Shown here: piece after piece, positions 1-64,000 of the stretch
Layout of the letters: each line of letters opens with the position of its first letter
Position numbering within the stretch: the first letter of the stretch is position 1
Assembly: GCA_963718645.1 (NCBI GenBank)
Contig: OY970373.1
Coordinates: 5,802,452-5,866,451 of the forward strand
Length of the DNA: 64,000 nt
Direction of reading: 5' to 3'
DNA from: an uncultured Acidobacteriota bacterium
Lineage (GTDB): Bacteria > Acidobacteriota > Thermoanaerobaculia > Multivoradales > UBA5704
The notes under the pieces: generated by a model
The model's database searches: none
What the model saw: the letters and a program-made list of their open reading frames with translations, nothing else
What the model was told of the DNA's origin: nothing
Program-made: the position numbers and the translations under genes

Positions 1-1
1 C

Positions 2-247
2 TACGCCGCCGTGCGCACGGCGGCCCAGCGGATCGAGACCAGCCGCACGCTCCTGCAGAGCGCCGAGGAGTCCGAGCAGGCGACCTCGGAGCGCTACCGC
101 GCCGGCGTCGGCAGCATCCTCGATCTGCTGACCGCGCAGAGCACGCTCGCCTCCGCTCGCGCTCAAGAGGTCCAGGCGCGCGCCGACTGGCTCCAGTCCC
201 TGGCCCAGCTCGCGCACGACACCGGCAACCTGAAAGGCCAGCCATGA
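2..247 (+). CDS. Outer membrane efflux protein (TolC-like outer-membrane factor), C-terminal fragment; start lies upstream of the window
   Basis: ORF runs in from the window edge. C-terminal coiled-coil/alpha-hairpin sequence typical of outer-membrane factor (OMF) family proteins. Stop overlaps the start of the adaptor gene (ATGA at 244). Confidence 0.6.
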   Translation, partial: YAAVRTAAQRIETSRTLLQSAEESEQATSERYRAGVGSILDLLTAQSTLASARAQEVQARADWLQSLAQLAHDTGNLKGQP

Positions 248-1392
248 AACATCGCGTCCGCCTCCTCGCCTGCGGTCTCACCGCCCTCCTCGCCGCCTGC
301 TCCGGCGGCAAGGCCGACAGCCCGGCCGGTAAAGAAGGGAAGGGGAAGGCCCAGCCGGCGGTGCCGGTGACGACCGGCGTGGTGGCGTCCAAGACCGTGC
401 CGGTGGAGCTGGAGGCGGTCGGCAAGGTGGAGCCGCTGTCGACCGTCTCCGTGCTGGCGCGCGTCGGCGGCGAGCTCACCGGTGTCCGCTTCGCCGAGGG
501 GCAGGAGGTGCAGAAGGGGCAGATCCTGTTCACGATCGATTCCCGTCCCTATCAGGCCGCCCTCGACCAGGCCCAGGCCGCCGTGGCCCGCGACAAGGCG
601 GTCGCCGCCAACTCGGCCGCCGACCTCAAGCGCTACGGCGACCTGGTGCAGAAGGAGTACGTCACCCGCGAGCAGTACGACCGCATCGCCGCCGACACCG
701 CCTCGTCCGGCGCCACCGTCAAGGCCGACGAGGCGGCGGTCGAGGCGGCCCGCCTGCAACTGGAGTACTGCACCATCCGCGCGCCCCTCACCGGCCGCAC
801 CGGCAGCCTGCTGGTGCACGCCGGCAACCTGGTCAAGGCCAACGACGCGCAGCCGCTGGTAGTGATCCACCAGATCCAGCCGATCTACGTCACCTTCGCC
901 GTCCCCGAGGGGGAGCTGGCAGGCATCGAGAGATACCGGCGCGAGGGCCATCTCACCGTCGAGTCGGTCCCCTCCGAAGGGAACGGCGCGAGCCAGGAAG
1001 GGACCTTGAGCTTCGTCGACAACCAGATCGACCGCACCACCGGCACCATCCTGCTCAAGGCGACCTTCCCCAACGCCGTCCGCTCGCTCTGGCCGGGGCA
1101 GTTCACCAAGGTGCGGCTCACCCTGGCGCGGCAGGCCAACGCCGTGGTGGTGCCGGCGCAGGCGGTGCAGACCGGCCAGAAGGGGCAGTACGTATATGTC
1201 GTGCGGCCGGACCAGACGGTCGAGGCCCGCGAGGTCCAGGTGGCGCGCACGGTGGCGGGCGAGGCGGTGGTCGCCGCCGGCCTGATGCCCGGCGAGACGG
1301 TGGTCACCGACGGCCAGCTCCGCCTGGCGCCGGGCATGAAGATCCAGGCCAAGAACGGCGCGCCGGCGCCTGCGGTTGGAGGGCAGGCATGA
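244..1392 (+). CDS. RND efflux periplasmic adaptor (membrane fusion protein, AcrA/MexA family)
   Basis: Lipoprotein-type N-terminus (LLACGLTALLAAC). Conserved membrane-fusion-protein core (biotinyl/lipoyl hairpin motifs, 'RAPLTGRTG'). Translationally coupled to the upstream OMF and the downstream RND pump. Confidence 0.85.
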   Translation: MKHRVRLLACGLTALLAACSGGKADSPAGKEGKGKAQPAVPVTTGVVASKTVPVELEAVGKVEPLSTVSVLARVGGELTGVRFAEGQEVQKGQILFTIDSRPYQAALDQAQAAVARDKAVAANSAADLKRYGDLVQKEYVTREQYDRIAADTASSGATVKADEAAVEAARLQLEYCTIRAPLTGRTGSLLVHAGNLVKANDAQPLVVIHQIQPIYVTFAVPEGELAGIERYRREGHLTVESVPSEGNGASQEGTLSFVDNQIDRTTGTILLKATFPNAVRSLWPGQFTKVRLTLARQANAVVVPAQAVQTGQKGQYVYVVRPDQTVEAREVQVARTVAGEAVVAAGLMPGETVVTDGQLRLAPGMKIQAKNGAPAPAVGGQA

Positions 1393-4300
1393 ATCTCTCG
1401 GCGCTGTTCATCCGCCGGCCGATCATGACCACGCTAGTGATGAGCGGCATCCTGCTGTTCGGCATCATGGGCTACCGGCTGCTGCCGGTCTCCGACCTGC
1501 CGAACGTCGATTTCCCGACCATCCAGGTGCAGGCGGCGCTGCCGGGGGCCAGCCCGGAGACCATGGCCTCGGCGGTCGCCACCCCCCTGGAGAAGCAGTT
1601 CACGACCATCGCCGGCCTGGACTCGATGATCTCGAACAACATCCAGGGGAACACCCAGATCACGCTGCAGTTCAACCTCAACCGCAACCTCGACTCGGCC
1701 GCCCAGGACGTGCAGTCGGCGATCGCCGCCGCCTCCCGACAGTTGCCGCCGGACATGCCGACGCCGCCGTCCTATCAGAAGGTGAACCCGGCGTCGCAGG
1801 CGATCCTCTACCTCACCCTGACCTCCGAGACGCTGCCGCTGTCGACCATCGACGAATATGGCGAGACCCTGATGGCGCAGCGGATCTCGACGGTCTCGGG
1901 CGTCGCCCAGGTGCAGGTCAACGGCGCCCAGAAGTACGCCGTGCGGGTGCAGCTCGATCCCCAGGCCATGGCCTCCTCCGGCCTCGGCGTCGACCAGGTG
2001 GCGACCGCCGTCCAGGGGGCCAACGTCGACCTCCCCACCGGCACCCTCTACGGCGCGCACCAGGCGTTCACCGTGCAGACCAACGGCCAGCTCACCGACG
2101 CCGCCGCCTACCGGCCGCTGATCGTCACCTACAAGAACGGCTCGCCGGCGCGCCTGCAGGACCTCGGGCGGGTGATCGACAGCGTCGAGAACGACAAGAC
2201 CGCGGCCTGGTTCAACAACCAGCGCGGCGTCATTCTCTCCGTGCAGCGCCAGCCCGGGACCAACACCGTGGCGGTAACCGAGGCGATCAAGAAGCTCCTG
2301 CCGACGTTCCGCCAGCAGCTCCCGGCGGCGATCCACCTCGACGTCCTGTTCGACCGCTCGGAATCGATCCGCGACTCGGTGAACGACGTCAAGTTCACCC
2401 TGCTGCTGACCCTGTTCCTGGTCGTGATGGTGATCTTCCTCTTCCTCCGCAACCTGTCGGCGACGGTGATCCCCAGCCTGGCGCTGCCGATGTCGATCGT
2501 CGGCACGTTCGCCGTGATGTACCTGCTCGACTACAGCCTCGACAACCTGTCGCTGCTCGCCCTGACGCTCTCGGTGGGCTTCGTGGTGGACGACGCCATC
2601 GTGATGCTGGAGAACATCGTCCGCCACATGGAGATGGGGGAGTCGGCCTGGGACGCGGCGCTCAACGGCAGCCGGGAGATCGGCTTCACCATCCTGTCGA
2701 TGACGATCTCGCTGGCCGCCGTCTTCATTCCGCTCCTGTTCATGGGCGGCATCCTGGGCCGTCTGTTCCGCGAGTTCTCGGTCACCATCGGCATCTCGGT
2801 GCTGGTCTCCGGCTTCGTCTCGCTGACGCTGACGCCGATGCTCTGCAGCCGCTTCCTGCGCCCGCCGCACGAGCAGCGGCACGGCCGTTTCTACAACGCC
2901 ATCGAGGGTGCTTTCGACCGCTCGCTGAAGCTCTACGAGGTCGGCCTGCGCTGGTCGCTCCGCCACCGCCTGGCCCTGGCGCTCGGCTCGCTCGGCGTGC
3001 TCGCCGCCACCGGCTGGCTGTTCGTGCAGATCCCGAAGGGGTTCATCCCCGACGAGGACACCGGCCAGATGATCATCTTCACCGAGGCCGTCCAGGGGGT
3101 CTCCTTCGAGGCGCTCGCCGTCCACCAGCAGCAACTGTCCAGGATCCTGGAACAGGACAAGAACGTGGCGGCGTTCATGTCCTCGATCGGCTCGCGCGGC
3201 AGCAGCACCGGCCCCAACAACGGCCTCTTCTTCATGCGCCTGAAGCCGCGCTCCGAACGGCCGCCGGCCAAGGCGGTGATCGAGGAGCTCCGGCCGAAGC
3301 TCTCGGTCGTGCCGGGCATCCGCGCCTTCCTCCAGATCCCGCCCACGATTCGCATCGGCGGCCGGCTGACCAAGAGCCAGTACCAGTACACGCTCCAGGG
3401 GTCGGATATCGGCGAGCTCTACCGCGACGCCCCCCTGCTGGAGGCGAAGATGCGCACCCTGCCCGGCCTGCGCGACGTCACCTCCGACCTCCAGATCACC
3501 AACCCGCAGGTGCAGGTGGACATCGACCGCGACAAGGCGGCGCAGCTCGGGGTGAGCATGCGCGCCATCGAGGACGCGCTCTACTACGCCTACGGCTCGC
3601 GCCAGGTGTCGACCATCTACTCGCCCAACAACCAGTACCAGGTGATCCTGGAGCTCGAGCCGCAGTACCAGCGCGATCCCACGGCGCTCGGGCTGCTCTA
3701 CGTCCATTCGGACAGCGGCACGCTGGTGCCGCTGTCGGCCCTGGCGCGGCTGACCGCCGGCGTCGGCCCGCTGGCGGTCACCCACTCCGGGCAGCTCCCC
3801 TCGGTCACCATCTCCTTCGACCTCGAGCCGGGCACCTCCCTGTCGCAGGGGGTCGCGGCCGTCGATCGCGCCGCCCGCGCGCTCCTGCCGCCGACGATCA
3901 GCACCAGCTTCCAGGGGACGGCGCAGGCCTTCCAGTCGTCGCTTCAGGGGCTCGGGCTGCTGCTGGTGATGGCGATCCTGGTGATCTACCTCGTCCTCGG
4001 CATCCTCTACGAGAGCTTCATCCACCCGCTGACCATCCTCTCGGCGCTGCCGTTCGCCGGCTTCGGCGCCCTGGTGACGCTGATGCTCTTCCACACCGAG
4101 CTTTCGATGTACGCTTTCGTCGGCATCATCCTGCTGGTCGGCCTGGTGAAGAAGAACGGCATCATGATGGTCGACTTCGCGATCGAGGCGCAGAGGGACA
4201 AGGGGCTGACGCCGGCCGAGGCGATCTACGAGGCCTCGGTGGTGCGCTTCCGTCCCATCATGATGACCACCATGGCGGCGCTGATGGGCACCCTGCCGAT

Positions 4301-4538
4301 CGCTCTGGGCTTAGGCGCCGGCGCCGAGTCGCGCCGGCCGCTGGGCCTCGCGGTGGTCGGCGGGTTGCTGTTCTCGCAGCTCCTGACGCTGTTCGTGACG
4401 CCCGTCTTCTACGTCTACATGGACGGGCTCCAGGGGTGGTTGTCGCGGACCTTCCGCCGCTCGCGCCGGCCAGCGCCGGGAGAGGGGGAACGGATCGTGC
4501 TTCCTGATTCAGGCTTGAGTGCGCGAGCGAAAATGTAA
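1389..4538 (+). CDS. RND multidrug efflux transporter permease (AcrB/MexB family)
   Basis: 1049 aa. N-terminus 'MNLSALFIRRPIMTTLVMSGILLFG' and 12-TM two-large-loop architecture characteristic of the AcrB hydrophobe/amphiphile efflux-1 (HAE1) family. Confidence 0.9.
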   Translation: MNLSALFIRRPIMTTLVMSGILLFGIMGYRLLPVSDLPNVDFPTIQVQAALPGASPETMASAVATPLEKQFTTIAGLDSMISNNIQGNTQITLQFNLNRNLDSAAQDVQSAIAAASRQLPPDMPTPPSYQKVNPASQAILYLTLTSETLPLSTIDEYGETLMAQRISTVSGVAQVQVNGAQKYAVRVQLDPQAMASSGLGVDQVATAVQGANVDLPTGTLYGAHQAFTVQTNGQLTDAAAYRPLIVTYKNGSPARLQDLGRVIDSVENDKTAAWFNNQRGVILSVQRQPGTNTVAVTEAIKKLLPTFRQQLPAAIHLDVLFDRSESIRDSVNDVKFTLLLTLFLVVMVIFLFLRNLSATVIPSLALPMSIVGTFAVMYLLDYSLDNLSLLALTLSVGFVVDDAIVMLENIVRHMEMGESAWDAALNGSREIGFTILSMTISLAAVFIPLLFMGGILGRLFREFSVTIGISVLVSGFVSLTLTPMLCSRFLRPPHEQRHGRFYNAIEGAFDRSLKLYEVGLRWSLRHRLALALGSLGVLAATGWLFVQIPKGFIPDEDTGQMIIFTEAVQGVSFEALAVHQQQLSRILEQDKNVAAFMSSIGSRGSSTGPNNGLFFMRLKPRSERPPAKAVIEELRPKLSVVPGIRAFLQIPPTIRIGGRLTKSQYQYTLQGSDIGELYRDAPLLEAKMRTLPGLRDVTSDLQITNPQVQVDIDRDKAAQLGVSMRAIEDALYYAYGSRQVSTIYSPNNQYQVILELEPQYQRDPTALGLLYVHSDSGTLVPLSALARLTAGVGPLAVTHSGQLPSVTISFDLEPGTSLSQGVAAVDRAARALLPPTISTSFQGTAQAFQSSLQGLGLLLVMAILVIYLVLGILYESFIHPLTILSALPFAGFGALVTLMLFHTELSMYAFVGIILLVGLVKKNGIMMVDFAIEAQRDKGLTPAEAIYEASVVRFRPIMMTTMAALMGTLPIALGLGAGAESRRPLGLAVVGGLLFSQLLTLFVTPVFYVYMDGLQGWLSRTFRRSRRPAPGEGERIVLPDSGLSARAKM

Positions 4539-4609
4539 GGCATGTAAAAAATAGGGAGGGAGCGCGCGATCCGGGAAACTCTTCCCGGACCTCTGCGTTC
4601 TGAGGTGCC

Positions 4610-6154
4610 ATGGACCCACTCGAGAACAATCACAAGCAGCGCCGGTTCCTCATCATCGCGATCGTCGTGGTGGTGGGAGTCCTGGTCGCTCTGTTCTTCC
4701 TCCGGCGCGGCAAGGGCAAGGGCGGCGATCAGTACCGCACCGAAGCGGTCAGCCAGGGGAACATCTCCGCCACCGTGAACGCCACGGGGACCCTGTCGGC
4801 CGTCACCACAGTCCAGGTCGGCAGCCAGGTCTCCGGCATCATCTCCAAGCTCTACGCCGACTTCAACAGCCAGGTGAAGAAGGGGCAGCTCCTCGCCGAG
4901 CTCGACCCGACCCCCTTCCAGCAGACGGTGGAACAGCGCCAGGCCGACGTCACCAAGGCGCAGGTCGACGTCGCCAACACCCTGCTCACCTATAACCGCC
5001 AGAAGCGGCTAGCCGCCGTCGGCCTGATCGCGCAGTCCGACCTCGACGCGGCCAAGGCCGCCTACGACGGCGCGCGTGCCGGGCTCGCCCAGTCCCAGGC
5101 GGCCCTGAAGCAGGCGCAGACCAACCTCAACTACGCCAAGATCTACTCGCCGATCGACGGCCAGGTGGTCGCCCGCCAGTACGACATCGGCCAGACCGTC
5201 GCCGCCTCGTTCTCGGCCCCCACCCTGTTCACTATCGCCAAAGACCTGACCAAGATGCAGGTCCAGGCCGACGTCGACCAGTCGGACATCGGCCAGATGA
5301 GCGTTGGCGAGCCCGTGCAGTTCACGGTCGACGCCTACCCCGACCAGCCCTTCCGGGGCCAGATCTCGCAGGTGCGCCTGAACGCCACGGTCACCCAGAA
5401 CGTCATCACCTACCCGGTGATCGTCGAGGTGCCGAACCCCGACCTGAAGCTGCGCCCGAGCATGACGGCCAACGTCGTGATCCGCGTCGCCACCGTCCGC
5501 GACGTGCTGCGCGTGCCCAACTCCGCCCTGCGCTTCCGGCCGGCGACGCCGGAGGGCAAGACGGCGGACGGCAAGACGGCGGATACCAGGACCGCGAACG
5601 GCAAGCCGGCCGCCTCCTCCGACGCGCAGCCCGCCACCAGCGAGGCGGCCGCTCAAGCCCCCGGCCGGCCCGCCGGCACGACCTCCGGGATGACCTCCGA
5701 CCAGCAGGCCGGGATGACCTCCGATCAGCAGCCCGGACAGCACCGCCATCGCTTCGGCGGCCAGGCTGGCGGCCAGGCCCCTGGGCAGGCCGGCCAGGTC
5801 GCCGCGTCGGACGGCGGCGCTGGGAGTGCCGGCCAGGGCGGTGCCCAGGGCGGCGGCCAGCACTTCGGCCAGGGGGGCCAGGGGCGCGGCGGTCGGCGGC
5901 AGCAGGGGCAGACCGTCTACGTCCTGAACCCGGAGGACAACAACGACAAGACGCCTGCGATGCGTGCGGTGCAGATCCGCACCGGCATCACCGACGGCCA
6001 CTACACGCAGGTGCTGGCGGTGATCTCCGGCACGCTGAACCCGGGCGATCCGGTGATCACCGGCCTCGCCACGGTCAAGGTCGAGGCCCCCGCCGGCGCC
6101 AACCGTCCTCCGGGTGCGGGCGGCGGCGGCCAGCGCGGCCTGGGGCGGTTCTGA
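4610..6154 (+). CDS. HlyD/MacA-type periplasmic adaptor subunit with Gly/Gln-rich low-complexity C-terminal extension
   Basis: N-terminal TM anchor, coiled-coil and barrel-sandwich hybrid motifs of the MacA/HlyD family. C-terminal ~180 aa are low complexity (TSDQQAGMTSDQQPG repeats, GGQ runs). Followed by MacB-like ATPase and permease. Confidence 0.8.
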   Translation: MDPLENNHKQRRFLIIAIVVVVGVLVALFFLRRGKGKGGDQYRTEAVSQGNISATVNATGTLSAVTTVQVGSQVSGIISKLYADFNSQVKKGQLLAELDPTPFQQTVEQRQADVTKAQVDVANTLLTYNRQKRLAAVGLIAQSDLDAAKAAYDGARAGLAQSQAALKQAQTNLNYAKIYSPIDGQVVARQYDIGQTVAASFSAPTLFTIAKDLTKMQVQADVDQSDIGQMSVGEPVQFTVDAYPDQPFRGQISQVRLNATVTQNVITYPVIVEVPNPDLKLRPSMTANVVIRVATVRDVLRVPNSALRFRPATPEGKTADGKTADTRTANGKPAASSDAQPATSEAAAQAPGRPAGTTSGMTSDQQAGMTSDQQPGQHRHRFGGQAGGQAPGQAGQVAASDGGAGSAGQGGAQGGGQHFGQGGQGRGGRRQQGQTVYVLNPEDNNDKTPAMRAVQIRTGITDGHYTQVLAVISGTLNPGDPVITGLATVKVEAPAGANRPPGAGGGGQRGLGRF

Positions 6155-6156
6155 GC

Positions 6157-6959
<803 letters not shown>

Positions 6960-6963
<4 letters not shown>

Positions 6964-8189
6964 GAATCACGCTCCTGCGTCTCTGGAACATCACCAAAGT
7001 GGGACTGATGGCGATCTCGCGCAACAAGATGCGCTCGCTGCTCACCATGCTGGGGATCATCATCGGCGTCGCCTGCGTCATCACCATGGTGGCGGTGGGC
7101 ACCGGCGCCTCCAGCTCCATCCAGGCGACGATCAACTCGCTGGGCACCAACTTCATCATGCTGTTCCCCGGCGCCGCCAACACCGGCGGCGCGCGCATGT
7201 TCACCGACCAGTCGAAGATCACCCCGGAGGACGCCGACGCCATCAAGGCCGAGTGCCCGGCGGTCTCCTACGTCTCCCCCGGCGCCCGCACCAACGCGCA
7301 GGTGGTGGCGGGCGACGCCAACTGGGGAACGCAGGTCTGGGGCGTCGGCGTCGACTGGCCGTTCATCCGCGCCTGGAACGTGGCCGACGGCGACTTCTTC
7401 ACCGACGTCGACGTCCGCACCTCGACCCGCGTCTGCGTCCTCGGCGCCACGGTGGCCGAGAACCTCTTCCCTGCCGGCGACGCCGTGGGCTCCACCATCC
7501 GCATCAAGCACCTCCCCTTCCGGGTGGTCGGCGTGCTGGAGCGCAAGGGGGGCAACATGATGGGGCAGGACCAGGACGACCAGATCATCGCCCCCTACAC
7601 GACGGTGATGAAGCAGCTCCTGGGCTCGCCGCGGATCAGCATGATCTACATCTCGGCCCGCACCGCCGCCGAGGTGCAGGAGGCGCAGAACCAGATCGAC
7701 GCACTGATGCGCCAGCGCCACCGCACCCCGCCCGGCCAGGAGAGCGACATCAACATGCGCTCGCAGGAGGAGATCGCCTCGACCTCCGAGCAGACCTCGA
7801 AGACCCTCTCGATCCTGCTCGGCTCGGCCGCCGCCATCTCGCTGCTGGTCGGCGGGATCGGCATCATGAACATCATGCTGGTCTCGGTCACCGAGCGCAC
7901 CCGCGAGATCGGCGTCCGCCTGGCGATCGGCGCCAAGGGGCGGCACGTGCTGCTGCAGTTCCTGCTGGAGGCCATTGCGCTCTCGGTGGTTGGTGGGGCG
8001 ATCGGCGTCGGCCTGGGTCTCCTCGCGCCCGTCCTGGTGACCCGCTTCGCCGGCCTGCCCACCCAGGTGAGCTCGGGCTCCGTGCTCCTCGCCTTCGGCT
8101 TCGCCGGCGCCATCGGCGTCTTCTTCGGCTTCTACCCGGCCCGCAAGGCCTCGCGGCTCGATCCGATCGACGCGCTACGCTACGAGTAG
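6960..8189 (+). CDS. ABC transporter permease (MacB-like, FtsX domain)
   Basis: N-terminal TM plus large periplasmic domain, then a C-terminal FtsX-type 3-TM bundle ending '...RLDPIDALRYE'. Overlaps the ATPase gene by 4 nt. Confidence 0.85.
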
Positions 8190-8201
8190 GCTCCGCCGCG
8201 T

Positions 8202-9545
8202 TTGACGGCGGCCGGGAGCGCGGTTAGAGTCCTCTCGAACCGCGCTCTACAAGCCGCCGATCTCATGCCTGCGCCCGTGCCCACCCGTACCGACCCGGTC
8301 CGCGTCGCGCGCTGGGGGCTGTTCGTCCTCACCTTCGTCAACCTGTTCAACTATCTTGACCGCAACGTCGTCGCGGCGCTGCTCCAGGATCTGAAGGCCG
8401 ATCTTCATCTCACCGACGTCCAACTGGGATGGCTCGGGACCGGATTCGTCCTGGTCTACATGCTGACCTCGCCCGTCTTCGGCACACTCGGCGACCGGGG
8501 GAAGCGCCCGCGGCTGATCGCGGTCGGGGTGGCGATCTGGAGCGTGGCGACCGCCCTGGGCGGCTTTGCGCGAGGCTTCGTCAGCCTGTTCATCGCTCGC
8601 TCGACCGTGGGGGTGGGCGAGGCGGCCTACGGATCGGTGTCGCCGGCGCTGCTCGCCGATTACTTCCCGGTCGAAAAGCGGGGACGGGTGTTCGCCGTCT
8701 TCTCGGCCGCCATCCCGATCGGTTCGGCCGCAGGCTACATGCTGGGCGGGTTCGTAGCTGGCCACTGGGGCTGGCGCGCGGCCTTTTTCGTGGCCGGCGT
8801 GCCTGGCCTTCTGCTCGCCTGGCTCACCGCCCGCCTGATCGATCCGCCACGCGGCGCCCAGGACGGTGGCTCGACGGTGGAGGCGACAGGGCACGGCGTG
8901 ACGCTGGGCAGGCAGGCGCTCGCCGCCTACACCGGGCTGCTGCGCAACGGCCCCTACGTCCTGACCGTCCTCGGCTACGCCGCCTACACCTTCGCCCTCG
9001 GCGCGCTGGCCTTCTGGACGCCGACCTTCCTGGAGCGCGAGCGCGGCTTGCCGCAAGCGGACGCCACGGTGCAGTTCGGAGCCATCGTCGTGGTCACCGG
9101 CTTCGTCGGCACCTTCCTGGGGGGGTGGCTCGGCGACAAGCTGCTCCCCCGTTTCCGCGAGTCCTATCTCTGGGTCTCGGGAGTCAGCGCGCTGGCCGCC
9201 GTGCCGTTCGCCTGGCTGGTCTTCACCGCCCACGACCGTTGGCTCTACACGACGGCCATGGTGATCGCCGAGACGCTGATCTTCGTCTCCACCGGCCCGG
9301 TGAACTCGGCGATCGTCAACGTCGTCGAGCCGGAGCGGCGGGCGACGGCGGTGGCGCTGTCGATCCTCGCCATCCACCTGCTGGGGGACGTCCCCTCGCC
9401 GCCGCTGATCGGCCTCGTCTCCGACCACTCCTCGCTCGGCCGCGCCCTGCTGATCCTGCCGGTCGCCTTCGGCGTCAGCGGCCTGATCTGGATGTTCGCG
9501 GCCTGGCGGGGCGGGCGGACCCTCACCCCCGGCGCCTCTAGCTGA
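8202..9545 (+). CDS. MFS transporter
   Basis: 12 predicted TM segments. MFS signature-like 'GTLGDRGKRPRL' in loop 2-3. Confidence 0.75.
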   Translation: MTAAGSAVRVLSNRALQAADLMPAPVPTRTDPVRVARWGLFVLTFVNLFNYLDRNVVAALLQDLKADLHLTDVQLGWLGTGFVLVYMLTSPVFGTLGDRGKRPRLIAVGVAIWSVATALGGFARGFVSLFIARSTVGVGEAAYGSVSPALLADYFPVEKRGRVFAVFSAAIPIGSAAGYMLGGFVAGHWGWRAAFFVAGVPGLLLAWLTARLIDPPRGAQDGGSTVEATGHGVTLGRQALAAYTGLLRNGPYVLTVLGYAAYTFALGALAFWTPTFLERERGLPQADATVQFGAIVVVTGFVGTFLGGWLGDKLLPRFRESYLWVSGVSALAAVPFAWLVFTAHDRWLYTTAMVIAETLIFVSTGPVNSAIVNVVEPERRATAVALSILAIHLLGDVPSPPLIGLVSDHSSLGRALLILPVAFGVSGLIWMFAAWRGGRTLTPGASS

Positions 9546-10140
9546 GCCACTTCGCGAAGGCGTCCGGGTGGATGCTCCAGCCCAGGAAGCCGGCGAGCCC
9601 CATCACCACGCCGAAGGTGGCGAAGACGATCGACACCCCCACCAGCCACTTCTTGCGGGTCAGCGCGCTGACGCCCAGCAGGGCGATCGAGATACTGATC
9701 GCCGCCTCCGACATGTCGAACTGGTCGTCGTGCACGTTGAGGCGGTCGTACTCCGCCTGGGCCCCCTCGGCCTCGCGCTTGATGTCCGCCTTCTCCTTCT
9801 CATACTTCTTCACCGTCGCGTCGTAGGTGACGATCTCCTTGGCCACCAGGGCCGCCGCCTGCGGGGTCAGGCCCCCCTCCTGCTGGCGGAGCCGGAGCTG
9901 GTCGCCCACGCTCTCGGCGAGGTTCTGCTTCATCCCCTTCGCCTGGTAATACGACCACTGGTCGACCGCCTTGGCCTGCTCCTGGGACATCGCCTGCACG
10001 ATGTTGCCATCCTTGATGTTGCACAGCGCCATGACGGTGGCGAGGATCGCCACCAGCACGGCGATCAGGTTGTTCAGCCCGTCGTGCGATTTCTCGCCGC
10101 CTTCGACGATCTCGGAAATGGTCTCTTGAATGTCGCTCAT
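9538..10140 (-). CDS. Hypothetical membrane protein (DUF4337-like)
   Basis: 200 aa with two TM helices flanking a Lys/Glu-rich coiled segment. High GC3 coding signal on the minus strand. Confidence 0.55.
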   Translation of the reverse strand: MSDIQETISEIVEGGEKSHDGLNNLIAVLVAILATVMALCNIKDGNIVQAMSQEQAKAVDQWSYYQAKGMKQNLAESVGDQLRLRQQEGGLTPQAAALVAKEIVTYDATVKKYEKEKADIKREAEGAQAEYDRLNVHDDQFDMSEAAISISIALLGVSALTRKKWLVGVSIVFATFGVVMGLAGFLGWSIHPDAFAKWLS

Positions 10141-10238
10141 GGCGCAACGTTAGCCAGCTCCATGCCCCCCGTCAACGGGCAGAGGCCTGTCCCCGTCCTC
10201 CGGCCGGCGCGCACTAGCCTTGTAGGGAGGAGCGACGT

Positions 10239-11270
10239 TTGATCCTGATCCTCAGCCAGTCTTCATTGGAGCCCACGACCGAGGAGGTCATGGACTGGCT
10301 GTGGGCGCTCGGCGGCTCCTGCGTGCGCCTCAACGGCGACGACATCGAGGGTCGCTGCGCCCTCCGCTTCGAGATCGACGGCGCGGAGGCCTCCCTGGTC
10401 TTCACCTCCGACGACGGCGAGCTGCCGCTCTTGGAGGTCGGCGCCGTCTGGTTCCGCCGCTGGATCTTCGAGCGGCGCCACGAGTCCGTGGATCTGCTGG
10501 CGCGCCCGGCGGCGGACAACCACACGCTCCACTACGAGCTCCGGCGCCACCTCAACCTGGAGTCCCGGCGGCTCAGCGACTTCCTCTATTCGAGCCTCGC
10601 CGGCCGCCCCTGGCTCAGCCACCCCCGGCGCTCGAACCTCAACAAGCTCGACGTCCTCCAGCGCGCCGCCCGCGCCGGCCTCGCCACGCCGGCCACCCTG
10701 GTCACCACCGAGCGCGAGGCGCTCCGCCGCTTCTGCGTGGAGCGCGGGCCGGTGATCACCAAGCCGATCGGCGAGGTCGACGCCTTCCTCGACGGCGAGG
10801 TCGCGCACTACCTGTACACCACCGCTCTCGGCCTCGCGGAGATCGACGCGCTCCCCGCCCGCTTCGCCCCCTCGCTGTTTCAGGAGCAGGTGGAGAAGGC
10901 CTACGAGGTGCGGGTCTTCCACCTCGCCGGCGAGCTCCACGCGATGGCCATCTTCTCTCAGAACGACGACCAGACCCGGGTCGATTTCCGCCAGTACAAC
11001 CGGCAGCGGCCGAACCGCAACGTGCCCTACCGCCTCCCCGCGGAGACCGCCGCCGCCCTCCTCCGCCTGATGGCCGACCTCGACCTCGAGACCGGCTCGA
11101 TCGACCTGCTGGTGCGGCCGGACGGCGGCGAGGTCTTCCTGGAGGTCAATCCGGTCGGGCAGTTCGGAATGGTGTCGAAACCGTGCAACTACCCCCTGGA
11201 GCGGAAGGTCGCGGAGCTGCTCCTCCGCAAGGCCGATTCCGAGAAGAGCCATGATGAAAGACGACCCTGA
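10239..11270 (+). CDS. ATP-grasp ribosomal peptide maturase (grasp-with-spasm / RimK-like family)
   Basis: TTG start preceded by GGGAGG RBS. ATP-grasp fold motifs ('VITKPIGEV', 'EVRVFHLAGELHAMAI', 'GSIDLLVRPDGGEVFLEVNPVGQFG'). Sits in an operon with a SPASM protein and a small precursor gene. Confidence 0.8.
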   Translation: MILILSQSSLEPTTEEVMDWLWALGGSCVRLNGDDIEGRCALRFEIDGAEASLVFTSDDGELPLLEVGAVWFRRWIFERRHESVDLLARPAADNHTLHYELRRHLNLESRRLSDFLYSSLAGRPWLSHPRRSNLNKLDVLQRAARAGLATPATLVTTEREALRRFCVERGPVITKPIGEVDAFLDGEVAHYLYTTALGLAEIDALPARFAPSLFQEQVEKAYEVRVFHLAGELHAMAIFSQNDDQTRVDFRQYNRQRPNRNVPYRLPAETAAALLRLMADLDLETGSIDLLVRPDGGEVFLEVNPVGQFGMVSKPCNYPLERKVAELLLRKADSEKSHDERRP

Positions 11271-11463
11271 AGAGATCTTCGCGCGCCTCTCGCTCGAGGG
11301 GCAGGAGCTGGCGCCGGTGATCTACCGCCACCTGCACCCGCGGGCCAACCGCGCGACGGTCCTGCGGCTCGTCGAGTGCCGCCCCTACCGCGCCACGGGC
11401 TACATCTGTGGGAGCTTCCGCAAGCCGATCTCGAAGTGCTGCGGGCCCGATGAGGAACCTTAA
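11251..11463 (+). CDS. Small hypothetical protein (70 aa) inside the RiPP operon
   Basis: Very high GC3 codon bias consistent with real coding. Overlaps the end of the ATP-grasp gene and the start of the SPASM gene. Cys-rich C-terminus (CGSFRKPISKCCGP). Confidence 0.4.
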   Translation: MMKDDPEEIFARLSLEGQELAPVIYRHLHPRANRATVLRLVECRPYRATGYICGSFRKPISKCCGPDEEP

Positions 11464-12520
11464 GGCCGTCTTCTCCCTCTTCGCCTGCTGCCTGCCGGTG
11501 AAGGGAGCGCGCCGCAGCCTCGTCTGCGACCTCCAGCGGCAATCGTTCCAGTTCATCCCCAACGGCCTCTACGAGATCCTGACCGAGCACGCCGGCGAGA
11601 CGGTGGACCAGATCAAGGCGGCCTACGAGCACGAGTACGACACGGAGATCGACGAGTACTTCGCCTTCCTCCTGCACCACGAATTCGGCTTCTGGTGCGG
11701 CCACCCCCAGCGCTTCCCGCCGATCGACCTGACCTGGGAGGCGCCGGAGCGGATCACCAACGCCATCCTCGACCTCGACGAGCGGTCCGACCACGACATC
11801 CCGAAGATCCTCGCCGAGCTCGACGACCTCGGCTGCAAGGCGCTGGAGGTCCGCTGCTTCCACGCCACCCCACTATGCGAGCTGCGCGCACTCCTGGAGG
11901 CGGCCCTCCAGAGCCGGCTGCGCTCGATCGACCTGCTGGCCGGCTTCACCCCCGAGCTCACTCCTGAAGTGCTCGCGAGCCTGGTCGCCGAGCACCGCCG
12001 GGTGAGCAGCGTGGTGGTCCACTCGGCGCCGGCGAACCGGCGGCTCCCGCCGACCCAGACCGGCGTCACGATGGAATTTCGCGCCGAGGTGATCGGCTCT
12101 CCCGCCTGCTGCGGCAAGATCCACCCCGGGTACTTCGTGGTCGACCTGGAGACCTTCGCCGAGGGGCTGCGGCACAACACCTGCCTGAACCGCAAGATCT
12201 CGGTCGACGCCCGCGGGGAGATCCGCAACTGCCCGTCGCTGCCGCGGTCGTTCGGCAACGCGCGCCAGGTGTCGCTGCACAGCGCGCTGGCGCACCGCGA
12301 CTTCGCCGCCCTCTGGTCGATCAACAAGGACCAGATCGACATCTGCAAGGACTGCGAGTTCCGCTACGTCTGCACCGACTGCCGCGCTTATCTCCAGAGC
12401 CCGTCGGACCTCTATTCGAAGCCCTCCAAGTGCGGCTACGACCCCTATACCGCCGAGTGGCGTTCCTCGGCGGAACCGCCGGCCGCGCTGGCCGGCATCA
12501 CGAAAGGAGTTTTCCCATGA
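11450..12520 (+). CDS. SPASM-domain peptide maturase lacking the radical-SAM CxxxCxxC triad (grasp-with-spasm type)
   Basis: C-terminal SPASM cysteine clusters (CCGKIH...; CPSLPRSF...; CKDCEFRYVCTDCRAY; CGYDP). No canonical CxxxCxxC in the N-terminal barrel region. Stop overlaps the precursor start (ATGA). Start may be the annotated 11408 or the internal ATG at 11450. Confidence 0.7.
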   Translation: MRNLKAVFSLFACCLPVKGARRSLVCDLQRQSFQFIPNGLYEILTEHAGETVDQIKAAYEHEYDTEIDEYFAFLLHHEFGFWCGHPQRFPPIDLTWEAPERITNAILDLDERSDHDIPKILAELDDLGCKALEVRCFHATPLCELRALLEAALQSRLRSIDLLAGFTPELTPEVLASLVAEHRRVSSVVVHSAPANRRLPPTQTGVTMEFRAEVIGSPACCGKIHPGYFVVDLETFAEGLRHNTCLNRKISVDARGEIRNCPSLPRSFGNARQVSLHSALAHRDFAALWSINKDQIDICKDCEFRYVCTDCRAYLQSPSDLYSKPSKCGYDPYTAEWRSSAEPPAALAGITKGVFP

Positions 12521-12678
12521 AGAAGAAGATGGAAAGCCTCGGCGACAAGCTGTTCCGCCCGCTGACGGCCACCGAGCAGAAGCGGATTACGGCCGCCATC
12601 ACCACCACCACGGCGGTGACGCTCTATGAGACCGCCAACCCCAACCCCGACACCCAGCGCGACGGCGACCACGAGTAG
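12517..12678 (+). CDS. Putative RiPP precursor peptide (53 aa), ATP-grasp/SPASM target
   Basis: ATG at 12517 with AAGGAG RBS 9 nt upstream. Sequence MKKKMESLGDKLFRPLTATEQKRITAAITTTTAVTLYETANPNPDTQRDGDHE. The Thr/Glu/Asp-rich C-terminal core is suited to omega-ester/amide crosslinking. Immediately followed by a GC hairpin plus T-run terminator. Confidence 0.65.
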   Translation: MKKKMESLGDKLFRPLTATEQKRITAAITTTTAVTLYETANPNPDTQRDGDHE

Positions 12679-12689
12679 GCCGTCTCCTC

Positions 12690-12727
12690 GAGGAGGGGAG
12701 GAGGCTTGCCTCCCTCCCTCCCTTTTT
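12690..12727 (+). terminator. Rho-independent terminator of the RiPP operon
   Basis: ggaggggaggaggcttgcctccctccctccc followed by ttttt. Confidence 0.6.
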
Positions 12728-12912
12728 CGCGAGAGCTTTCAAAGAATCGGGCCCCTTTCTTTGAAAGCCCTCCGAGCTTTGCAAGCTCACTTTCAAAGCT
12801 TCCCGAGCTTTTAAAGAAACAGGCCATTTTCTTTGAAAGCCTCCCGAGCTTTGCAAGTCCTCTTTCAAAGTTTCCCGAGCTTTGAAAGAATCAGGCCGAT
12901 TCCTTTCAAAGC
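12728..12912. repeat. About 2.5 tandem copies of a ~72-bp unit containing 8 copies of the 9-bp palindrome CTTT(C/G)AAAG
   Basis: Read directly: gagctttcaaag...ctttgaaag...gagctttgcaag...ctttcaaag, repeated. Lies between the RiPP terminator and the Fic gene start. Confidence 0.8.
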
Positions 12913-12929
12913 GTCGTAGGATCTGAGAC

Positions 12930-14069
12930 GTGAACCCCGCCGACTTCCATTCTCCCAGCGCCGGACGCGTCGTCCAGGCTCCAGGAGGGTTCGCGGCCTT
13001 CATTCCCGCGCCGCTGCCTCCCGAGCTGGCGTATCCCCCTTCGCTGGTCCTCGCGCTCTCGCGGGCCGACGCCGCCTTGAGCGAGCTGTCGGGGCTCGGC
13101 CGCCAGCTCCCCAATCCCAACCTGCTGATCGCGCCCTACGTCCGTCGCGAGGCGGTGCTCTCCTCGCGGATCGAAGGCACCCGCGCCAGCCTCTCGGACG
13201 TTCTCCTGGACGAGGCCGAGACGGACCGCTCCCAGGATGCCGACGTGCGCGAGGTGCGGAACTACGTGGAGGCGCTGGAGCACGGCCTGGAGCGCCTGCG
13301 GGAGCTGCCGCTCTCGCTGCGCCTCGTCCGCGAGCTGCACGAGCGGCTGATGCAGGGAGTGCGGGGCGACCAGGCCACGCCGGGGGAGTTCCGCCGCTCG
13401 CAGAACTGGATCGGCCCGGCGGGGAGCACGCCGGCGACCGCACCCTACGTGCCGCCGCCGCCCGACGCGATGATGGACTGCCTCGCCGACTGGGAGGGCT
13501 TCCTCCACGACCGCGACCGCCTCCCCGACCTGATCCAGTGCGCCCTGATGCACGAGCAGTTCGAGGCGATCCACCCGTTCCTGGACGGCAATGGCCGCGT
13601 GGGCAGGCTGCTGATCACGCTCTTCCTGGTCGAGCGCGGCCGTCTCCCTCAGCCCCTGCTCTACCTCTCGGACTTCATCGAGAGCCACCGGCAGGACTAT
13701 TACGACTGTCTCCAGAGCGTGCGGACGGAGGGCGACTGGCCCGGCTGGCTCCACTTCTTCCTCGCCGGCGTGGAGGCGACCGCGCGCTCGGCCGTCCGCC
13801 AGGCGAGCCGCCTGATGGACCTGCGCGAGTCCTACCGGCGGCGCCTGAGCCAGCGCCCCAACGCCCTCCGGCTGGTGGACGAGCTGTTCGCGAACCCCTA
13901 CCTCACCGCCGGCAGGGCGGCACGGGTCCTGGGCGTCACCGACCCCACGGCCCGGCAGGCCATCGCTCGCCTCCAAACGGAGGGCCTGCTCGAAGAGGTG
14001 ACCGGCCGGAGCTGGGGACGGATCTATCTGGCGCGGCCGATTTTGGAGGCGATCGAGGATCGGGGGTGA
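12930..14069 (+). CDS. Fic family protein (Fic/DOC AMPylase-type, C-terminal wHTH)
   Basis: Canonical Fic motif HPFLDGNGRVGRLL. GTG start. Confidence 0.85.
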   Translation: MNPADFHSPSAGRVVQAPGGFAAFIPAPLPPELAYPPSLVLALSRADAALSELSGLGRQLPNPNLLIAPYVRREAVLSSRIEGTRASLSDVLLDEAETDRSQDADVREVRNYVEALEHGLERLRELPLSLRLVRELHERLMQGVRGDQATPGEFRRSQNWIGPAGSTPATAPYVPPPPDAMMDCLADWEGFLHDRDRLPDLIQCALMHEQFEAIHPFLDGNGRVGRLLITLFLVERGRLPQPLLYLSDFIESHRQDYYDCLQSVRTEGDWPGWLHFFLAGVEATARSAVRQASRLMDLRESYRRRLSQRPNALRLVDELFANPYLTAGRAARVLGVTDPTARQAIARLQTEGLLEEVTGRSWGRIYLARPILEAIEDRG

Positions 14070-14118
14070 GCACCGAACCCTTTTGGGAAGCGGATATACT
14101 GAACCCGGAGGACGCCGT

Positions 14119-14343
14119 ATGACGATCGCGGACCTGGAATCCAAGATTCTCGAGCTGGACCCGAAGGAACGAGCGCGCCTGGCTCAACGGCTCCTCGAAA
14201 GCCTGGAGGCGCTCTCCGAAGCTGAAGTCGAGGCACTCTGGCTGAGAGAAGCCGATCATCGGGACCAACAGCTCGACCAGGACCCCTCTCGCGCCATCCC
14301 CGGCGCCGACGTCCTGCGCGAGGCGCGTTCCCTGCTCTCGTGA
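14119..14343 (+). CDS. Putative addiction-module antitoxin component (TIGR02574-like)
   Basis: MTIADLESKILELDPKERARLAQRLLESL... is typical of this antitoxin family. Overlaps the downstream ParE-like gene by 4 nt. Confidence 0.6.
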   Translation: MTIADLESKILELDPKERARLAQRLLESLEALSEAEVEALWLREADHRDQQLDQDPSRAIPGADVLREARSLLS

Positions 14344-14522
14344 GCTTGACCTACTCCTTTGCTCCCGAAGCTCGATTCGAGCTTCTTGAGTCGATCCAAT
14401 ACTACGAATCCGAGAGTCCCGGGCTCGGCTCTGCCTTTCTCTCCTCCGTGAACGAGGGGATCGAGCAACTCCTTGCCTTCCCTGGTCTTCGCGTCGCCTT
14501 TCAATCCGGCTCCGCGTCCTGA
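14340..14522 (+). pseudogene. RelE/ParE-family toxin, C-terminally truncated (~60 of ~95 aa)
   Basis: N-terminal half matches ParE (MSLTYSFAPEARFELLESIQYYESESPGLGSAFLSSVNEGIEQLLAFPG). It then diverges and stops. The conserved C-terminal RxxxxY/H region is missing. Confidence 0.5.
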
Positions 14523-14551
14523 TCCCACTCCGCCTCGGGTTCATCGCCGGC

Positions 14552-15043
14552 ATGTCGCGCCTGCTCTCCGCCCATCCGCGGATCGGCGCGGCGATGCGCG
14601 GCGCCTTCTTCGAGATCATGTTTGCCCCGGGAGCGATGGACCGTGCCGAGCGCGAGATGGTCGCCGCCGTCGACTCGGCGGCGCAGGGGTGCGAGTTCTG
14701 AACCGTCTCTCACGCAGAGTTTCTGCGTGTCGAGAAGAACGATCCCGCCCTGGTCGAGGCGATCCGGCTCCGGCGCTGGCGTGATCTGCCCGGGCTCACC
14801 GCGCGCCAGCGCGCCCTCTGTACGGTGGCCGAGAAGCTGACCCTGACGCCGCTGGCGATGACCGCCGCCGACTGGCAACCGCTGCGCGACCTCGGGTTCG
14901 ACGATCAGGGACTGCTGGAGGTCGGGCACCTGATCAGTATCTTCAACTACTTTCCGCGCATGGCGGACGGCTTCGGCCTGAAGCCCGACTCCCGGTTCCT
15001 CGAAGCCGCGAGGACCGGCGTGCCGCTGCGGAGGTCTTCCTGA
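14552..15043 (+). CDS. AhpD-like (carboxymuconolactone decarboxylase family) protein with in-frame TGA at the CxxC motif (C-E-F-U-x-x-x-H). Candidate selenoprotein or pseudogene. Lacks ~25 N-terminal residues.
   Basis: Single reading frame 14522-15043 aligns to the AhpD-core family (…AAQGCEF*TVSHAEFLR…). TGA at 14699-14701 falls where the second Cys of CxxCxxxH is expected. Hairpin ctct-cacgcag-agttt-ctgcgtg-(tc)-gaga begins 9 nt downstream (14707-14735). Confidence 0.5.
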
Positions 15044-15174
15044 GTCTTGAAGAACCGAGAGCCGGCGCCGCCCTCCGATTCGGGCTTTAACAGGCAAAAT
15101 CGGGCTACTTGTTTTTCGGACGCGAACGAGATTTGACGGCGCGGCTGCCTGGGGGAGCCGCGCCGCAGAGGCGC

Positions 15175-15969
15175 CTAAAGGAAGAGCCCTTCGATGGTCT
15201 CCTGGATCTGCCGCGCCGCCTGGTAGGGGTCGGGGGCGTTGCGGATCGGGCGGCCGACGACGAGGTAGTCGGCGCCGTTGCAGAGGGCCTGCTCGACGGT
15301 GACCACCCGTTTCTGGTCGTCCGCGGGGCGGTTCTCGGCCGGACGGATGCCGGGGGTGACGATCAGCGGCCCGTCGCCCAGGGTCTCGCGCAGGCTCCGC
15401 GCCTCCTGGCCGGAGGCGACCACGCCGTCGCAACCGAGGTCGACCGCCTGCTTCGCCCGCGCCAGCACCAGGGAGTGGACGTCGGCCTGGAAGCCCATGT
15501 CGCGCAGGTCCTCCTGGCTGAGGCTGGTGAGCACGGTGACGGCGAGGATCCGGAGATCCCCCTTCTCGCGGCAGGCGGCTTCCAGGATGGCGGCGCTGCC
15601 GGCGTGGACCGTGGTGAGGGTGATCGGCCAGTTGCGGAGCTGGCGGACGGCGGAGCGCACGGTCTCGGGGACGTCGAAGAGCTTGAGGTCGGCGAAGACC
15701 TTGTTGCCGCGCTCGACCAGCCACTCGATCAGCTCGAAATAGCCGCCGGTGGCGAACAGCTCGAGGCCGACCTTGTAGAACTGCACCGCGTCGTCGAGGC
15801 GCTCGACCAGGCGCTTGGCCTCGTCGACGCTCGGCACGTCGAGAGCGAAGATCAGCCGGTCTTCGGGGGGGATCGTCTTGGTGGAGAGGAACCGGGCGTC
15901 GCCGGCTTCGGGGTGCCGGGTTTCGGGATGCTGAGGATGCTGCGGGGTCTCGGGGGTGCTCTGGGTCAT
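15175..15969 (-). CDS. pyrF: Orotidine 5'-phosphate decarboxylase
   Basis: Conserved OMP-decarboxylase motifs (KVGLELF, DLKLFDVPETV, ILAVTVLTS, GxxxxVxGRPI). Confidence 0.85.
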   Translation of the reverse strand: MTQSTPETPQHPQHPETRHPEAGDARFLSTKTIPPEDRLIFALDVPSVDEAKRLVERLDDAVQFYKVGLELFATGGYFELIEWLVERGNKVFADLKLFDVPETVRSAVRQLRNWPITLTTVHAGSAAILEAACREKGDLRILAVTVLTSLSQEDLRDMGFQADVHSLVLARAKQAVDLGCDGVVASGQEARSLRETLGDGPLIVTPGIRPAENRPADDQKRVVTVEQALCNGADYLVVGRPIRNAPDPYQAARQIQETIEGLFL

Positions 15970-16168
15970 GTTTGCCCTCCGAGGATGCGACGATAGCACA
16001 GAGGGGATGGGGGCGCTCGCGGCCTGCGACCTCACCCTCGGTCCCTCTCCTGAAGGAGAGGGAGGGCCCTCGTAGGATAGTTCGGTTCGAAATCGCCCCC
16101 CTTCTCCTTCAGGAGAAGGGCCGGGGATGAGGTTGCAGGCCGCAGGGGCCGATCGAAGCTGAATTCTT

Positions 16169-16516
16169 CTACTTCACCCCCAGCAGCTCCACCTCGAAGA
16201 TCAGCGTCGCATTGGCCGGGATCACGCCGCCGGCGCCGCGGGTGCCGTAGCCGAGGTCGGCGGGGATGGTGAGGCGGCGCTTGCCGCCGATCTTCATGCC
16301 GGCGACCCCCTCGTCCCAGCCGCGGATGACCTGGCCGGCGCCGAGCTTGAAGCTGAAGGGGCCGCGGCCGACGCTGGAGTCGAACTTGGTGCCGTTCTCC
16401 AGCCAGCCGGTGTAGTGGACGTTGACGGTCTGCCCGGCCGTCGCTTCCTGGCCGGTGCCTGTGACGGTGTCGGTGTACTTGAGGCCGGAGGCGGTGGTGA
16501 TTTCCTGGTCTGCCAT
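16169..16516 (-). CDS. FKBP-type peptidyl-prolyl cis-trans isomerase
   Basis: 115 aa, FKBP12-like core ([12 protein letters not shown]...[16 protein letters not shown]...[20 protein letters not shown]...LIFEVELL). Confidence 0.9.
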
Positions 16517-16573
16517 GGGCGTCTCCCGAGTCCGCTCAAGGGCTGGGGCCCATCCCCGCCCAGGTCGGGGAGC

Positions 16574-17044
16574 TTACCGCACTCCCAGCAGCTCGAACTC
16601 GTAATAGAGCACGGAGCCGGGCGGCACGACGCTGCCAACCCCCTGCTTGCCGAAGCCGAGGTCGGGCGGGATGACCAGCCGCCGCTTCCCCCCCACCTTC
16701 ATGCCGACCAGCCCCTCGTCCCACCCCTTGATGGCGTCGCCGGCGCCGAGGCGGAAGGTGAACGGGCGGTCGCGGTCGCGGCTGGAGTCGAACCGCGTGC
16801 CGTCCCCCAGCCAGCCGACGTACTGTACGGCGACGATTTTGCCGGCCTGCGCCTCGTCGCCCGACCCGAGCCGGAGGTCGACGTAGCGCAGGCCGCTCGC
16901 GGTGACCACCTCCGGGGCGGTCACCGTGGCGTCCGAGCGCGCCTGCGTGGGTCCGGGCGCCGCGAGGAGGAGCTCCGGGCGCGGTCCCGCGACGGTCAGG
17001 AGGGTGGCGATGAGGAGGAGCGGAACGATCGTCTTCGGGTGCAT
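16574..17044 (-). CDS. FKBP-type peptidyl-prolyl cis-trans isomerase, secreted (signal peptide)
   Basis: Signal peptide plus FKBP core paralogous to the upstream gene. Confidence 0.85.
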   Translation of the reverse strand: MHPKTIVPLLLIATLLTVAGPRPELLLAAPGPTQARSDATVTAPEVVTASGLRYVDLRLGSGDEAQAGKIVAVQYVGWLGDGTRFDSSRDRDRPFTFRLGAGDAIKGWDEGLVGMKVGGKRRLVIPPDLGFGKQGVGSVVPPGSVLYYEFELLGVR

Positions 17045-17129
17045 GGGGTCGATCTCCCTGTGGAATCGACGGCTGGCGACGGCTTCGTTTCCGGATTGAA
17101 GGGTCCGATTGTACGTCAGTTCGGGCTCG

Positions 17130-18461
17130 TCAAGTCGCCCGCCGCACCACTCGCCCGTCCTTGACCACAGCGGCGACCGGATTGATCCCGTAGTGATAGA
17201 CGAGGTGGAGGAGGTTGGGTGCCTGGAGCAGCACGAGGTCCGCGCGCTTGCCCGCCTCGATCGAGCCGATCTCGCTCCCGAGGCCGAGGCAGCAGGCGGA
17301 GTTCAGGGTGGCGGCGGCGAGGCTCTCCTCGATGGTGAGCCCCAGTTGGAAGACGGCGAGCAGCACCACCATCGGCATCGACTCGGTGTAGGACGAGCCC
17401 GGGTTGCAGTCGGTGGCGAGGGCGACCGGCACGCCGGCCTCGATCAGCCGGCGGGCGGGCGCGTAGTGCTGCTTCTTGAGAAAGAAGCTGGTGCCGGGGA
17501 GGAGCACGGCGGTGACCCCCGAGCGCGCCAGCGCGTCGACACCGGCCGGCGACACCGCCATCAGGTGGTCGGCCGAGAAGGCGCCGAGGTCGGCGGCGAG
17601 CTCGGCGCCGCCGGAGTCCACGAACTCGTCGGCATGGAGGCGGGGGAGCAGGCCATGGCGCGCGCCGGCCTCCAGCACCCGGCGCGACTCCGCCGCCGAG
17701 AACACCCCCACCTCGCAGAATACGTCGCAGAAGCGGGCGAGCCCGGCTTCGGCGGTGGCGGGCACGATCTCCTCGCAGATCTGGTCGACCCAGCGGCTCC
17801 GGCCTTTTCCGTTGTCGCCGCCGTAGTCCCCACGATACTCGGGTGGCACCTCGTGGGCGGCGAGCAGCGTCGGCACCAGGTCGACCGCATGGCGGGAGGA
17901 GGCCTCGCGGATGGCGCGGAGCTGCTTGAGCTCGTCCACCTGGTTGAGGCCGTAGCCGCTCTTCGCCTCGGCGGTGGTGGTACCCCAGGCGAGCATCTGG
18001 TCCATGCGGCGCAGCACGTTGCCGATCAGGTCGTCCTCGCTCGCCCGGCGGGTGGCCGCCACGGTCGACAGGATGCCGCCCCCGGCCGCCGCGATCTCCT
18101 GATAGGTCGTCCCCGCCAGCCGCTTCGCGAACTCGTCCTCGCGGCTGCCGGCCCAGGGGAGATGGGTGTGGGGATCGACGAACCCCGGGATCAGCGTCCC
18201 CCCCTGGCCGTCGAGCCGCTCGGCGTCCGGAAGCTCGCCGAACTGCCGCCGCCGCTCCTCGGGGGAGCCCACGAAGGCGATCCGGCCGTCGCGGCAGACC
18301 ACCTCCGCGTTCGCGATCCGGCGCACCCGCCGCTGCTCGGCGCCGCGGAGAGGCTGGGAGCCTTCGGGGGTGGCCACCTCGGCGAGGTTGTGGAGGAGGA
18401 GGTCGGTCACGGAGGGGGATTGTGGACCTTTCCCCGGGAAAAGCACAACACGGACGAACAC
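17130..18461 (-). CDS. hutI: Imidazolonepropionase (amidohydrolase family)
   Basis: VDPHTHLPWAGSR...KSGYGL...HADE metal-binding motifs of HutI. True start is probably a few codons inside the ORF. Confidence 0.8.
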   Translation of the reverse strand: MFVRVVLFPGKGPQSPSVTDLLLHNLAEVATPEGSQPLRGAEQRRVRRIANAEVVCRDGRIAFVGSPEERRRQFGELPDAERLDGQGGTLIPGFVDPHTHLPWAGSREDEFAKRLAGTTYQEIAAAGGGILSTVAATRRASEDDLIGNVLRRMDQMLAWGTTTAEAKSGYGLNQVDELKQLRAIREASSRHAVDLVPTLLAAHEVPPEYRGDYGGDNGKGRSRWVDQICEEIVPATAEAGLARFCDVFCEVGVFSAAESRRVLEAGARHGLLPRLHADEFVDSGGAELAADLGAFSADHLMAVSPAGVDALARSGVTAVLLPGTSFFLKKQHYAPARRLIEAGVPVALATDCNPGSSYTESMPMVVLLAVFQLGLTIEESLAAATLNSACCLGLGSEIGSIEAGKRADLVLLQAPNLLHLVYHYGINPVAAVVKDGRVVRRAT

Positions 18462-18545
18462 GGACGGACACGGACGACCACGGACAGCAGGGGAACCGCC
18501 GGACTCTTGTCCGTGTTCGTCCGTGTCAGTCCGTGCTCGTCCGTG
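18417..18545. repeat. Imperfect palindrome built from CACGGAC(G/A) heptamer repeats (4 direct units, ~20-bp spacer, 4 inverted units)
   Basis: cacggacgaacacggacggacacggacgaccacggac ... gtccgtgttcgtccgtgtcagtccgtgctcgtccgtg, read directly. Located between the hutI start and the AbiEii-like gene end. Confidence 0.8.
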
Positions 18546-19233
18546 TGCTGCTTCCCAACCCCACCCGCCCCCTCCCCATCTCCCGCACCTCGCCGCGCAG
18601 CCAGGCCTCCACCTCGGCCCAGTCGAGCGGCACGGCCAGGCGGGGCATTGGTTCGCCTTCGATCTCGGAGAGGTCGGCGAGCCCCTTCAGCGCCTGGAGG
18701 GGGAAGTCGCGGACGTGGCCGAACTTGTCCTCGGCGAAATCGAACAGGGTGGCGAGCGGGAGGCGGCGGCAGAGGAGGTAGAGGTCCACGAAGTCGCGGC
18801 GGCTGCCGCGGCTGATGATGGCGCCGAGCTTCATCAGGCCGAGGTCGACCGCCGAGGCCACCGCCAGCCCCGAGATCTCCTCGAAGGGCTGGACGAGAGG
18901 ATAGGGGTAGTAGAAGAGGCGGAGCCCCACGGCGCCGGCGGCCCCGCCAGCGAGCCGGGCGAAGAGGTAGCCGTCCCGCGCGGTTTCGACGGCGGCGGTG
19001 GGGTCGGCCGCCAGCAGCTCGGCGAGGAGATCGCGGCGGTCCGCGCTGGCCAGCCGGTTGGCGTTGCTCATCAGGTCGAGATCGGTGACCGGCCTGTGGC
19101 CGAGGTAGAGGGCGAGCGCGGCCGAGCCGGCGAGGTAGAAGTCCTCCGGCCAGGCGCGGGCGGCGAGCTTCGGGAGCAGCTCCTGCGCCCGCGGGGAGAG
19201 CGACTCGGGGTGCGCGAGCGTCAGAGCGGCCAC
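18526..19233 (-). CDS. Nucleotidyltransferase, AbiEii/AbiGii toxin family (DUF1814)
   Basis: LAGSAALALYLGHRPVTDLDLMS nucleotidyltransferase-fold motif (GS...D.D). Size and architecture match AbiEii type IV TA toxins. Confidence 0.6.
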   Translation of the reverse strand: MAALTLAHPESLSPRAQELLPKLAARAWPEDFYLAGSAALALYLGHRPVTDLDLMSNANRLASADRRDLLAELLAADPTAAVETARDGYLFARLAGGAAGAVGLRLFYYPYPLVQPFEEISGLAVASAVDLGLMKLGAIISRGSRRDFVDLYLLCRRLPLATLFDFAEDKFGHVRDFPLQALKGLADLSEIEGEPMPRLAVPLDWAEVEAWLRGEVREMGRGRVGLGSSTRTSTD

Positions 19234-19520
19234 AGCGCCTCGGCCGCCAAGTGGTTCTCGGGAAGCGTCGCCTCGACCCCCAGCACGACCTGCCAGAAGG
19301 CGCGGCTTCGGCGCGAGAGCTGCCGGCCGCCGTGGAGCTCGACCCAGGCGGCAATCTCCGCTTCGGGGAAGGTGCGCAGGAGCCAGGCGAGGTCGGCGGC
19401 GTCGCCGTCCTCCAGCAGGCGGGAGATCAGGAGGGACGGAGCGCGCTCCGGAGCGAGGTCCCCTTCCGCGCGGTCCGGGAAGAGACGGCGGATGCCTGCC
19501 GGGAGGGCCGGCAGGCTCAC
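19221..19520 (-). CDS. Small protein upstream of and overlapping AbiEii-like gene; putative cognate antitoxin
   Basis: 99-aa ORF overlapping the NTase gene by 13 nt on the same strand. No confidently recognisable domain. Confidence 0.4.
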   Translation of the reverse strand: MSLPALPAGIRRLFPDRAEGDLAPERAPSLLISRLLEDGDAADLAWLLRTFPEAEIAAWVELHGGRQLSRRSRAFWQVVLGVEATLPENHLAAEALWPL

Positions 19521-20026
19521 GCCCCGGACGCTTCCCGCCGCTTGCGCGGCAGGGTGAGGACGGTGGCGGTGTTGCGCTCGTCCTCCATCTCGGCTTCCAG
19601 AATGCGTTCGAAGAGGTCGAGGGTGTTCTTGAACTTGAGCTGCAGCTCGCGGCGGGCGGTGCGCAGGTCGGAGATCTTGGCCTCGAAGCGGGTGGACTGC
19701 TCGATGGCCTGCTGAACGATCTTGTCGGCCGCGATCTCGGCCTCCTTGACCAGCAGCTCGGCCTCGCGGCGGGCGTTGGCGGTGATGTCGTCTGAGACCT
19801 TCTGCGCCCGCAGCAGGGTCTGCTGGAGCTGATGCTCGCGGTGCTCGGTCTCCTCCACCCGCTGGCGATAATAGCGGTTCTCCCGCTCCAGCTTGTCGCT
19901 TTGGGCGATGCGGTGGGCCAGCTCCTCGGCGAGCAGGGCGAGGAAGCCTTCGACCTCGGTCGGATCGTAACCTCGCATCTTCTGCGAGAAACGCATCTTC
20001 TGGATCTCGAGGGGAGTGATGGCCAT
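19517..20026 (-). CDS. DivIVA domain protein
   Basis: N-terminus MAITPLEIQKMRFSQKMRGYDPTEVEGFL is the DivIVA signature. Coiled-coil remainder. Confidence 0.8.
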   Translation of the reverse strand: MAITPLEIQKMRFSQKMRGYDPTEVEGFLALLAEELAHRIAQSDKLERENRYYRQRVEETEHREHQLQQTLLRAQKVSDDITANARREAELLVKEAEIAADKIVQQAIEQSTRFEAKISDLRTARRELQLKFKNTLDLFERILEAEMEDERNTATVLTLPRKRREASGA

Positions 20027-20152
20027 GGCGGGGTCCTCCTTGCGGCCCGGCTGCGATCGAGCCGGCGAATCCTTGCTACGGTCCTGATGAATCAAAAACG
20101 CCGGAAAAGGATAGCCATCCTAGCATGAACAAAGGGGGAAGGCCCGCTCCGA

Positions 20153-20890
20153 TCACCGCTCCGATCTGGGCCCCGGCGCCCGCCGCGGCCCGAACAGCGC
20201 CGTGCCCACCCGCACGTGGGTCGCCCCCTCCTCGATCGCCACGGCGTAGTCGTCGCTCATCCCCATCGAGAGGCAGCCGGGGAAGCCGGCCCATTCGGGG
20301 CGCACGGCGATCTCGTCGCGCAGCTCGCGGAGGCGGCGAAACCAGGGGCGGGAGGCTTCGGGGGTGTCCCCCTGGGGCGGGATCGCCATCAGACCGATGA
20401 TCTTCAGATGCCGCAGGCGGGAGAGCGGCAGGATCGTCTCGGCCAGCCCCGCGGCCGGGAAGCCGTGCTTGGTCTCCTCCCCGCCGAGGTTGATCTCGAG
20501 GAAGCCGAGGATGACGAACCCGCGCGCGCCGGCCTCGCGGTCGATCGCCTCGGCGATCCTCAGGCGGTCGATGGAATGGATGATGTGGAAGAGATCGAGC
20601 GCGGCACTGACCTTGTTGGACTGGAGGGGGCCGATCAGGTGCCACTCCATCTGCCCCGTCGCCTCCGGGCCGAGCTCGTCGCTCTTGGCGAGCCCCTCCT
20701 GGACGCGGTTCTCGCCGAAGGCCTCCAGACCCGCCTGGAACGCCTCGGCGAGCGCGGAGGCCGGTTGCGTCTTGCTGGCGCCGACCAGGGTCACGTTTTC
20801 GGCCGCGCGCCCGGCCCGCCGGCACGCCTCCTCGATGCGGCCGCGGATGCCGGCCAGGCGCTCCGCGATGGACCCGGTTCCGCCGGACGA
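20153..20890 (-). CDS. yggS: YggS-family pyridoxal-phosphate homeostasis protein
   Basis: C-terminal motif LSMGMSDDYAVAIEEGATHVRVGTALFG. N-terminal boundary is uncertain (ORF extends further, overlapping the upstream gene). Confidence 0.75.
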   Translation of the reverse strand, partial: SSGGTGSIAERLAGIRGRIEEACRRAGRAAENVTLVGASKTQPASALAEAFQAGLEAFGENRVQEGLAKSDELGPEATGQMEWHLIGPLQSNKVSAALDLFHIIHSIDRLRIAEAIDREAGARGFVILGFLEINLGGEETKHGFPAAGLAETILPLSRLRHLKIIGLMAIPPQGDTPEASRPWFRRLRELRDEIAVRPEWAGFPGCLSMGMSDDYAVAIEEGATHVRVGTALFGPRRAPGPRSER

Positions 20891-20907
20891 ACCGGCCGGC
20901 GAACCGT

Positions 20908-21654
20908 TCAGGCCGGCTCCTCCTCGAAGAAGAGGATGCGCTTGCAGGAGTCGCACTGGACCAGGGTGTCGCCGTTGCGGATCTCGACCACCACCTGCGG
21001 CCGCACGCGGTAGTTGCAGGCCGAGCAGTGCCATTCCTTCTGCCGCTGTCCGGGGCGCTCGATCGGCCGCACCGGCGCGATGGCGCCGCCGGGGTAGCGG
21101 AGCAGGATGCGGTCGAACTGCGAGGTGATGCCGCGCGGCAGCCGCTGGCGGAGCTCGGCGACCCGGGCCTTGAGCGCCTCGACCTGCCGCGCCACCCCGG
21201 GCTTCTCCGCCTCCCACTTGGTCATCTCGGCGGCGTAGCGGTCCTGAATGTCCTGGAAGCTCTCGCGCAGCGTGGCGAGCTCCTTGTCGGCCTGATCGGC
21301 CTGGGCGAGGGCCGAGAAAGCGGCTTCCTCGTTGGTGGTGATCTGACCCTTGACGGTGTCGATCTCCTGGAGGAGAGCGCCGTACTCGCGCTGCGTGCTG
21401 ACTTTGTTGATCTGCTGCTGGTATTTCTTGAGCTTTTCCTGCGCGTCCTGGACCGCCGCCTCCGCCGCTCTCCGCTGCCGGGCGGCCTCGGCCGCCGTCT
21501 CCTCGAGGGTCTCGATCCCCGCCTTGCGCACCGTGTGCTCCTCGTGGAGCTCGCGCATCCAGTCGGGAATGCCGTTCAGTCTCTGATCTGCCTCGTGAAG
21601 TTGGGAAAGCGCCGTCTGCAGCTCCAGGATGTTCTGGAGATTCTGATTCATGGG
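20908..21654 (-). CDS. Zinc-ribbon/coiled-coil protein (COG1579/DUF164 family)
   Basis: Long coiled coil followed by a C-terminal C4 zinc ribbon (CSACNYRV...CDSCKRIL). Confidence 0.7.
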   Translation of the reverse strand, partial: PMNQNLQNILELQTALSQLHEADQRLNGIPDWMRELHEEHTVRKAGIETLEETAAEAARQRRAAEAAVQDAQEKLKKYQQQINKVSTQREYGALLQEIDTVKGQITTNEEAAFSALAQADQADKELATLRESFQDIQDRYAAEMTKWEAEKPGVARQVEALKARVAELRQRLPRGITSQFDRILLRYPGGAIAPVRPIERPGQRQKEWHCSACNYRVRPQVVVEIRNGDTLVQCDSCKRILFFEEEPA

Positions 21655-21757
21655 AAAACGTCCACTCCTCTCCGAAAAAAAGCCATCACACCCCCTTGAC
21701 CGCGCTTGACGCCGAGCGACCGCCGTACCATCCACTTCCGCTCGGAGCGCTGGAAAG

Positions 21758-21830
21758 TGGGTCCACCTGGATTCGAACCAGGGACCAGCCGGTTATGAGC
21801 CGGATGCTCTCACCGCTGAGCTATGGACCC
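21758..21830 (-). tRNA. tRNA-Met (CAT anticodon)
   Basis: Reverse complement folds as GGGTCCA/TGGACCC acceptor, GCTCAGCGGT D-arm, anticodon loop CTCATAA, TTCGAATCC T-loop. No encoded CCA. Confidence 0.85.
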
Positions 21831-21846
21831 GGGGAAACCGCCCTTT

Positions 21847-23277
21847 TCAGGGCGACTCGGCAGTATACCATTCACGGGCCTCCTCCTTCGGCGGCCGCTC
21901 CGCCGGGATGAAGGCGTTCCACGTTCGCACCAGGGCGGCGGCCAGCACGGCTGTCCGCCGCGGATCGGTAAGGCTCTGAGTCCCGCCGTCGGGCTCCCAG
22001 CGTTCGAGGGCCAGCCGCGGCGGCCCGGTGCCGGTGAGCGGCAGGGCGGCGTCGAACGCCGCGCGCAGCCGGTCGAGGATCTTCTCGGGGGGCTCCGGCA
22101 GCTCGGCGCGGGCGATCCGCGCGTTTCCCCGGTTCATCATCGCCAGCCGCGCCAGGTAGTAGTCCGGCTGCGGCGGCGCGAACCGCGATTCCCAGGTGAG
22201 CTGGTCGTCGCCGTCGACGATCGAGACCTCGTTGGTGCCGTTGGCCAGATAGAGCTCCGACAGCACGGGCCCAGGGGACGGCCGGAACAGGCTCGGGGCC
22301 ACCGCCGGCGGCACCTCGCCGCCGGCGGCCTCGACCAGGGTGGCCCAGAGGCGCGCGGCGGCGATCCGCCGCTCCTGCGGCTCGGCGATCCGCAGCCGGA
22401 AGCCGCGCGGGAGCTTGACGGCGAACGGCACCTCCAGGAGCTGCCGGCCGAGGTTGCCGCCGTTCAGGATCTGCCCCTTCTCGCCGAACTCCTCGCCGTG
22501 GGTGGAGGTCACCACCAGCAGGGTGCGGTCCCACTCGCCGCTCGACCGCAGCGCCTGGATCATCCGGCCCAGGCGGTCGTCGGCCCAGGCGACGTTGTAG
22601 CGGTACATCGCCCAGAAGACCCGCCGCCGGGCGGGCGGCAGGGGATTGGCGGGATCGAAGTAGAGCGCCAGCTCGTTGGGCAGCACCCGCTCGGGGAGGT
22701 CGAGGCGGCCGGTCTCGACGCGGTCGTCGAAGCGCGGGCGGTGGAAGTAGGGGGCCTGCGGCTCGGGGATGTGGATCCAGACGAAGCGCCGGCCGCGGCC
22801 GATCCGCTCCAGCCGCGCGGCGGCCTCCGCCCCTTTGTTGAGCTGCTCCAGGCGGTCGAAACCGCGGTCGTAGCCGCCGTCCTTCGAGTAGGTGGGCTCG
22901 CCGGTGAAGCCGTTGGTCTCGTAGCCGGCGGCCTGGAGCGCCTTCGGCAGGCTGTAGAGGGCGGGCGACAGGCGGTCCCCCTCGGTCAGCACCTGGTGCT
23001 GCCAGGGGCGCAGGCCGGTGAACAGCGAGGCCATCGCCGGCACCCCCCAACTCGACGGCGCGATCGCTTTTCCCGCCCAGTCGGCCTGGCGCAGCAGGGC
23101 GTCGAGGTTGGGGGTCAGCCCGCGGTCGCCGCCGAGCCCGCCGACGACGTCCGCGCGCAAGGAGTCGAAGGTGATCAGGACGATCGGGCCGTCCTGCGGC
23201 GGCGAGGCGCCGCGGCAGGACGCGAGGGCGAGGAGCAGGAGGATGACGGCGGGCGGTCTGCGCAGAGCGTTCCTCAC
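21847..23277 (-). CDS. Sulfatase (alkaline-phosphatase superfamily) lipoprotein
   Basis: GTG start, lipobox LLLALASC, sulfatase N-terminal motif VLITFDSLRADV and later HGEEF. The listed 1052-aa ORF is a same-frame read-through into non-coding frames of the neighbouring gene. Confidence 0.75.
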   Translation of the reverse strand: MRNALRRPPAVILLLLALASCRGASPPQDGPIVLITFDSLRADVVGGLGGDRGLTPNLDALLRQADWAGKAIAPSSWGVPAMASLFTGLRPWQHQVLTEGDRLSPALYSLPKALQAAGYETNGFTGEPTYSKDGGYDRGFDRLEQLNKGAEAAARLERIGRGRRFVWIHIPEPQAPYFHRPRFDDRVETGRLDLPERVLPNELALYFDPANPLPPARRRVFWAMYRYNVAWADDRLGRMIQALRSSGEWDRTLLVVTSTHGEEFGEKGQILNGGNLGRQLLEVPFAVKLPRGFRLRIAEPQERRIAAARLWATLVEAAGGEVPPAVAPSLFRPSPGPVLSELYLANGTNEVSIVDGDDQLTWESRFAPPQPDYYLARLAMMNRGNARIARAELPEPPEKILDRLRAAFDAALPLTGTGPPRLALERWEPDGGTQSLTDPRRTAVLAAALVRTWNAFIPAERPPKEEAREWYTAESP

Positions 23278-25490
23278 CCGGCCGTGGGATAGAGCTGGCG
23301 GTAGCTGTCGGAAAGGACCAGGATCCGCTTGACGTAGGTCTTGGACTCCTCGAGGCCGAGGCCTTCGAGGAAGCGATCGATCTCGTTGTTGCCCGACTCC
23401 TGCCAGAGCCGCTTGATGCGGTAGGGGCCGCCGTTGTAGCCGGCCAGCGAGAGCTCGAGGTTCTCGTTGAACATGCTGAACACCTGCCGGAAGTAGGTGG
23501 TGCCCAGCCGCACGTTGACGGCGGGGTCGGCGAGCAGGCCGGAGGTCCAGGAGAGGCCGTTGTGGACCGCCAGCTCGCGGGCCGTGGCCGGCATGAGCTG
23601 CATCAGGCCGCGGGCGCCGGCGCCGCTCTGGGCGTTGGCGTCGAAGGCGCTCTCCTGGCGGATGATGCCGAACACCAGGTAGGTGGGCAGCCGGTTGGTG
23701 GCCGCCCAGGTGCGGATGGTGTCCTGGTACTGCAGCGGGTAGTAGAGCTTCCGCGCCTCGTCCGGCAGGGTGGCCTGGAACGGTCCGCCGAGCGCCGGGA
23801 AGGCGTCGCGGATCACCTGCACGCTCTTCCTGCGGTCCCCCTGGTGGGCGAGGATCACGGCCTGCAGGGCGCTCAGCGACCGCGGCTGCACCTTGTCGCG
23901 CACCAGCCCGGCCTCGGCGAGGGCGAGGTCGTCGAGCCCGAGGTCGGTGAGCAGCCGCGCGCGGTCGAGCGCCGGCTCCACCGGCCAGGCCTCCCGGGCC
24001 TGCGCGGCGGCGGCCAGCGCCGCCGGCTTGCTGTGCAGGCGGGCGAGGGCGTTGCGGCGATAGAAGTCGGCGGTGTCGGCCTGGGCGATCTCGTTGTAGA
24101 TCTGCTGCGCCCGCTCCCCCTCGCCCAGCAGGTCGAAAGCGCGACCCGACCAGTAGCGGCCACGGCGGGCGGCGGCGTCCTCGGGGTAGAGCGAGTAGAG
24201 CTCGGCCCAGGTGCCGATCGCGCCGGTGTAGTTGCCGCGGCCGTACTCCTGCCAGCCGACCTGCCAGAGGTTGGCGGCGCCGGTGGTGTCCTTGGGGGAG
24301 ATGCGGCGCAGGCGGCGCAGGGTGTCGACGGCGCGCTCGAACTGGTCGTCGGTCTGGTAATCGGCGTAGAGCGACTTCAGGGCCTTGACCGCCAGATCGT
24401 GGTCGGCGCCGATCTGGGCCACCCGCTCCAGGTACTGCTGCGAGAGCTGGCGGAGCTGCTGGCGGTCGGCGGAGCCGAGGTTGACGCGGCCGCGCTGGGC
24501 GGTGGCGGCGTCCTCGGCGGCCTGGCCGCGGGCCCAGGCGAGCGCCGCGGCCTGCCTGGGCTCGGCCGCCTCGTGGCCGGCGAGCACCGCCAGGGCGTCG
24601 CTGCCGCGGTGGAGGCGGGTCAGGCTGGCCGCCTCCAGGAGCTGCCACTCGAAATCGCGGTCGACGAGGGAGACGGAGTCGAGAGTCGCCAGCGCGTTGG
24701 CCTCCAGCTTCAGGTCGAGCAGGGTCTTCGCCCGCCGCTTGAGCTGGTCGCCATTGAGCGCGGATCCCCAGGAGAGCGTGCCGTCCGCGGCGCGGAAGAG
24801 CTCGATCACCTTGAGGTCGGCGGCCTTCATGGGGAAGTTGATCAGCAGGTGGCGCGCCGCCTCGGCCTGCACCGCGCGGTCGCCGGTCTGCACGCCGATC
24901 TGCCAGCCGAGCGCCTCGAGCTGCGCCGCCTCGTCGCCGCGCAGCTCCTCGCTGCGGGCGGCGCCCACCAGGTCGAGGGCGCGCTGGGCGTCCTGGCGTC
25001 CCCACGCCAGCGTCGCCGCGCGCAGCAGGGCGAGCGGCCGGAGGACGGAGCCGGGGTAGTCCCCCAGCAGCTTGGCGAGCGAGGTCTGGGCGAGCAGGAT
25101 GTGGCCGCGCGCCGCGGCGCTGTCGGCCAGCAGGTAGAGCCGCCAGTCCTCCAGGGGGCCGTTGGGGTTCTTCGCCGCGAACAGCCGCTCCTCGGAGTAG
25201 GCCACCTGTCCGCAGGAGCGGGCGTAGAGGCCTAGGAGGAGCTGGGCGAAGCCGGCCTCCGAGTCGTGCCCCGAGAGGATCGGCGTCAGCGCCTTGTACA
25301 CCGCCGTGCAGTCCTTGCGCCGCACCGCGGTCGCGGCCTCGGCGTAGGCGAGGGCGGCGCGGTCCGGATGGCCGGCGAGCGGGCCGGGGTAGGTCGGGGA
25401 GGACGGGGGCGAGGCGGTGGCGGAACCCAGCAGCAGGGGGAGCAGCAGGAGGAGGGCGGCGCGGTGGCGGATCGACGGTTTACTTCTCAC
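23274..25490 (-). CDS. Soluble lytic murein transglycosylase (Slt70 family)
   Basis: Signal peptide, long superhelical TPR-like domain, C-terminal SLT catalytic motif GIIRQESAFDANAQSGAGARGLMQLMPATA. Confidence 0.85.
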   Translation of the reverse strand: MRSKPSIRHRAALLLLLPLLLGSATASPPSSPTYPGPLAGHPDRAALAYAEAATAVRRKDCTAVYKALTPILSGHDSEAGFAQLLLGLYARSCGQVAYSEERLFAAKNPNGPLEDWRLYLLADSAAARGHILLAQTSLAKLLGDYPGSVLRPLALLRAATLAWGRQDAQRALDLVGAARSEELRGDEAAQLEALGWQIGVQTGDRAVQAEAARHLLINFPMKAADLKVIELFRAADGTLSWGSALNGDQLKRRAKTLLDLKLEANALATLDSVSLVDRDFEWQLLEAASLTRLHRGSDALAVLAGHEAAEPRQAAALAWARGQAAEDAATAQRGRVNLGSADRQQLRQLSQQYLERVAQIGADHDLAVKALKSLYADYQTDDQFERAVDTLRRLRRISPKDTTGAANLWQVGWQEYGRGNYTGAIGTWAELYSLYPEDAAARRGRYWSGRAFDLLGEGERAQQIYNEIAQADTADFYRRNALARLHSKPAALAAAAQAREAWPVEPALDRARLLTDLGLDDLALAEAGLVRDKVQPRSLSALQAVILAHQGDRRKSVQVIRDAFPALGGPFQATLPDEARKLYYPLQYQDTIRTWAATNRLPTYLVFGIIRQESAFDANAQSGAGARGLMQLMPATARELAVHNGLSWTSGLLADPAVNVRLGTTYFRQVFSMFNENLELSLAGYNGGPYRIKRLWQESGNNEIDRFLEGLGLEESKTYVKRILVLSDSYRQLYPTAG

Positions 25491-25575
25491 GTGTTTCCAT
25501 CTCGCGATCTACTTCGTACGTCTTTCAAACTGGGGGCTCCGGAAACGTTCCGGAGCCCGTTCGGAACGGGACGGA

Positions 25576-27216
25576 TCAGATGCCCAGCGCTTTCGAGTCC
25601 CCGGCGGCCAGGATGCGCACCAGCTCCTGGTAGAAGTAATCGGTCGTCCGCAGGATCTGGGGATCGACGCGCTCGTCGTACATCTGGCGCGAGCGGTCGA
25701 TGTCCTCGCGCAGCCGCTCATAGATGTCGCGGTTGCGGCGGCCCTCTTCGACCTGCTCCTCGTTGTACAGCTTGATCTCGCTCACCAGCAGGCGGGCGAG
25801 GCGCCGGGCCTCCTCGTGCTGAGCCTGGTTGTCGGAGCTCACCGGCACGCGGGTGGTGGCGAACGCCCACCCGGGCCCGTCGACGTCGCTCGGCGGCCGC
25901 ACCTCCGGCGTGCCCGCCGCGCGCTCGTAGGACACCGCCGGCTCCTCGGTCAGCGGCAGCGGCCGGATCGGGGTGACCGTCGTCGCCCCGGGTGGCGGAG
26001 CGGCCGGCGCCGCGGGCTCCGCGCCCTGGAAACTGGAGCGCTGGAGGAGGACGGTCGTGTCGGGGCTCGCCTCCGGCTCGACCGAGCGGGGGTAGCGCGG
26101 CACCTCCTCGGTCATCGCCGGAGAGGGCTCGGCGCGCGGGCTCTCCTCTTCCGTATCCACCATGGGCGCGCTGAGGTGCGGGATGCCGGGGAGCGGCATC
26201 GCCTCGGTGACGTGAGGGATAGCCGGCGCCCAGCCCTGCGTTGGAGCGACCGAACGGGCCGGCGGCGGCGCGGCCGGCGGCTCGGGCTCCGCGTGGGCGG
26301 GCTCCGCGTGAACAGGTTCCGGATGAACCGGCTCCGGCGCGGCCTCGGCATGCGCCTCCGGCTCAGGTTCCGGCTCGGTTTCCCGTTCAGGCGCCGGCGC
26401 GGCGGCCTGCACCGGCTCGGGCTCGGCGGCCGGCGGCTCGACGGCCGCTGGAGCCGCGGCCGGCGCTCCGCCGCTGTCGCTGGTGCCGTCGAGGGTAAGA
26501 GTGGGGGTCGCGGCACGCTCGCGGAAGGGGAGCGTCTCGATCGCCTGCGCCGCGGCGTGGGCGAGGATCTGGAGCGCTTCGACCGCCAGCTCGCCGCCGC
26601 CCTCTTTGCCGTGGTCGCCGCGGTCGGCGTAGAGGCCGGCGGCGACGCGGTCGCGCAGCACCACCGGCACCAGCACGCCGCTCTGCGGCAGCGGGCTCTC
26701 GACGCGGCTGCACAGGACGGCGCAGTCGGCGGCGCTGAGGGTCAGGGTGCCCTGGGCGCTCTCGAGGCGGCTCCAGGCGCCCTCCGGCGCGGTGAGGACG
26801 AGGCCGCGGATGGCGCCCTCGGCGTCGCCGAACCCTTCGCTCCCCCAGCCGCGCAGCTCGCCGCCGCGCACCAGCAGCACGGCCAGCCGCGAGGCGTACG
26901 GCGCGGATTCGCGCAGCAGCGCCGCCAGGATGTCCGCCTGCGAGCGGGCGCGGTCGATGCCGGCGAGGGCGTCGCGCAGCTCGCGCTGGGCGGCCTGCCG
27001 GGAGCTGGAGCCCACCGCGCGCTCGTGCGGACCGAAATCGTCGTGGGAGAGGAAGGAGGCGGGCAGCGAAGGGGTGAACTCCTCCAGCCGCCGCTGGACC
27101 TCGTCGCTGCTGGCGCGCAGGCGCTGGGCGATATCCTGGCGCAGCTCCGTGAGGGCACGCTCGACCGTCGAGGCGATCTCGCTGTTCAGTTCCTGGATTT
27201 TTTCCGAAAGGGACAT
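25576..27216 (-). CDS. Hypothetical protein with GAF-like domain and Pro/Glu/Ala-rich repetitive linker
   Basis: Start taken at MSLSEKIQEL. Central low-complexity PEPVHPEPVHAEPAHAEPEP repeats. Conserved charged C-terminal ~70 aa. Confidence 0.5.
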   Translation of the reverse strand: MSLSEKIQELNSEIASTVERALTELRQDIAQRLRASSDEVQRRLEEFTPSLPASFLSHDDFGPHERAVGSSSRQAAQRELRDALAGIDRARSQADILAALLRESAPYASRLAVLLVRGGELRGWGSEGFGDAEGAIRGLVLTAPEGAWSRLESAQGTLTLSAADCAVLCSRVESPLPQSGVLVPVVLRDRVAAGLYADRGDHGKEGGGELAVEALQILAHAAAQAIETLPFRERAATPTLTLDGTSDSGGAPAAAPAAVEPPAAEPEPVQAAAPAPERETEPEPEPEAHAEAAPEPVHPEPVHAEPAHAEPEPPAAPPPARSVAPTQGWAPAIPHVTEAMPLPGIPHLSAPMVDTEEESPRAEPSPAMTEEVPRYPRSVEPEASPDTTVLLQRSSFQGAEPAAPAAPPPGATTVTPIRPLPLTEEPAVSYERAAGTPEVRPPSDVDGPGWAFATTRVPVSSDNQAQHEEARRLARLLVSEIKLYNEEQVEEGRRNRDIYERLREDIDRSRQMYDERVDPQILRTTDYFYQELVRILAAGDSKALGI

Positions 27217-27380
27217 CCGTTGCTCTCCGCGGCCGTCCACTGAAGCGTAGTAACCAACTAAGGGAGCTTGATTATTCTGGAACCTGCCGCACGGTGTCAA
27301 GGAAAGCCATTCATGACAAAGGCTTAAAGCCCGCGGACCGCCGCCTTGTACCCCCCTGGGGCCTATGGTACGTTCGATCG

Positions 27381-28127
27381 GTGCAACGTTTCCTGGCGAT
27401 CCCGGCCCTCCTGCTCGCGGGCGCGCTGACGGCCGCCGTTCCCGGGTGCCGGCCGCGCTCCGAGGCGCCGGCGGCGCGGAAGCCGGCGGCCGCCGACGCC
27501 GAGTGGTCCTGGCTGGAGCGGACGGAGGGCCAGCTCGCCGAGCGGCGGGCGCGCCTCGCCGGCGCTCCCGACCCCAAGCTCCAGAAGGAGACCGAGAGCC
27601 TCGCCGGCGAGCTCAATCGCCGCCTGGCCGCCTACATCAACGCCGATCCGCCCCTCCAGGGAGAGCCGCCGACCGCCCGCCAGCAGGCCGCCCTGCGCCT
27701 GCGCAGCGACGAGGAGATCCAGCTCGCCCGCACCTATCTCGAGCAGGGTGGGGACTTCCAGCGCGCCATCGACATCCTCACCCAGGCGCTGGCGGTCGAC
27801 GCCGGCAACCCGCGGCTCAAGGAGGAGCTGGCGCGCGCCCAGGCGCGGCGCTACATGACGCGCCAGACCTTCGCCCAGGCCCGGAAGGGGATGGCGCCCG
27901 ACGAGGTGCGCCGCCTCCTCGGCGCCCCCAACGTCAACAACGTGCGGGGCTATCCGGACCACAACGTGGTCGGCTGGTTCTACCCCCGCGACGCCGGCGG
28001 CTCGGCGGCGGCCGTCTGGTTCCATCGCGAGGAGGGGACGATGGTCGTCTACCTCACCGATTTCGACGCCGTGCACCCGCCGCCTTCCCCTCCCCTGACC
28101 TCCCCGGCGGCCCGCGGCGCGGCTTGA
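27381..28127 (+). CDS. Lipoprotein (SmpA/OmlA BamE-like C-terminal domain)
   Basis: GTG start giving a signal peptide with lipobox AAVPGC. C-terminal RQTFAQARKGMAPDEVRRLLGAPN resembles BamE-type domains. Confidence 0.5.
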   Translation: MQRFLAIPALLLAGALTAAVPGCRPRSEAPAARKPAAADAEWSWLERTEGQLAERRARLAGAPDPKLQKETESLAGELNRRLAAYINADPPLQGEPPTARQQAALRLRSDEEIQLARTYLEQGGDFQRAIDILTQALAVDAGNPRLKEELARAQARRYMTRQTFAQARKGMAPDEVRRLLGAPNVNNVRGYPDHNVVGWFYPRDAGGSAAAVWFHREEGTMVVYLTDFDAVHPPPSPPLTSPAARGAA

Positions 28128-28217
28128 CTTTTCGGCGGATTTGAGCGAAATTCGAAGTCCGCGCCCCCCGAAGCCCGGGGGGCGCTTCTATCCGTGCCCG
28201 AAAAGAGGTGAGTGTCG

Positions 28218-28427
28218 ATGCCCGTTGTGCATGTGCGCGAGGAGGAGAGTTTCGAGAACGCCTTGCGCCGCTTCAAGCGGAAGGTCGAGAAGTCTGGAAT
28301 CCTGACCGAGCTGCGTAAGCGGCAGCACTTCGAGAAGCCCTCGGTGAAGCGCAAGCGCAAGACCGTCCAGGCTCGCAAGAAGATCGCGAGAAAGCTGATG
28401 GAAGAGCGTCGCCAGGGTCTGGCGTAA
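28218..28427 (+). CDS. rpsU: 30S ribosomal protein S21
   Basis: [48 protein letters not shown]... is unmistakable S21. Confidence 0.95.
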
Positions 28428-28448
28428 GCCTGAAGCCCGCGCCACCCG

Positions 28449-28490
28449 GACGGGAGGAAGCCTGAGAAGGCCTCCTCCCGTTTTGCTTTT
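28449..28490 (+). terminator. Rho-independent terminator downstream of rpsU
   Basis: gggaggaagcctgagaaggcctcctccc stem followed by gttttgcttttt. Confidence 0.75.
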
Positions 28491-28507
28491 TACGGGGCCC
28501 CTCATCA

Positions 28508-28645
28508 CCCCGGCCCTCTTCTCCCAGCCCTCCACCCGCCCCTGCCGGGGAGAAGAGGGAGAAAAGCAAAAACAACCCAGACCCTTGCGATCAGGATTGT
28601 TTTAGCCCCTCTCTCCCCGGCAGGGCGGGTGGAGGGATGGGAGAG
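28508..28645. repeat. Pair of inverted ~45-bp GC-rich hairpin elements separated by an A-rich 40-bp spacer
   Basis: ccctcttctcccagccctccacccgcccctgccggggagaagaggg and its near reverse complement cccctctctccccggcagggcgggtggagggatgggagagagggg. Confidence 0.7.
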
Positions 28646-28677
28646 AGGGGTTGGGGAGTGAGGGGCTCCCCGCCGCC

Positions 28678-31600
28678 TCAATCCCCCTCGACATCCCCCA
28701 CTGCCGTGAACGTGAAGGGCAGGAAAGCCGGCGGGGTCGCGGCGCGGACGCCGTCCTTCTTCTCCCAGTCCTCCTTGCTCTGCGCCTTGAGCGGCTCGAG
28801 CTTGCGCTTCTCCAGCTCGCGGTTCACCGCGGCCACCTCGCCGCTCTCTACCGCGGCCAGCCGTTTCTCCGCGGCGTTGAGCTGGTCGCCCAGCACCTTC
28901 ACCTGGTCGACCTGCGACGCCGTCGGCCGGCCGTCATAGCCGTTGACGCCGCCGTAGACCTTGGCCATCTTCTCGCGGAGCTGCTCCTCGCCCGAGAGCC
29001 AGCCGCCCGGGCCGGTGGCGACCAGCGTGGCGCGGAAGCTCTCCAGGGAGGTCTCCAGCTTGTCGAGCTGCTGGCGCAGGCGGTCGCCCGCGGCCAGCTT
29101 GGCGGCCCGCTGATGGGCGCCGTCCTCGAGCGCCTTCACGGTGTCCGCCACATAGGTCAGGCGGCTCAGCATGCCGTAGAGGGCCAGCGCTGTCTCCTGC
29201 TGCGCCGCCCGGTCGGCGTCCGAGTGCTTGGAGCGCGGGTCGGGCACGAGCTGCACCTGGCTGGTGTAGGTCTTGGCGCCGTCGATCAGCTTCACCGTGT
29301 AGGTGCCGAGCGGCACGCGCGGGCCGAACAGGGCGTACTGCGAGCCGATCACCAGCGAGTTGGCGGGGGGGAGCTTCGGCGGCGCCAGCCGCATCGGCCA
29401 GCTCACGCGGTTGATGCCGCGCCGCTTGCCGGCCGGGAGGGTCGAGAGGAGCTTCCCCTGGGCGTCGTAGACCTCGACCTTGAGGTCGCCGAACAGATGG
29501 CGCTTCTTCAGATAGTAGGTGATGGTGGCCGAATCCTCCGGGTTGTACCCCACGTACTCGTCGTCGCCCGGGAAGTCCTGCACGCTGGCGGGGATCGCCA
29601 TCGGCGTCGGCCGCGACGGCAGCATCGTCACATCGGCGTCGAGCGCCTCGCGGGTCAGCTTGCGCAGCGGCGTCAGGTCGTCGACGATGTAGACGCCCCG
29701 GCCGTGGGTGGCGAGCAGCAGGTCCCCCTCGCGGGGGTGGATGGCGATGTCGCGCACCGCCACCTTCGGCAGCCGGCCGGTGAAGCGCGCCCAGCGCCCG
29801 CCGCCGTCCACCGAGACGTAGAGGCCGAACTCGGTGCCGACGAAGAGGAGGTCGGGGTTCACCAGATCCTGCCGCACCACATGGGCGTAGCCCGAGACGG
29901 CGTCGGTCGTCACCAGCGGCGTCCAGCTCTTGCCGTAGTCGGCCGTCCTGTAGACGTGGGGCTTCATGTCGCCGGTCTGGTGGCCGTCGAAGGTGGCGAA
30001 GGCGGTCGCGGCGTCGAAGCGGCCGGCCTCGACGCACGACACCCAGGTCCCCTTCGGCAGGCCGGCGACGTTCGGCGCCACGTTGGTCCAGCTCTTGCCG
30101 CCGTCGCGGGTCACCTGCAGGTTGCCGTCGTCGGTCCCCACCCAGATCACCTGGGCGTCCTTCGGCGACTCGGCGATCGAGTAGATCGTGGTGTGGTTCT
30201 CGGCGCTCGAATTGTCGACCGAGAGCCCCCCCGACTGCTGCTGCCGCTGCTTCTTCGGATCGTTGGTGGTCAGGTCGGGGGAGATCTTCTCCCAGGAATC
30301 GCCGCGGTCGCGCGAGCGGAAGAGGAACTGCGCGCCCATGTACATCGTCTTCGGATCGTTCGGGCTGAGGTGGATCGGCGTGTTCCAGTTGAACCGGAAG
30401 GGGGGATCGCCGGCGCCCGGCAGCGGCTTGATCGACTTCTCCTCGCCGGTCGACACCTGCCGGCGCGACAGCTCGCCCCCCTGGTACTCGGAGTAGACGA
30501 GGTCGGGATCGGTGGGATCGCTGAAGGCCCAGAAGCCGTCGCCGCCGCCGATGTTCACCCAGTCCTTGTTCTGGACGCCGCCGCCGAGCCCCGCCGAGGG
30601 GCCCGTCCACGAGCCGTTGTCCTGCAAGCCGCCGTAGACCCGGTACGGTCGCGCCATGTCGTAGCTGACGTGGTAGAACTGCGCCACCGGCAGCGATCCC
30701 ATGTGGTGCCACGCCCGCCCCTGGCTGTAGGACATGTAGACGCCGCCGTCGGTGCCGAGCAGCAGCTCGTTGGGGTTCTTCGGGTTGATCCAGAGCGCGT
30801 GGTGGTCGCTGTGGGGGCCGCCGCCGAAGCCGTTGCTCAGGCTGATCGCGGCGTTGAACGACTTGCCGCCGTCGGTGCTGATGGAGAGCGACAGGCCCGG
30901 CTTGTAGATCGTGTTGAAGTCGGTGGGATCGACCACGATGCGGGCGAAGTAGAACGGCCGCACCTGCACGTTGAACGAGTCGTTGACCGGCCGCCAGCTC
31001 TCGCCGGTGTCGTCCGAGCGGTAGAGGGCGGTGTCCTTCGACTCGACCAGCGCGTAGACCACGCTCGTCCGGTTGGGCGCCACCGCCACCGCGATGCGCC
31101 CCTTGTCACCGGTCGGCAGCCCGGTCTTGAGCGGCTTCCAGGTCTCGCCGCCGTCGGTCGACTTGTACAGGCCGCTCCCCTTGCCGCCGGACGAGAACGA
31201 GTAGGGGGTGCGGCGGAACTGCCACATGCCGGCGTAGAGGATCGAGGGGTCCTGGGGATCGATGGCGAGGTCGGAGCAGCCGGTCTCGGCGTCGACGAAG
31301 AGCACCTTCTTCCAGCTCTTGCCGCCGTCGGTCGTCTTGTAGACGCCGCGGTCCGGGTGGCTCTCCCAGAGATGGCCGGTGGCGCAGGCCCAGACCGTGT
31401 TGCCGTCCACCGGGCTCACCTGGATGCGGGCGATCCGCTCGGTCGTCTCCAGCCCCACCCTCTGCCAGGTGTCGCCGGCGTCGGTCGTCTTGTAGAGGCC
31501 GTCCCCCACCGAGACGCTGTTGCGGGTCCACGACTCGCCGGTGCCCACCCAGACCTTTTTAGGATCTTTGGGATCGATGGTGATGGCGCCGATCGACTGG

Positions 31601-31875
31601 TTGTAGTCGTCGAAGACCGGCTTGAAATAGAGGCCGCCGTCGCTCGACTTCCAGACGCCGCCGCCGGCCGCGCCGACATAGATGGTCAGCGGATCCTGCG
31701 CCACGGCGTCGATCGCCGCGATGCGGCCGCCCATGGTGGCCGGGCCGATGGAGCGGGCTTCAATCCCGCCGAAGGTGTTCGAATCGATCTCGACGTCGGC
31801 GCACCACGCGGTCGTGGCTCCGATCAGCAGGCCGGCTGCCGCCAGGGCTAGCCTTGAAATGACGGTCCATTGCAT
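28678..31875 (-). CDS. Secreted sortilin/Vps10-like BNR (Asp-box) repeat beta-propeller protein
   Basis: Signal peptide. Multiple S/T-x-D-G-G-x-T/S-W BNR motifs (SSDGGLYF, TTDAGDTWQ, TTDGGKSWK, STDGGETWK, SDDTGESWR, TRDGGKSWT, ...). 1065 aa. Confidence 0.8.
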   Translation of the reverse strand: MQWTVISRLALAAAGLLIGATTAWCADVEIDSNTFGGIEARSIGPATMGGRIAAIDAVAQDPLTIYVGAAGGGVWKSSDGGLYFKPVFDDYNQSIGAITIDPKDPKKVWVGTGESWTRNSVSVGDGLYKTTDAGDTWQRVGLETTERIARIQVSPVDGNTVWACATGHLWESHPDRGVYKTTDGGKSWKKVLFVDAETGCSDLAIDPQDPSILYAGMWQFRRTPYSFSSGGKGSGLYKSTDGGETWKPLKTGLPTGDKGRIAVAVAPNRTSVVYALVESKDTALYRSDDTGESWRPVNDSFNVQVRPFYFARIVVDPTDFNTIYKPGLSLSISTDGGKSFNAAISLSNGFGGGPHSDHHALWINPKNPNELLLGTDGGVYMSYSQGRAWHHMGSLPVAQFYHVSYDMARPYRVYGGLQDNGSWTGPSAGLGGGVQNKDWVNIGGGDGFWAFSDPTDPDLVYSEYQGGELSRRQVSTGEEKSIKPLPGAGDPPFRFNWNTPIHLSPNDPKTMYMGAQFLFRSRDRGDSWEKISPDLTTNDPKKQRQQQSGGLSVDNSSAENHTTIYSIAESPKDAQVIWVGTDDGNLQVTRDGGKSWTNVAPNVAGLPKGTWVSCVEAGRFDAATAFATFDGHQTGDMKPHVYRTADYGKSWTPLVTTDAVSGYAHVVRQDLVNPDLLFVGTEFGLYVSVDGGGRWARFTGRLPKVAVRDIAIHPREGDLLLATHGRGVYIVDDLTPLRKLTREALDADVTMLPSRPTPMAIPASVQDFPGDDEYVGYNPEDSATITYYLKKRHLFGDLKVEVYDAQGKLLSTLPAGKRRGINRVSWPMRLAPPKLPPANSLVIGSQYALFGPRVPLGTYTVKLIDGAKTYTSQVQLVPDPRSKHSDADRAAQQETALALYGMLSRLTYVADTVKALEDGAHQRAAKLAAGDRLRQQLDKLETSLESFRATLVATGPGGWLSGEEQLREKMAKVYGGVNGYDGRPTASQVDQVKVLGDQLNAAEKRLAAVESGEVAAVNRELEKRKLEPLKAQSKEDWEKKDGVRAATPPAFLPFTFTAVGDVEGD

Positions 31876-31983
31876 ACACGTCTCCCTAGAAAGGAATCCA
31901 TGGGGAATAGGGAAGGAACGGCAGAGGGGAGCCGCCGCGCGGCGCCTCCCCTCGGGACTTCGTCTGTGGATCGCGCCCGGGGC

Positions 31984-32784
31984 TTACGACCGCGGAGGTT
32001 TCGCGGGAGCCGGGGTCTCCTTCTTGTCGGCGTCCGGCTTCGCGGCCGGCTTCGGAGCGGCGGCCGGCATGGCGAAGCGGGAAGCGTCGAGCGTGGGATT
32101 GACCTCGATCTTGGAGACCGTGATCGCCATCCCCGCGGGCGCTCCCTTGGCCTTCGACTCGATCGAGAAGGGGTAGATCACGCCGTCGACCGGCTTGAAA
32201 TCGCCGAAGGTCGTCTCGCTCTCGATCTCCTGGCCGCGGACGGTGACCTTGCCCGACTCCTTGATCAGCATGTACTGGTCGGCGTCGACGAACAGGTTGA
32301 CGATGTCGCCGTTCTTCTTCGTCACCTTCAGCTTGTAGGCCGGCGTGCCCTCGACGTCCTCCTTGCCGATCAGCTCGACCTGGTGACCCTTCTCCTTGTA
32401 GTCGACGAGCGGGCCGTCGATGTCCGCCTGGTCCTCGGTCTGCTTGATCTCGTCGGCCGACATCGCTTCCGGGTCGGTCTTGCCCATGAACGGCATCACC
32501 GACCAGCCGGCCTTGCCGTCGTAGGCCTGGATGCCGGTCATCCCCTGGATGGTGAACTCCATGCGCAGCTTGTTCGGCCGCGACAGCTCCATGATGACCG
32601 GGGCCTCCATACCCTGGCCCATGGTCATCTTGCCGGTCATGCGCTCGGACTGGACGGCCTTGATCTTGTCCTTGCCGCCGCGGGCCTGTAGGTGCTTGTT
32701 GATGATGTCGTCGGCGGTCTGGGCGTGCAGCGCGGCGCCCGTCAGGCCGGCGACGAGCAGCAGCGCGAAAGTCTTGCGAATCAT
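31984..32784 (-). CDS. Secreted LolA-like / outer-membrane lipoprotein-sorting-like protein
   Basis: Signal peptide. Beta-rich sequence resembling LolA-fold family proteins. C-terminal Pro/Ala/Lys-rich tail. Confidence 0.45.
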   Translation of the reverse strand: MIRKTFALLLVAGLTGAALHAQTADDIINKHLQARGGKDKIKAVQSERMTGKMTMGQGMEAPVIMELSRPNKLRMEFTIQGMTGIQAYDGKAGWSVMPFMGKTDPEAMSADEIKQTEDQADIDGPLVDYKEKGHQVELIGKEDVEGTPAYKLKVTKKNGDIVNLFVDADQYMLIKESGKVTVRGQEIESETTFGDFKPVDGVIYPFSIESKAKGAPAGMAITVSKIEVNPTLDASRFAMPAAAPKPAAKPDADKKETPAPAKPPRS

Positions 32785-32971
32785 GGATCCTCCTCAGGTT
32801 CGAGTCGAAATCGTCGGGATTATTTCCGAAGGCCAATGGCCCAGCCAGGATAGCGGAGTCGCGGGCGAACGTCACGCTCCGCTCGGGGGTGGTACGCGCG
32901 GAGAACCGAAATGTTGCGCGGCACGCCGCCCCCTGGGTTACCATCAACCGAGGCTCGTCTCCACTCATTCC

Positions 32972-34708
32972 ATGAAGCGCTCCCGATCGCCCCGCGAACT
33001 CTGGGCGTCCCTGCTGCCCACGGCCGGGGGCGTCCTGGCCCTCGCCGTCGCCCTGCGCGTGCCGGCGCTCGGCCGCGGCGAGCCGATGCCGGCCTGGCTG
33101 CTGGTGACCCTGGTGATCGCCGGCGCCGCGGCGGCCTGCCACCGGCCGGCGCCGGGGATCTCCACTCTCGGGCTCGGCACCATGATCCTCCCCGCCGCCT
33201 TCCAGCTCTCCGGCGCCGCGCCGGCGGCGGCGCTGGCGGCCGGGCTCCTGCTGGTCGTCGAGCTCTCCCTGCGCATCGTCCACCGCCTGGCCGCCCTGCA
33301 GCCCCAGGAGCGCCGCGGCTTCCTCCCCCGCTCGCTGGAGAGCGCCGGCCGCGCCGCCCTCGCCACCCTCGCCGCGGGGGGGGCCTGGGTGGGGCTCGGC
33401 GGCCGCTGGGGGTTGGTGCCGTCGCTGCTCGCCGCGGCGATCGCCTACCTCCTGGTCTGGATCGGCCTCGAAGCGGCCGACCGCAAGCTCCGGCGCCCCG
33501 AGGCGCCGCTCAAGGGGGTGCCGCTCCTCCTCCCCTTCGCGGTCGACGCCGGGGGGTGGATCGCCGGCGCCGGCATCCTCCTCGTGGGCAGCCGCGACCG
33601 CGCGGGCTGGCCGCTCGCCGCCTTCCTCGCCGCCTGCCTGGGCGGGCTGGCCGTCGAGACCACCCGCCACGGCCTGCTGCGGCAGAAGGCGCAGGACCGC
33701 GCCCGCAACCTCGAGCGTCTCCGCCGCGCCAGCCACCGGATGACCACGCCGCTGGAGGAGATGACCGCCACCGCCGACCGCCTCCACACCGAGTGCGCCA
33801 ACGTCCTCAAGGTCTTCTGGTTCCAGTTCGAGGCGCTGGCGCCGGGGAGCGAGCTGAAGAGCTGGTGGTGGGGCCCGCAGTCCGAGGCGCTGGAGGAGGG
33901 AGTGCCCGAGCCCGACCGCTACCCGCCGTTCCTGCCCGGATTCCATCGCCGCACCCAGTGGCAGATCCTCGAACGCCTCCTGCGCGCCCGCCCGGACGGC
34001 ACCGCGCTCGGCCGCATCCGCCTCTGGTGCGATCCCCGCCTCGTCGATCCGCGCGAGGTCGAGCTGCTCGACCGCCTGCTGCCGCAGATGACCGCCGCCG
34101 TCCAGCGCTGCCTGCTCGACCGCGAGGCCCGCGAGGACCCGCTCACCGGCGTCGCCATGCGGCGGGTCCTCGAACGGCGCCTGAACGAGGTGCACGGCCG
34201 CTGCTGCGAGGCCGGCGGCGCCATGGCGGTCCTGCTCTGCGACCTCGACCACTTCAAGCGGATCAACGACACCTTCGGCCATCCGGTCGGGGACGCCGCC
34301 CTGGTCGCCGTCGCGGGCGTGCTGAAGTCGATCCGCCGCGCCGACGACCTCTGCTGCCGCTACGGCGGCGAGGAGTTCGTCCTCCTGATGGAGGCCACCT
34401 CCGGGGAAGCCGGTCTGGCCGTCGCCGAGCGCCTCCGCGCCGCCGTCGAGGCCCTGGAGCTGGAGGTCGAAGGGCAGCGCATCCCCCTCACCCTGAGCGC
34501 CGGCGTCGCCTCCTTCCCCGAGCTCTACGTCAAGACCGCCGCCGAGCTGATCCTCTTCGCCGACGAGGCCCTCTACGAAGCCAAACGCCGCGGCCGCAAC
34601 CGCTGCCTGCTCGACATCGGCCAGGGGCGCTACATGGACGCCGCGGGGAACCTCCTGACCACCGACGACGCCGCCCCGGCGGCGGAGGCGCCGCGGATCT
34701 TCGCGTAG
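32972..34708 (+). CDS. Membrane-anchored diguanylate cyclase (GGDEF domain, GGEEF active site)
   Basis: Start at MKRSRSPREL. N-terminal multi-TM region. C-terminal GGDEF domain with RYGGEEF and the upstream inhibitory-site-like RxxD. Confidence 0.8.
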   Translation: MKRSRSPRELWASLLPTAGGVLALAVALRVPALGRGEPMPAWLLVTLVIAGAAAACHRPAPGISTLGLGTMILPAAFQLSGAAPAAALAAGLLLVVELSLRIVHRLAALQPQERRGFLPRSLESAGRAALATLAAGGAWVGLGGRWGLVPSLLAAAIAYLLVWIGLEAADRKLRRPEAPLKGVPLLLPFAVDAGGWIAGAGILLVGSRDRAGWPLAAFLAACLGGLAVETTRHGLLRQKAQDRARNLERLRRASHRMTTPLEEMTATADRLHTECANVLKVFWFQFEALAPGSELKSWWWGPQSEALEEGVPEPDRYPPFLPGFHRRTQWQILERLLRARPDGTALGRIRLWCDPRLVDPREVELLDRLLPQMTAAVQRCLLDREAREDPLTGVAMRRVLERRLNEVHGRCCEAGGAMAVLLCDLDHFKRINDTFGHPVGDAALVAVAGVLKSIRRADDLCCRYGGEEFVLLMEATSGEAGLAVAERLRAAVEALELEVEGQRIPLTLSAGVASFPELYVKTAAELILFADEALYEAKRRGRNRCLLDIGQGRYMDAAGNLLTTDDAAPAAEAPRIFA

Positions 34709-34734
34709 GACCTCCCCTGAAATGAGTTGAGCCC

Positions 34735-34870
34735 CGACGATCCAGCGGTGGACCTCCGGGCGAATGCGTTGGACCTCCGGGCGAATGCGTTGAACACCGG
34801 GAGGAATGTCCTCGACCTCGGGAAGCATCGCTTGGCCCTCCGGGGAAATGACTCGATCCCGCCGAGACAA
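34735..34870. repeat. Degenerate tandem 21-bp repeats (GGACCTCCGGGCGAATGCGTT x2 then diverged copies)
   Basis: Read directly after the diguanylate cyclase stop. Confidence 0.7.
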
Positions 34871-35007
34871 GCTCTCGACCTCGCCGGTCCAACGCAAAAC
34901 CCTCGCGGACTTTCCCAAACCCCAGAGGTTCAAGCTAAAACCCCGAGCGGTCCTTGGCAAAAGCCTCGGGGTTCAACAGAGACGCGTATCATTCCGATTT
35001 GCCATGC

Positions 35008-35037
35008 TTGACATCCGAAAAAGATGTGTTAATCTCC
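35008..35037 (+). promoter_or_regulatory. Sigma70-like promoter (TTGACA-17 bp-TAATCT) upstream of the 132-aa ORF
   Basis: ttgacatccgaaaaagatgtgttaatct, read directly. Rare near-consensus -35/-10 in a high-GC genome. Confidence 0.5.
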
Positions 35038-35204
35038 TTTGAGTCGATCCGAGGAAATCAAGAAAGATTCGCTTGGTGAACTGGAAAGGAGGCTTGAGGC
35101 GAAAAATCGAGAGCAGGCTTAACTTTTGTCGTCCATGCCAGGCAGAGGGTCCGGGATGACTCTCGGAAACCAAGAACCGCTCAACTCAAAACAGGAGAAA
35201 GACC

Positions 35205-35603
35205 ATGGCTGGAAAGGCCCTTGCAAAGTTCATTTCGGATTGGGAGCTGCTCGGCACTGCTCTCCAGGCTCATCTTACGGACATGCCCTTCCTCAGCGAG
35301 AAAGCCAAGGCGCTCGACGCGGTGATCTCGCAGGCGAAGGCGATGGACGCCAAGCAGCAGGAGCTGCGCGGCGCTGTGCAGGAAACCGTGCGCCAGCGGA
35401 AGGATCTGGTGAAGGAGGGCAAGACGATCCAGGGTTCCCTGGCCGCCTCGCTCCGAGCCAACCTCGGCTTCGAGAGCCAGATCTTGCTCGGCTTCGGCCT
35501 CAAGCCGCGCCGGCCGCGGAAGAAGAAGGCCACCAAGGATCCCGCCCCGCCGCCGGCGACATCGGCAGTCCAGAAAGAGGGTGAGGCAACCGCGGCGAAG
35601 TAA
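35205..35603 (+). CDS. Hypothetical protein (132 aa) within the inserted segment
   Basis: ATG with GGAGAAAG RBS. Coiled-coil-like Lys/Glu-rich protein with basic C-terminus. Confidence 0.45.
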   Translation: MAGKALAKFISDWELLGTALQAHLTDMPFLSEKAKALDAVISQAKAMDAKQQELRGAVQETVRQRKDLVKEGKTIQGSLAASLRANLGFESQILLGFGLKPRRPRKKKATKDPAPPPATSAVQKEGEATAAK

Positions 35604-35847
35604 ATGCGGTCAGCGCCGTGAAGGGGAGGGCCGCGGTTCGGCCCTCCTCTTTTTTTGACCGCGAACGCTCTACGGCGGCGGCTTGGACTCCTCCGCCGCC
35701 CCGGCGGCGGAGGCGTCGCGGATTTTTGCGTAGGCCTCTTGACGTTCCGCCGCAATCGAGGTATCTTTCGACGCGAAAAGGTTCCCGCTTGCCGAAAGAG
35801 CCCATGGGGCTCTTCTCCCCAGGAGATAGGCGAGCGGGTCTCGTTTT

Positions 35848-36010
35848 TTAGTAGTACTCCTTTTTCCCTCCGCGGAAAACGTCGAACTCGGTCAGCACCA
35901 CGCTCTCGATCTTGGAGAAGGAGCGGAGATCTCCGTCCTTCCATTTCCTGTTGATGGCCCAGCAGCAGTAGTCCGCCACTTGGAGCATGGGGTGGGACGT
36001 CGAGCTGTGC
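35848..36010 (-). pseudogene. C-terminal fragment of a DUF3800-like protein (remnant)
   Basis: Fragment translates ...MHSSTSHPMLQVADYCCWAINRKWKDGDLRSF...; the LQxAD motif resembles the C-terminal motif of the island protein at 41282-42082. No N-terminal part present. Confidence 0.35.
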
Positions 36011-36029
36011 ATGAAGATTCCATAGGGCA

Positions 36030-36181
36030 GTCGCCGACGAGGCCCTCTACGAAGCCAAACGCCGCGGCCGCAACCGCTGCCTGCTCGACATCGGCCAGGG
36101 GCGCTACATGGACGCCGCGGGGAACCTCCTGACCACCGACGACGCCGCCCCGGCGGCGGAGGCGCCGCGGATCTTCGCGTA
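36030..36181 (+). repeat. Direct duplicate of the last ~150 bp of the diguanylate cyclase gene (34561-34708); a third partial ~40-bp copy lies at 35690-35730
   Basis: Near-identical sequence gacgaggccctctacgaagccaaacgccgcggccgcaaccgctgcctgctcgacatcggccagg...gcgccgcggatcttcgcgtag at both places. Confidence 0.85.
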
Positions 36182-36434
36182 GGGGGAAGGCGTTCCAATA
36201 TGCCTGTGCCCGATGGGGCGATCCGCGCTTCGAAGCCTCACCCTCGATCCCTCTCCACAAGTGGAGAGGGAGGCCGTTCTGCTTCAGGTTTCAGTGGGAC
36301 ACCACCCTTGGATCGCGGGCCCCCCCTCTCCCGGCTGGCGGGAGGGCGGTGGGAGAGGGGCCGGGGGTGAGGTTTCGGGGTGGGGGGCGCATTGCGCAGG
36401 CCGTCTCGAACTTCACCGCCGGCCCTGTACGCGC

Positions 36435-38885
36435 CTACCGCCCCGGCGGCTTCTCCCCCGGCGGCGCCTGGTCCGCCGGAGGCGGCGCTCCCTCCGGCTT
36501 CTCCCCCTTCTCCTCGCCCCCGCCGAACAGGCTGCCGAACCGCCGCTTGAAGAAGTCCCCCAGGCGCTGGCCGAAGTCGTGCTGGGCCTCTTCGAAGCGC
36601 GGCTCGTGCTGGAGGTTGCAGATCTGGGTGGGCTTCTGGCCAGGGAGGAAGACCTCGTTGATCTGCGACGGGCAGATCGGCCGCGCCAGAAGGCCGCTCT
36701 GGCGGCAGATCAGGGCATGCTCCAGGCCGGCCGGCTCGACGAACTTGCCGCGCGCGCTGTCCCCCAGGGCGGCCTTCATGTAGAGCCCCCAGATGGGCAG
36801 GGCGGCGCGCGAGCCGGAGAGGGTGGTGGCGCCAGGGTTGTCCCGGCCGACCCAGACCACCGTCACGCGGTCCGGACGGTAGCCGGCGAACCAACTGTCG
36901 CGCGCCTCGTTGGTGGTCCCCGTCTTGCCGGCCAGCGGACCGGGAATGCCGTAGCGCTGCACCCCCCGCGCCGTCCCCCGCTGCACCACCCCTTCGAGCA
37001 CCGAGGTGGTGATGAACGCCACCTGCGGGTTCATCGCCGTCTCCGCCTTCTTCGGCTTCGGCTCAGAGACCGGCTGCCCCTCCGCATCGAGCACCGTGGC
37101 GAGTCCGTGCAGCACGGGACGGGAGCCGCCGTTGGCCAGCGTCGAATAGACCGTCGCCACCTCGCGCGGCGTCACCGCGGCGGCGCCCAGCGCCATGGCC
37201 GGCACCTGCTCGAGGTCGGAGTCGATCCCCAGCCGGTGGGCGGTCGCCGCCACCTTGTCCAGCCCCACGGCCATGGCGAGGCGGATCAGCGGCACGTTGC
37301 GGCTCTGCTCCAGGGCGGTGCGGACGGTGATCTCGCCGAGGAACTCGCCGTCGGCGTTCTTCGGCGTCCAGCGGCCGCCGCCCGCCTTGAGGGTGAGCGG
37401 CTGATCCAGCACCTTCGAGGCCGGCGAGTACTTGCCGCTCTCCAGCGCCGCCACGAAGACGATCGGCTTGAAGCAGCTCCCGGCCTGGCGGTGCGCCTGG
37501 GAGACGCGGTCGAACTCGCTCTTCCCGAAGTCCCGGCCCCCCACGTAGGCAAGGATGGCGCCGGAGTGGGGATCGACCGAGATCAGCGCGGCTTCCAGCG
37601 GCTCGTCGCCCCGCCGCCCCTGGCGATCGAGGTTGCGCAACGTGTCGGTCACCGCTTTGCCGGCGAGAGCCTGATCCCGCATCGACAGGGTCGAGAAAAG
37701 ATGGCCGCCGCGGTTGCCGAGGCGCCGGAGGCCGAAGCGGTCGCGGGCCTCGTTCGCCATGGCGTCCGCGAAGTGCGGCGCGACGCGGTCGCCGAGGCGC
37801 ATCGGGGAGGTCTCGACCGGGGTGGCCAAGGCGGCGGCGAGGGCGCCGGCGTCGACCCAGCCGAGCTGGGCCATGCGGCGGAGCACCTCGTCCCGCCGCT
37901 GCCGCGCGTGGTCGGGGTGGGCGACCGGCGAGTAGAAGCCGGGGGACTTGATCATGCCGGCGAGCGCCGCGGCCTCCGGCAGGGTCAGCTCGCTGGCGTC
38001 CTTGCCGAAGAAGGCGCGCGCCGCGGTGCCGATCCCGTAGTACTGGATGCCGTTGGCGCCGCCGAGATAGATGCCGTTGAGGTACCCCTGAAGGATCGTC
38101 TTCTTGCGGTGCTGCACCTCGACGGCGACGGCGATGAACGCCTCGCGGAACTTGCGGAAGTAGCTCCGCTCCGAAGTCAGAAAGACGTTCTTGACCAGTT
38201 GCTGGGTGAGGGTGCTCCCCCCCTGCGTCACCCCGCCATGGCGGAGGTTGACGAACAGGGCGCGCACGATGCCGGTAGGCGACACGCCCGGGTGCCAGTA
38301 GAACGAGTCGTCCTCGGCGGCGAGCACCGCCCGCACCACGGGCTCGGGGAGATCGGCGACCTGCACCGGCCACTTCTCCCGCGCCTCGTCGCCATAGTAG
38401 GTGGCGAGCACCGGCGCTTCCAGCTCGGTCGCCGCGACCGGACGGCCGTCGGCGCGGATCTCGGCGATCTTCCCCTTCTTGAACTGGACCAGCAGCGTCT
38501 CGCCGGGGACGCTCCCCCGCGGCGTCATCCGCCGGCGCAGCCGGACCGACAGGGCATCCTCGCCGGTCCGGTAGCGGCCGCTGGGAAGCGCGTCCTCGTC
38601 ATACGAGCGGTAGCCCAGCGCCTGGAGCTGTCCGGCGAGCTCCTCGGGATCCATCTCGTCGCCCACCCGCAGCTCGGCCGCCTGGCCGTAGAGGCGCGAC
38701 GGCGCGTTCTCGGGGCCCGCGCCGATGTCGCCGAATGTCCGGAGATATGGGAAGAGCAGCCAGCCGACGAAGACAAAGACGAGGACGCACACGGCGGCCA
38801 CGGCGAACAGCGTCCGCCGGAGACGCGGATGAGCCCGGAGCAGGCGGCGGAAGACCGCGAATCGGATGAATCGGAGCTTGGGCAT
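36435..38885 (-). CDS. Penicillin-binding protein 1A (bifunctional transglycosylase/transpeptidase)
   Basis: Start at MPKLRFIRF. Glycosyltransferase-51 motifs (AVLAAEDDSFYWHPGV, GGSTLTQQLVKN) and transpeptidase SxxK/SxN/KTG motifs (SCFKP, KTGTT). Confidence 0.85.
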   Translation of the reverse strand: MPKLRFIRFAVFRRLLRAHPRLRRTLFAVAAVCVLVFVFVGWLLFPYLRTFGDIGAGPENAPSRLYGQAAELRVGDEMDPEELAGQLQALGYRSYDEDALPSGRYRTGEDALSVRLRRRMTPRGSVPGETLLVQFKKGKIAEIRADGRPVAATELEAPVLATYYGDEAREKWPVQVADLPEPVVRAVLAAEDDSFYWHPGVSPTGIVRALFVNLRHGGVTQGGSTLTQQLVKNVFLTSERSYFRKFREAFIAVAVEVQHRKKTILQGYLNGIYLGGANGIQYYGIGTAARAFFGKDASELTLPEAAALAGMIKSPGFYSPVAHPDHARQRRDEVLRRMAQLGWVDAGALAAALATPVETSPMRLGDRVAPHFADAMANEARDRFGLRRLGNRGGHLFSTLSMRDQALAGKAVTDTLRNLDRQGRRGDEPLEAALISVDPHSGAILAYVGGRDFGKSEFDRVSQAHRQAGSCFKPIVFVAALESGKYSPASKVLDQPLTLKAGGGRWTPKNADGEFLGEITVRTALEQSRNVPLIRLAMAVGLDKVAATAHRLGIDSDLEQVPAMALGAAAVTPREVATVYSTLANGGSRPVLHGLATVLDAEGQPVSEPKPKKAETAMNPQVAFITTSVLEGVVQRGTARGVQRYGIPGPLAGKTGTTNEARDSWFAGYRPDRVTVVWVGRDNPGATTLSGSRAALPIWGLYMKAALGDSARGKFVEPAGLEHALICRQSGLLARPICPSQINEVFLPGQKPTQICNLQHEPRFEEAQHDFGQRLGDFFKRRFGSLFGGGEEKGEKPEGAPPPADQAPPGEKPPGR

Positions 38886-38924
38886 GGCGGACAGGGAATG
38901 ATGCCACAGACGGATGGCCAGACC

Positions 38925-39125
38925 CATCTTTTGGAGGGGGAGGCTCGCCCTCTCAAACTTTTCCGAAAAAACCCGTAGGGGAGGCCTCCCCTCCCAAAGA
39001 TGCCCAAAAAAACTCGGAGGGGAAGCTTCCCCTTTCAAAAATTTGGAGAGAATCTCGGAGGGCGGGCCTCCCCTCTGAAACTCTTCGAGAAAATCTCGTG
39101 GGGGAGCTCCGCCCTGCCAGATTTT
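38925..39125. repeat. Five tandem ~40-bp units, each a GC palindrome (e.g. GAGGGGAAGCTTCCCCTT) followed by an A-rich spacer
   Basis: Read directly between the PBP1A start and the tRNA cluster. Confidence 0.75.
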
Positions 39126-39271
39126 GTCGGTGTCCAGCTTCAGCGACGGCTGGCGGGCTTCCCCTGCGCTTGGGGCAGCGACCTTCTGCGCTGTCTCGCT
39201 GCCCGTCGCGCTCGCCTCGATTTGACTCACCGGCCGGCCTCGCTTACACTGTGCCGCCTGCGCGTTTCCGT

Positions 39272-39345
39272 CGGGGCGTAGCGCAGCCTGGTAGCGCACC
39301 TGCCTTGGGCGCAGGGGGTCCCCAGTTCAAATCTGGGCGCCCCGA
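39272..39345 (+). tRNA. tRNA-Pro (TGG)
   Basis: CGGGGCG acceptor, anticodon loop CTTGGGC, TTCAAATCT T-loop. Confidence 0.85.
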
Positions 39346-39392
39346 TACCGACGGCGCTTTCAGGGGCCGGAACCGGACGCGCAAGACCACGG

Positions 39393-39469
39393 CTGCCTGT
39401 AGCTCAGTTGGATAGAGCGGCGGCCTTCTAAGCCGCGGGTCGGGGGTTCGAATCCCTCCAGGCAGGCCA
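39393..39469 (+). tRNA. tRNA-Arg (TCT)
   Basis: GTAGCTCAGTTGGATAGAGC D-arm, anticodon loop CTTCTAA, GGTTCGAATCC, encoded CCA. Confidence 0.85.
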
Positions 39470-39505
39470 TTACCGGTTCTCTTTCAACACCGCGCACTTC
39501 CACGC

Positions 39506-39582
39506 GCGCCCTTAGCTCAGCTGGATAGAGCGGCAGCCTCCGAAGCTGTAGGTCAGAGGTTCGAATCCTCTAGGGCGCACCA
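39506..39582 (+). tRNA. tRNA-Arg (CCG); integration target of the downstream island
   Basis: GCGCCCT acceptor, anticodon loop CTCCGAA, GGTTCGAATCC, CCA. Its 3' 46 nt are repeated at 45794-45839. Confidence 0.9.
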
Positions 39583-39867
39583 TCTAAGCCCAATAAAATC
39601 AGATAGTTACGAGCGAGCCGCTGAAGTGGCTCCAGAGCCCCTTTTTGCTCGTGGACCACTGGTGGACCACTGGTGCGCTCGCTTGGGTCCACGCCGAGCC
39701 GGCCGGCTCACCCCTCCCTCGCGCCACTTCTCCCAGAAACACGACCGGCGCCAATGCGGCGCCGGGTTCAAACCTCCGTCTCCCTTCCTGGGAGCGGACC
39801 AAACCAGACGGCCCGGCGGGTGTGCGACCACGCCGCCGGACCTGACCCGAGCACAGGAGAACACCCC

Positions 39868-40191
39868 ATGCCCGAGCTGCCGGAAGTCTACCGCACGCCC
39901 CCGGACCTCATCCGCTACACGGAAGCCACCCGCCGCGACCTCTATGACCGGCTGGTAGCGATCCAATTCACCGCCCCGGACCCCGCGACCGTCGAGCATC
40001 CGGAGGACGTCTTCACCCCCTACGACCCGGATACGGCCGGGTTGGTCATCTTCCACGTCCTGGGGCGATGGTTTGCCACTTGGACCGACCTCGACGCCGC
40101 CCCCGAGCTGCCGGAGGATCGCCGCCGCGAGCTGGTACGCATCGAAGCCGATCCCACCACCTCAAACGGCATCATGCTCTATGAGGTCTGA
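39868..40191 (+). CDS. Hypothetical protein (island)
   Basis: ORF with internal ATG at 39868 (MPELPEVYRTPPDL...). No recognised domain. Confidence 0.4.
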   Translation: MPELPEVYRTPPDLIRYTEATRRDLYDRLVAIQFTAPDPATVEHPEDVFTPYDPDTAGLVIFHVLGRWFATWTDLDAAPELPEDRRRELVRIEADPTTSNGIMLYEV

Positions 40192-40194
40192 GCC

Positions 40195-40560
40195 ATGAGG
40201 GAACGGAAAGAGGCGGTCACCCTCAAGGCTACAACCTGGGAACTGGAGAGCTGGCGCGATGCCGCCCGCCGGGTCAAGCGGGACGTCCCCCGCTTCCTCA
40301 TCTTCGCGGGCGACGCCACGGCCCGCTACCTGCGGGAGTTGGACCGCCAGCGCCGGCCGGACTTCGTCATGATCCGGGAGACGGAGAAGCGGAAGCTTGG
40401 CGCCTTGCTCAAAGCGGCGCGGGAGGCCGTCGAGCACCTTCCCAAGGTCCACCACAGCCCGATCTACGGCCCCCGGCCAATCCAGCGAAACCTACGGGAC
40501 GCCGTGGAGGAAATCGACCGCTTCCTAATTGGACGCGGGGAGGAGTATCCGTGCGACTGA
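40195..40560 (+). CDS. Hypothetical protein (island)
   Basis: 121-aa ORF immediately after the previous one. No recognised domain. Confidence 0.4.
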   Translation: MRERKEAVTLKATTWELESWRDAARRVKRDVPRFLIFAGDATARYLRELDRQRRPDFVMIRETEKRKLGALLKAAREAVEHLPKVHHSPIYGPRPIQRNLRDAVEEIDRFLIGRGEEYPCD

Positions 40561-40725
40561 AGACGGCCCGCGCGAGTGCTCCAATGATCCCCACCCCTCC
40601 CGCGTAGTACCTCCGGGCCGGTTCCGACAGCGGGGCCGGCCCCCTCTTTCGACTCACAAGCAGGATCGGGGGGCGGTTCCTTTGTACGGGGCCGCCCCTT
40701 CTAGTTTTCCCAGGGAGAGCAAGCG

Positions 40726-40983
40726 GTGAACAGGAAAAGCGTAAAGGCATGGTGTGACGAAACCGAGCCGCCCGCCACGTGGAAGGGACTATCCACCGCG
40801 TACAGAGCGGGAGCGAAAGCGAGGGCGGCGGGTAAGGACAGAACCGAGTGCCGCTATGGGAGAGAGGATCTTGCTCGGGCTTGGCTAAGTGGGTTTGATG
40901 GAATGGACGGGTTTCTCTCCGGCGGTGGAATTCTGCTTTGCGATCTTTGCGGCCAAGAGCTTAAACCCACCCCTCCCGCTTAG
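40726..40983 (+). CDS. Hypothetical protein (island), flanked by ~50-bp direct repeats
   Basis: 85-aa ORF. Repeats ccacccctcccgc(g/t)tag(t/c)acct(c/t)ccgggccggttccgacagcggggccggcc at 40585-40640 and 40963-41020. Confidence 0.35.
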   Translation: MNRKSVKAWCDETEPPATWKGLSTAYRAGAKARAAGKDRTECRYGREDLARAWLSGFDGMDGFLSGGGILLCDLCGQELKPTPPA

Positions 40984-41281
40984 CACCTTCCGGGCCGGTT
41001 CCGACAGCGGGGCCGGCCTTCACTTTGGGGCCGGTTCAACCTTGCTTCCCTACAGCCGTCCCCCTGTTCAAAAAAATCTGAGTCTCCGTGCGCTCTCGCG
41101 AGATGCGATGCTACAATCCCATGGGGAATTCGGAAGCCTATGAGCGACTGTGAGCCCCGGTGCAATCCTGCCAACGCGGACACGGGAGCCGTACAGGCTT
41201 TGTATCTAAATGGATACTTGATCTAGCTTACGGAAGGAAAGGAGAAGATATGCCGAAGGAGAAGATATCCAACAATTTAAG

Positions 41282-42082
41282 TTGTCCTCGGAGAGAAGGG
41301 CTATTGTCGTGATAGCGGCGTACTTTGACGAAAGCGAGCGCGAGGATGGCACTTTTTGTGTCGCGGCTTACTGCTACTTCCCAGGGAAAGCAGAAAAGCT
41401 CGATAAACGGTGGCGTAAGATAATGGGTGGAAAAATTTTTCATGCTACCGATATGAATAATCGAGTAGGCGATTTTGAGGGCCTTGACCCGAGCATCAGT
41501 GACCAGATGTATCGCAAACTGATAGACGCTATCTTGAAGCACTTTGAATTTGGAGTTGTTCTTTCGCTTAACCCTCGTGACGTAACTGTAGAATGGCCAG
41601 GGCTTGACGGGTTCAAAACAGCTTATGCTCTTTGTTGTACTCTTGTTGTATCGACGATATCATCTCACCTTGACAGGTTGGGCATCAAATCTCGTGTGGC
41701 TTATATATTTGAGGCCGGACATAGACATCATAGTGAGGTGGAAAGATTCATGAATTCGGTGGCGCTCAGCTCTAATCGCTATCACTATCTCTCTCATTCT
41801 TTCGAGCCTAAAGACAGCGAGACACTATTACAGACCGCAGACCTTCTTGCCTGGGAGTGGGGTAAGTACATATCCGAAGTTAGTCAAAAAATGTCTATGA
41901 GACGGTCGTTGGAAGAGTTGTTATACAGAGATCCTCATAAGCAGATGGTGGGCAATCTCTCCACGAAAGATCTTGAAGAAGATATTGCAAAATTCAGAAC
42001 GATGGAGGAAATGGTGCGCAGTGCGCCGGATGCGTCTGCTTTCCTGAAGAAATTTAATCAGCGGCCAGCCCGGGAGCCCTAA
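41282..42082 (+). CDS. DUF3800-like protein (island cargo, AT-richer)
   Basis: N-terminal IAAYFDESERE (DUF3800 'DESG'-type motif) and C-terminal LQTADLLAWEW. Visibly lower GC than surroundings. Confidence 0.5.
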   Translation: MSSERRAIVVIAAYFDESEREDGTFCVAAYCYFPGKAEKLDKRWRKIMGGKIFHATDMNNRVGDFEGLDPSISDQMYRKLIDAILKHFEFGVVLSLNPRDVTVEWPGLDGFKTAYALCCTLVVSTISSHLDRLGIKSRVAYIFEAGHRHHSEVERFMNSVALSSNRYHYLSHSFEPKDSETLLQTADLLAWEWGKYISEVSQKMSMRRSLEELLYRDPHKQMVGNLSTKDLEEDIAKFRTMEEMVRSAPDASAFLKKFNQRPAREP

Positions 42083-42094
42083 AAGGCTGCCCCT

Positions 42095-42547
42095 CTAAGC
42101 GGTCAATAACTGGCCAACAGGACCCAACATCTCTAGTAGTATCTCCTCCTGGTCCGGTGTCAGTCTCTTGCCCGATCCCTCAAAGAGAATATATAGCTTC
42201 AGGGGGACAGAGAGGGAGTCTACCTCTATGTTATTGTCTTGAGTCTCAATAGGTCCGCCGTCCTTTCCAAATAACTCCACTGCTTTTGTTGGATGAAACC
42301 CTGTACGGTCTAAGACTATCTGAGATGCCTTCACTATAGAAGTTAGATCGTTGCTCTGAAGTGCCTTATGTAGTCCAGCCAATGCAGGCTCTACCAATTC
42401 GGCGAGACGTTCCTTTGCAGACTTCTTTACCTGTGGCGCTCTTCCACCGTGAGTCGCACAAACGGTAGAGCCGTTGATCGCCCACCGTTCGCACTGGCGG
42501 GAGCCGTCTGAGACGTGGGCTGTGCAGCGCTGTCTACGGGCTATCAT
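42095..42547 (-). CDS. Hypothetical protein with N-terminal Cys/His cluster (island cargo)
   Basis: RCTAHVSDGSRQCERWAINGSTVCATHGG zinc-finger-like N-terminus. 150 aa. AT-richer. Confidence 0.45.
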   Translation of the reverse strand: MIARRQRCTAHVSDGSRQCERWAINGSTVCATHGGRAPQVKKSAKERLAELVEPALAGLHKALQSNDLTSIVKASQIVLDRTGFHPTKAVELFGKDGGPIETQDNNIEVDSLSVPLKLYILFEGSGKRLTPDQEEILLEMLGPVGQLLTA

Positions 42548-42766
42548 GGGTCACGCCTTTCATGGGTGGCTGTTACCTCTGGACGGGCTGGACAGGTTGG
42601 CGTGCCGGGCACTCCTATTTATACTTATACTATTCTATTACTGGCCCACTATGTGAAGTCCGTGAAGTCTCCGGCTTCATCGTCCGGACTTCATGATGTC
42701 CCCCTTCTGAATTACGAGACTTCCCGCGTTAGACTTCATGAAGCGGCTTTGGTGAAGTGGAGAGCT

Positions 42767-43465
42767 TCACCCGACGTGCCGCCCCTGCTTCACGTCTCGG
42801 AGATGGGCTAATCCGGCTTTCCCCATACAGTGCCGGAAGCGCACCCTGCTTCTGAAGTGGTCCACGTACTCTCTGCACTCTATCCTGGTATTCTCTGCGA
42901 GGCAATCTTCATCCGCCCATGCGGCAAAACACGCTATAGTTGCCACCACCATGCGATCCTCGCCCAGAGTCTCAAGAACGGTAGTGAGTGACTTTCTCGG
43001 TTCCTCTCCGTAATAGAACGTGTGGTGCTTGAAACTGCCCAACCGCTTAAAGCCAAATTCCCTCAAGAAGTCTCCTAGATCCTTGTCCTCATCCGTCCCA
43101 AGATCGCCCAATTCCTGGAACTCACTTCTTAGTGCGGCATAGTCTTTAATCTCGGGCCAGTCGGCTACCTTCTTAATGCCGATGTCGAGAGAGCAGTGCC
43201 AAATGGCTTTTAAGGCTACTGCTCGCCCGTTTAGAGTAATCTCGGGCTTTATCTTTTCGACGATATGGTGTCCTAGAGGAGGCATGCACTTGATTGATAG
43301 ACTCTGCTCTCCTGAATTCCTGTCGAGCAGGAAGTTATAGTAATCTCTGTTTAGGGTCTCGACGATTCCCTTCTCGGCGTCTGGTTCATAATCCTCAAAA
43401 TCGACCGCAGATCCTTTGACGAATAGGGGGCGGGATTCTTGGCTTTCCCTCTGGGGTCTTGCCAT
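42767..43465 (-). CDS. Hypothetical protein (island cargo)
   Basis: ORF with probable start at MARPQRESQ. No recognised domain. Confidence 0.45.
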   Translation of the reverse strand: MARPQRESQESRPLFVKGSAVDFEDYEPDAEKGIVETLNRDYYNFLLDRNSGEQSLSIKCMPPLGHHIVEKIKPEITLNGRAVALKAIWHCSLDIGIKKVADWPEIKDYAALRSEFQELGDLGTDEDKDLGDFLREFGFKRLGSFKHHTFYYGEEPRKSLTTVLETLGEDRMVVATIACFAAWADEDCLAENTRIECREYVDHFRSRVRFRHCMGKAGLAHLRDVKQGRHVG

Positions 43466-43478
43466 TGTCGTTTCCTCT

Positions 43479-43712
43479 TCACTCAAGACACCCTTCACTC
43501 TCACGGTAATCTGGTCCACCACGGGGAGCCGCAGCGATGAACGCGGCGAGATCTTCCTCTTTCCAGCCACTCACACCAGGGCCGAGAATGACTCGGGGCG
43601 CCAGCCGGCCGGAGGACTCCCAGCGGTAAAGAGTCGCCCGGGAAATCCCCAGAAGACGGGCGGCTTTAGCGGGGCGAATGATCGGGGAGACGATCGGGGA
43701 TACAGACATCAT
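43479..43712 (-). CDS. AlpA-family phage transcriptional regulator / excisionase-like HTH protein
   Basis: LLGISRATLYRWESSGRLAP is the AlpA/Xis-type HTH. Confidence 0.7.
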   Translation of the reverse strand: MMSVSPIVSPIIRPAKAARLLGISRATLYRWESSGRLAPRVILGPGVSGWKEEDLAAFIAAAPRGGPDYRESEGCLE

Positions 43713-43826
43713 TTCGGTGCCTCCTTTGTTGCGCCGTGACACAGAGCGGAATGCGATGCTCTGCGATACCGCTCCATTGGACCACGCCGCCCTAGGGGCG
43801 CCGCAAGTTGAAAACTCTGAGAGTTT

Positions 43827-44366
43827 CTAACGTTTGACGGGGCGCGCCAGCTCGTACCAGATACTCGCGACGCGCTCGCTTGAGAGAGAGTATTCGTCCG
43901 CGACCTGATTAAAAACATCCAACATGGCAGGCTTTGGGTCACCTTCGATCAGCACAGCGACGCTTTCTGCAATGAACATGTCGCGGGAGTCAATGACGGC
44001 CTGCGCCGTGATTGAAGGGCCGCCGCCACTTCCTTTCAGGCCGAGAGCGGCGACAATCGCATTTCCCCCCTTCGGACGCTCTACGCACAGAGCCTTGGCC
44101 CATTGGTCGAACAGCTCAAGTACCCATCCGGGAATGTCGAGCTTCATACGGCGCGCTATGCGGTAGGCAGTAAACGCGTGGATTGGATTTCGGTTCCGCG
44201 CGTAGAGTACCCGAGAACGCTCTATGAAAAACTTCACTGACTTGGCCTTGGACCGTTGCCAAGCCTCCAATTGCCGCTGCCTTTCCGCGTCCAGTGGTTT
44301 GCTCTCTTCCATCATTGGCTCCGCGTGAACGTCACCTTTTCGCCCCGGCCGCGCCGAAGATTTCAT
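43827..44366 (-). CDS. Hypothetical phage/island protein
   Basis: 179-aa ORF whose start overlaps the integrase stop by 4 nt. No recognised domain. Confidence 0.4.
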   Translation of the reverse strand: MKSSARPGRKGDVHAEPMMEESKPLDAERQRQLEAWQRSKAKSVKFFIERSRVLYARNRNPIHAFTAYRIARRMKLDIPGWVLELFDQWAKALCVERPKGGNAIVAALGLKGSGGGPSITAQAVIDSRDMFIAESVAVLIEGDPKPAMLDVFNQVADEYSLSSERVASIWYELARPVKR

Positions 44367-45598
44367 CTCACCCGCTCCGCAATCCTCACCACGTTGGACC
44401 GCTCCTCCCCCGCGAGGACTCTTTCCACAAGATCCCCGAGCAAAATCACGGCTTGCCGTTTTTCCGCGTCATAGCCGGCGCGGTTGTAGGTGCGGGAGAT
44501 GCGGCCGGCGGCATGGTTCAAGAGCTGGTCTATGGTGTCAGGGCGGACCCCGGAGCGGCCGAGCCACGTTGCGGCCGTCCTCCGGAGGTCGTGCGGGGTG
44601 AAGTGGTCCAAGCCGGACCACGCCCGGAGCCGCGCCGAGCTGTGCGACAACCACGTGAGCCGCTTGCCGTCCGCGCGGGAGGCGAACACCCATTCCGTCG
44701 AGCCGGTGAGGGGGCGGAGAGCTTCAACCACCGCGAGAGCTTGCGGCGATAGCGGCACGCGGTGCGCGCGGTTGGTTTTCGTCAGCTCCGCCGGAAGGTT
44801 CCACCACCACCCCCGGGAGTCGCGCTCAAGGTCCCGCCAGCGCATAGAGAGCACCTCCCCGGGCCGCTGGGCGGTCAACAGGACCAGACGCCACGCGGCG
44901 GAGACGGCCGGCTGTAAGCGGTCGAAGAAGGGCCATAGGGCGCGGAGCTCATCCTCTGAGAGCACCCTTTCTCGCGGCTTCTCTGCATAGAGCCGCTTGA
45001 GGCCATGGACGGGATTGGTCTCGACGCGCTCTCTCTCCATTCCGAAGCTGAAAACCCGGGATATCAGGGTCCGGGTCCGATTGGCGCAGACGCCACCCCG
45101 ATCCAATGCGATCCTTTCGAGCAACTCGCGGACATCAGTCCGGCGGATCTCTGCGGCCGGCCGGGAGCCCCACACCGGGAGCACTTCAACCCGTAGTTTC
45201 CGCTCGTCTTCCTTCCAGGCGCGGAGCCGCTTGTTTCGCTTCGCGTGCTCTTCCAGGTAGAAGGCCGAGAGGGCTTCAAACGTCTCGCTTCCGGCTTTCT
45301 TGCGGGCGGCACGGTCGGCCTTCCGCTCGGCCATCGGGTCGCGGTCGTGGACCTTGACGCCTCCAAGGAGTTCCCGGGCCTTGTCCCGCGCCTTTTTCAG
45401 ACTGAGGGCCGGGTACTCGGCGAAGGTGATTCGACGCCGGCCGCCACTCGGGCCGTAGCGCAGAAACCAGAATTTGCGTCCACTCGGGAGGACACGGAGC
45501 CCGAGCCCGGGGACCTCGCCGTCCGCAAGCTCGAAGCGGGTCCCTTTGCTCGCGGTGCGGATCTGAAGATCGGAGAGGGGGGCAGTTGCACGCCTCAT
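44363..45598 (-). CDS. Tyrosine-type site-specific integrase (P4-like)
   Basis: N-terminal DUF4102-like arm-binding region (LSDLQIRTAKSKGTRFELADG...GLGLRVLPSGRKFWFLRY). Catalytic R...HxxR...Y (HDLRRTAATWL...LNHAAGRISRTYNRAGY). Start chosen at MRRATAPLS. Confidence 0.85.
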   Translation of the reverse strand: MRRATAPLSDLQIRTASKGTRFELADGEVPGLGLRVLPSGRKFWFLRYGPSGGRRRITFAEYPALSLKKARDKARELLGGVKVHDRDPMAERKADRAARKKAGSETFEALSAFYLEEHAKRNKRLRAWKEDERKLRVEVLPVWGSRPAAEIRRTDVRELLERIALDRGGVCANRTRTLISRVFSFGMERERVETNPVHGLKRLYAEKPRERVLSEDELRALWPFFDRLQPAVSAAWRLVLLTAQRPGEVLSMRWRDLERDSRGWWWNLPAELTKTNRAHRVPLSPQALAVVEALRPLTGSTEWVFASRADGKRLTWLSHSSARLRAWSGLDHFTPHDLRRTAATWLGRSGVRPDTIDQLLNHAAGRISRTYNRAGYDAEKRQAVILLGDLVERVLAGEERSNVVRIAERVR

Positions 45599-46289
45599 GG
45601 TCGGGTGCCTCCGGTTTGACGGGTGGACCTCAAGGCCCGCGCGGAATAGCCGTGGACCACTGGTGGACCACTGGTGGACGCGCTTGCATGGGTTGGCATG
45701 ATGCCGTATGATACAGGCGATGCCGCTAAATGTCCATGCTGTCAGTGACTTAGGGGGACGTGGCGAGACACCATGGAACCCCCCTGGCACAGACTCCGAA
45801 GCTGTAGGTCAGAGGTTCGAATCCTCTAGGGCGCACCATTTAAGTCACCTAAAATCAATGGTTTGCGGCGGGGGCTGACTCGGCTCCAGAGTGTCCTTGT
45901 GCAAAAGGACCCCTGGAGGACCGCTTCCGGCTGGCATCAGGATCCAACGGCTCCAGCGGGAGTGGTCACCCCCACTGGAGCCTGGTCGAGCCGAGGAGAG
46001 CTAGTTCAGCGGGCAGGTAGTAAGCCCGCCGGGGCACACCGTAGCGCTTCCCGCGCCTTCCACGGATCCCAATTCGTTCGCTTCGAGAAGACGGAGAGTT
46101 TCCTTGTTGAGCTTGAGCGACTCCCGGGTCTGGTGTTTGCCCTTCAGCAGGTTCTTTCTCATCGGCTTCTCCTTGTTGGTTAGCGCCCGCTGCGTTGAAG
46201 CGGGTCTAGGACCCGGACAAAATATATGACCAAGGGGTATGAGGCAAGCTCAGTTACAATGAAGACCCGTCCGGAAAGGGAGTGACTTT

Positions 46290-46589
46290 ATGCCCCGCTT
46301 GGCGATCGAAGAAGAGCAACTGGCGCGGTTCTGCCGGAAGCAGCACATCCGTCGGCTGTCCTTGTTCGGTTCCACGCTCGCGGGCACGGAACGGCCGGAC
46401 AGCGACGTCGATCTGCTGGTGGAGTTCGAGCCCGGCTGTGAGCCCGGCCTGCTCGGGTTGGCCTCGATGGAGGCCGAGCTGGCCGCGATGCTGGGCGGGA
46501 AAAGGGTCGACCTGCGCACCCCACAGGATCTCAGCCGGTATTTCCGCGATCAGGTCCTGGGTGGCGCAGAGGTCCAATATGCGGGATGA
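46290..46589 (+). CDS. Minimal nucleotidyltransferase (MntA-type antitoxin of HepT/MNT module)
   Basis: [24 protein letters not shown] is the GS...DxD NTase motif. Confidence 0.7.
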
Positions 46590-46920
46590 GGATCGCATCC
46601 GTATCCTCCACATGATCGATGCCGCCGAAATCGTGGCGCAGTTCATGGAGGGACGGAGCCGTGACGACCTCGATCGAGACCGTATGCTCCTCTTTGCCCT
46701 GGTGCATGCGATCGAAGTCCTCGGCGAGGCGGCGAGCAAAGTCTCAATCGACGGCCGGGCCGCCGCGCCGCAGATACCGTGGGGGACCATCGTCTCGATG
46801 CGCAACCGGCTTATCCATGGCTACTTCGACATCGACACGACGATTGTGTGGAAGACGGCCACTGTGGAAGTCCCCGCCTTGCTTCCCTTTCTGCGAACGC
46901 TGGCCGATGTGGCGACCTGA
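46579..46920 (+). CDS. HepT-like HEPN toxin (DUF86)
   Basis: Rx4HxY HEPN motif RNRLIHGY. Overlaps MNT gene by 11 nt. Confidence 0.7.
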
Positions 46921-47076
46921 AGTCGGACAATCATCGGGGCCGGCTAGCTAGTCTCGGCGTGACCCTGCGCGTGGCCTGCTCCGCGGCGCTCAGCCTCACC
47001 ATGGCGACTCGATTAGCTCTTCAATCCATTAACATGCCGATAGAAATAGGCGCGCTTTCCACGCGCTAGTCGAGTC

Positions 47077-47838
47077 ATGCCTAAAGTTTGGATCGGTTCC
47101 GCGTTCAAGATGCCGGAGCGGCTATATCGCTACAGACCCCTTGCAGACGAGAAGCACTGGGGTCACCTTGAGCAGATCTTGCTGGATTCCACAATGTATG
47201 GGGCGCCGCCTGGGGTTCTGCAGCAGGAAGATCCCGAAGACTGCCGCATTGCTGTGAATACCCGCTGCACGTTCGACGAGTTCAAGCAGAGCCGCTATGG
47301 TCAAGAGCCGACGCAGAAATACCTGGATTTGTCTGAGCCTGAAAGCGATTTCTACCTCCGCGAACATTACGAGGATCTAATGAAGCCAGATTTCGCTCCT
47401 GCCGTGGTTGATTCGCTTCGGCGAAGCATAGACCAGTACGGCGTGATCTGTTTCTCCGTAGATGGAGACATCCCAACACAATGGCAGAGCTATGCCTCCC
47501 AAGGGCGAGGAGTGTGTCTGGAGTTCGACCCGCTCAAGGACTCGGACTTCTTCATAAAGGTCAAGCCTGTCGACTATGTCGATGTGCTCGAACCGGCACA
47601 TGTCTTTACTGACACGAGTGAAGCGCAGGTCCGCAAGCGTCTGTATACCAAACTCGTCAAATATGAGAGTGAGGCGGAGTTTCGTGCCCTCTTCGTTGGT
47701 GGAGCTGATCAACAGATACCCTTCAGGCCCGAGGCGCTGATAAGGGTCAAGCCGGGCTCGGAGATGGATGAGGCGAATCGCGGCCGCTTCGAAGCGATCC
47801 TCCGGAAGCGGTGGGCGAAGACAGGGCTTGAAGTCTAG
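47077..47838 (+). CDS. DUF2971 family protein
   Basis: N-terminal LYRYRPL...W and EDPED motifs typical of DUF2971. Sits in an AT-richer stretch. Confidence 0.5.
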   Translation: MPKVWIGSAFKMPERLYRYRPLADEKHWGHLEQILLDSTMYGAPPGVLQQEDPEDCRIAVNTRCTFDEFKQSRYGQEPTQKYLDLSEPESDFYLREHYEDLMKPDFAPAVVDSLRRSIDQYGVICFSVDGDIPTQWQSYASQGRGVCLEFDPLKDSDFFIKVKPVDYVDVLEPAHVFTDTSEAQVRKRLYTKLVKYESEAEFRALFVGGADQQIPFRPEALIRVKPGSEMDEANRGRFEAILRKRWAKTGLEV

Positions 47839-48418
47839 CGGCGGTTCTCTCTTTTCGGCGCCCGGAATACGCCAAAGGGGAAGCCGCAGCAAGACGCCTC
47901 CGGTCTTCTATTTTCCGTCGGTCGGCCTTGCCGCTGCAGCTTTTGGCCTTGGCTCACGCGGGGTGTTCCATCAGCGGAACGCGCCATTGTGGTCGCAGCC
48001 CAGGTTTTTCGGCATCCCACATTTTGAGATCAGGCAGAGCACTGGAGCGGCGGCTGATCACCATCATCAGGGCTCGGCGAGATTAGGAGCAGACTGCCTC
48101 CCTCGGGGCGCTCCAAGCGCTCTTCCAAGGAGTGAATGACCTCCTCCCTCATAAGGCTTTCGCCGGTCTCAGCAGACGCGTGCCGAGCCAGTTTCTCCGC
48201 CCTGTCGTTCTTGATGCTTAGGACCAGTGCCCGCCTTATGGTGGACCTCCACGTAGCCCATCAACGTGCGGACCATAGTCGACATATGCGCACACTTCTA
48301 CATGATTGTATTGATTACGCTCTTCTAATATCCTCTTGAGGCATCTCACCGAGCCTCCTCAGAGAAGGCGGCGAAGGATCTCAACCGTTTCGAGTAATCA
48401 AGCAACGGAGGTGGCTAG

Positions 48419-49762
48419 ATGCTTGCCCAGATCCCTGCCCGGCTTGAACGGCTGCCTATTACATGGATGCATTACAGGCTACTCCTGGTGCATGGCTTCG
48501 GTTGGCTCTTCGATGCGATGGACGTGGGTATTATCACCTTCGTACTGGCGCCTCTGGCAAAGGACTGGAAATTGGCACCAACCGAAGTTGGACTAATTGG
48601 CAGTGCCAGTCTTGCAGGAATGTTTGTAGGTGCCCTCGTCTCAGGCATACTGGCGGACCGTTGGGGGCGCAAGACCGTGTTCCAAATTACTCTGCTAGTG
48701 TTCGCTCTTGGTACCGCGCTGTGTGCCGTAGCTTGGAATGTGGGCGCGATGTTGGTCTTTAGATTCATTGCCGGCCTGGGATTGGGTGGCGAGCTGCCAG
48801 TGGTTTCGTCCCTGATGGTGGAATTCATTCCTAGCGCCCATCGGGGCCGTTTCATTGTCGTGCTCGAAAGCTTTTGGGCCTATGGATGGTTTCTTGCTGC
48901 GCTGATCGCGTTTCTGCTCATCCCTAGCCATGGATGGAGGCTCGCCTTCCTGGTAGGCGCAGTTCCCGCGGTGTTTGTTTGGGTCATTCGGCAGAAGCTA
49001 CCGGAGTCGCCGAGGTGGCTTGAGAGTAAGGGACGAGTTGAGGAAGCGGGAGCAATCGTTTCAGCGATGGAGCTTGAGACAGAGCGAAGGATTCATAGGC
49101 GCCTAGCTCCGATGACTGAAACGAGCGAGTTGAAGACCGAATCCCTCCGAAGTGCCAGCTTCGCCGATCTCTGGAAGCCAGCGTATCTTCAAAGAACGGT
49201 TATGCTTTGGATTCTGTGGTTCTGTCTAGTTTTCGGGTACTACGGGATTTTCATCTGGTTGCCGTCTTTGCTAGTGAAAGCCGGCTATTCGATGGTAAAC
49301 TCGTTCCTGTACGTTATGTTGATAACTCTTGCGCAGATCCCGGGCTATTTCAGCGCCGCCGTCTTGGTAGACCGCCTGGGCCGTAGGCCGGTCATTTCAG
49401 CGTATCTTGCAATGTCGGCGACATGTGCATTTCTCTTCGGCCAAGCGACAACAACACCTGGCATCCTGCTTTGGGCATCGCTAATGTCATTTTTCAACCT
49501 GGGAGCGTGGGGAGGCGTGTATACTTACACACCCGAACTCTATCCAACACATGTAAGAGCGACTGGAGCTGGGTCTGCGGCAGCATTTGGGCGCTTTGGA
49601 GGAGTGCTTGCACCGCTGACCGTAGGTTGGCTTTTGCCCCACATCGGGCAAGGGGGCGTTTTGAGCCTGAATGCATTAATGCTGCTGCTGGCTGCAACTT
49701 CTATCGCCGTTCTTGGAAAAGAGACACGGGGCAAAACCCTTGAGGAAATCGCGCATGATTAA
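48419..49762 (+). CDS. MFS transporter
   Basis: 12 TM. GRKTVF / RWGRK MFS loop motifs. Confidence 0.8.
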   Translation: MLAQIPARLERLPITWMHYRLLLVHGFGWLFDAMDVGIITFVLAPLAKDWKLAPTEVGLIGSASLAGMFVGALVSGILADRWGRKTVFQITLLVFALGTALCAVAWNVGAMLVFRFIAGLGLGGELPVVSSLMVEFIPSAHRGRFIVVLESFWAYGWFLAALIAFLLIPSHGWRLAFLVGAVPAVFVWVIRQKLPESPRWLESKGRVEEAGAIVSAMELETERRIHRRLAPMTETSELKTESLRSASFADLWKPAYLQRTVMLWILWFCLVFGYYGIFIWLPSLLVKAGYSMVNSFLYVMLITLAQIPGYFSAAVLVDRLGRRPVISAYLAMSATCAFLFGQATTTPGILLWASLMSFFNLGAWGGVYTYTPELYPTHVRATGAGSAAAFGRFGGVLAPLTVGWLLPHIGQGGVLSLNALMLLLAATSIAVLGKETRGKTLEEIAHD

Positions 49763-49811
49763 GGCCGACCCAGAGGAGAAACAGGCTGCTTCCCCCGAGC
49801 GACAGGGATTC

Positions 49812-51002
49812 ATGAGCAAGTTGAGGAAGCACGCCGACATTCACATCCACATTCCATTAATAGGTGTAAGCGTACATGTGAAAACATGGCCAGCGTTGTG
49901 TGTGGTTCTGGTGCTAGTGCTTTCTACAATTTTGATTCCGACTTACCTTCAGTATTCTGCCAAGCATGTCTCAAAACTCCCGGCGGTGGCTGTCTTCTTG
50001 CCAGACTGGACACGTCCATTGGACCATCCTTTCTATCAGGATGGCTTTGTCCAGAAACGTGGCTTTGACCAAGCACAAAGAGAATGTGAAGGAAACGGTG
50101 CTCCTCGCGTCGAATATGTCCAGATGAAACTGGAGGCGACTCCGGGAGAGCTTCTGACGGAGATGAAATCTCATTATTCCGAAGGAGCAGTTTTTTTTGT
50201 GATGACAATGAGCTCAAAGATCAAGCCCCTTCTGCCAGGTTTTAGGGCTTGGCGGAACGAGGTCCTTAAGGAAGGAGGCCGGCCGCCAGTACTCGTTGCC
50301 ACGGTCGCAAGCGCTCCAGACCTCGCAGATGCCAATAACGGTGTGGTGAGATGGTACATTAGGTCTGAGGAAGAGAGCGAACTCGTTGCGGAATTTCTTC
50401 GCTGGAGGCGTGCCGTTGGACACGCCGCAGTTTTTTACATCACACGGACGCCAGGCGTGTCAGACGACTCTTACGGGCAGCGTGGGATGGAGGTATTTCG
50501 TGAGCGGTTCCTTGCGCTTGGTGGTGAGGTTGAGACGCACGGTGTGACTGCGGATACTGCCGCTGACGAAGTCAAGAACTTTGTTAAAAATGGACCTCAG
50601 CCTGCGGCCGCCGGCGTATTCGTTGTCGGGTACGGGAAGATGGTCAGTGCTACGCTAAATGCTCTGATAGCTGCAGGTTTTTCTGGTTCCATCGCGTCTA
50701 CTTCCACTCTTACTGAACGCGATTGGCAGCCAACAGATCAAGGCGCTGACGATCGAATTTTTACTGTGTTACCGCGCCTTGAAAAGGCCTCGCTAGAGGG
50801 CGATGACCGCAACGTGGTATTCTATTTTGCCAGGATTACCCTTAGACGAGTACTGCAAATGACGGTGACCGATAGGGACCCAGCGAAATTCGTCACGCGG
50901 TGGACTTCCGGCCAAGACGCTTCTCAGCTAAGTGAAGAATATCTCGCCAATGGAGACACGCTTGTGCGTGTCGAGGTCGTTGGGAAGGAGCGTTGGCGGT
51001 GA
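49812..51002 (+). CDS. Periplasmic-binding-protein-like protein (type I PBP fold, LivK-like), membrane anchored
   Basis: N-terminal TM then ~370-aa domain with alternating beta-alpha pattern of ligand-binding receptor family proteins. Start uncertain (49755 or 49812). Confidence 0.45.
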   Translation: MSKLRKHADIHIHIPLIGVSVHVKTWPALCVVLVLVLSTILIPTYLQYSAKHVSKLPAVAVFLPDWTRPLDHPFYQDGFVQKRGFDQAQRECEGNGAPRVEYVQMKLEATPGELLTEMKSHYSEGAVFFVMTMSSKIKPLLPGFRAWRNEVLKEGGRPPVLVATVASAPDLADANNGVVRWYIRSEEESELVAEFLRWRRAVGHAAVFYITRTPGVSDDSYGQRGMEVFRERFLALGGEVETHGVTADTAADEVKNFVKNGPQPAAAGVFVVGYGKMVSATLNALIAAGFSGSIASTSTLTERDWQPTDQGADDRIFTVLPRLEKASLEGDDRNVVFYFARITLRRVLQMTVTDRDPAKFVTRWTSGQDASQLSEEYLANGDTLVRVEVVGKERWR

Positions 51003-51562
51003 CAGAGGCCGTGATAGTCGTCGATGTACAAAGAGACTTCTGTAAAGGCGGAACTCTTGAGGCGACCGACACGCTCTCGCTGTTGGAGCCTCTGAAATCA
51101 TACATTGTGAAGGCTCGCAAGAGAGACTGTACGATTGTGTTTACGCAGGACTGGCATCCGGTGGATCACAGATCATTCGAAGCGAATGGGGGACCATGGC
51201 CAGTGCATTGCGTTGCCGGTACACTTGGGGCAGAACTGATGCCAGCACTTGAAGCGCGGGAAGATGACATAGTTGTACGTAAGGGAACGGATCGTAATGC
51301 GCCGGGCTATTCTGCGTTCGAAGCTCCAGAATTGGTGAGAGAGCTTCGTAGAAGAGGCGTCAAATCTCTCGCGGTTTGTGGAATTGCGACTGAGTACTGC
51401 GTTCGTGCGACCGCGTTGGACGGTGCTAAGGCAGGATTCGGCGTTGTTGTTTTAGTGGACTTAGTGCGGCCAGTGGCACCTCGCGCAGGTTACGAAGCTC
51501 TTCATGAGTTGGCTCAGGCGGGAATAGCCTTGAAGCGATCTGATGAGCGCGCGTCGGCCTAG
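50993..51562 (+). CDS. pncA: Nicotinamidase/pyrazinamidase (isochorismatase family)
   Basis: VDVQRDFCKGGTL, QDWHP, catalytic Cys in AVCGIATEYCV. Classic PncA motifs. Confidence 0.8.
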   Translation: MAVTEAVIVVDVQRDFCKGGTLEATDTLSLLEPLKSYIVKARKRDCTIVFTQDWHPVDHRSFEANGGPWPVHCVAGTLGAELMPALEAREDDIVVRKGTDRNAPGYSAFEAPELVRELRRRGVKSLAVCGIATEYCVRATALDGAKAGFGVVVLVDLVRPVAPRAGYEALHELAQAGIALKRSDERASA

Positions 51563-51705
51563 ATTGAGATGATCTTTTGCGCCGTTGGGATTTAGTTTAT
51601 AGATATTTTTGAACGGCGACAACACAAAGAAGGCGAAGAAGGACAACCGTGCTTCAGAAATTTCCGCTTTTGATCTGAATGTCACTCTCGATCGAGGTCA
51701 TAGAT

Positions 51706-52107
51706 ATGCGAGAGCCAGCATTACATGCAACGGCTTCTGCGAAGCTGGTGGTTCGCAACGACGATTTGGCCAGCGCTTTGCAAATGGAGCCGAGTGATGA
51801 ATTCCCGGCCGTGTTCGCCACATCACGCATGATAGCCTTGATGGAGGTTGCAGCTGCCCGCCTACTCCGCTCTTACCTAGAGCTGGGTGAGTTATCAGTC
51901 GGCGTTTCCGTTGACGTTGTACATTCCTTGCCCACACCACCTGGGCATACCGTTACGGCTACGGCCGAGTTTTTAGGGCGTGAAGGAAAGTTTCTTGCCT
52001 TTGGTGTTGTTGCCTACGACGAGGCGGGTGAGATTGGACGAGGAACTCACAGGCGAGCTATCGTTTCATATTCCAGGCTACTTGCGGGTGCCGCGAGACG
52101 ATTCTAA
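51706..52107 (+). CDS. Hotdog-fold thioesterase (FlK-like)
   Basis: FATSRMIALMEVAAARLL...TVTATAEFLGREGKFLAFGVVAYDEAGEIGRGTHRRAIV resembles the fluoroacetyl-CoA-thioesterase-like hotdog family. Confidence 0.6.
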   Translation: MREPALHATASAKLVVRNDDLASALQMEPSDEFPAVFATSRMIALMEVAAARLLRSYLELGELSVGVSVDVVHSLPTPPGHTVTATAEFLGREGKFLAFGVVAYDEAGEIGRGTHRRAIVSYSRLLAGAARRF

Positions 52108-52672
52108 GGTGCAGATCAGGGCTGATGACATAAAATGAAGCAACTGCACATTGAATCGAAGTAGATCCGAAGCCGAAGACAACTAAACAGCCAGGCAGAG
52201 TAGACGACTGATGGCTCCTGTGTTCGAGGCGCTCATCTCATGTAGAGAGCTACCAGTTCTAGCGGCGACTCATCGACAACAAGGTTTCAGTGAGATCGGG
52301 AGCGGGCCTCCACCCTTTGAGGCGCTCCAAGCGCTCTTCCTAGGAGTGAATGACAGCCTTGGTGAGGCTCTCGCCGGTCTCGGCAGACACCTGCCGAGCG
52401 AGCTTCTCCGCCATGTCGTTCTTGATCCTGATAGCCATAGAGAGGATCTCCTGCGTCTAGAAACTCCAATGAATCCTAGATTTTTCCGGCCCGGGTGGCA
52501 AACCGGGCAAGGGTGGGTCCTACCGATACTTCCTCATCTTCCGGTACCCTCGGCCTCCAGCGGTGCCGAGGCTGCGACCACTACCCCGGTGAGGTAACGG
52601 GTGATGACTCCTTGGAGGCCATGCGCTCGCAACCCTCTTCTCTCAAGGCGCCGACGATGGCATCGAACCCGC

Positions 52673-53014
52673 TCAGGCTGCCTGAAGCACAAAGTTGACG
52701 CGGACCGCCTCAAACGGGAACACGATCCGGCCTTCGTCCGTCTTCCGCAGGATCCCAACGTCGAGCAACGCATGAGCATCTCCATGCACAGCCTTGACGT
52801 CTCGGCCGACCCTGCGAGCCAGCTCGCGCAAGGTCAAAGGGCCTGCGCCCGCCATCACCGACAGCAGCTCCCAGCGTTTCTGCGTCAGCACTTTGAACAG
52901 CAGCGCCGGCGTCTCGAAGCTGATGAGCTCGCCTTGGGGCTCCCCCTCGAACGCTTGCAGGAAACGGTGATTGGCCTCCTCGCGGGATGAGACTTCCAGG
53001 GTCACTGCATGCAT
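52673..53014 (-). CDS. wHTH DNA-binding protein (putative TA antitoxin/transcriptional regulator)
   Basis: Start at MHAVTLEV. C-terminal LLSVMAGAGPLTLRELARRVGRDVKAVHGDAHALLDVGIL winged-helix. Confidence 0.5.
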   Translation of the reverse strand: MHAVTLEVSSREEANHRFLQAFEGEPQGELISFETPALLFKVLTQKRWELLSVMAGAGPLTLRELARRVGRDVKAVHGDAHALLDVGILRKTDEGRIVFPFEAVRVNFVLQAA

Positions 53015-53203
53015 TTCAGGATCTCCAGTGGTCCACGTCGTTCCAGAAATCGGCAAGCAATCGCGCCGGCGTAGTGAAAACGTAAGGAGATTCCTCCTCA
53101 CCGACGTGCTTGTGATCCCCCTTGCCCGCCTCATTGTCGTAGCGCAGAACGCACACGCCATATAAATCATACTTGCTGCTTCATCAATCCAGAAGTGGCA
53201 CGT

Positions 53204-53302
53204 TATGTGTAGGGGCGGCCCTATGTGGCCGCCCTGGGAGGGGGAGATTCTCGACCGGACCGGCCTCCCACCCAGGGCGGCCACATAGGGCCGCCCCTAC
53301 AA
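53204..53302. repeat. Near-perfect 33-bp inverted repeat (GTAGGGGCGGCCCTATGTGGCCGCCCTGGGAGG ... CCTCCCACCCAGGGCGGCCACATAGGGCCGCCCCTAC) with a 25-bp spacer
   Basis: Read directly. Arms are reverse complements except for a 3-nt insertion. Confidence 0.85.
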
Positions 53303-53702
53303 AATCCCACATTTCTAGGATGACGGTGAACTTAGGTCGCAGCAGCGGAGCTTGGGGGCGCAGGTTCGCCCACCTATGTCTGAGAGGCTCAGGACTCCGG
53401 AGTCCTCGCCGCCCAAGCCGATCGGGGTAGAGTTCCACTCGCAGAGGCTCGCTCCGAGTCCTGCCTACAAAAGGGAGAGAAGGCATCATGAAGAAAAAGC
53501 CCGGGCCGCTCAGCTTGAACCGCGAGACCGTGCGCTGCCTTTCGTCGGCCACACTGTGGGGAATCGCCGGCGCAGCCGCCGAGACCGGCTCCAACCCTCA
53601 CAGTGTGTGCGTCACCTGTTCCTGTGTGGGTTGCATCACCCCACCGGCATAGTTCGAGGGTTTCGGCTCAAGCGGCGATCAGGGCGAGGTCCTGCCCCGC
53701 TA

Positions 53703-54278
53703 CTACCGATACCGCTTCATCTTCCGATACCCCTCGGCCTCCAGGGGCGCCGAATCACCGACCATTTCGACCTCGGTGAGGTAGCGGGTGATGAAGCCCT
53801 GGAGGCTCATGCGTTCGATCTGCGCGACGTGGACCATCTCGTGGGCGAGGATCGAGCGATCCTTCTGGTACTTCGGCTTGAGGAAGATGACGGTGCCCAT
53901 CGTCCGTCCCCCTTCGTTGCGGCTGCCGAGGCCGTAGGAGGTCAGGAGAGCGCGCAGCGCCGGGTCGTCGGGGAGAGGGAACGCCTTCGCCACGACGACC
54001 CGGATCCGTTCCGGCTCCTTGACGCCGATCTCGGTCGCCATCTGGACCTCCGGTGGAGTCAGGGAGCGGCCGGCGGTCTCGAAGTCCTTCTCGACGCTCT
54101 CGATCCAGGCGACGGTCGGCGGGCTGAACCGCGCGACTTTCTGGACGACTTGCGGCGGTGGATCGTCCAGCGCCGCCAACTGCTGCGTGGTCAGGGGCGG
54201 CCGGGCCGCGCAACCGGCGGCGAGGAGCAGGAGCAGGACGATCCGCCCGCGGCGAACGTTTATCGGCGACCTCATGGC
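53703..54278 (-). CDS. Lipoprotein with HExxH zinc-metallopeptidase motif
   Basis: Start MRSPINV..., lipobox LLAAGCA, ILAHEMVHVAQ. Its last ~125 bp are duplicated at 52500-52625. Confidence 0.55.
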   Translation of the reverse strand, partial: AMRSPINVRRGRIVLLLLLAAGCAARPPLTTQQLAALDDPPPQVVQKVARFSPPTVAWIESVEKDFETAGRSLTPPEVQMATEIGVKEPERIRVVVAKAFPLPDDPALRALLTSYGLGSRNEGGRTMGTVIFLKPKYQKDRSILAHEMVHVAQIERMSLQGFITRYLTEVEMVGDSAPLEAEGYRKMKRYR

Positions 54279-54392
54279 GGCGATTCTATGTCTCCGCGGC
54301 GGCCCGTGTCCCCTGTCGGCCTGTAAATGCGTGCTCTCGGATGCGATGCGAGGCGGCATGACGCCCCTCGCTGATCAGAAGGAGAGGACGAC

Positions 54393-55415
54393 ATGGTTAC
54401 TTTCGCGCAAAAGACCACGATCGCAGCCGTCGCGAGACCCGGGGAACAGATCGACATTTTCGGGGTCGAGACCGACGGCGGTGTGTACACGGCAGCGAGG
54501 CGAAAGGCGGCTTGGCACAATTGGGGGCGCATCGGCATCGGTGAGTTTGCCCAGAACACCGCCGTCGCCGCGGTGAGCAAGGACCCCAGCCAGATCGATG
54601 TCTTCGCGGTGGGGAAGGATGGCGGAGTCTATACGGCCTGGTGGAATTCGAAGGAAGGCTGGGATGGCTGGGGTCGGGTTTCGGCCGGCGAATTTACGCA
54701 GCACACTCCGATTGCCGCGGTGAGCAAGAGCCCGGGCCAGATCGATCTCTTCGGGGTCGGGAAGGATGGCGGAGCCTACACCGCCTGGTGGAATCCGGGG
54801 GACGGCTGGGGCGGCTGGGAACGAGTTTCCTCCGGACTATTTCTGCAGCAGACTCCGATTGCCGCGGTGAGCAAGAGATCCGGCCAGATCGACCTCTTCG
54901 CGGTCGGGGAGGATGGCGGAGTCTACACCGCCTGGTGGAACGCGAACGAGGGCTGGGGCGGTTGGAGCCGTGTCGGCAATCGCCTCTTCCCGCAGTGGAC
55001 CCCCATCGCCGCGGTTTCCAAGAACCTCGGCGAGATCCACCTCTTTGCCGTGGGCGAAGATGGTGGAGCGTACATGGCGTGGTGGAACGAGGTTGAGGGC
55101 TGGAACGACTGGAGCCGGGTTGCCATCGGCAGCTTCACGCCGAACACTCCGATCACCGCTTTGAGCAAGAACCCCGGCCAGATCGACCTCTTCGCCGTGG
55201 GTCTGGGTGGCGGTGTGTGGACCGCTTGGTGGAATACCGACGATGGCTGGGATGGCTGGAACGAAGTCAGCAAAAGCCTTTTCGCGCAGCACACCCCGAT
55301 CACCGCGGCAAGCAGGGGCTCGGACGAGATCAACCTGTTCGGCGTCGGCGGCGATGGCCACGTTTATACCGCTGTACGGGATGGAAACTGGAGCCCCTGG
55401 GCCCTCGTTCCATAA
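54393..55415 (+). CDS. Seven-repeat beta-propeller protein (PLL/tectonin-like Trp-rich lectin-type repeats)
   Basis: Seven ~47-aa repeats of consensus TPIAAVSKxPGQIDLFAVGxDGGVYTAWWNxxxGWxGWxRV. Confidence 0.6.
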   Translation: MVTFAQKTTIAAVARPGEQIDIFGVETDGGVYTAARRKAAWHNWGRIGIGEFAQNTAVAAVSKDPSQIDVFAVGKDGGVYTAWWNSKEGWDGWGRVSAGEFTQHTPIAAVSKSPGQIDLFGVGKDGGAYTAWWNPGDGWGGWERVSSGLFLQQTPIAAVSKRSGQIDLFAVGEDGGVYTAWWNANEGWGGWSRVGNRLFPQWTPIAAVSKNLGEIHLFAVGEDGGAYMAWWNEVEGWNDWSRVAIGSFTPNTPITALSKNPGQIDLFAVGLGGGVWTAWWNTDDGWDGWNEVSKSLFAQHTPITAASRGSDEINLFGVGGDGHVYTAVRDGNWSPWALVP

Positions 55416-55466
55416 CCTTTTCGTCGACGAGCCGTTCCGGAGTCGCGCCCCCGGTCCCCGGGGGCG

Positions 55467-56087
55467 TTGGCTCTGGCGTCGAAGAGCCGGGGCGGCGTAG
55501 AATCCTTGCAAGTGACGGAAATCCCCGGCGACATCACCCAACTCCTGTCGGAGGCGCGGGACGGCGATCGGGACGCGGCCGACCGTCTGTTCTCGATGGT
55601 CTATCGCGAGCTCCATCGGATCGCCCACCTGCAACTCGGGAGCGGCGGCGACAGTCTGCGCACGACCGATCTCGTGCATGAGACGTATCTCAAGATGGCG
55701 CAGGGTCAGGCGGCGACGCCGCGCGACCGCGGTCACTTTTTCGCCGTCGCGGCGCGCGCGATGCGTCAGATCCTGGTCGACCACGCGCGGCGCCGGCAGG
55801 CGGGGAAGCGGGGCGCCGGCCTCAGGCCTGATCTACTGGACGACGAACGCATGGGCACCGATACGCATCTCGAAGAGATCCTCGCCGTGGACGCCGCCCT
55901 GGGCCGCCTGGAGGCGCTCGATCCCCGCCTCGCGCGCCTGGTGGAACTGCGTTTCTACGCCGGGCTCTCGGTCGAGGAGACCGCCGCGACCCTGGCGGTG
56001 TCCGACCGCACGGTGAAGCGCGACTGGCGCAAGGCGCGCGCCTTCCTCTACCGCGAGCTGGCGGAGGCCAGCGCTCTCATGGGGTGA
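55467..56087 (+). CDS. ECF-type RNA polymerase sigma factor (kinase-associated ECF subgroup)
   Basis: Sigma-70 region 2 (LVHETYLKM) and region 4 (LSVEETAATLAVSDRTVKRDW). Overlaps the downstream Ser/Thr kinase by 4 nt. Confidence 0.8.
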   Translation: MALASKSRGGVESLQVTEIPGDITQLLSEARDGDRDAADRLFSMVYRELHRIAHLQLGSGGDSLRTTDLVHETYLKMAQGQAATPRDRGHFFAVAARAMRQILVDHARRRQAGKRGAGLRPDLLDDERMGTDTHLEEILAVDAALGRLEALDPRLARLVELRFYAGLSVEETAATLAVSDRTVKRDWRKARAFLYRELAEASALMG

Positions 56088-58882
56088 TCGACCGCCGGAC
56101 CTGGGAACGCGTGGCGGCGCTGTTCGACGAGGCGCTGGAGCTGCCTCCCGCCGAGCGCGCCGCCGTTCTCGATCGCGCCTGCGCGGCCGGGGTGCGTGCC
56201 GAGGTCGAAGCGCTGCTCGCGGCCGACGAACGGGCGGCGAGCTTCCTCGCGGAGCCCGCGGATCCTTCCGGCCGCATCCTCGCGGCGGCGGTGATCGATC
56301 GCCGTGAGGAAGTGGCCGCGGAGCGGGTGGGCCAGCGGCTGGGCGCGTACCGGTTGGTGCGCGAGATCGGCCGCGGCGGCATGGGAGCGGTCTACCTCGC
56401 GGAGCGCGCCGACGGGCAATTCGAGCAGAGGGTGGCGATCAAGCTGATCCAGAGCGGCCGAGCGCGCGATCGCATCCTGCGCGACTTCCTGCGCGAGCGC
56501 CAGATCCTGGCCCGGCTCGAGCATCCCCACATCGCGCGCCTGCTCGACGGCGGCCTGACGCCCGCGGGCGAGCCGTACTTCGTCATGGAGTACGTCGCGG
56601 GACTGCCAATCACCGACCACTGCGCGCATCGTGGGCTGGCCGTGGAGGACCGCCTGCGCCTCTTCCTCGCGGCCTGCGAGGCGGTCGCGGCGGCGCACCG
56701 CGCGCAGGTCGTGCATCGGGATCTCAAGCCGTCGAACATCCTGGTCGACGGCGCCGGCGAGGTGAAGCTCCTCGATTTCGGCATTGCCAAGGTGCTGGGG
56801 CCGGAGACGGGCGAGGCCACCTTCACCGCCTCTCCGATGACGCCGCTCTACGCCTCTCCCGAGCAGATCCGCGGCCTGCCGGCCACGGAGCGCACCGACG
56901 TGTATGCGCTCGGGCTCCTGCTCTACGAGCTGCTCACGGGCCGGCGCGCGCACCGGGTCGACGCCGAGAGCCCGGAAGCGCTCGTCCGGGCCGTCCTGAC
57001 AGGCGTTCCCGAGCGGCCGAGCGCCGCGGCGCCCGCCCTGCGCCACAGGTTGCGTGGGGACCTCGACAACATCGTGCTCAAGGCTCTGCGCAAGGATCCG
57101 GCGAGCCGCTATCCGTCGGTGGTCGCGCTCGGCGAGGACGTCCGGCGCCATCTCGCCGGAGAGCCCGTGGCCGCCCGGGGGAGCGGCCTCCTGTATCGTG
57201 CGGCGAGGCGGCTGCGGCGTCGCCGGACCGAGGCTGCGGCGGGCGCGCTCGCCGTACTGGCCCTCGCCGGCGGCATGGTTCTCCGGCGCTCGCCCTCCGC
57301 GCCTCGGCCTTTGCGTTTCGAGATGTTCTCGAATTTCGCGGGCTCGCACCGCCAGCCGACGCTGTCGCCGGACGGGCGGCGAGTCGCGTTCATCCAGGAA
57401 GACGCCGCCGGCATTCCCCAGATCTTCCGCCGCGAGCTCGCGGGGGGCGAGGCCGTCCAGCTCACCCGGGGTGCGCCAGGCGCCCGCGTTCCCCGCTGGT
57501 CGCCGCGCGGAACGATCGTCTACGACGTGCCCGGCCAGGGCATCTGGAGCGTGCCCGCCGCGGGTGGCAAGCCGCGGCGGATCGTCGCGCTCGGCTTCCA
57601 TCCCAGCCTGTCGCGCGACGGCGCCTGGCTGGTCTACGAGTGGCGCACCGAGCTGTTCCTGGCCCATGGCGACGGCAGCGGAGCCCGTGCCATCCCCGGC
57701 GTGCACCTGCACTTTGCTTTCAACCCGGCCGGCCCCGCACTGTCGCCCGACGGCACCCAGGTGGTCTATTTCCAGGACACGATCGGGCCGGTCAAGGGGG
57801 ATCTGTACGTGGTCCCGATCACCGGCGGCGGGGCTCGCCGGCTGACGTTCGACGACGACCTCGCCGCCGATCCGGTGTGGACCCCTAACGGCTCGGCGAT
57901 CGTGTTCTCGTCGGCCCGGCGCGGCTCTCTCACGCTCTGGCGTGTGCCCGCGGCCGGAGGCCTTCCCGTGGCCGTGACCAGCGGATCGGGAGAGGATACC
58001 GAGGCGGCGATCTCGGCCGATGGCCGGCGGCTGATGTACTCCAACTCTCGCGCCGTATATGCCCTGAGCTGGCTCCAGCCCGGTTCCGGTGCCCGGCGCA
58101 CTCTGCTGGAATTGCACGGCTTCGTTCCTCATCCGAGCTTCGCTCCGGATGGCTCCCGGTTGACCTTCTTCAGACGCGCCGGGAAGAGCGAGCAGATCTT
58201 CACCCTCGCCGCCGACGGCAGCGGCGAGCGCCAGATGACGGCCGACCCTCGCCAGGTCGATGTATTGCCCGATTGGTCCGCCGACGGCCGGCAGATCTAT
58301 TTCTACCGCCTCGCACCCTCCCCCGCCTTCCTCCGCATGCCGGCGGCAGGGGGGCCGTCGATGGTCGTCGCGGCGGACTTTCCGCTCTCTGCGCGCCTGG
58401 GGGCGCACATGGACCCCGAGGGCCGGAGGCTGGCCTATCCGGTGATCGAGAACGGCCTCGTCCGCGCGACGCGAGTGCGCGAGCTCTCGACCGGAGAGGA
58501 GCGTGCCCTGTCCGAGCCCCTCGCCTGGCCGCGCTGGTCGGCCGACGGGCATTGGATCGCCGGCGGCGCCCGGGACGGCAGCCTCGCGCTCTGCCCCGCC
58601 GGCGGCGCATCCTGCCGCACACTCTCCCCGCGAGGCGCCGGTCCCCGGTGGTCGCAGGGCTGGGTCTATTTCGGGCGATACAGCGACCCGCTGGGTGAAG
58701 GCGACGTCAAGACGATCGAGATCCGCCGCGTGCGGCCCGACGGCTCCCGCGAAGAGCACGTGGCCAATCTGCCGGGCGCCCATCCCGTTCACTTCTTCTA
58801 CGACGTTTCCACCGCCGGTGCGATCGTCTGGTGCGAGTACCGCCCGAGCCGCTCGGAGCTGTGGACCGCCGAGCTGCCGTGA
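56084..58882 (+). CDS. Serine/threonine protein kinase with C-terminal TolB-like (PD40/WD40) beta-propeller
   Basis: Hanks kinase motifs (GRGGMGAVY, VAIK, HRDLKPSNIL, DFGIAK, SPEQ). TM segment. PD40-like repeats. Confidence 0.85.
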   Translation: MIDRRTWERVAALFDEALELPPAERAAVLDRACAAGVRAEVEALLAADERAASFLAEPADPSGRILAAAVIDRREEVAAERVGQRLGAYRLVREIGRGGMGAVYLAERADGQFEQRVAIKLIQSGRARDRILRDFLRERQILARLEHPHIARLLDGGLTPAGEPYFVMEYVAGLPITDHCAHRGLAVEDRLRLFLAACEAVAAAHRAQVVHRDLKPSNILVDGAGEVKLLDFGIAKVLGPETGEATFTASPMTPLYASPEQIRGLPATERTDVYALGLLLYELLTGRRAHRVDAESPEALVRAVLTGVPERPSAAAPALRHRLRGDLDNIVLKALRKDPASRYPSVVALGEDVRRHLAGEPVAARGSGLLYRAARRLRRRRTEAAAGALAVLALAGGMVLRRSPSAPRPLRFEMFSNFAGSHRQPTLSPDGRRVAFIQEDAAGIPQIFRRELAGGEAVQLTRGAPGARVPRWSPRGTIVYDVPGQGIWSVPAAGGKPRRIVALGFHPSLSRDGAWLVYEWRTELFLAHGDGSGARAIPGVHLHFAFNPAGPALSPDGTQVVYFQDTIGPVKGDLYVVPITGGGARRLTFDDDLAADPVWTPNGSAIVFSSARRGSLTLWRVPAAGGLPVAVTSGSGEDTEAAISADGRRLMYSNSRAVYALSWLQPGSGARRTLLELHGFVPHPSFAPDGSRLTFFRRAGKSEQIFTLAADGSGERQMTADPRQVDVLPDWSADGRQIYFYRLAPSPAFLRMPAAGGPSMVVAADFPLSARLGAHMDPEGRRLAYPVIENGLVRATRVRELSTGEERALSEPLAWPRWSADGHWIAGGARDGSLALCPAGGASCRTLSPRGAGPRWSQGWVYFGRYSDPLGEGDVKTIEIRRVRPDGSREEHVANLPGAHPVHFFYDVSTAGAIVWCEYRPSRSELWTAELP

Positions 58883-58888
58883 GCCGGG

Positions 58889-60097
58889 CTACGCACCGCT
58901 CTTGAGGCCATCCAGGACCCGATCGACGCCCTCCAGAAAGGATTTCTCGACATCGTCGGTATAGGGCGTGATGTTCATTTCATAGCCCTTCAAGCCGTCG
59001 TGGAACGCTGCGTGGGTCGGGAGATATCCCGAATACCCGTTGACCAGGCCGCCCAGAATGGTATGGGTGAACCCGCGCGCCTGCGCCCGTTTGCGGATCT
59101 TGTCGCCATATTCGAAAAAGACCTCGGCCGAGCAGGAGAGGATGGCTATGCTTCCCAGGCGCAGGCCGTTGATCGTGATGGCGGGGGTGTGCGGGTAGCC
59201 GGGGCGCGGCTGAGGATTGATGATCTCCTCGGCGGTGACCATGGAGGCAATGGGCACCGGCTGGGCCTTCGATAGCGTGATCTCGACGTCACCTTTGAGA
59301 TAAACGCCGAAATCCGTGATCGCCTTGTAGTTGCTGCGCGGAATGCCGGTGGGAAATACCGGCGACAGGTCGCCGGAGAAGCCTTGGAGGAAGAGAGCGA
59401 CGAAGTCGTCCTTCTCCCAGCGCTTCTCCAACTGTTGCATGGCCAGCCCCACGAACTCGGGAGTGATCTCGTAGTTTTCTGCATACAACGTCGGATGAAC
59501 GCCGTAGCTCACCAGGCAGGCCAACGGGGAGGGCGCTTCGCCGGCCTGCTGCCGCTCGAGGATCAGAGCGCTGACCGTCAAGTCGACGGGCTTGTCCTTG
59601 AGGTCGACCGGCTTTTCGAGATGCGGCCGCCGAAAGCGGCAGAGCGGGCAGGTGCCGATGCCCACCTTCGCGGTCACCGGCACCAGGGAGCTTTTCAGAG
59701 CGCTGATTTTGCTCGTGATCCGTCGCACCGAATCCGCGCTGATCGCCGGCGCGTAGTGGGTGTGGGTCGCGCAGACGAACACCGATTCCTGGTCGGATCC
59801 AAGCGCTTTCGCCCAATCGCCGCGCGCCCCCTGCGGGATGGTGGCAGGGATGCGCTTCTCGGCGTCCCCGGGAAAGGCGTAGAAATCATTTTCATGGGAG
59901 AAGGCACAGTCGAGGCTGAGGATCGCGGTGCGGCGGGAGCCAGCCTCCAGGATCAGGATGCGCGCGAAAAGTTTGTCCCGGATCGCGGTAGCCTTCACAT
60001 GGCCATAACCTTTCAGGAAGACCTCTCCGCGTTTCACCTCGTCCAGGCTGGGGGTGATTTCGATCCGCTCGGCTGCGGCTCGCAATGAGTTGTCCAT
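58889..60097 (-). CDS. Hypothetical protein (402 aa)
   Basis: Long ORF with strong GC3 bias. No confidently recognised domain. Confidence 0.5.
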   Translation of the reverse strand: MDNSLRAAAERIEITPSLDEVKRGEVFLKGYGHVKATAIRDKLFARILILEAGSRRTAILSLDCAFSHENDFYAFPGDAEKRIPATIPQGARGDWAKALGSDQESVFVCATHTHYAPAISADSVRRITSKISALKSSLVPVTAKVGIGTCPLCRFRRPHLEKPVDLKDKPVDLTVSALILERQQAGEAPSPLACLVSYGVHPTLYAENYEITPEFVGLAMQQLEKRWEKDDFVALFLQGFSGDLSPVFPTGIPRSNYKAITDFGVYLKGDVEITLSKAQPVPIASMVTAEEIINPQPRPGYPHTPAITINGLRLGSIAILSCSAEVFFEYGDKIRKRAQARGFTHTILGGLVNGYSGYLPTHAAFHDGLKGYEMNITPYTDDVEKSFLEGVDRVLDGLKSGA

Positions 60098-60253
60098 GGC
60101 GCCACTCCTGTGGGTAGGGCATTTGCCCGATTGAACGCCGGCCGGTCGGGCGGCGACGTTCGCCGCCCGCCTTGCCGTTACCCACTGAGTGATGGCTGGA
60201 TCCGCGGAATTGCAAGTTTTCTTTGACGTCAGCTCGATCGGGCCGCGGCGAAA

Positions 60254-62788
60254 TCACGGGGCTGGCAATGGCCGCTGCCAGATGCCGTTGCCGTGCGTCA
60301 CCAGCCGCAGCAGCCGCTCGGGGGCGTAGAGCACGAGCTCCATGCTCATCACGCCCGGGTAGAGACCTTCGCTCCAGGGCTGCCAACTCGTCCCGCCGTC
60401 GACGGAACGGTAGACGCCGCGGTCGGTGGCCACGTAGAAATGACGGGAGTGGGGATCGGCCGGATCGATCAGCAGGCTCCCGGCCCAGACGTCGGGGAGA
60501 TGGCCGCCGTCGAGGTCCAGCCACTTTTGGGGCGCTCCGGGTGCCCTGTCGAGCTTCCAGACGTGGGAGAAGCCGTAGCCGCCGAGCGTGAGGTAGAGGG
60601 TCGATTCGGTCGCGTCGTGCGGATCGAAGAGGAGCGACATCGGATAGCCGGTCTCGGGCAGATCGTAGGTGATCCGTTCCCAGGTGCGCCCCACGTCCCG
60701 GGACTCGAAGACGTTCATCCGGTTGTAGCGGGGCGCGGTGGCGATCACCAGGTGGTCGTCGTGCTTCGGGGCCACGGCCAGGGAGAAGACCGGGTTCCCA
60801 TCCAGCTCGCGGCCGAGGCTGGTGGGCGCCCAGGTGACGCCCGGGGCGTCGTTCGAGGTGCAGGACTTCTCGGGGATGCTCTTCTCCGCGGCCGAGAGCC
60901 CGGCCCAATCGTGAATCGGGGCCCTGTCCGAACGGTAGACCACGTCGCGCGCGGCGTAGAGGCGGTTCGGGTTCGAGGGCGCGAGCACGAGGGGCGCGTT
61001 CCAGGAGACGTTGTCGAGGCAGTTGGCGCTGCGCCGATACGGGTCGACGTCGGGGATGTAGCAGGGATCGAAGGCCGAGGCGGGATCGATCGGCGGCGCC
61101 TTTTCATCCTTGCGCCAGCGGCCGAGCTGACGGTTGCTGTGCGTGGTGAAATAGCCGATGCCGTTCTCGTCGTCGAAGGTGGAGAAGCCCGCCTCCTGCC
61201 CCCAGCCGGACACGATCGTCCATGGAGGCTTGGCGCTGGCGCCGCCGGCTCCTTGATAGCGCAGGAAGCCCACGCCATAGTCCTGGGGCACGCCGGCGAT
61301 GAAGTCGCGATCCTTCTGCGAGATCGAAACGCCGCGGTAGAACTGCAGGGTGTTGAATCCCTGGTTGACCCGTTCGATCGTGCGCCCGCCGTCTGCCGAA
61401 CGGTAGACGCCCTGATCGCAGGCGAAGTAGACGATCTCGGGCTCGCCCGGCGCGTAGACGATGGCGTGGAAGTCGACGAAGATCAGCGAATCGGTCGTCT
61501 GCGTGTAGACGGCCTGCGCCACCAGCCGGTTCTCTTTCCAGACCACGAAGCTCTCGAGCGTCTTGCCGCCGTCGAAGGAGCGTTGGGGGTTGACGTAGCC
61601 GACGAAGAGCTCGTCGGGCTCCTGCGGGTGGACCGCCAGGGTGTTGGCGTACCACCCCTGCGTATAGCCGCCGTCGTTGGTGGTGCTCCGCGTCTCCCAG
61701 GAATCCCCGCCGTCGACGCTGCGCAGAAGATAGGACGACGGCGCCAGCAGCGGCGTTGGAATGTAGAGGCATTTGAAACGTTTGTTCTCCGGATAGGTGA
61801 TGCCGTCGGCGCCGCCGTTCTCGTCGGCGCCGGGATCGACCTTGTTGTTCGCGAAGGTGAGCTGGGTCAGGTTGCCGATGCTGACGTAGAGGGTGTCGGG
61901 GTTGGAGGCCGAGCGGGCCAGCTCGGCCTTGCCCTGATAGGTCACCGGCAGGCCGCGCACGAGATGGGTCCAGGTGGCGCCGCCGTCCCTCGTCTTGTAG
62001 AGGCCGTGGCCGGGACTGGCGAAATCTCCGCACCCGGCCACGATCTCGCGCGGGTTTTTGGGATTGACGCTCAGCGAGCTCGCGGCGACGACGTTGAGGG
62101 AAAGCTTCCAGTCCTCCGCCGCGCCGGAGCCGCCGTTGCTCTTCGAGGAGTCGAGCCGGTAGATCCCCTCGGAGGTGGCGGCCCAGACGGTGAAGCGGCT
62201 CGGATCGGCGGGATCGGGGACGATCGAGAGGGCCTGCACGCCGGTCTGCTGGCTCGGTTGGCGGTCGAGGCTCTTCGTCCAGGTCTTGCCGCCGTCGTTC
62301 GAGCGGAGGATGCCGATCCCGTAGTTGCCGCGCGAGGCCTGGTTGTCGAAGCCCCGCGCCGTCGTCTTTTGGTAGCCGTAGACCTCGCCGGTGCCGATGT
62401 AGAGGATGTCCGGATCGCGCGGATCGATCGCGATGGCGCCGACCCCGAGGACCGGAAAGCCGGTGTCCACGTAGCGCCAGCGCCAGAGGGGCTTGCCGGC
62501 GTCGCGCCAGTTGGCCGCGCGGGGATCGCCGTTCTGGGGCGCGCCGGAGAGCTCGCTCACCCAGAGGCCGCCGCTCGCCGAGCCGGCGAACACGTGGTTG
62601 GGATTCCGCGGATCGACGGCGAGCGAGATCACGCGTCCGCCCAGCCCCTCGTTGCCGGGCTCGCCGAAGGGGCCGAGCGCGCGCCACCCCTCCTCGGCAT
62701 GAAGGGCGCGGGGGGTAACCGCGAACAGCGCGCACAGGATGATGGCCAGACAGAGGATTACGACTCGCTCGCGAGCGTCCTGCCCCAT
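60254..62788 (-). CDS. Secreted sortilin/Vps10-like BNR repeat protein (paralog of 28678-31875)
   Basis: Signal peptide. BNR motifs (SNDGGKTWT, TRDGGATWT, SVDGGDSWE, SFDGGKTLE, SADGGRTIE, SRDVGRTWE, SVDGGTSWQ). Confidence 0.8.
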   Translation of the reverse strand: MGQDARERVVILCLAIILCALFAVTPRALHAEEGWRALGPFGEPGNEGLGGRVISLAVDPRNPNHVFAGSASGGLWVSELSGAPQNGDPRAANWRDAGKPLWRWRYVDTGFPVLGVGAIAIDPRDPDILYIGTGEVYGYQKTTARGFDNQASRGNYGIGILRSNDGGKTWTKSLDRQPSQQTGVQALSIVPDPADPSRFTVWAATSEGIYRLDSSKSNGGSGAAEDWKLSLNVVAASSLSVNPKNPREIVAGCGDFASPGHGLYKTRDGGATWTHLVRGLPVTYQGKAELARSASNPDTLYVSIGNLTQLTFANNKVDPGADENGGADGITYPENKRFKCLYIPTPLLAPSSYLLRSVDGGDSWETRSTTNDGGYTQGWYANTLAVHPQEPDELFVGYVNPQRSFDGGKTLESFVVWKENRLVAQAVYTQTTDSLIFVDFHAIVYAPGEPEIVYFACDQGVYRSADGGRTIERVNQGFNTLQFYRGVSISQKDRDFIAGVPQDYGVGFLRYQGAGGASAKPPWTIVSGWGQEAGFSTFDDENGIGYFTTHSNRQLGRWRKDEKAPPIDPASAFDPCYIPDVDPYRRSANCLDNVSWNAPLVLAPSNPNRLYAARDVVYRSDRAPIHDWAGLSAAEKSIPEKSCTSNDAPGVTWAPTSLGRELDGNPVFSLAVAPKHDDHLVIATAPRYNRMNVFESRDVGRTWERITYDLPETGYPMSLLFDPHDATESTLYLTLGGYGFSHVWKLDRAPGAPQKWLDLDGGHLPDVWAGSLLIDPADPHSRHFYVATDRGVYRSVDGGTSWQPWSEGLYPGVMSMELVLYAPERLLRLVTHGNGIWQRPLPAP

Positions 62789-62955
62789 GAGATATCTCCA
62801 GGTTAGAGCTGCTTTGGCGGCAGGATACCAAACTTCTTTTCCGTGGCGAGGCTCTTCGCAAAGGATCGAGGGCTATCACCACAACCGACTCCTGGAGGCG
62901 CGATAAGGGCGCTGCAAGTTGCAGGAGTTGGGAAAGAGGAGGCGGTACTTGGGCG

Positions 62956-63819
62956 GTGTTTGTGATATCCTTAGGCGCCATGGACTATCTGCCCACGCTT
63001 GAAGATGATGCCTTAGTGACACCGGAGGTCGGCGACTGGGCTGAGGACAAGTACCAACTCGTCAGGTGTTATGCCACGATCTTTTCCAGCTCGATGTCTG
63101 GAAAGTGGGGATCTCTGGTCTACATGGACCTCTTCGCCGGTGCTGGTCGTTCGCGGATACGCGAAAGCAGTCGCATTATTCCAGCTTCGCCGCTGGTTGC
63201 TCTTGACATCGGTAAGCCATTTTCCAAATATATCTTTGCCGAGCTTGACACTACCAAGATCTCCGCCTTGGAGCAACGCATCGGGCGATCCTATCCGGAT
63301 CAAAACGTGGCTTTCGTTCCAGGCGACTGCAATGATCGGATTGAGGACATCGCTGCTCAGATTCCGAGTCTAAGCAGGGGCTCCAGCGTACTCACTTTCG
63401 CCTTCATTGATCCCTATCGCTTAAACAATTTGCGTTTTCGAACTATCGAGCGGCTCGCCAGAAACCGCAAGGTCGACTTCCTGATATTACTACCTTCGGG
63501 GATGGATGCCAACCGGAACGAGGTGCTATATACTCGCGCTGAGAATAGTATCGTTGCCAACTTCATCGGCGATTCAGATTGGCGTGCCAGGCGAAAGGCC
63601 AGTCGTCTTGGCTTTGGAGATTTCGTAGTCGACGAATTTGGAAGATCCATGGCGAGGATCGGCTACCACTACGATGGGCTTGGCGACATGCAGTTGATTC
63701 GGTCTACTGAGAAAAACTTACCTCTGTACTACTTAGGTTTTTTCAGCAAGCATCCACTAGGCTCCAAATTTTGGGAGCAGTGCAGAAAGTACACGAATCC
63801 CCAGAGATCTCTCTTCTAA
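62956..63819 (+). CDS. tcmP: Three-Cys-motif partner protein TcmP
   Basis: N-terminal [18 protein letters not shown] matches the TcmP family signature. Immediately upstream of a Gp37/Gp68 three-Cys gene. AT-richer. Confidence 0.6.
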
Positions 63820-63835
63820 CAATAGCGGAGTACTT

Positions 63836-64000
63836 ATGTCCGAGGCATCTAAGATCGAATGGACCGATGCAACGTGGAACCCGATCCGCGGCTGCACAAA
63901 ATTAAGCGCCGGCTGCAAACACTGCTACGCAGAGAGGTTTGCAGAACGCTTCCGTGGCACTCCTGGGCATCCATATGAACAAGGATTCGATCTGCGCCTA
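63836..64000 (+). CDS. Phage Gp37/Gp68 family (DUF5131) three-Cys-motif protein, N-terminal fragment (continues past window end)
   Basis: [33 protein letters not shown] contains the CxxxxxxCxxC motif and the conserved EWTDATWNP start. GGAG RBS. Confidence 0.7.

Follow-up and report, generated by a model that had tools for sequence, protein, structure and literature searches.

A probable self-contained grasp-with-spasm RiPP cassette of four genes in a Thermoanaerobaculia-like acidobacterium

Positions 10239-12727 (+ strand) of the 64-kb window, that is, of the whole stretch of DNA analysed, hold four translationally coupled genes on the same strand, in the order gwsG (ATP-grasp), a small protein of the LPL family, gwsS (SPASM protein) and a single precursor. 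Reading of the sequence bore out the positions that an earlier note on this DNA had assigned to them and corrected one of the junctions. The first gene, gwsG (10239..11270, 343 aa), begins with a TTG. This start is correct, since the alignment to the TIGR04192 profile starts at its position 1 with residue 2 of the protein and a directly read Shine-Dalgarno site, GGGAGGAG (10225..10232, +), lies 6 nt upstream. The gene had been described as overlapping the small ORF by the 4 nt of an ATGA, but its frame continues to the TGA at 11268-11270, giving an overlap of 20 nt, or of 17 nt when counted from the second ATG of the small ORF (11251..11463, 70 aa). The latter overlaps gwsS (11450..12520, 356 aa, ATG start) by 14 nt, and the 4-nt ATGA overlap reported between gwsS and the precursor gene (12517..12678, 53 aa) is present. 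The precursor has its own Shine-Dalgarno site, AAAGGAG (12503..12509, + strand, read directly), within the end of gwsS and 7 nt 5' of its ATG. A scan for sigma-70-type promoters returned zero sites.

All four genes keep their order across dozens of genomes, which puts their reality as genes far beyond chance. The SPASM gene is directly preceded by the grasp gene in 72 of 74 related loci, and a small ORF with a KP[IV]S motif lies directly 5' of it in 71 of 80 loci from Acidobacteriota, Gemmatimonadota, Myxococcota and Bacteroidota. Conservation of the flanks (FtsX-MFS-DUF4337 / Fic) amounts to phylogenetic synteny among the closest relatives only, the clustering of flank ORFs being noisy owing to the shadow ORFs of high-G+C DNA. 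Since the flanking genes are conserved in those relatives only, we regard the four genes as the functional unit. The MacB-type ABC, HlyD, RND and MFS genes found upstream, past the divergent DUF4337 gene, are likewise syntenic in the closest relatives only. No C39 or ABC-exporter gene adjoins the cassette, and no peptidase or dedicated exporter is encoded within it, so that leader removal and export have no assigned gene there.

Both enzymes were assigned through HMM searches. GwsG scored 274.8 bits against TIGR04192 (curated equivalog cutoff, 230), with residues 2-328 aligned to profile positions 1-318, and GwsS scored 325.6 bits against TIGR04193 (curated equivalog cutoff, 175), with residues 7-339 aligned to positions 1-334 of 342. 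The grasp-with-spasm (gws) type proposed for the locus is thus supported by two equivalog models. GwsG also matched PF21068, the MvdD pre-ATP-grasp domain (34.5 bits, cutoff 27), and was similar to TIGR04184, TIGR04185 and TIGR04187 (E values of 1e-40 to 1e-43). Its match to TIGR04192 and the weaker ones to MvdC/MvdD maturases agree with its description as an ATP-grasp enzyme of the peptide-maturase type. The earlier note had also named TIGR04186 as a model of the system. The precursor model of the system is TIGR04194, and TIGR04186, presumably the actinobacterial GRASP_targ model, was returned by no NCBIfam scan.

GwsS contains no CxxxCxxC motif, as first noticed, and none appeared when the reading was extended to an alternative start, the upstream GTG at 11408. 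The motif is absent from all 120 database homologues and all 70 genomic relatives inspected (190 in total). The expected SPASM Cys clusters are present as eight conserved residues, C221, C245, C261, C299, C302, C308, C311 and C328, each kept in 69-70 of the 70 genomic relatives. Three further Cys are conserved, namely C14 (67 of 70), C26 (65 of 70) and C129 (67 of 70), and could form another metal centre. The protein had been labelled 'SPASM-only', which holds for the presence of the SPASM domain and the absence of the triad but overlooks the RRE and the shortened, radical-SAM-like barrel that it is also predicted to keep. The predicted architecture, taken for the RRE and the barrel from one AF2 model with a pLDDT of 63-96 over the N-terminal 80 residues, comprises an RRE (residues ~5-80), a beta/alpha barrel (~100-210) that is radical-SAM-like but truncated and has no cluster loop, and a SPASM domain (~220-340). 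According to the model, GwsS would share the N-terminal RRE, a partial barrel and the C-terminal SPASM domain with the sactisynthase CteB and with SuiB and PqqE-type maturases, whereas it differs from them in lacking CxxxCxxC, in having a very short, acidic beta1-alpha1 loop of about seven residues (D-E-R-S-D-H-D) and in having only about four or five beta/alpha units in the barrel.

No Pfam model, Radical_SAM included, matched GwsS at E <= 0.1, and a PDB sequence search with a profile of 76 GwsS sequences retrieved nothing at E <= 1. Because it lacks CxxxCxxC, has a short beta1-alpha1 loop and has no sequence match to Radical_SAM or the PDB, GwsS is not classifiable as a radical SAM enzyme. 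We also looked for a radical-SAM partner gene among the ORFs of at least 150 aa in the 64-kb window and found no plausible CxxxCxxC; the single match to the motif, in a Pro/Arg-rich alternate-frame ORF, was dismissed as implausible. The SPASM region of GwsS is weakly similar to TIGR04304, the GeoRSP SPASM domain protein (E 0.0068, 15.6 bits, far below the cutoff of 300), which NCBIfam names 'SPASM domain protein' only, with no radical SAM label. The partner of the SPASM protein in the GeoRSP system is a distinct radical SAM protein, whereas none was found in the gws cassette or among the ORFs of at least 150 aa in the 64-kb window.

The small protein has no match among Pfam and NCBIfam models, and its homologues are all annotated as 'hypothetical protein'. 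In phmmer searches, about 30 loci had a homologue of it directly 5' of the SPASM gene. It carries the motifs LF.RLSPEG, L-A-P-V-I-Y (the LPL equivalent), ES.PYRA.GY.C and F-R-K-P-I-S-K-C; its P22, K58, P59 and S61 hardly vary. When only the acidobacterial members were used to build an HMM, it matched ORFs at the same position in Bacteroidota loci (L040, 1.3e-8; L035, 1.7e-6; L030, 5e-6). The small protein is a conserved third component of the gws system.

The precursor (MKKKMESLGDKLFRPLTATEQKRITAA / ITTTTAVTLYETANPNPDTQRDGDHE) belongs to a homologous family of 29 distinct peptides encoded immediately 3' of the SPASM gene in relatives, with one to three per locus and the consensus mkKkMErl.d.LFrPLt.aeq.r..g...T.Ta.T..ET...p.p.D..rDGD.E. 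A leader motif, LFRPL, is followed by a Cys-free core, T.T..T..ET…D..RDGD.E. No family model matched the precursor of the window; TIGR04194 gave no hit to it at E <= 1 and matched one of 17 precursors of this clade, with an E value of 0.19. As the precursors of gws systems have been reported to be hyper-diverse (Makarova 2022, PMC8939145), a locus without this match can still be counted among them. The terminator proposed after the operon corresponds to a G+C-rich hairpin, GGAGGGGAGGAGG / CCTCCCTCCCTCC, followed by TTTTT (~12689..12727, + strand), detected by pattern scan and RNA folding. Its predicted fold (-28.4 kcal/mol, z-score -0.8) does not exceed what base composition would give, and two terminator-like sites were found in the scan against 1.5 expected, so that the hairpin is there but only its position speaks for a terminator. 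An Rfam scan that covered the operon and the sequence 3' of it gave sub-threshold chance matches only.

The locus shares with the gws loci of Bacteroidota (TIGR04192/TIGR04193/TIGR04194) both enzymes, their order, a homologous LPL/KPIS protein between G and S, a SPASM protein without CxxxCxxC and short precursors starting with MKK. G and S are adjacent on one strand, with the LPL-family protein directly 5' of S, as in Bacteroidota, where a small protein of that family precedes the SPASM gene (Makarova 2022, PMC8939145). That study, which is purely bioinformatic, described the system as a Bacteroidetes-specific 'branch 5', whereas the host here is a high-G+C acidobacterium. Accessory genes typical of the Bacteroidota loci are a 'cluster 23' lipoprotein, a C39 peptidase/ABC exporter and HlyD. 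Unlike those loci, the cassette includes no C39/ABC exporter or HlyD gene, its precursor has the LFRPL leader motif, no conserved Cys and no TIGR04194 match, and the small protein of this clade has two extra conserved Cys. The precursor gene also lies downstream of gwsS, whereas on the ICEs of Porphyromonas gingivalis that carry gwsG and gwsS the propeptide is upstream of gwsG (bioRxiv 10.64898/2026.08.04.741601). RODEO 'group 14', to which the gws loci of Bacteroidota correspond, has been reported to co-occur always with a SPASM protein (Carter 2026, PMC13097080).

Judging by sequence, the combination of an MvdD-like ATP-grasp enzyme with a leader-core precursor bearing conserved Thr and Asp/Glu would make the product a graspetide. 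A possible point of comparison is thuringinin. It is a hairpin-type graspetide with the core TxxTxxT...ExxDxD. In thuringinin-type systems as in the cassette, a turn separates several Thr from several Asp/Glu, and the ATP-grasp enzyme is MvdD-like; the gws ATP-grasp enzyme belongs, however, to another subfamily and is accompanied by two extra obligatory proteins.

We consider it probable, at about 0.7, that the window holds a genuine, self-contained gws cassette that works, mechanism included, as outlined here. The earlier note had called the products of this family chemically uncharacterised, and the literature searched contained neither a product nor a role of the SPASM protein for any gws system; we thus infer every chemical step. 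The 53-aa precursor would be recognised via its conserved leader, KKME.L.D.LFRPL. GwsG would then use ATP to acyl-phosphorylate conserved acidic residues, the candidates being E38, D45, D49, D51 and E53, and close omega-ester macrolactones with T30, T32, T35 and T39, the putative hydroxyl partners. As many as four such closures, each a loss of 18 Da, may staple the product into a hairpin about its N-P-N-P turn; the pattern of rings is a guess that draws solely on which residues are conserved. With neither Lys nor Cys in the conserved core, there is no reason to expect lactams or thioethers. GwsS and the small protein would form one functional unit, which would bind the leader via the RRE of GwsS and carry two auxiliary [4Fe-4S] clusters fully ligated by Cys. 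Having no SAM-binding cluster, GwsS would be unable to start canonical 5'-deoxyadenosyl radical chemistry. We favour a role for the GwsS unit as an obligate partner or tailoring module of GwsG that would present the substrate and itself perform a SAM-independent, probably redox, step.

The contribution of the GwsS unit admits other explanations. GwsS and the small protein might be a non-catalytic chaperone or scaffold, in which the RRE presents the leader to GwsG, the Fe-S clusters persist as structural relics and the product carries only ATP-grasp cross-links. We find this rather doubtful, albeit the strongest of the alternatives. In its favour, the barrel is shorter and has no radical-SAM cluster loop left, an RRE is predicted, and partner-protein-dependent graspetide synthetases are known, with MirC as the example for rosaritide (PMC13097080). 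By analogy, the MirB/MirC system and the cassette share an ATP-grasp gene that strictly co-occurs with non-precursor proteins possibly needed for activity, although the rosaritide partner is a different protein, PPIase-associated and without an Fe-S domain. D108, R135, E238, N243 and K249 are polar residues that lie at the top of the barrel or where the SPASM domain starts. The conservation of these five and of the eight SPASM Cys in 69-70 of 70 relatives from several phyla, at about 40% overall identity, is more than a scaffold seems to need. A more far-reaching reading, which we hold to be unlikely, is that GwsS and the KPIS protein constitute a new SAM-independent Fe-S peptide-modifying enzyme derived from a sactisynthase-like RRE/radical-SAM/SPASM ancestor, or a radical enzyme with an unprecedented C14/C26/C129 site, which installs a modification new to RiPPs on a Cys-free, ester-stapled hairpin. 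It appears improbable that GwsS is a radical SAM enzyme whose cluster is of a non-canonical kind, a site-differentiated [4Fe-4S] ligated by C14, C26 and C129 and binding SAM in the manner of enzymes with three Cys widely spaced along the sequence. Exactly three extra Cys are conserved family-wide, and the overall fold resembles that of radical-SAM/SPASM maturases; in the model, however, C14 and C26 sit on RRE-like strands and C129 in the alpha1-beta2 loop, on the barrel face opposite the usual radical-SAM cluster site (model secondary structure), and the short, acidic beta1-alpha1 loop and the lack of Radical_SAM Pfam and PDB sequence matches also speak against it.

The 70-aa ORF could, in turn, be a second precursor, with an LF.RLS leader and a GY.C..FRKPISKC core whose Cys are modified by GwsS. 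It is small, lies inside a RiPP operon, has two Cys conserved in this clade and has an N-terminus similar to the precursor leader LFRPLT. That likeness is insignificant by hhalign (probability 0.6%, E 0.1), and homology between the two, LF.RLS and LFRPLT, was rejected as evidence. Moreover, the two Cys are missing from most Bacteroidota homologues while the P and the KPIS motif are nearly invariant, and the ORF occurs without exception as one copy between G and S, whereas true precursors occur in one to three copies. At least six genomes encode the small protein as an in-frame extension at the N-terminus of the SPASM protein (P0059, P0062, P0066, P0067, P0098 and L017). These natural fusions make a subunit more likely than a substrate, as judged from sequence, and we give the second-precursor reading little credence. 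In the AF2 model of the fusion P0066 (mean pLDDT 59, below 50 in the small domain), the docking of the small protein is not readable.

Systems of the gws type are widespread and occur, among other places, on the mobile elements that an oral pathogen carries. Our searches found more than 2,154 homologues; those of the SPASM protein number more than 2,000, and the genomic loci at least 587. With four genes, one Cys-free precursor and no accessory enzymes, the acidobacterial cassette comes close to the simplest test case and is suited to showing what a SPASM domain does without a radical-SAM partner. The locus is an expected member of a named family that can already be annotated, and its precursor lies outside existing models. 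Beyond public annotation are a third component that is universal, carries the KPIS motif and in some genomes is fused, a predicted leader-binding domain in GwsS and an unmodelled precursor family, whose members are all annotated as 'hypothetical protein'. Close homologues from MAGs of Thermoanaerobaculia and Acidobacteria carry the grasp-with-spasm name, and cluster mates of GwsG and GwsS (>=90% identity) already bear the name of grasp-with-spasm maturases at NCBI and JGI. A protein identical to the 343-aa GwsG is present in NCBI/ENA.

The locus described in the earlier note is real, and its interpretation as a grasp-with-spasm operon is correct. On the forward strand, window positions 10239-12727 hold four overlapping or abutting genes: the ATP-grasp gene gwsG (10239, TTG start, to 11270; 343 aa), a small ORF (11251-11463; 70 aa), the SPASM-domain gene gwsS (11450, ATG start, to 12520; 356 aa) and the precursor ORF (12517-12678; 53 aa), with a G+C content (0.67-0.72) like that of the surrounding DNA. 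The HMM comparison proposed earlier for both enzymes gave 274.8 bits for GwsG against TIGR04192, "grasp-with-spasm system ATP-grasp peptide maturase" (cutoff 230), and 325.6 bits for GwsS against TIGR04193 (cutoff 175). GwsG also matches the MvdD pre-ATP-grasp domain and shows weaker likeness to the MvdC, MvdD and SAV_5884 maturases. The TTG start is confirmed by the TIGR04192 profile, whose position 1 falls on GwsG residue 2. NCBI/ENA already contains all four proteins with identical sequence, from a 7.66-Mb contig; cluster mates (≥90% identity) of GwsG and GwsS are named as grasp-with-spasm maturases, and those of the small ORF product and the precursor as "hypothetical protein". The nearest genomes by GwsS are Thermoanaerobaculia/Acidobacteriota MAGs (77-80% identity). 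Curated models already recognise the family, and this locus is a member one would expect; what sets it apart is its phylum, its minimal layout of four genes and a precursor family that is Cys-free and covered by no model.

Strong Shine-Dalgarno sequences lie 6 nt upstream of the gwsG TTG (GGGAGGAG) and 7 nt upstream of the precursor ATG (AAAGGAG), and none was found in the start regions of the small ORF and gwsS. Because these internal genes also overlap their upstream neighbours, by 20 nt (gwsG/small ORF) and 14 nt (small ORF/gwsS), the arrangement fits translational coupling, in line with the coupled four-gene set first described. The 4-nt ATGA overlap reported at two junctions exists between gwsS and the precursor but not between gwsG and the small ORF, where the gwsG frame passes through ATGATGA (11251-11257) and stops at the TGA at 11268-11270. 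As for the proposed terminator, a G+C-rich hairpin followed by TTTTT (~12689-12727, forward strand) does begin 10 nt past the precursor stop codon, but it is statistically unexceptional for its composition.

GwsS was modelled with AF2 (76 homologues; pLDDT 82.6), and Foldseek aligned its whole chain to the sactisynthase CteB (E 1.2e-6), an enzyme composed of an RRE, a radical SAM domain and a SPASM domain. The predicted secondary structure comprises an N-terminal winged-helix RRE (residues ~5-80), a shortened beta/alpha barrel (~100-210) and a SPASM domain (220-340). Radical SAM enzymes carry CxxxCxxC between beta1 and alpha1; in the AF2 secondary structure of GwsS, beta1 (104-109) is joined to alpha1 (117-126) by seven residues only, D-E-R-S-D-H-D, with D108 invariant (70/70) and S113 nearly so. 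The reported absence of the triad extends to the whole family, as CxxxCxxC occurs in none of 120 database homologues and none of 70 genomic relatives. GwsS has no Radical_SAM Pfam match and no sequence match in the PDB, and no ORF of 150 aa or more elsewhere in the 64-kb window has a plausible CxxxCxxC.

The SPASM cysteine clusters, also noted earlier, are strongly conserved: eight Cys (C221; C245-x15-C261, with G256; C299-xx-C302-x5-C308-xx-C311; C328) are kept in 69-70 of the 70 members, which, judging from the sequence, would suffice for full ligation of two auxiliary [4Fe-4S] clusters. Also retained is a polar patch (D108, R135, E238, N243, K249). Given both the retained ligands of the two clusters and this patch, a catalytic or redox role for GwsS is somewhat favoured over a purely structural one. 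Three further Cys are conserved across phyla, C14 (67/70; codon 11489-11491), C26 (65/70; 11525-11527) and C129 (67/70; 11834-11836), all encoded on the forward strand; judged by the secondary structure, their places would be the RRE sheet and the face of the barrel far from the usual active site.

The small ORF is, by sequence comparison, neither a chance ORF nor an orphan. Homologues retrieved with phmmer lie directly 5' of the SPASM gene in ~30 loci, and an HMM built from acidobacterial members only, searched against 17,617 ORFs, found the ORF at the same position in Bacteroidota (Chitinophaga locus L040, 1.3e-8; L035, 1.7e-6; L030, 5e-6), every one of its top 55 matches being directly 5' of a SPASM gene. 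P22, K58, P59 and S61 are nearly invariant, within the motifs h-P-h-x-aromatic and C-terminal [FY]xKPIS[KR]. The protein corresponds to the "LPL family", which has been described as always directly 5' of the SPASM gene in Bacteroidetes branch 5 and was guessed to be a PqqD-like chaperone (Makarova 2022, PMC8939145); the text of that study mentions neither KPIS nor Acidobacteria. It could be a second precursor or a GwsS subunit, and several features argue for the subunit: in-frame fusions to the N-terminus of the SPASM protein (database homologues P0059, P0062, P0066, P0067 and P0098, and locus L017) through low-complexity linkers of 40-60 residues, its strictly single copy and fixed position, and two Cys that are specific to the acidobacterial clade. 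Moreover, with an RRE predicted in GwsS itself, none would have to come from the small protein.

In the acidobacterial clade, 29 distinct homologous peptides of 49-58 aa are encoded directly 3' of the SPASM gene, each locus having one to three copies. Their leader, KKME.L.D.LF.PL, ends in many copies at a GG or AG junction, which is AA in the window. A likeness between LF.RLS of the small protein and the precursor's LFRPLT was set aside as lacking statistical support. The core, T.T..T..ET, a turn (often NP.P) and D..RDGD.E, reaches the C-terminus; conserved residues of the window precursor are T30, T32, T35, E38, T39, D45, R48, D49, G50, D51 and E53, and neither Lys nor Cys is conserved in the core. 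No Pfam or NCBIfam model recognises these peptides; the system's own precursor model, TIGR04194, matched one of 17 (E 0.19). TIGR04186, suggested earlier as a check and presumably the actinobacterial GRASP_targ model, was absent from every scan.

Relatives of the locus vary in precursor content. Among close relatives, loci L002, L003, L005-L011 and L020 have two or three tandem precursor genes 3' of the SPASM gene, of two subtypes: 52-54 aa with 'TQTAVT..ETANPNPD', the window's only type, and 55-58 aa with 'PPQTYTAIT..ETYDPAPD'. L081, a relative at ~80% identity, encodes an additional peptide of 56 aa 5' of gwsG (6565-6735), whose GG leader precedes a Cys-rich core (MKKKTTTRRLILSTETLRNLNDPELGDAAGG/ATGALICTHSQGQATRCTICPGCTI); a second precursor type, containing Cys and missing from the window, thus exists in some acidobacterial gws loci. 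In L082 (2701-2895, 4020-5348, 5763-6005) the small-protein and SPASM genes are fused, a GG-leader peptide with a Thr/Asp core (…AVAGG/MVGYDTVYLTDTQHSDVAHNDPPAAE) precedes gwsG, and downstream is a GG peptide with weak likeness to Nif11.

If it works like the characterised MvdD-type ligases, GwsG would join the conserved Thr to Asp/Glu by omega-ester bonds; up to four such dehydrations would staple the peptide into a hairpin. GwsS and the small protein would probably bind the leader through the predicted RRE and act as an obligate partner or a tailoring module without SAM radical chemistry. Grasp-with-spasm systems have been described as a bioinformatic class (Makarova 2022, PMC8939145), as RODEO group 14 (Carter 2026, PMC13097080) and, for gwsG/gwsS, as cargo of P. 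gingivalis ICEs (bioRxiv 10.64898/2026.08.04.741601). The literature searched yielded no characterised product of a gws system, in agreement with the earlier statement that these products are chemically uncharacterised. The locus is of moderate interest: it lends itself well to experiments on an open question and is not surprising in itself.

When one genome per species was scanned by pattern, at least 587 loci encoding a GwsS relative were found. The best 80 of these belong to Acidobacteriota (Thermoanaerobaculia, Blastocatellia, Pyrinomonadaceae, Acanthopleuribacteraceae), Gemmatimonadota (Longimicrobiaceae), Myxococcaceae and many Bacteroidota. In 74 loci the upstream DNA is long enough to judge the gene order, and in 72 of them the distance from the end of the 5' grasp gene to the SPASM gene is 150-430 nt. 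A KP[IV]S-motif ORF fills this gap in 71 of the 80. An upstream FtsX-MFS-DUF4337 (reverse strand) block and a downstream Fic gene are common to the window, L001-L009 and L020, and other genes flank the cassette in L081, L082 and more remote loci. Since the flanks are shared by the closest relatives only, the functional unit is the four genes.

Upstream of the cassette, a run of efflux genes occupies 244-9545 on the forward strand: an HlyD-like gene (244-1392), an AcrB RND pump (1389-4538), a second HlyD-like gene (4610-6154), an ABC ATPase (6157-6963), a MacB/FtsX permease (6960-8189) and an MFS transporter (8202-9545), followed by a divergent DUF4337 gene (9538-10140, reverse strand). The restricted synteny places these efflux genes outside the cassette, although a MacAB-type pump could serve as a peptide exporter. 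Directly 3' of the operon, on the forward strand, lie a Fic/DOC gene (12930-14069; Fic_N, Fic and DUF1612, with a weak MarR-like C-terminus), syntenic in 8 relatives at 83-91% identity, an antitoxin-like 'addiction module' gene (14083-14343; PF09720) and, overlapping it, a 60-aa ORF without family matches (14340-14522), possibly a truncated toxin. Between the terminator hairpin and the Fic gene, a 72-bp tandem repeat (12733-12912; 2.5 copies, 84% identity) of lower G+C (~0.58) contains the short palindromes CTTTCAAAG and CTTTGAAAG and has no Rfam match. Its core 14-mer occurs four times, against 0.07 expected, and is found at the same intergenic position in L002, L003, L006-L009 and L020.

Follow-up and report, generated by a model that had tools for sequence, protein, structure and literature searches.

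How should an in-frame TGA at the heart of a predicted redox motif be read, as a selenocysteine (Sec) codon or as a defect, and is the gene that carries it whole? We address these two questions for an AhpD-like gene in a 64-kb stretch of DNA, referred to below as the window. The explanation that best fits the locus overall, and which we consider very probable, is that it holds a 5′-truncated copy of a known AhpD-like selenoprotein gene, cut short by a recent rearrangement. The features on which the argument turns are collected in Table 1.

Table 1. Features of the AhpD-like locus and its upstream neighborhood (positions within the window)
Feature	Position	Strand	Basis
REP-like repeats: two 72-nt tandem units and palindromic CTTTCAAAG/CTTTGAAAG units	12733-12916		Repeat analysis
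Fic/DOC-family protein with C-terminal HTH domain	12930-14069	+	Pfam Fic_N, 9.5e-29; Fic, 2.7e-20
Antitoxin gene (PF09720, putative addiction module component)	14119-14343	+	Pfam, E = 1.6e-11
ParE/RelE-like toxin-gene stump, 60 aa, C-terminal ~40 residues gone	14340-14522	+	Homologue in L018
Junction (breakpoint interval) between toxin stump and selenoprotein gene	14523-14535		Stump stop at 14520-14522; homology from 14535
Predicted 5′-truncated AhpD-like (TIGR01926, peroxidase-related) selenoprotein gene	14535-15043	+	Homology to intact relatives
First available start codon, ATG	14552-14554	+	Equals internal conserved Met (M37 of L001, M38 of P0001)
Cys codon TGC of predicted C-x-x-U redox motif	14690-14692	+	Cys invariant, 82/82 sequences
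Predicted Sec codon, in-frame TGA	14699-14701	+	TGA in 82/82 aligned homologues, window included
Predicted bacterial SECIS-type hairpin, intragenic, codons S-H-A-E-F-L-R-V-E	14706-14735	+	Fold and synonymous-codon conservation
His codon CAC of C-x-x-U-x-x-x-H	14711-14713	+	Frame translation

RESULTS

The open reading frame and its family

The open reading frame (ORF) at 14552-15043 on the plus strand reads AAQGCEF[TGA]TVSHAEFLR around the codon in question, giving C-x-x-[TGA]-x-x-x-H; the frame stays in phase through the TGA at 14699, and its terminal stop is again TGA (15041-15043). The protein scores 104.5 bits against the TIGR01926 profile of NCBIfam (cut-off, 81.8), covering profile positions 26 to 176 of 178, and is matched by the Pfam CMD profile as well. 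Its relatives in the PDB are entries described as AhpD or as an "uncharacterized peroxidase-related protein" (6k40 and 2oyo). The initial annotation had described an AhpD-like gene in which TGA replaces the second Cys of CxxCxxxH (GCEF[TGA]TVSH), and both the frame and the family assignment are as it described them. It was also right that CxxU members of this family are known: an "AhpD-like protein, TIGR01926, CxxU" appears among the known selenoproteins in a 2026 review (PMC13188914), the family (TIGR01926/COG2128) was originally described by Zhang et al. in 2005, from Sargasso Sea metagenome data (PMC1088965), and BSepDB includes it too (PMC13326102). By its profile match and motif, the window gene is a member of this known AhpD-like CxxU selenoprotein family (TIGR01926/COG2128).

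Conservation of the TGA codon

The alignment of orthologues that the initial annotation had proposed, with Cys or TGA as its possible outcomes, came down on the side of TGA. This triplet occupies the Sec-codon position in all 81 plus-strand homologues, which lie on contigs of species-representative genomes from at least six phyla, and also in three metagenome relatives (L001, L087, and L088). The TGA-bearing homologues come from Acidobacteriota (Thermoanaerobaculia and Holophagales), Chloroflexota, Actinomycetota, and Binatia, and further from Eremiobacterota-type (Elarobacter), Vulcanimicrobiota, and Myxococcales metagenome-assembled genomes. TGC was seen at this position in three Cys-form homologues (L082, L083, and L084); in the Cys forms P0001, P0004, and P0005, TGC is aligned to the TGA of the window. 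Most homologues in the databases are C-terminal fragments of 94 to 118 aa that begin just past the Sec codon, because gene callers stopped at the TGA. The AhpD-like gene and the antitoxin gene upstream of it both terminate with TGA, and the genetic code is therefore standard; a search for further in-frame TGAs flanked on either side by coding signal gave 14699 as the only convincing case. As judged from this comparison, the TGA at 14699-14701 is an ancestral, conserved Sec codon and not a nonsense mutation. The alternative entertained in the initial annotation, that of a nonsense mutation in a decaying gene, thus falls as far as the TGA is concerned, although its second half, gene decay, possibly holds for another reason (5′ truncation; see below).

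Genes for selA, selB, selD, and tRNA-Sec were all absent from the 64-kb window, a scope too small to be informative on the genome. With the E. coli proteins SelA, SelB, and SelD as queries, tblastn gave no match in the window or in any of the 87 fetched loci, and ARAGORN found no tRNA-Sec in the window and 60 loci. That the source organism decodes Sec seems likely from its close relatives.

A SECIS-type hairpin downstream of the TGA

The hairpin consists of a lower stem (14706-14709 paired with 14732-14735, UCUC/GAGA) and an upper stem (14711-14718 paired with 14722-14729, CACGCAGA/UCUGCGUG), separated by a bulged U at 14710 on one side and a 2-nt UC bulge at 14730-14731 on the other, with GUU (14719-14721) as its loop, or AGUUU when the A-U pair that closes it does not form. 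The distance of nine nucleotides from the TGA given previously applies to the upper stem; for the lower stem it is 4 nt. The upper stem-loop by itself folds with a minimum free energy (MFE) of -10.8 kcal/mol. In a tight 42-nt segment, the structure has an MFE of -16.3 kcal/mol and a z score of -3.2, and 2 of 200 shuffled sequences fold equally well; z rises to just -0.69 once the segment is widened to 71 nt. The fold of this single sequence is suggestive, not decisive.

The bacterial SECIS model of Zhang and Gladyshev, as summarized in PMC13188914, specifies a loop of 3 to 9 nt, a stem of 4 to 16 bp, a G at loop position 1, 2, or both (with G or U as the usual next base), a gap of 16 to 37 nt from UGA to loop, and an MFE of -7.5 kcal/mol or lower. 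In the window, the loop measures 3 nt (GUU) or 5 nt (AGUUU) on an upper stem of 8 or 7 bp, respectively; A-G-U-U-U, whose A and last U can pair, fits N1-G-[G/U]-N-N2, and its G and U do not vary among 82 sequences; the gap is 16 nt (14702-14717) to AGUUU and 17 nt to GUU; and the MFE is -16.3 kcal/mol (14702-14740). The earlier suggestion that position and shape fit a bacterial SECIS thus agrees with the published model on every point.

The decisive evidence, in our reading, is comparative. Over hairpin codons +3 to +10, the TGA forms use TCT (67/81), GCA (72/84), TTT (79/81), and CGT (80/81), codons that elsewhere in the same genes account for only 3.5%, 4.1%, 5.9%, and 4.5%, respectively. 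Fixation of these rare codons is confined to the hairpin and to TGA forms; in the Cys forms, the same HAEFLR core is written with GCC, TTC, CTC/CTG/CTT, and CGG/CGC/CGT, and there is no hairpin. In the hairpin alignment (79 distinct sequences), 99.6% of cells are paired, and the single variable pair changes from A-U to G-U. No two-sided (compensatory) covariation was found in the 82 sequences, because the stem is almost invariant, and the case for selection at the RNA level therefore rests on the freezing of synonymous codons and on the contrast with the Cys forms. The bulged base is not invariant (U in 68, C in 12, and G in 2 of the 82). An Rfam scan of the whole window returned four tRNAs only and no match to a SECIS family. 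Taken together, the comparison indicates that the RNA structure of the hairpin is kept by selection beyond the needs of the protein, and it yields a family SECIS signature, CACGCAGAGUUUCUGCGUG, which is held by the rare codons and absent in the Cys forms.

Loss of the 5′ end

By blastn, every alignment to the homologous loci L001, L002, L028, and L087 begins at window position 14535, and by tblastn the 199-aa L001 protein is covered from residue 28 to residue 199 at 87% identity; one weaker alignment to AhpD-like genes starts at 14523 rather than 14535. The frame is open from 14390 and offers no ATG, GTG, or TTG ahead of 14552. No Shine-Dalgarno motif lies upstream of this ATG, in contrast to the six intact relatives whose start could be read, all of which have GGAG or AGGAGG 6 to 9 nt upstream of ATG. 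The other 81 aligned sequences carry 22 to 33 additional N-terminal residues (median, 30), and the closest relative, L087 (93% nucleotide identity), has both a full N terminus, MSDAHEPFIKLPTEEEVRAQMPPGARNPYDFG, and an AGGAGG site. The window copy lacks the first ~31 codons of homology, or ~36 to 37 residues if counted to the first usable ATG, and a search of the rest of the window for the missing segment or for a second copy of the gene gave nothing above noise. The gene had previously been taken as whole at 14552-15043, a description that we correct here: with homology running from 14535, its 5′ end and Shine-Dalgarno site lost, and a toxin stump adjoining, the window copy is 5′ truncated, and ATG 14552 is not the ancestral start. 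The exact junction sequence had no match in metagenome contigs, and a promoter scan of 12600-15250 found no sigma-70-like sites.

Upstream neighbors and the variable island

The gene abutting the junction is itself incomplete. Residues 10 to 48 of the toxin stump share 46% identity with a 98-aa ORF in L018 (6869-7165), which there comes after an 80-aa antitoxin ORF; Pfam and NCBIfam profiles gave no match to the stump. The antitoxin gene of the window, whose TIGR02574 match is below cut-off, ends in a TGA (14341-14343) that overlaps the start of the stump. Farther upstream, the Fic gene has an 86% identical copy in L002, placed downstream of an intact AhpD-like gene, and the REP-like element of the window is also found beside the AhpD-like gene of L001 and of L002. 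The REP-like repeats mark the edge of a variable island, to which the Fic gene belongs and which now lies upstream of the truncated gene. The flanks of the AhpD-like gene differ in every relative (L001, L002, L028, and L087), and no single-step rearrangement path was found from these four flanks. The window and L002 also differ in how the AhpD-like and Fic genes are ordered, which counts against a deletion; the history needs more than one event.

DISCUSSION

In the intact family, we propose, UGA is decoded as Sec. The hairpin just past the UGA, lying within the gene, would act as a bacterial SECIS bound by SelB-GTP-Sec-tRNA(Sec), and the SECIS-bound SelB complex would be brought to the ribosome as the UGA enters the A site. 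The product would be a thiol/selenol peroxidase-related oxidoreductase with Sec in place of the second Cys of CxxC. In the window, a rearrangement at 14523-14535 would have removed the first ~31 codons of the selenoprotein gene together with its Shine-Dalgarno site, and would also have taken the last ~40 codons of the neighboring ParE/RelE-like toxin gene. A deletion within the variable island that carries the Fic and toxin-antitoxin genes is the likeliest event.

What remains of the gene, 163 codons including Sec, contains no further stops or frameshifts. Against L087, dN/dS is 0.15 (10 nonsynonymous and 21 synonymous codon differences), and it is about 0.13 on the window branch; the relative-rate excess, 10 versus 4 amino-acid changes, rests on small numbers. 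Junction residue aside, the sole private change at a column at least 95% conserved is common to the intact L087. Apparent changes close to the active site (L to M, D to G, and E to V) were considered as signs of decay and rejected, being common to the intact L087 and hence traits of the lineage. Of the usual marks of a pseudogene, truncation relative to all orthologues and loss of initiation signals are present, and secondary decay (stops, frameshifts, raised dN/dS) is not. With its reading frame unbroken and amino-acid changes not in excess, the truncation is recent. On balance, a newly disabled remnant seems to us somewhat likelier than a working, shortened selenoprotein.

The possibility that 14552-15043 is a functional, N-terminally shortened selenoprotein, in essence the reading of the initial annotation, is the strongest competitor, and we rate its chances a little short of even. 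Here the gene would be cotranscribed with the Fic, antitoxin, and truncated toxin genes and translated from the internal Met, by reinitiation or a leaderless type of coupling, with UGA decoded through SelB and the SECIS. The uninterrupted ORF retains its Sec codon and SECIS in perfect form, and omega is low, as given above, although a very recent truncation alone also predicts this. The ORF has the same orientation as the toxin stump and starts 29 nt past its stop, so that cotranscription and reinitiation are possible. Moreover, the 145-aa CMD-family structures 2ijc and 7xw1 have their first residue at the counterpart of about residue 37, and a protein starting at Met 14552 could therefore in principle fold. 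However, the missing residues 9 to 37 are modeled as ordered (pLDDT, about 80 to 84), forming a short helix and one turn, the first, of the helix that follows, and the Shine-Dalgarno site found in 6 of 6 relatives is gone. The truncation is also found in none of the 81 genome homologues, nor in L001 or L087, and is therefore not a maintained variant, and the junction partner is likewise a stump, which looks like collateral damage of a deletion. One particular form of this proposal is that the stump is alive as a minimal AhpD-core selenoprotein, expressed from Met 14552 under the Fic/antitoxin operon by reinitiation after the toxin stump, with no Shine-Dalgarno site of its own. We think this unlikely; if true, it would be a natural, pared-down Cys-Sec oxidoreductase that still works without its N terminus.

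A chimeric join of contigs or strains during assembly could have produced the junction at 14523-14535, the real genome then having intact selenoprotein and toxin genes, but this strikes us as quite improbable. The locus is of a kind in which misassembly might be suspected, a strain-variable island with REP-like repeats whose flank differs in every relative's genome; a misjoin would cut both neighbors, as observed, and the exact junction went unmatched in metagenome contigs. However, the junction contains no repeat or shared sequence that could mislead an assembler, and a simple deletion accounts for both stumps equally well.

Far less credible still is a nonsense mutation (TGC or TGT to TGA) in a Cys-type AhpD gene undergoing decay, with a hairpin that is there by coincidence. 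A single-base change would suffice for it, the folding energy is unexceptional in the 71-nt context, and the 5′ end of the gene is damaged. It would nonetheless leave unaccounted for the TGA in 81 of 81 homologues from several phyla and in an intact relative 93% identical to the window, and the rare, hairpin-building codons, which are fixed in TGA forms only and which Cys forms lack; the TGA forms are, besides, otherwise under purifying selection (omega, 0.09 to 0.28). Equally hard to sustain is a TGA that acts as a sense codon (Trp or Gly, in an alternative code) or that divides two small genes (49 aa and about 72 to 113 aa), as database entries with W (P0002) or G (P0003) at the Sec position and the many entries for the C-terminal fragment alone might suggest, given that the DNA of P0002 has TGA (its database W is not encoded under the standard code), that the codon in P0003 is truly GGA, that the AhpD-like gene and its neighbors end with TGA, and that the two halves make up one TIGR01926 domain with its catalytic motif split across the TGA.

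These findings do not challenge current understanding, and their value is mostly one of annotation. Annotating the TGA at 14699 as a stop or a nonsense mutation would be wrong, and the same miscall affects hundreds of database entries of the family, which are annotated as the C-terminal 94 to 118 residues only; the signature described above is a clean and easily reused mark of the SECIS in AhpD-like CxxU genes. Judged by where the TGA forms occur, AhpD-like CxxU selenoproteins have a wide distribution among soil Acidobacteriota (Thermoanaerobaculia/Holophagales), Chloroflexota, and several candidate phyla. The truncation itself would represent a small, datable case of selenoprotein gene loss through collateral deletion beside a toxin-antitoxin module.

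The SECIS of the E. coli fdhF type is a SelB-binding hairpin located immediately 3′ of the UGA. The hairpin of the window presumably resembles it in lying within the gene a few nucleotides past the UGA, in having G-U in a small apical loop, and in having a bulged U on the 5′ side of the upper stem. The two differ in sequence, the bulged base of the window hairpin is not invariant, and binding of SelB to that hairpin is a prediction. Two further NCBIfam families, NF041238 (AhpD_rel_CFYUT) and NF041537 (ArsM/AhpD UU), also combine a CMD/AhpD core with CxxU; the window gene belongs to neither, scoring 43.3 against a cut-off of 175 and 16.7 against a cut-off of 510, respectively. NF041047, the "distant AhpD homolog" named in PMC13188914, was not among the NCBIfam profile matches of the window protein.

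The Cys-type structures of peroxidase-related AhpD proteins, namely, the Deinococcus AhpD-like 6K40 and 2OYO (E = 6e-30 and 9e-29), as well as 3C1L, 2PRR, and 2PFX, belong to the same fold family and match over essentially full length, with CxxCxxxH in the same helix as the motif of the window protein. Unlike the latter, they have a Cys-Cys rather than a Cys-Sec pair, are full length (188 to 197 aa), and have no SECIS. The closest known system is the AhpD-like selenoprotein family itself (TIGR01926/COG2128), with which the window gene shares the HMM family, the CxxU motif, a predicted Sec aligned with the Cys of Cys homologues, and an intragenic bacterial SECIS. It differs from that family in lacking the N-terminal ~31 to 37 residues and the ribosome-binding site, and in coming from Acidobacteriota (Thermoanaerobaculia/Holophagales-like), to go by its nearest relatives, in contrast to the marine or Clostridia examples of the early papers.

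RESULTS

The plus-strand frame at 14552-15043 translates as MSRLLSAHPRIG...AAQGCEF*TVSHAEFLRVEKN...RRSS*, exactly the C-x-x-[TGA]-x-x-x-H motif described in the initial annotation. Scored with Cys in place of the in-frame stop, the window protein matches the NCBIfam "peroxidase-related enzyme" profile TIGR01926 at 104.5 bits (cutoff, 81.8) and also matches Pfam CMD, while a profile of its close homologues finds solved AhpD and "uncharacterized peroxidase-related" structures (6k40, E = 6e-30; 2oyo, E = 9e-29).

In a database of 5.8 billion proteins, the closest matches (65 to 88% identity) are fragments of 94 to 118 residues that start just past the TGA position, and further entries terminate at "...QDCHY"; fragments on either side of a conserved TGA indicate that gene callers split the gene there. 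Species-representative genomes yielded 80 loci in a single scan, mostly from Thermoanaerobaculia/Holophagales/Acidobacteriota MAGs, with Chloroflexota, Actinomycetota, Binatia, Elarobacter, Vulcanimicrobiota, and Myxococcales also present. The aligned selenocysteine (Sec) position is TGA in 81/81 plus-strand homologues and also in the metagenome relatives L001, L087, and L088; it is TGC in three full-length Cys homologues (P0001, P0004, and P0005, from loci L082 to L084). The genetic code is standard, because the selenoprotein gene and the neighboring antitoxin gene both terminate with TGA. The alternative first entertained, a nonsense mutation in a decaying gene, is thus excluded, and the proposed Sec codon is upheld, both by its conservation and by the fixation of hairpin-building codons in the TGA forms.

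The mis-annotation is systematic in public protein sets (P0006 to P0120), in which the post-TGA fragments predominate or entries end at ...QDCHY. The JGI entry P0002 (L088, 117-713) has W where the DNA codon is TGA. Another metagenome homologue, P0003 (L089, 261-893), has GGA (Gly) in place of TGA and a still largely intact SECIS hairpin (CACGCAGAGTTTCTGCGCG), a state explained either by recent replacement of Sec with Gly or by an error in sequencing. Three metagenomic ORF calls (P0009, P0083, and P0086) span two AhpD-like Sec genes, joining a C-terminal portion of the first to an N-terminal portion of the second, which implies that some genomes have Sec-containing copies duplicated in tandem. 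Three AhpD-like copies (L002, L028, and L051) occur in the MAG MFD04580.bin.1.152.

Coordinates of features in and around the AhpD-like gene (window numbering)
Feature	Position	Strand	Basis or remark
ATP-grasp RiPP-like cluster	10218-12678		upstream of REP-like repeats
MvdD-type ATP-grasp (RiPP-like cluster)	10218-11270		
Cys-rich 370-aa ORF ending ...CKDCEFRYVCTDCRAYL... (RiPP-like cluster)	11408-12520		
Short precursor-like ORF with TTTT run (RiPP-like cluster)	12517-12678		
REP-like repeats	12733-12916	.	a tandem pair of 72-nt units, together with palindromic CTTTCAAAG/CTTTGAAAG units
Fic/DOC-HTH protein	12930-14069	+	Pfam
PF09720 antitoxin	14119-14343	+	Pfam
ParE/RelE-like toxin stump, 60 residues	14340-14522	+	homologue in L018
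Cys codon TGC	14690-14692	+	frame translation
In-frame TGA	14699-14701	+	frame translation
Bulged hairpin, downstream of TGA	14706-14735	+	ViennaRNA
Lower stem, UCUC/GAGA		+	ViennaRNA
Bulged U	14710	+	ViennaRNA
Upper stem, CACGCAGA/UCUGCGUG		+	ViennaRNA
Loop, GUU (AGUUU if closing A-U pair open)		+	ViennaRNA
His codon	14711-14713	+	frame translation
Terminal stop, likewise TGA	15041-15043	+	frame translation
pyrF	15175-16035		next to FKBP-type genes
Pair of neighboring FKBP-type peptidyl-prolyl isomerase genes (115 and 156 aa)	16169-17044	-	
Amidohydrolase	17130-18461		after FKBP-type genes

The hairpin segment (14702-14740) has an MFE of -16.3 kcal/mol. Against dinucleotide shuffles, a tight 42-nt segment stands out (z = -3.2; equally good folds in 2/200) and a 71-nt segment does not (z = -0.69); a single-sequence fold is, by itself, only suggestive. 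The stem is nearly invariant among 82 sequences (99.6% of cells paired), with one pair switching between A-U and G-U and no two-sided covariation seen, so that covariation is unusable as evidence. Codon choice is more telling. The TGA-form genes are high in GC, and yet their codons +3 to +10 (S-H-A-E-F-L-R-V) are almost exclusively ones that are rare elsewhere: TCT in 67/81, GCA in 72/84, TTT in 79/81, and CGT in 80/81 over the hairpin, versus 3.5, 4.1, 5.9, and 4.5%, respectively, elsewhere in the same genes. The bases of these codons are exactly those needed for CACGCAG-AGUUU-CUGCGUG and for the bulged U. All three Cys forms keep the HAEFLR core (...HAEFLRVE or ...HAEFLRLE) but encode it with GCC, TTC, CTC/CTG/CTT, and CGG/CGC/CGT, and in them the hairpin cannot form. 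Such a contrast is the classic footprint of an intragenic bacterial SECIS (bSECIS) element. The window hairpin also falls within all constraints of the published bSECIS model (PMC13188914): an apical loop of 3 to 9 nt (here 3 or 5), an upper stem of 4 to 16 bp (7 to 8), a G within the first two loop positions (A-G-U-U-U), a UGA-to-loop spacing of 16 to 37 nt (16 to 17), and an MFE of -7.5 kcal/mol or lower. The SECIS-like hairpin initially noted is therefore borne out.

Searches of the 64-kb window and all fetched flanks gave no homologue of SelA, SelB, or SelD, and no tRNA-Sec was found in the window or in the 60 fetched loci searched. That the Sec gene is intact in relatives at up to 93% identity argues that the source lineage probably decodes Sec.

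What the initial annotation overlooked, while reading the codon and hairpin at 14552-15043 correctly, is that the gene lacks its 5' end. The TIGR01926 match begins at profile position 26, and all DNA alignments with relatives start at 14535. L001, the closest locus first found, has a 199-codon gene starting MSEAQQPFITLPTQEEVRAQMPAGRKNPYDFGFIAGMSRLL... with the same TGA and hairpin, where the corresponding stretch of the window reads ...IPLRLGFIAGMSRLL; in a protein alignment, the 81 other sequences carry 22 to 33 (median, 30) extra N-terminal residues. The closest intact relative, L087, recovered by a pattern search of metagenomes, shares 93% DNA identity over 14535-15020; its N terminus is complete, and it has an AGGAGG site. 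A GGAG-type Shine-Dalgarno sequence lies 6 to 9 nt 5' of the ATG in 6/6 relatives whose start was read. The first possible start of the window copy, ATG 14552, corresponds to a family-conserved Met inside the intact proteins and has ordinary coding sequence ahead of it; the frame is open from 14390, although it contains no earlier ATG, GTG, or TTG. Neither the missing segment nor a second gene copy was found elsewhere in the window.

DISCUSSION

Two genes, toxin and selenoprotein, are cut at one point (14523-14535). The L018 homologue of the toxin stump has 98 residues (6869-7165) and is preceded by an 80-residue antitoxin. On the simplest reading, one deletion would have taken out the toxin 3' end together with the intergenic region and the 5' end of the selenoprotein gene, and the same break appears to have inactivated the toxin and beheaded the selenoprotein gene. 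A chimeric assembly join at this junction is an unlikely alternative. The AhpD-like gene lies in a strain-variable island, its flanks being unlike in each relative compared: in L002 an intact copy precedes the repeats and Fic gene seen in the window, L001 has the gene directly after the RiPP cluster, and the upstream flank in L087 is unrelated. Comparison with L001, L002, L028, and L087 yielded no single-step path between these arrangements. The REP-like element of the window also adjoins the AhpD-like gene on its upstream side in L001 and on its downstream side in L002, and it seems to mark the island, which has the MacB/MFS/RiPP genes on one side and pyrF on the other. At the RiPP-like cluster, the syntenic L001 locus has three short precursor-like ORFs versus one in the window.

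Whether the truncated gene is a recently disabled remnant or a short form still in use is finely balanced; we lean slightly toward the former. The remaining 163 codons contain no further disruption. Pairwise dN/dS is 0.15 against L087 (10 nonsynonymous and 21 synonymous codon differences), 0.17 to 0.28 against other relatives, and 0.09 to 0.25 among intact copies; a three-taxon split gives a window-branch omega of ~0.13. The seemingly private substitutions L to M, D to G, and E to V, which lie close to the active site, were rejected as signs of decay, since the intact L087 gene has them too. Over 14573-15014, compared with L087 and L001, 15 synonymous changes fall on the window branch and 5 on the L087 branch, the window synonymous branch being ~7 times the length of its counterpart; 11 of the 15 turn a third-position G/C into A/T. 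This A/T-ending shift hints at relaxed codon or GC selection after truncation, or it may stem from lineage rate differences. A working short form, to which we give a little less than even weight, is in keeping with the 145-residue CMD proteins of solved structure, which start at a position matching about residue 37. However, when the full-length Cys homologue P0001 is modeled with AlphaFold (pLDDT, 86.5), the lost residues, about 9 to 37, are predicted to be ordered: an extended arm leads into a helix at 17-23, which is followed by a loop and by the opening turn of a helix spanning 35-43.

The family itself is already known, as the initial annotation had stated, and the window gene is a new but damaged member. 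"AhpD-like protein, TIGR01926, CxxU" is an entry in a 2026 review (PMC13188914), which traces it to a Sargasso Sea study reporting 27 sequences with a CXXU motif (PMC1088965), and a 2006 survey lists AhpD-like (COG2128) selenoproteins in sequenced genomes, with Acidobacteria among the selenoprotein carriers (PMC1794560). The original observation is thus confirmed, and its interpretation was right about the codon and the hairpin; its chief value lies in correct annotation and in a clean SECIS signature for the AhpD-like (TIGR01926) CxxU family. In the E. coli fdhF element, SelB contacts the GU-containing loop and a 5' bulged U. The window hairpin likewise has GU in its loop and a 5' bulged U, a resemblance that we offer as a lead.

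Follow-up and report, generated by a model that had tools for sequence, protein, structure and literature searches.

A 6.3-kb arginine-tRNA island from a soil Acidobacteriota, a candidate minimalist phage satellite

Genes and att sites of the island

The window (the whole 64,000-nucleotide stretch analysed here) belongs to a soil Acidobacteriota genome, the host of a 6.3-kb mobile island inserted inside an arginine tRNA gene. The target, tRNA-Arg(CCG), is the final member of a Pro(TGG)/Arg(TCT)/Arg(CCG) tRNA cluster, and the island contributes its 3′ portion. The features of the locus are as follows.

39506-39582, plus strand: tRNA-Arg(CCG), the integration target (ARAGORN; Rfam tRNA, 70.9 bits)
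39538-39583, plus: attL core, left copy of a 46-bp exact direct repeat
39584-39700, plus: P′ arm, with a conserved AAAATCA motif, a hairpin and T-run, and tandem arm-type sites
39731-39881, plus: conserved leader of ~150 nt with three hairpins, H1 at 39745-39765, H2 at ~39775-39800 and H3 at ~39809-39845 (alignment and RNAalifold)
39862-40191, plus: orfA, 109 aa, first gene past the leader
40195-40560, plus: orfB, 121 aa
40590-40649, plus: terminator-like 60-nt repeat, copy 1 (repeat search and reading of the sequence)
40726-40983, plus: Rmf/CrpP-fold small protein, 85 aa (borderline match)
40966-41037, plus: terminator-like repeat, copy 2
41282-42082, plus: DUF3800 protein, low-GC cargo; annotated start 41309 (257 aa)
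42095-42547, minus: small-terminase homologue, 150 aa; its N-terminal Cys/His 'HGG' domain is unusual
42767-43465, minus: orphan gene, 232 aa, filling the post-alpA slot
43479-43742, minus: AlpA/HTH_17 excisionase-type regulator (Pfam; PHROG phrog_66)
43827-44366, minus: 179-aa all-helical protein, its start overlapping the integrase stop (ATGA)
44363-45598, minus: P4-type tyrosine integrase, 411 aa from MRRATAPL (Pfam, PHROG)
45599-45793, minus: P arm, with tandem arm-type sites and a promoter-like site for int
45794-45839, plus: attR core, second (right) copy of the 46-bp repeat
45840-45938, plus: stub of a P′ arm left by an earlier, related element; arm sites degenerate (GGACCCCTGGAGGACCGCT)

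The initial annotation had proposed an island in tRNA-Arg(CCG), bounded by an exact 46-nt repeat of the tRNA 3′ end with further degenerate base pairs, and carrying a P4-like integrase near attR and an AlpA/Xis-like gene. All of this was borne out: both programs placed the tRNA, 39538-39583 and 45794-45839 are identical, and the match stretches to 68 nt at 91% identity. The repeat consists of the last 45 nt of the tRNA plus one base, starting in the anticodon loop and ending one base beyond the CCA-end, and its two copies enclose 6.3 kb. Within the window a 25-nt att core query found the two att sites only, and it matched in none of 100 shuffles. Integration of the island is well supported, and at least 18 related islands with repeats arranged in this way strengthen the tRNA-island reading.

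The integrase starts ~195 nt from attR, is full length, and contains Arm-DNA-bind_3 (2e-18), Phage_int_M (6e-9) and Phage_integrase (8e-24) domains; it matches phrog_1 (1e-67), and the R, K, HxxR, H and Y residues could be read in its sequence. The alpA product reached the Pfam cutoffs for both HTH_17 (29.9 bits, cutoff 27) and Phage_AlpA (21.0 bits, cutoff 21), and the gene is conserved in 22 loci. The 179-aa protein between them has 149 representative homologues and a confident AlphaFold2 model (pLDDT 91), for which a fold search of the PDB gave no match; weak HTH matches of its family members point to a probable DNA-binding regulator.

In the P′ arm, which is conserved in 19 islands and whose hairpin and T-run are probably the terminator of the tRNA transcript, tandem arm-type sites GACCACTGG occupy 39654-39662 and 39665-39673. 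The same tandem recurs in the P arm at 45655-45663 and 45666-45674, and the promoter-like site for int lies there at 45736-45708. Two copies of GGGCGAAT substitute for GACCACTGG in both arms of the related locus L023 and in the P arm of L024 (the one arm that its sequence covers), the integrases of which are merely 63-65% identical. This co-variation of arm-site sequence with integrase type is what arm-type binding sites would show. The leader that follows the P′ arm ends in AGGAG and the ATG of the first ORF. In its alignment 93.5% of cells were paired, with compensatory change at 7 pairs (0 of 500 shuffles as high), and a covariance model scored 137 bits in the window and 46-145 bits in unseen loci. 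The leader had no match in Rfam, and its pairing was equally good on either strand.

Both orfA and orfB have a GC3 of 0.85. Homologues of orfA occur in L026 (86%) and L022 (64%), and those of orfB in L018 and L011; orfA had no match in Pfam or the PDB, and family searches with orfB gave nothing significant. The rmf-like cassette is flanked by both copies of the terminator-like repeat; its product fell just below the cutoffs of Pfam RMF (26.5 bits, cutoff 27.9) and NCBIfam Rmf_CrpP_fam (27.7, cutoff 28) and has homologues in L003 and L015. The DUF3800 protein, of an RNase H-like family, scored 21.8 bits against Pfam DUF3800 (cutoff 21), shows the DE (FDESE) and QxxD (QTAD) motifs, and has 21 homologues, several with PF12686. 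The DUF3800 family is the effector of type VII retrons (PMC7736814); PADLOC detected no known defence system inside the island. An earlier description of the cargo as mostly ORFans holds for Pfam alone, since every cargo gene tested had homologues in metagenomes or related islands. Likewise, the AT-rich core that had been noted is real (GC 0.44-0.54 across 41.0-43.6 kb versus ~0.70 for the host), but it is not confined to the island, as low GC runs on past attR to ~54 kb.

The family profile of the 150-aa protein matched solved small terminases (7joq_I, 9e-6; 6w7t_I, 1.3e-5), with which the family shares the motif KAAQxILDRxGF..QxIELT, and the protein matched phrog_3678 (6e-10). Its N-terminal domain is other than the usual helix-turn-helix. 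A fold search with its model gave significant matches to uncharacterised phage proteins only, terminases appearing at E 0.3-1, and no close relative was found in viral contigs. On metagenome contigs reaching that far, the gene comes after an AAA_25 gene, downstream of alpA. The 232-aa orphan has 10 homologues (72-83% identity); in three contigs whose gene neighbourhood was read, they directly follow an alpA/HTH_17 gene. The orphan matched nothing in Pfam, PHROG, PADLOC or the PDB, and no recognisable replication gene was found in the window's island.

Related islands and the DNA beyond attR

The related islands, at least 18 of them complete (4.4-8.4 kb), come from Thermoanaerobaculia MAGs and occupy tRNA-Arg CCG, ACG or TCG genes, each with exact repeats of 40-58 nt. 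Their integrases are 78-94% identical (63% in L023). The common backbone consists of the integrase, alpA, the leader and, in each att arm, the tandem arm-type sites; nothing else is conserved, and the cargo between backbone genes is a mosaic exchanged slot by slot. The window's integrase shares 93-94% identity with integrases from islands of other species, whose cargo differs. The slots run from alpA to helicase/primase genes in relatives (DnaB_N+AAA_25, AAA_25, Zn_ribbon_DnaG+AAA_25, DUF3631 or DUF3987) or the orphan in the window, then to the small terminase (in relatives Terminase_2, 8e-24 and 9e-12, or HTH_Tnp_1_2 proteins), and then to central cargo, which in relatives is SIR2_2, DUF2971, PIN_12 or DUF3800. 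Searches of the island genes against Pfam, PHROG and NCBIfam revealed no structural, lysis or conjugation gene. In IMG/VR we found no family member by arm-site pattern and no match to the integrase above 43% identity, and a metagenome scan for an attP-type junction yielded no circle.

Immediately right of attR, the P′ stub shares 87% identity with the P′ arm of L026 and 85% with its counterpart in L022, and beyond it lie an MNT/HepT pair and a PDC-S31-like gene. Neither a third att core nor a second integrase was found within the window. The DNA right of attR is what remains of an older tandem element, and with that stub beside it the island is the most recent addition to a tandem accretion.

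A probable satellite and its alternatives

On balance we lean towards the island being a minimalist PICI/VEIME/PICMI-like phage satellite, a member of an arginine-tRNA integrative family found across Thermoanaerobaculia, because its gene set comprises an integrase, an excision regulator, a DNA-packaging subunit and defence-like cargo. Size and gene set agree with those of VEIMEs (virion-encapsidated integrative mobile elements; Eppley et al. 2022, PMC9618062) and of PICMIs (phage-inducible chromosomal minimalist islands; Barcia-Cruz et al. 2024, PMC10803314). Dependence on a phage we infer only. The initial suggestion that the island is no prophage but satellite-like or a defence island gains from the small-terminase homologue, from the lack of structural and lysis genes, from the primase/helicase and Terminase_2 genes at the same positions in relatives, and from DUF3800 in the low-GC centre.

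The data show that a P4-type integrase recombined the 46-bp core with the tRNA gene, the island's own copy rebuilding the tRNA and the displaced copy remaining at attR. AlpA would promote excision, and the excised circle would replicate, probably via the orphan gene, whose slot is taken in relatives by AAA_25 helicases, by a primase-type protein joining a CHC2 zinc finger to AAA_25, or by DUF3631 or DUF3987 proteins. The small-terminase homologue might then steer a helper phage's large terminase, so that island concatemers would enter full-size capsids, as has been reported for VEIMEs and PICMIs. DUF3800 would be accessory cargo, plausibly anti-phage, and the three-hairpin leader ahead of orfA/orfB is likely a regulatory switch.

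The integrase, alpA and exact repeats demonstrate site-specific mobility only, and the island could be an integrative element that moves without phage particles, by vesicles, transformation or conjugative mobilisation at an unrecognised oriT. It would then be a tycheposon-like or IME-like cargo shuttle, and its terminase-like gene would encode an ordinary DNA-binding protein. We consider this unlikely. Its cargo turnover does resemble that of tycheposons, a viral-contig counterpart was not found, and equally good pairing on both strands would allow the hairpins to be an oriT-like or ssDNA structure. However, relaxase, coupling protein and conjugation genes are absent from the window's island and from the ~40 relatives' ORFs scanned against Pfam. 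Moreover, in relatives the slot of the terminase-like gene is filled by bona fide Terminase_2 genes, the profile of the window's family hits solved small terminases, and outside phage packaging a packaging subunit serves no purpose.

It is quite improbable that the island is now immobile, with a decaying backbone, and retained by the host for its DUF3800 and Rmf-like cargo. Decaying elements do accumulate at the site (the P′ stub, then the MNT/HepT pair and PDC-S31-like gene), L033 is reduced to an integrase fragment, and the window's post-alpA gene is no known replicase. Against this, the two 46-bp repeats do not differ, the integrase ORF is complete and retains its catalytic residues, alpA and the arm sites of both arms are intact, and the high integrase identity across species with different cargo argues for recent activity. 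A degraded prophage remnant, with which the island's integrase, excisionase-type gene, terminase-like gene and phage-related protein would agree, is very hard to reconcile with a compact 4.4-8.4 kb layout with exact repeats common to more than 18 relatives, a consistency not expected of independent decay; nor were capsid, tail, portal, large terminase or lysis genes, or fragments of them, found. That the repeat is an assembly artefact duplicating the tRNA 3′ end, a general possibility only, has a negligible chance of being right: islands bounded by repeats in this way recur in independently assembled genomes of many species, complete chromosomes included, and the Logan assembly of a separate run has the same gene string.

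Comparison with known mobile islands

The phage satellite that we favour would be a further member of an already known kind of mobile island. PICIs/SaPIs (Penades and co-workers) are ~10-18 kb and usually carry the capsid-size and packaging-interference genes cpm, ppi and rpp; genes of these types were not found in the island. Their genes follow the same order as in the island family (int, alpA, replication gene, small terminase), and they rely on helper structural genes and redirect packaging by a satellite small terminase, as the island may by analogy. Tycheposons (Hackl et al.), Prochlorococcus elements with reportedly mainly metabolic cargo, are said to combine a tyrosine recombinase and a tRNA target with modular cargo, tandem arrays and decaying remnants at the site. 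The island family matches them in recombinase and target, modular cargo, tandem arrays and remnants; unlike theirs, its backbone has alpA and a small-terminase gene.

P4-like satellites have in common with the island a P4-type integrase with Arm-DNA-bind_3, integration in tRNA genes, an AlpA-type regulator and a hotspot holding defence cargo (PMC8628076). The island is half the size of P4, in another host phylum, and no homologues of psu, delta, sid, alpha or epsilon were detected in it with Pfam and PHROGs. PICMIs (PMC10803314) resemble the family in their minimalist genes, their core of Int, AlpA and replication functions, and their defence cargo without capsid-remodelling genes. They integrate beside fis in Vibrionaceae, whereas the family uses tRNA-Arg; their abstract lists just three core proteins, for excision and replication, to which the family adds a small-terminase gene, while the window's island is without a recognisable primase. 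VEIMEs are likewise small (under 5 to 16.8 kb), without capsid genes, and carry tyrosine integrase, AlpA and primase/helicase genes, small-terminase homologues and variable accessory or abortive-infection-like cargo; they were defined by concatemers sequenced from marine virions, whereas the island family was recognised in assembled genomes (PMC9618062). The island differs from them in its soil Acidobacteriota host, its strictly tRNA-Arg target, its conserved hairpin leader and the Cys/His N-terminal domain of its terminase-like protein.

Site-specific integration into tRNA-Arg(CCG)

We found that an exact 46-bp repeat (39538-39583 and 45794-45839), which begins in the anticodon loop of tRNA-Arg(CCG) and extends one base beyond its 3' end, brackets a 6.3-kb island and leaves an intact tRNA at one end. 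With its flanks included, the repeat is 91% identical over 68 nt; its 25-nt core occurs twice in the 64 kb, at the two att sites, and none of 100 shuffles contained any occurrence. The integrase gene lies next to an att site, its start (45598) being 195 nt from attR. The island was thus integrated site-specifically into tRNA-Arg, and the tRNA, the exact repeat and the drop in GC content described in the initial annotation, with their coordinates, were all reproduced. GC content falls from ~0.70 to 0.44-0.54 across 41.0-43.6 kb, in agreement with the AT-rich core placed there earlier at ~41.1-43.5 kb; what had been missed is that GC content stays low (0.52-0.62) from attR on to ~54 kb. The genes of the tRNA cluster, the island and the adjoining DNA are as follows.

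Features of the island and its surroundings (coordinates, strand where assigned, description)
39271-39346, +, tRNA-Pro-TGG (ARAGORN, Rfam agrees)
39393-39469, +, tRNA-Arg-TCT (ARAGORN, Rfam agrees)
39506-39582, +, tRNA-Arg-CCG (ARAGORN, Rfam agrees)
39862-40191, +, orfA, with host-like GC3 of 0.85
40195-40560, +, orfB, with host-like GC3 of 0.85
40726-40983, +, Rmf/CrpP-like gene, 85 aa, borderline profile scores
41282-42082, +, DUF3800 gene (Pfam, 21.8 bits, cutoff 21)
42095-42547, -, 150-aa protein with a Cys/His 'HGG' N-terminus
42767-43465, -, 232-aa orphan in the slot after alpA; start agrees with the deposited protein P0001
43479-43742, -, AlpA/HTH_17 gene (Pfam, PHROG)
43827-44366, -, 179-aa gene, its ATG overlapping the integrase stop
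44363-45598, -, integrase, 411 aa, with Arm-DNA-bind_3, Phage_int_M and Phage_integrase domains (Pfam)
46290-46920, MNT/HepT (NTP_transf_2 and HepT-like) toxin-antitoxin pair
47077-47838, PDC-S31-like candidate defence gene, 253 aa (PADLOC)

The integrase has the P4-type order of domains in Pfam, namely Arm-DNA-bind_3 (DUF4102; 2e-18), Phage_int_M (6e-9) and the catalytic domain (8e-24), and all residues of the catalytic R-K-HxxR-H-Y set are present in its translation (AQRPGE, TKTNRAHRVPL, HDLRRT, LNHA and RTYNR). It scores 118 bits against the 434 required by NCBIfam PRK09692 and, judged by these profiles, is a distant member of the P4-type architecture that falls outside this specific model. 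A promoter-like site lies upstream of the gene (45736-45708, minus strand). The AlpA-like protein matches HTH_17 (29.9 bits, cutoff 27) and phrog_66 (1.6e-9), and is borderline for Phage_AlpA (21.0 bits, cutoff 21). By analogy with PICIs and PICMIs (PMC10803314), it may promote excision or activate the element.

A tandem GACCACTGG-n2-GACCACTGG is found ~70 nt inside attL (39654-39673, the P' arm) and, in unchanged orientation, ~120 nt inside attR (45655-45674, the P arm, next to the integrase gene). Throughout the family of related islands this tandem is kept in both arms. The related loci L023 and L024, with integrases only 63-65% identical to that of the window, have GGGCGAAT twice in its place, L023 in both arms and L024 in the P arm, the sole arm covered. 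The tandem therefore varies together with the type of integrase, as predicted for arm-type integrase-binding sites, and the island carries a conserved recombination module with co-varying putative arm sites.

Upstream (5') of the tRNA-Pro/Arg/Arg cluster we also noted four tandem 41-nt units (38937-39100; GGGGAGGC..CCCTC..AAA..; 66-100% identity), each with a short GC palindrome, which could be promoter-upstream or REP-like elements.

A family of islands with exchangeable genes

Relatives of the integrase, 78-95% identical, are present at about two dozen loci, all in Thermoanaerobaculia/Acidobacteriota soil MAGs, complete chromosomes included. The 18 complete islands among them span 4.4-8.4 kb, and each has a 40-58 nt exact repeat starting from the anticodon loop of a tRNA-Arg, whose anticodon is CCG (the window's own Pro/Arg/Arg cluster), ACG or TCG. 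Conservation at the DNA level is limited to three segments: attR with the integrase gene, alpA, and ~300 nt from the tRNA end to orfA. The remaining genes are shared in a mosaic fashion, with homologues in different related islands: orfA in L026 and L022, orfB in L018 and L011, the Rmf-like gene in L003 and L015, the 150-aa gene in L026, L015 and L004, and the 179-aa gene in L022 and L005. Absent from those genome loci, the DUF3800 gene and the 232-aa orphan do occur in metagenome islands. Genes are exchanged between these islands as modules. On either side of the Rmf/CrpP-like gene lies a copy of a ~60-nt terminator-like element (40590-40649 and 40966-41037; 86-92% identical), a pair resembling the trace that recombination between terminators would leave when cassettes are swapped.

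The plus- and minus-strand gene sets converge at the low-GC centre of the island, where family members hold single-gene cargo: DUF3800 (the window and L020), SIR2_2 (L022 and L035), DUF2971 (L023) or PIN_12 (L034). The window's DUF3800 protein (PF12686), above the gathering cutoff, has the N-terminal DE (FDESE) and C-terminal QxxD (QTAD) motifs described for this domain, which is an RNase H2-like effector in type VII retrons (PMC7736814) and is associated with enigmatic ncRNAs (PMC5737381); the gene may have an anti-phage role. The DUF3800-associated RNA motif (PMC5737381) was sought 5' of the gene and rejected, since there was no Rfam match and the upstream DNA is not conserved at the locus of an 87%-identical homologue. 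PADLOC found no defence system among the island proteins, its sole match being AlpA to mad1, a generic HTH; the PDC-S09 and PDC-S31 matches fall outside the island, right of attR.

We called ORFs in all islands and searched representatives against Pfam. In relatives, the gene following alpA encodes DnaB_N+AAA_25, AAA_25, Zn_ribbon_DnaG+AAA_25, DUF3631 or DUF3987 domains, which are typical of replication (helicase/primase) proteins. In the window this slot is filled by the 232-aa orphan, homologues of which likewise lie directly downstream of an alpA/HTH_17 gene in the three metagenome contigs whose gene context was read. The orphan had no match among Pfam, PHROG, NCBIfam, PADLOC or PDB profiles, and hhalign connected it only weakly (probability 15%) with the protein encoded after alpA in L011. 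The position of the gene suggests that the island could replicate via its own type of post-alpA gene.

The next slot contains Terminase_2 in L020 (8e-24) and L005 (9e-12), an HTH_Tnp_1_2 protein in L023 (all Pfam), and the 150-aa 'HGG' protein in the window, L004, L015 and L026. The 150-aa protein and the L023 protein, the N-terminus of which is the HTH_Tnp_1_2 domain, have a C-terminal motif in common. A 52-member profile of the 150-aa family matched solved small terminases (7joq_I, E = 9e-6; 6w7t_I, E = 1.3e-5) over profile positions 47-113, with the common motif KAAQxILDRxGF..QxIELT. By this profile comparison the protein is homologous to small terminases in their oligomerisation/C-terminal core; in place of the N-terminal helix-turn-helix it has the Cys/His 'HGG' domain instead, with an NCBIfam HGG_STG score (19 bits) under the cutoff. 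Other evidence is mixed. Significant matches of its AlphaFold model (pLDDT 79.6) were to uncharacterised phage proteins only, TerS structures scoring E 0.3-1. Its N-terminal half is homologous to Microbacterium phage proteins, and a homologue in phage SM23 lies 1.7 kb upstream of the large terminase, while that of phage Megan is not so placed, making proximity to the large terminase weak support for a small-terminase function. Members of this family in the metagenome contigs that we examined come after an AAA_25 gene, which is itself downstream of alpA in those contigs long enough to show it.

A three-hairpin leader and the history of the site

Between the P' arm and orfA lies a leader of three predicted hairpins (H1, 39745-39765; H2, ~39775-39800; H3, ~39809-39845). 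In an alignment of 19 islands, 93.5% of cells were paired, compared with 34-49% in slid controls. The seven compensatory pairs, against 2.2 in shuffles (0/500 as high), are supportive and, the sequences being mutually related, not conclusive. A covariance model of the leader had one match in the window (39731-39881, 137 bits), and Rfam held no counterpart. The motif recurs in loci outside the model-building set, namely L035, L042, L039, L040 and L048. At L040 (10008-10157) and L048 (4681-4803) it lies directly downstream of integrases, that of L048 being 34% identical to the window's, and at L039 (6279-6429) it stands beside tRNA-Thr. The presence of the leader next to the divergent L048 integrase and beside a different tRNA argues that it is portable between families, is more than a part of attP and travels with the orfA module, not with a single integrase family.

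Pairing and G-U counts were ambiguous as to the strand of the leader. Read on the minus strand, H1 has a T-run after it and reads as a terminator, and a minus-strand TAnAnT hexamer (39884-39879) is conserved whatever the reading frame of orfA. Together, the hexamer and the H1 terminator lead us to propose that a ~140-nt antisense RNA (predicted 39872 to 39735) might be made over the orfA ribosome-binding site.

Immediately right of attR, the DNA at 45840-45938 matches the P' arms of other islands at 85-87% identity and includes a degenerate arm-site tandem; neither a third att core nor a second integrase was found within the window. This segment is a stub left by an earlier element, which was pushed aside when the present island inserted itself into the tRNA copy restored by that earlier element. 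Comparable stubs right of attR at seven other loci (L007, L008, L018, L015, L025, L024 and L048) indicate that elements have inserted one after another into the rebuilt tRNA and that each displaced one then decayed. The MNT/HepT pair and the PDC-S31-like gene beyond the stub may be cargo that has outlasted the decayed element. Further right, a lower-GC block (48419-54400) encodes an MFS transporter, a 429-aa protein of unknown function, an isochorismatase, a FlK-type thioesterase and an HVO_A0114-family HTH protein, and has a weak, sub-cutoff match to the eCIS_core domain; by BLAST it matched none of the 31 integrase-bearing loci (L003-L033). The sequence goes on at ~55.4 kb with an ECF sigma factor and a kinase. 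Adjoining this ECF sigma factor and Ser/Thr kinase gene, at 54393-55415, is a gene for a 340-aa protein with ~7 regular repeats of ~47 aa (..IDLFAVGxDGGVYTAWWN..GW..W..).

Synteny was seen in six loci for the left flank of the island (PBP1A) and in no locus for the right flank. In other species the tRNA-Arg site holds different islands or, at L033, an integrase remnant, and comparison among relatives yielded no clean empty site, the right flank matching nothing. Together with the stubs and remnants, this pattern marks the site as a hotspot at which integration and decay recur. A metagenome contig (L048) carries at 3273-10113 a 6.8-kb island in this same tRNA-Arg(CCG) site with the 34%-identical integrase, indicating that at least two integrase lineages compete for it.

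Relation to phage satellites

Proteobacteria, Firmicutes and marine plankton have well-documented phage satellites. For Acidobacteriota, a dominant, poorly cultivated soil phylum, no description of such satellites was found in the literature searched. Pfam, PHROG and NCBIfam searches of the island revealed no capsid, tail, portal, large-terminase, lysis or conjugation gene. An integrase, alpA, a replication gene (as in the relatives' slots) and a small-terminase homologue, without structural genes, in 4.4-8.4 kb and with defence-like cargo, make up a repertoire like that of VEIMEs, PICMIs and, on a smaller scale, PICIs, and bear out the suggestion of the initial annotation that this is a satellite-like or defence island rather than a prophage. 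On balance we lean towards counting the island among the minimalist phage satellites, as a new member specific to its phylum, in which case a helper phage would package its DNA as concatemers. Our confidence in its integrative mobility is much higher than in this mechanism.

Traces of the element outside chromosomes were sought in several ways. Neither the arm-site pattern nor the integrase nor the terminase-like protein retrieved a family member from IMG/VR, and no circular contig turned up among the metagenome matches, none of which had a terminal overlap. A P-core-P' junction, as expected of a circle or an intact tandem, had one match in metagenomes, at L048, which proved to be an island of another integrase family with a stub of the present family beside it and is not an attP. 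These negative results call for caution. Similarity of the island to known phages at the DNA level was confined to the tRNA, and a 267-aa ORF had no phage match.

More tentatively, and with the odds somewhat against it, the islands could represent an undescribed lineage of minimalist satellites native to soil Acidobacteriota (Thermoanaerobaculia), with an HGG terminase, a post-alpA slot open to a 232-aa replication initiator of a novel type, and the 150-nt three-hairpin leader as a regulatory module, possibly a sense/antisense RNA pair, common even to islands whose integrases are unrelated; if true, a Cys/His 'HGG' DNA-binding domain would replace the helix-turn-helix of a small terminase. Biology of this kind is to be expected, but neither the family nor its unusual terminase-like protein or conserved leader appears to have been described before. 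If they are satellites, these islands would serve gene flow in soil, and the spread of anti-phage cargo in single genes (DUF3800, SIR2_2, DUF2971 and PIN_12), as a vehicle that is well defined and easy to recognise, and would be a compact, ~6-kb system for asking what a satellite minimally needs; the leader and the slot-wise swapping, with the arm sites, the covariance model and the terminase-like family, would offer handles for studies of regulation. If they are not, they are a tidy, ordinary case of tRNA-targeted island turnover.

Among known systems, PICIs have int, alpA, pri-rep and a packaging module and lack structural genes; of this set the window has int, alpA and a terS homologue, with no structural genes, and pri-rep is seen in relatives only. 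PICIs are ~10-18 kb and carry capsid/packaging interference genes, whereas the island is 6.3 kb and has no cpm, ppi or rpp homologues (Pfam, PHROG). P4-like satellites have psu, delta, sid and alpha genes and a cos site, and no Pfam or PHROG match of that kind was found in the island. For VEIMEs (PMC9618062) and PICMIs (PMC10803314), a repertoire of integrase, alpA, replication and accessory cargo genes has been reported. PICMIs lie next to fis in Vibrionaceae with an Int-AlpA-Prim core, unlike the island, which is in tRNA-Arg of an Acidobacteriota bacterium with no primase in the window. VEIMEs are found as concatemers in virions, and the island resembles them in gene content and size only.
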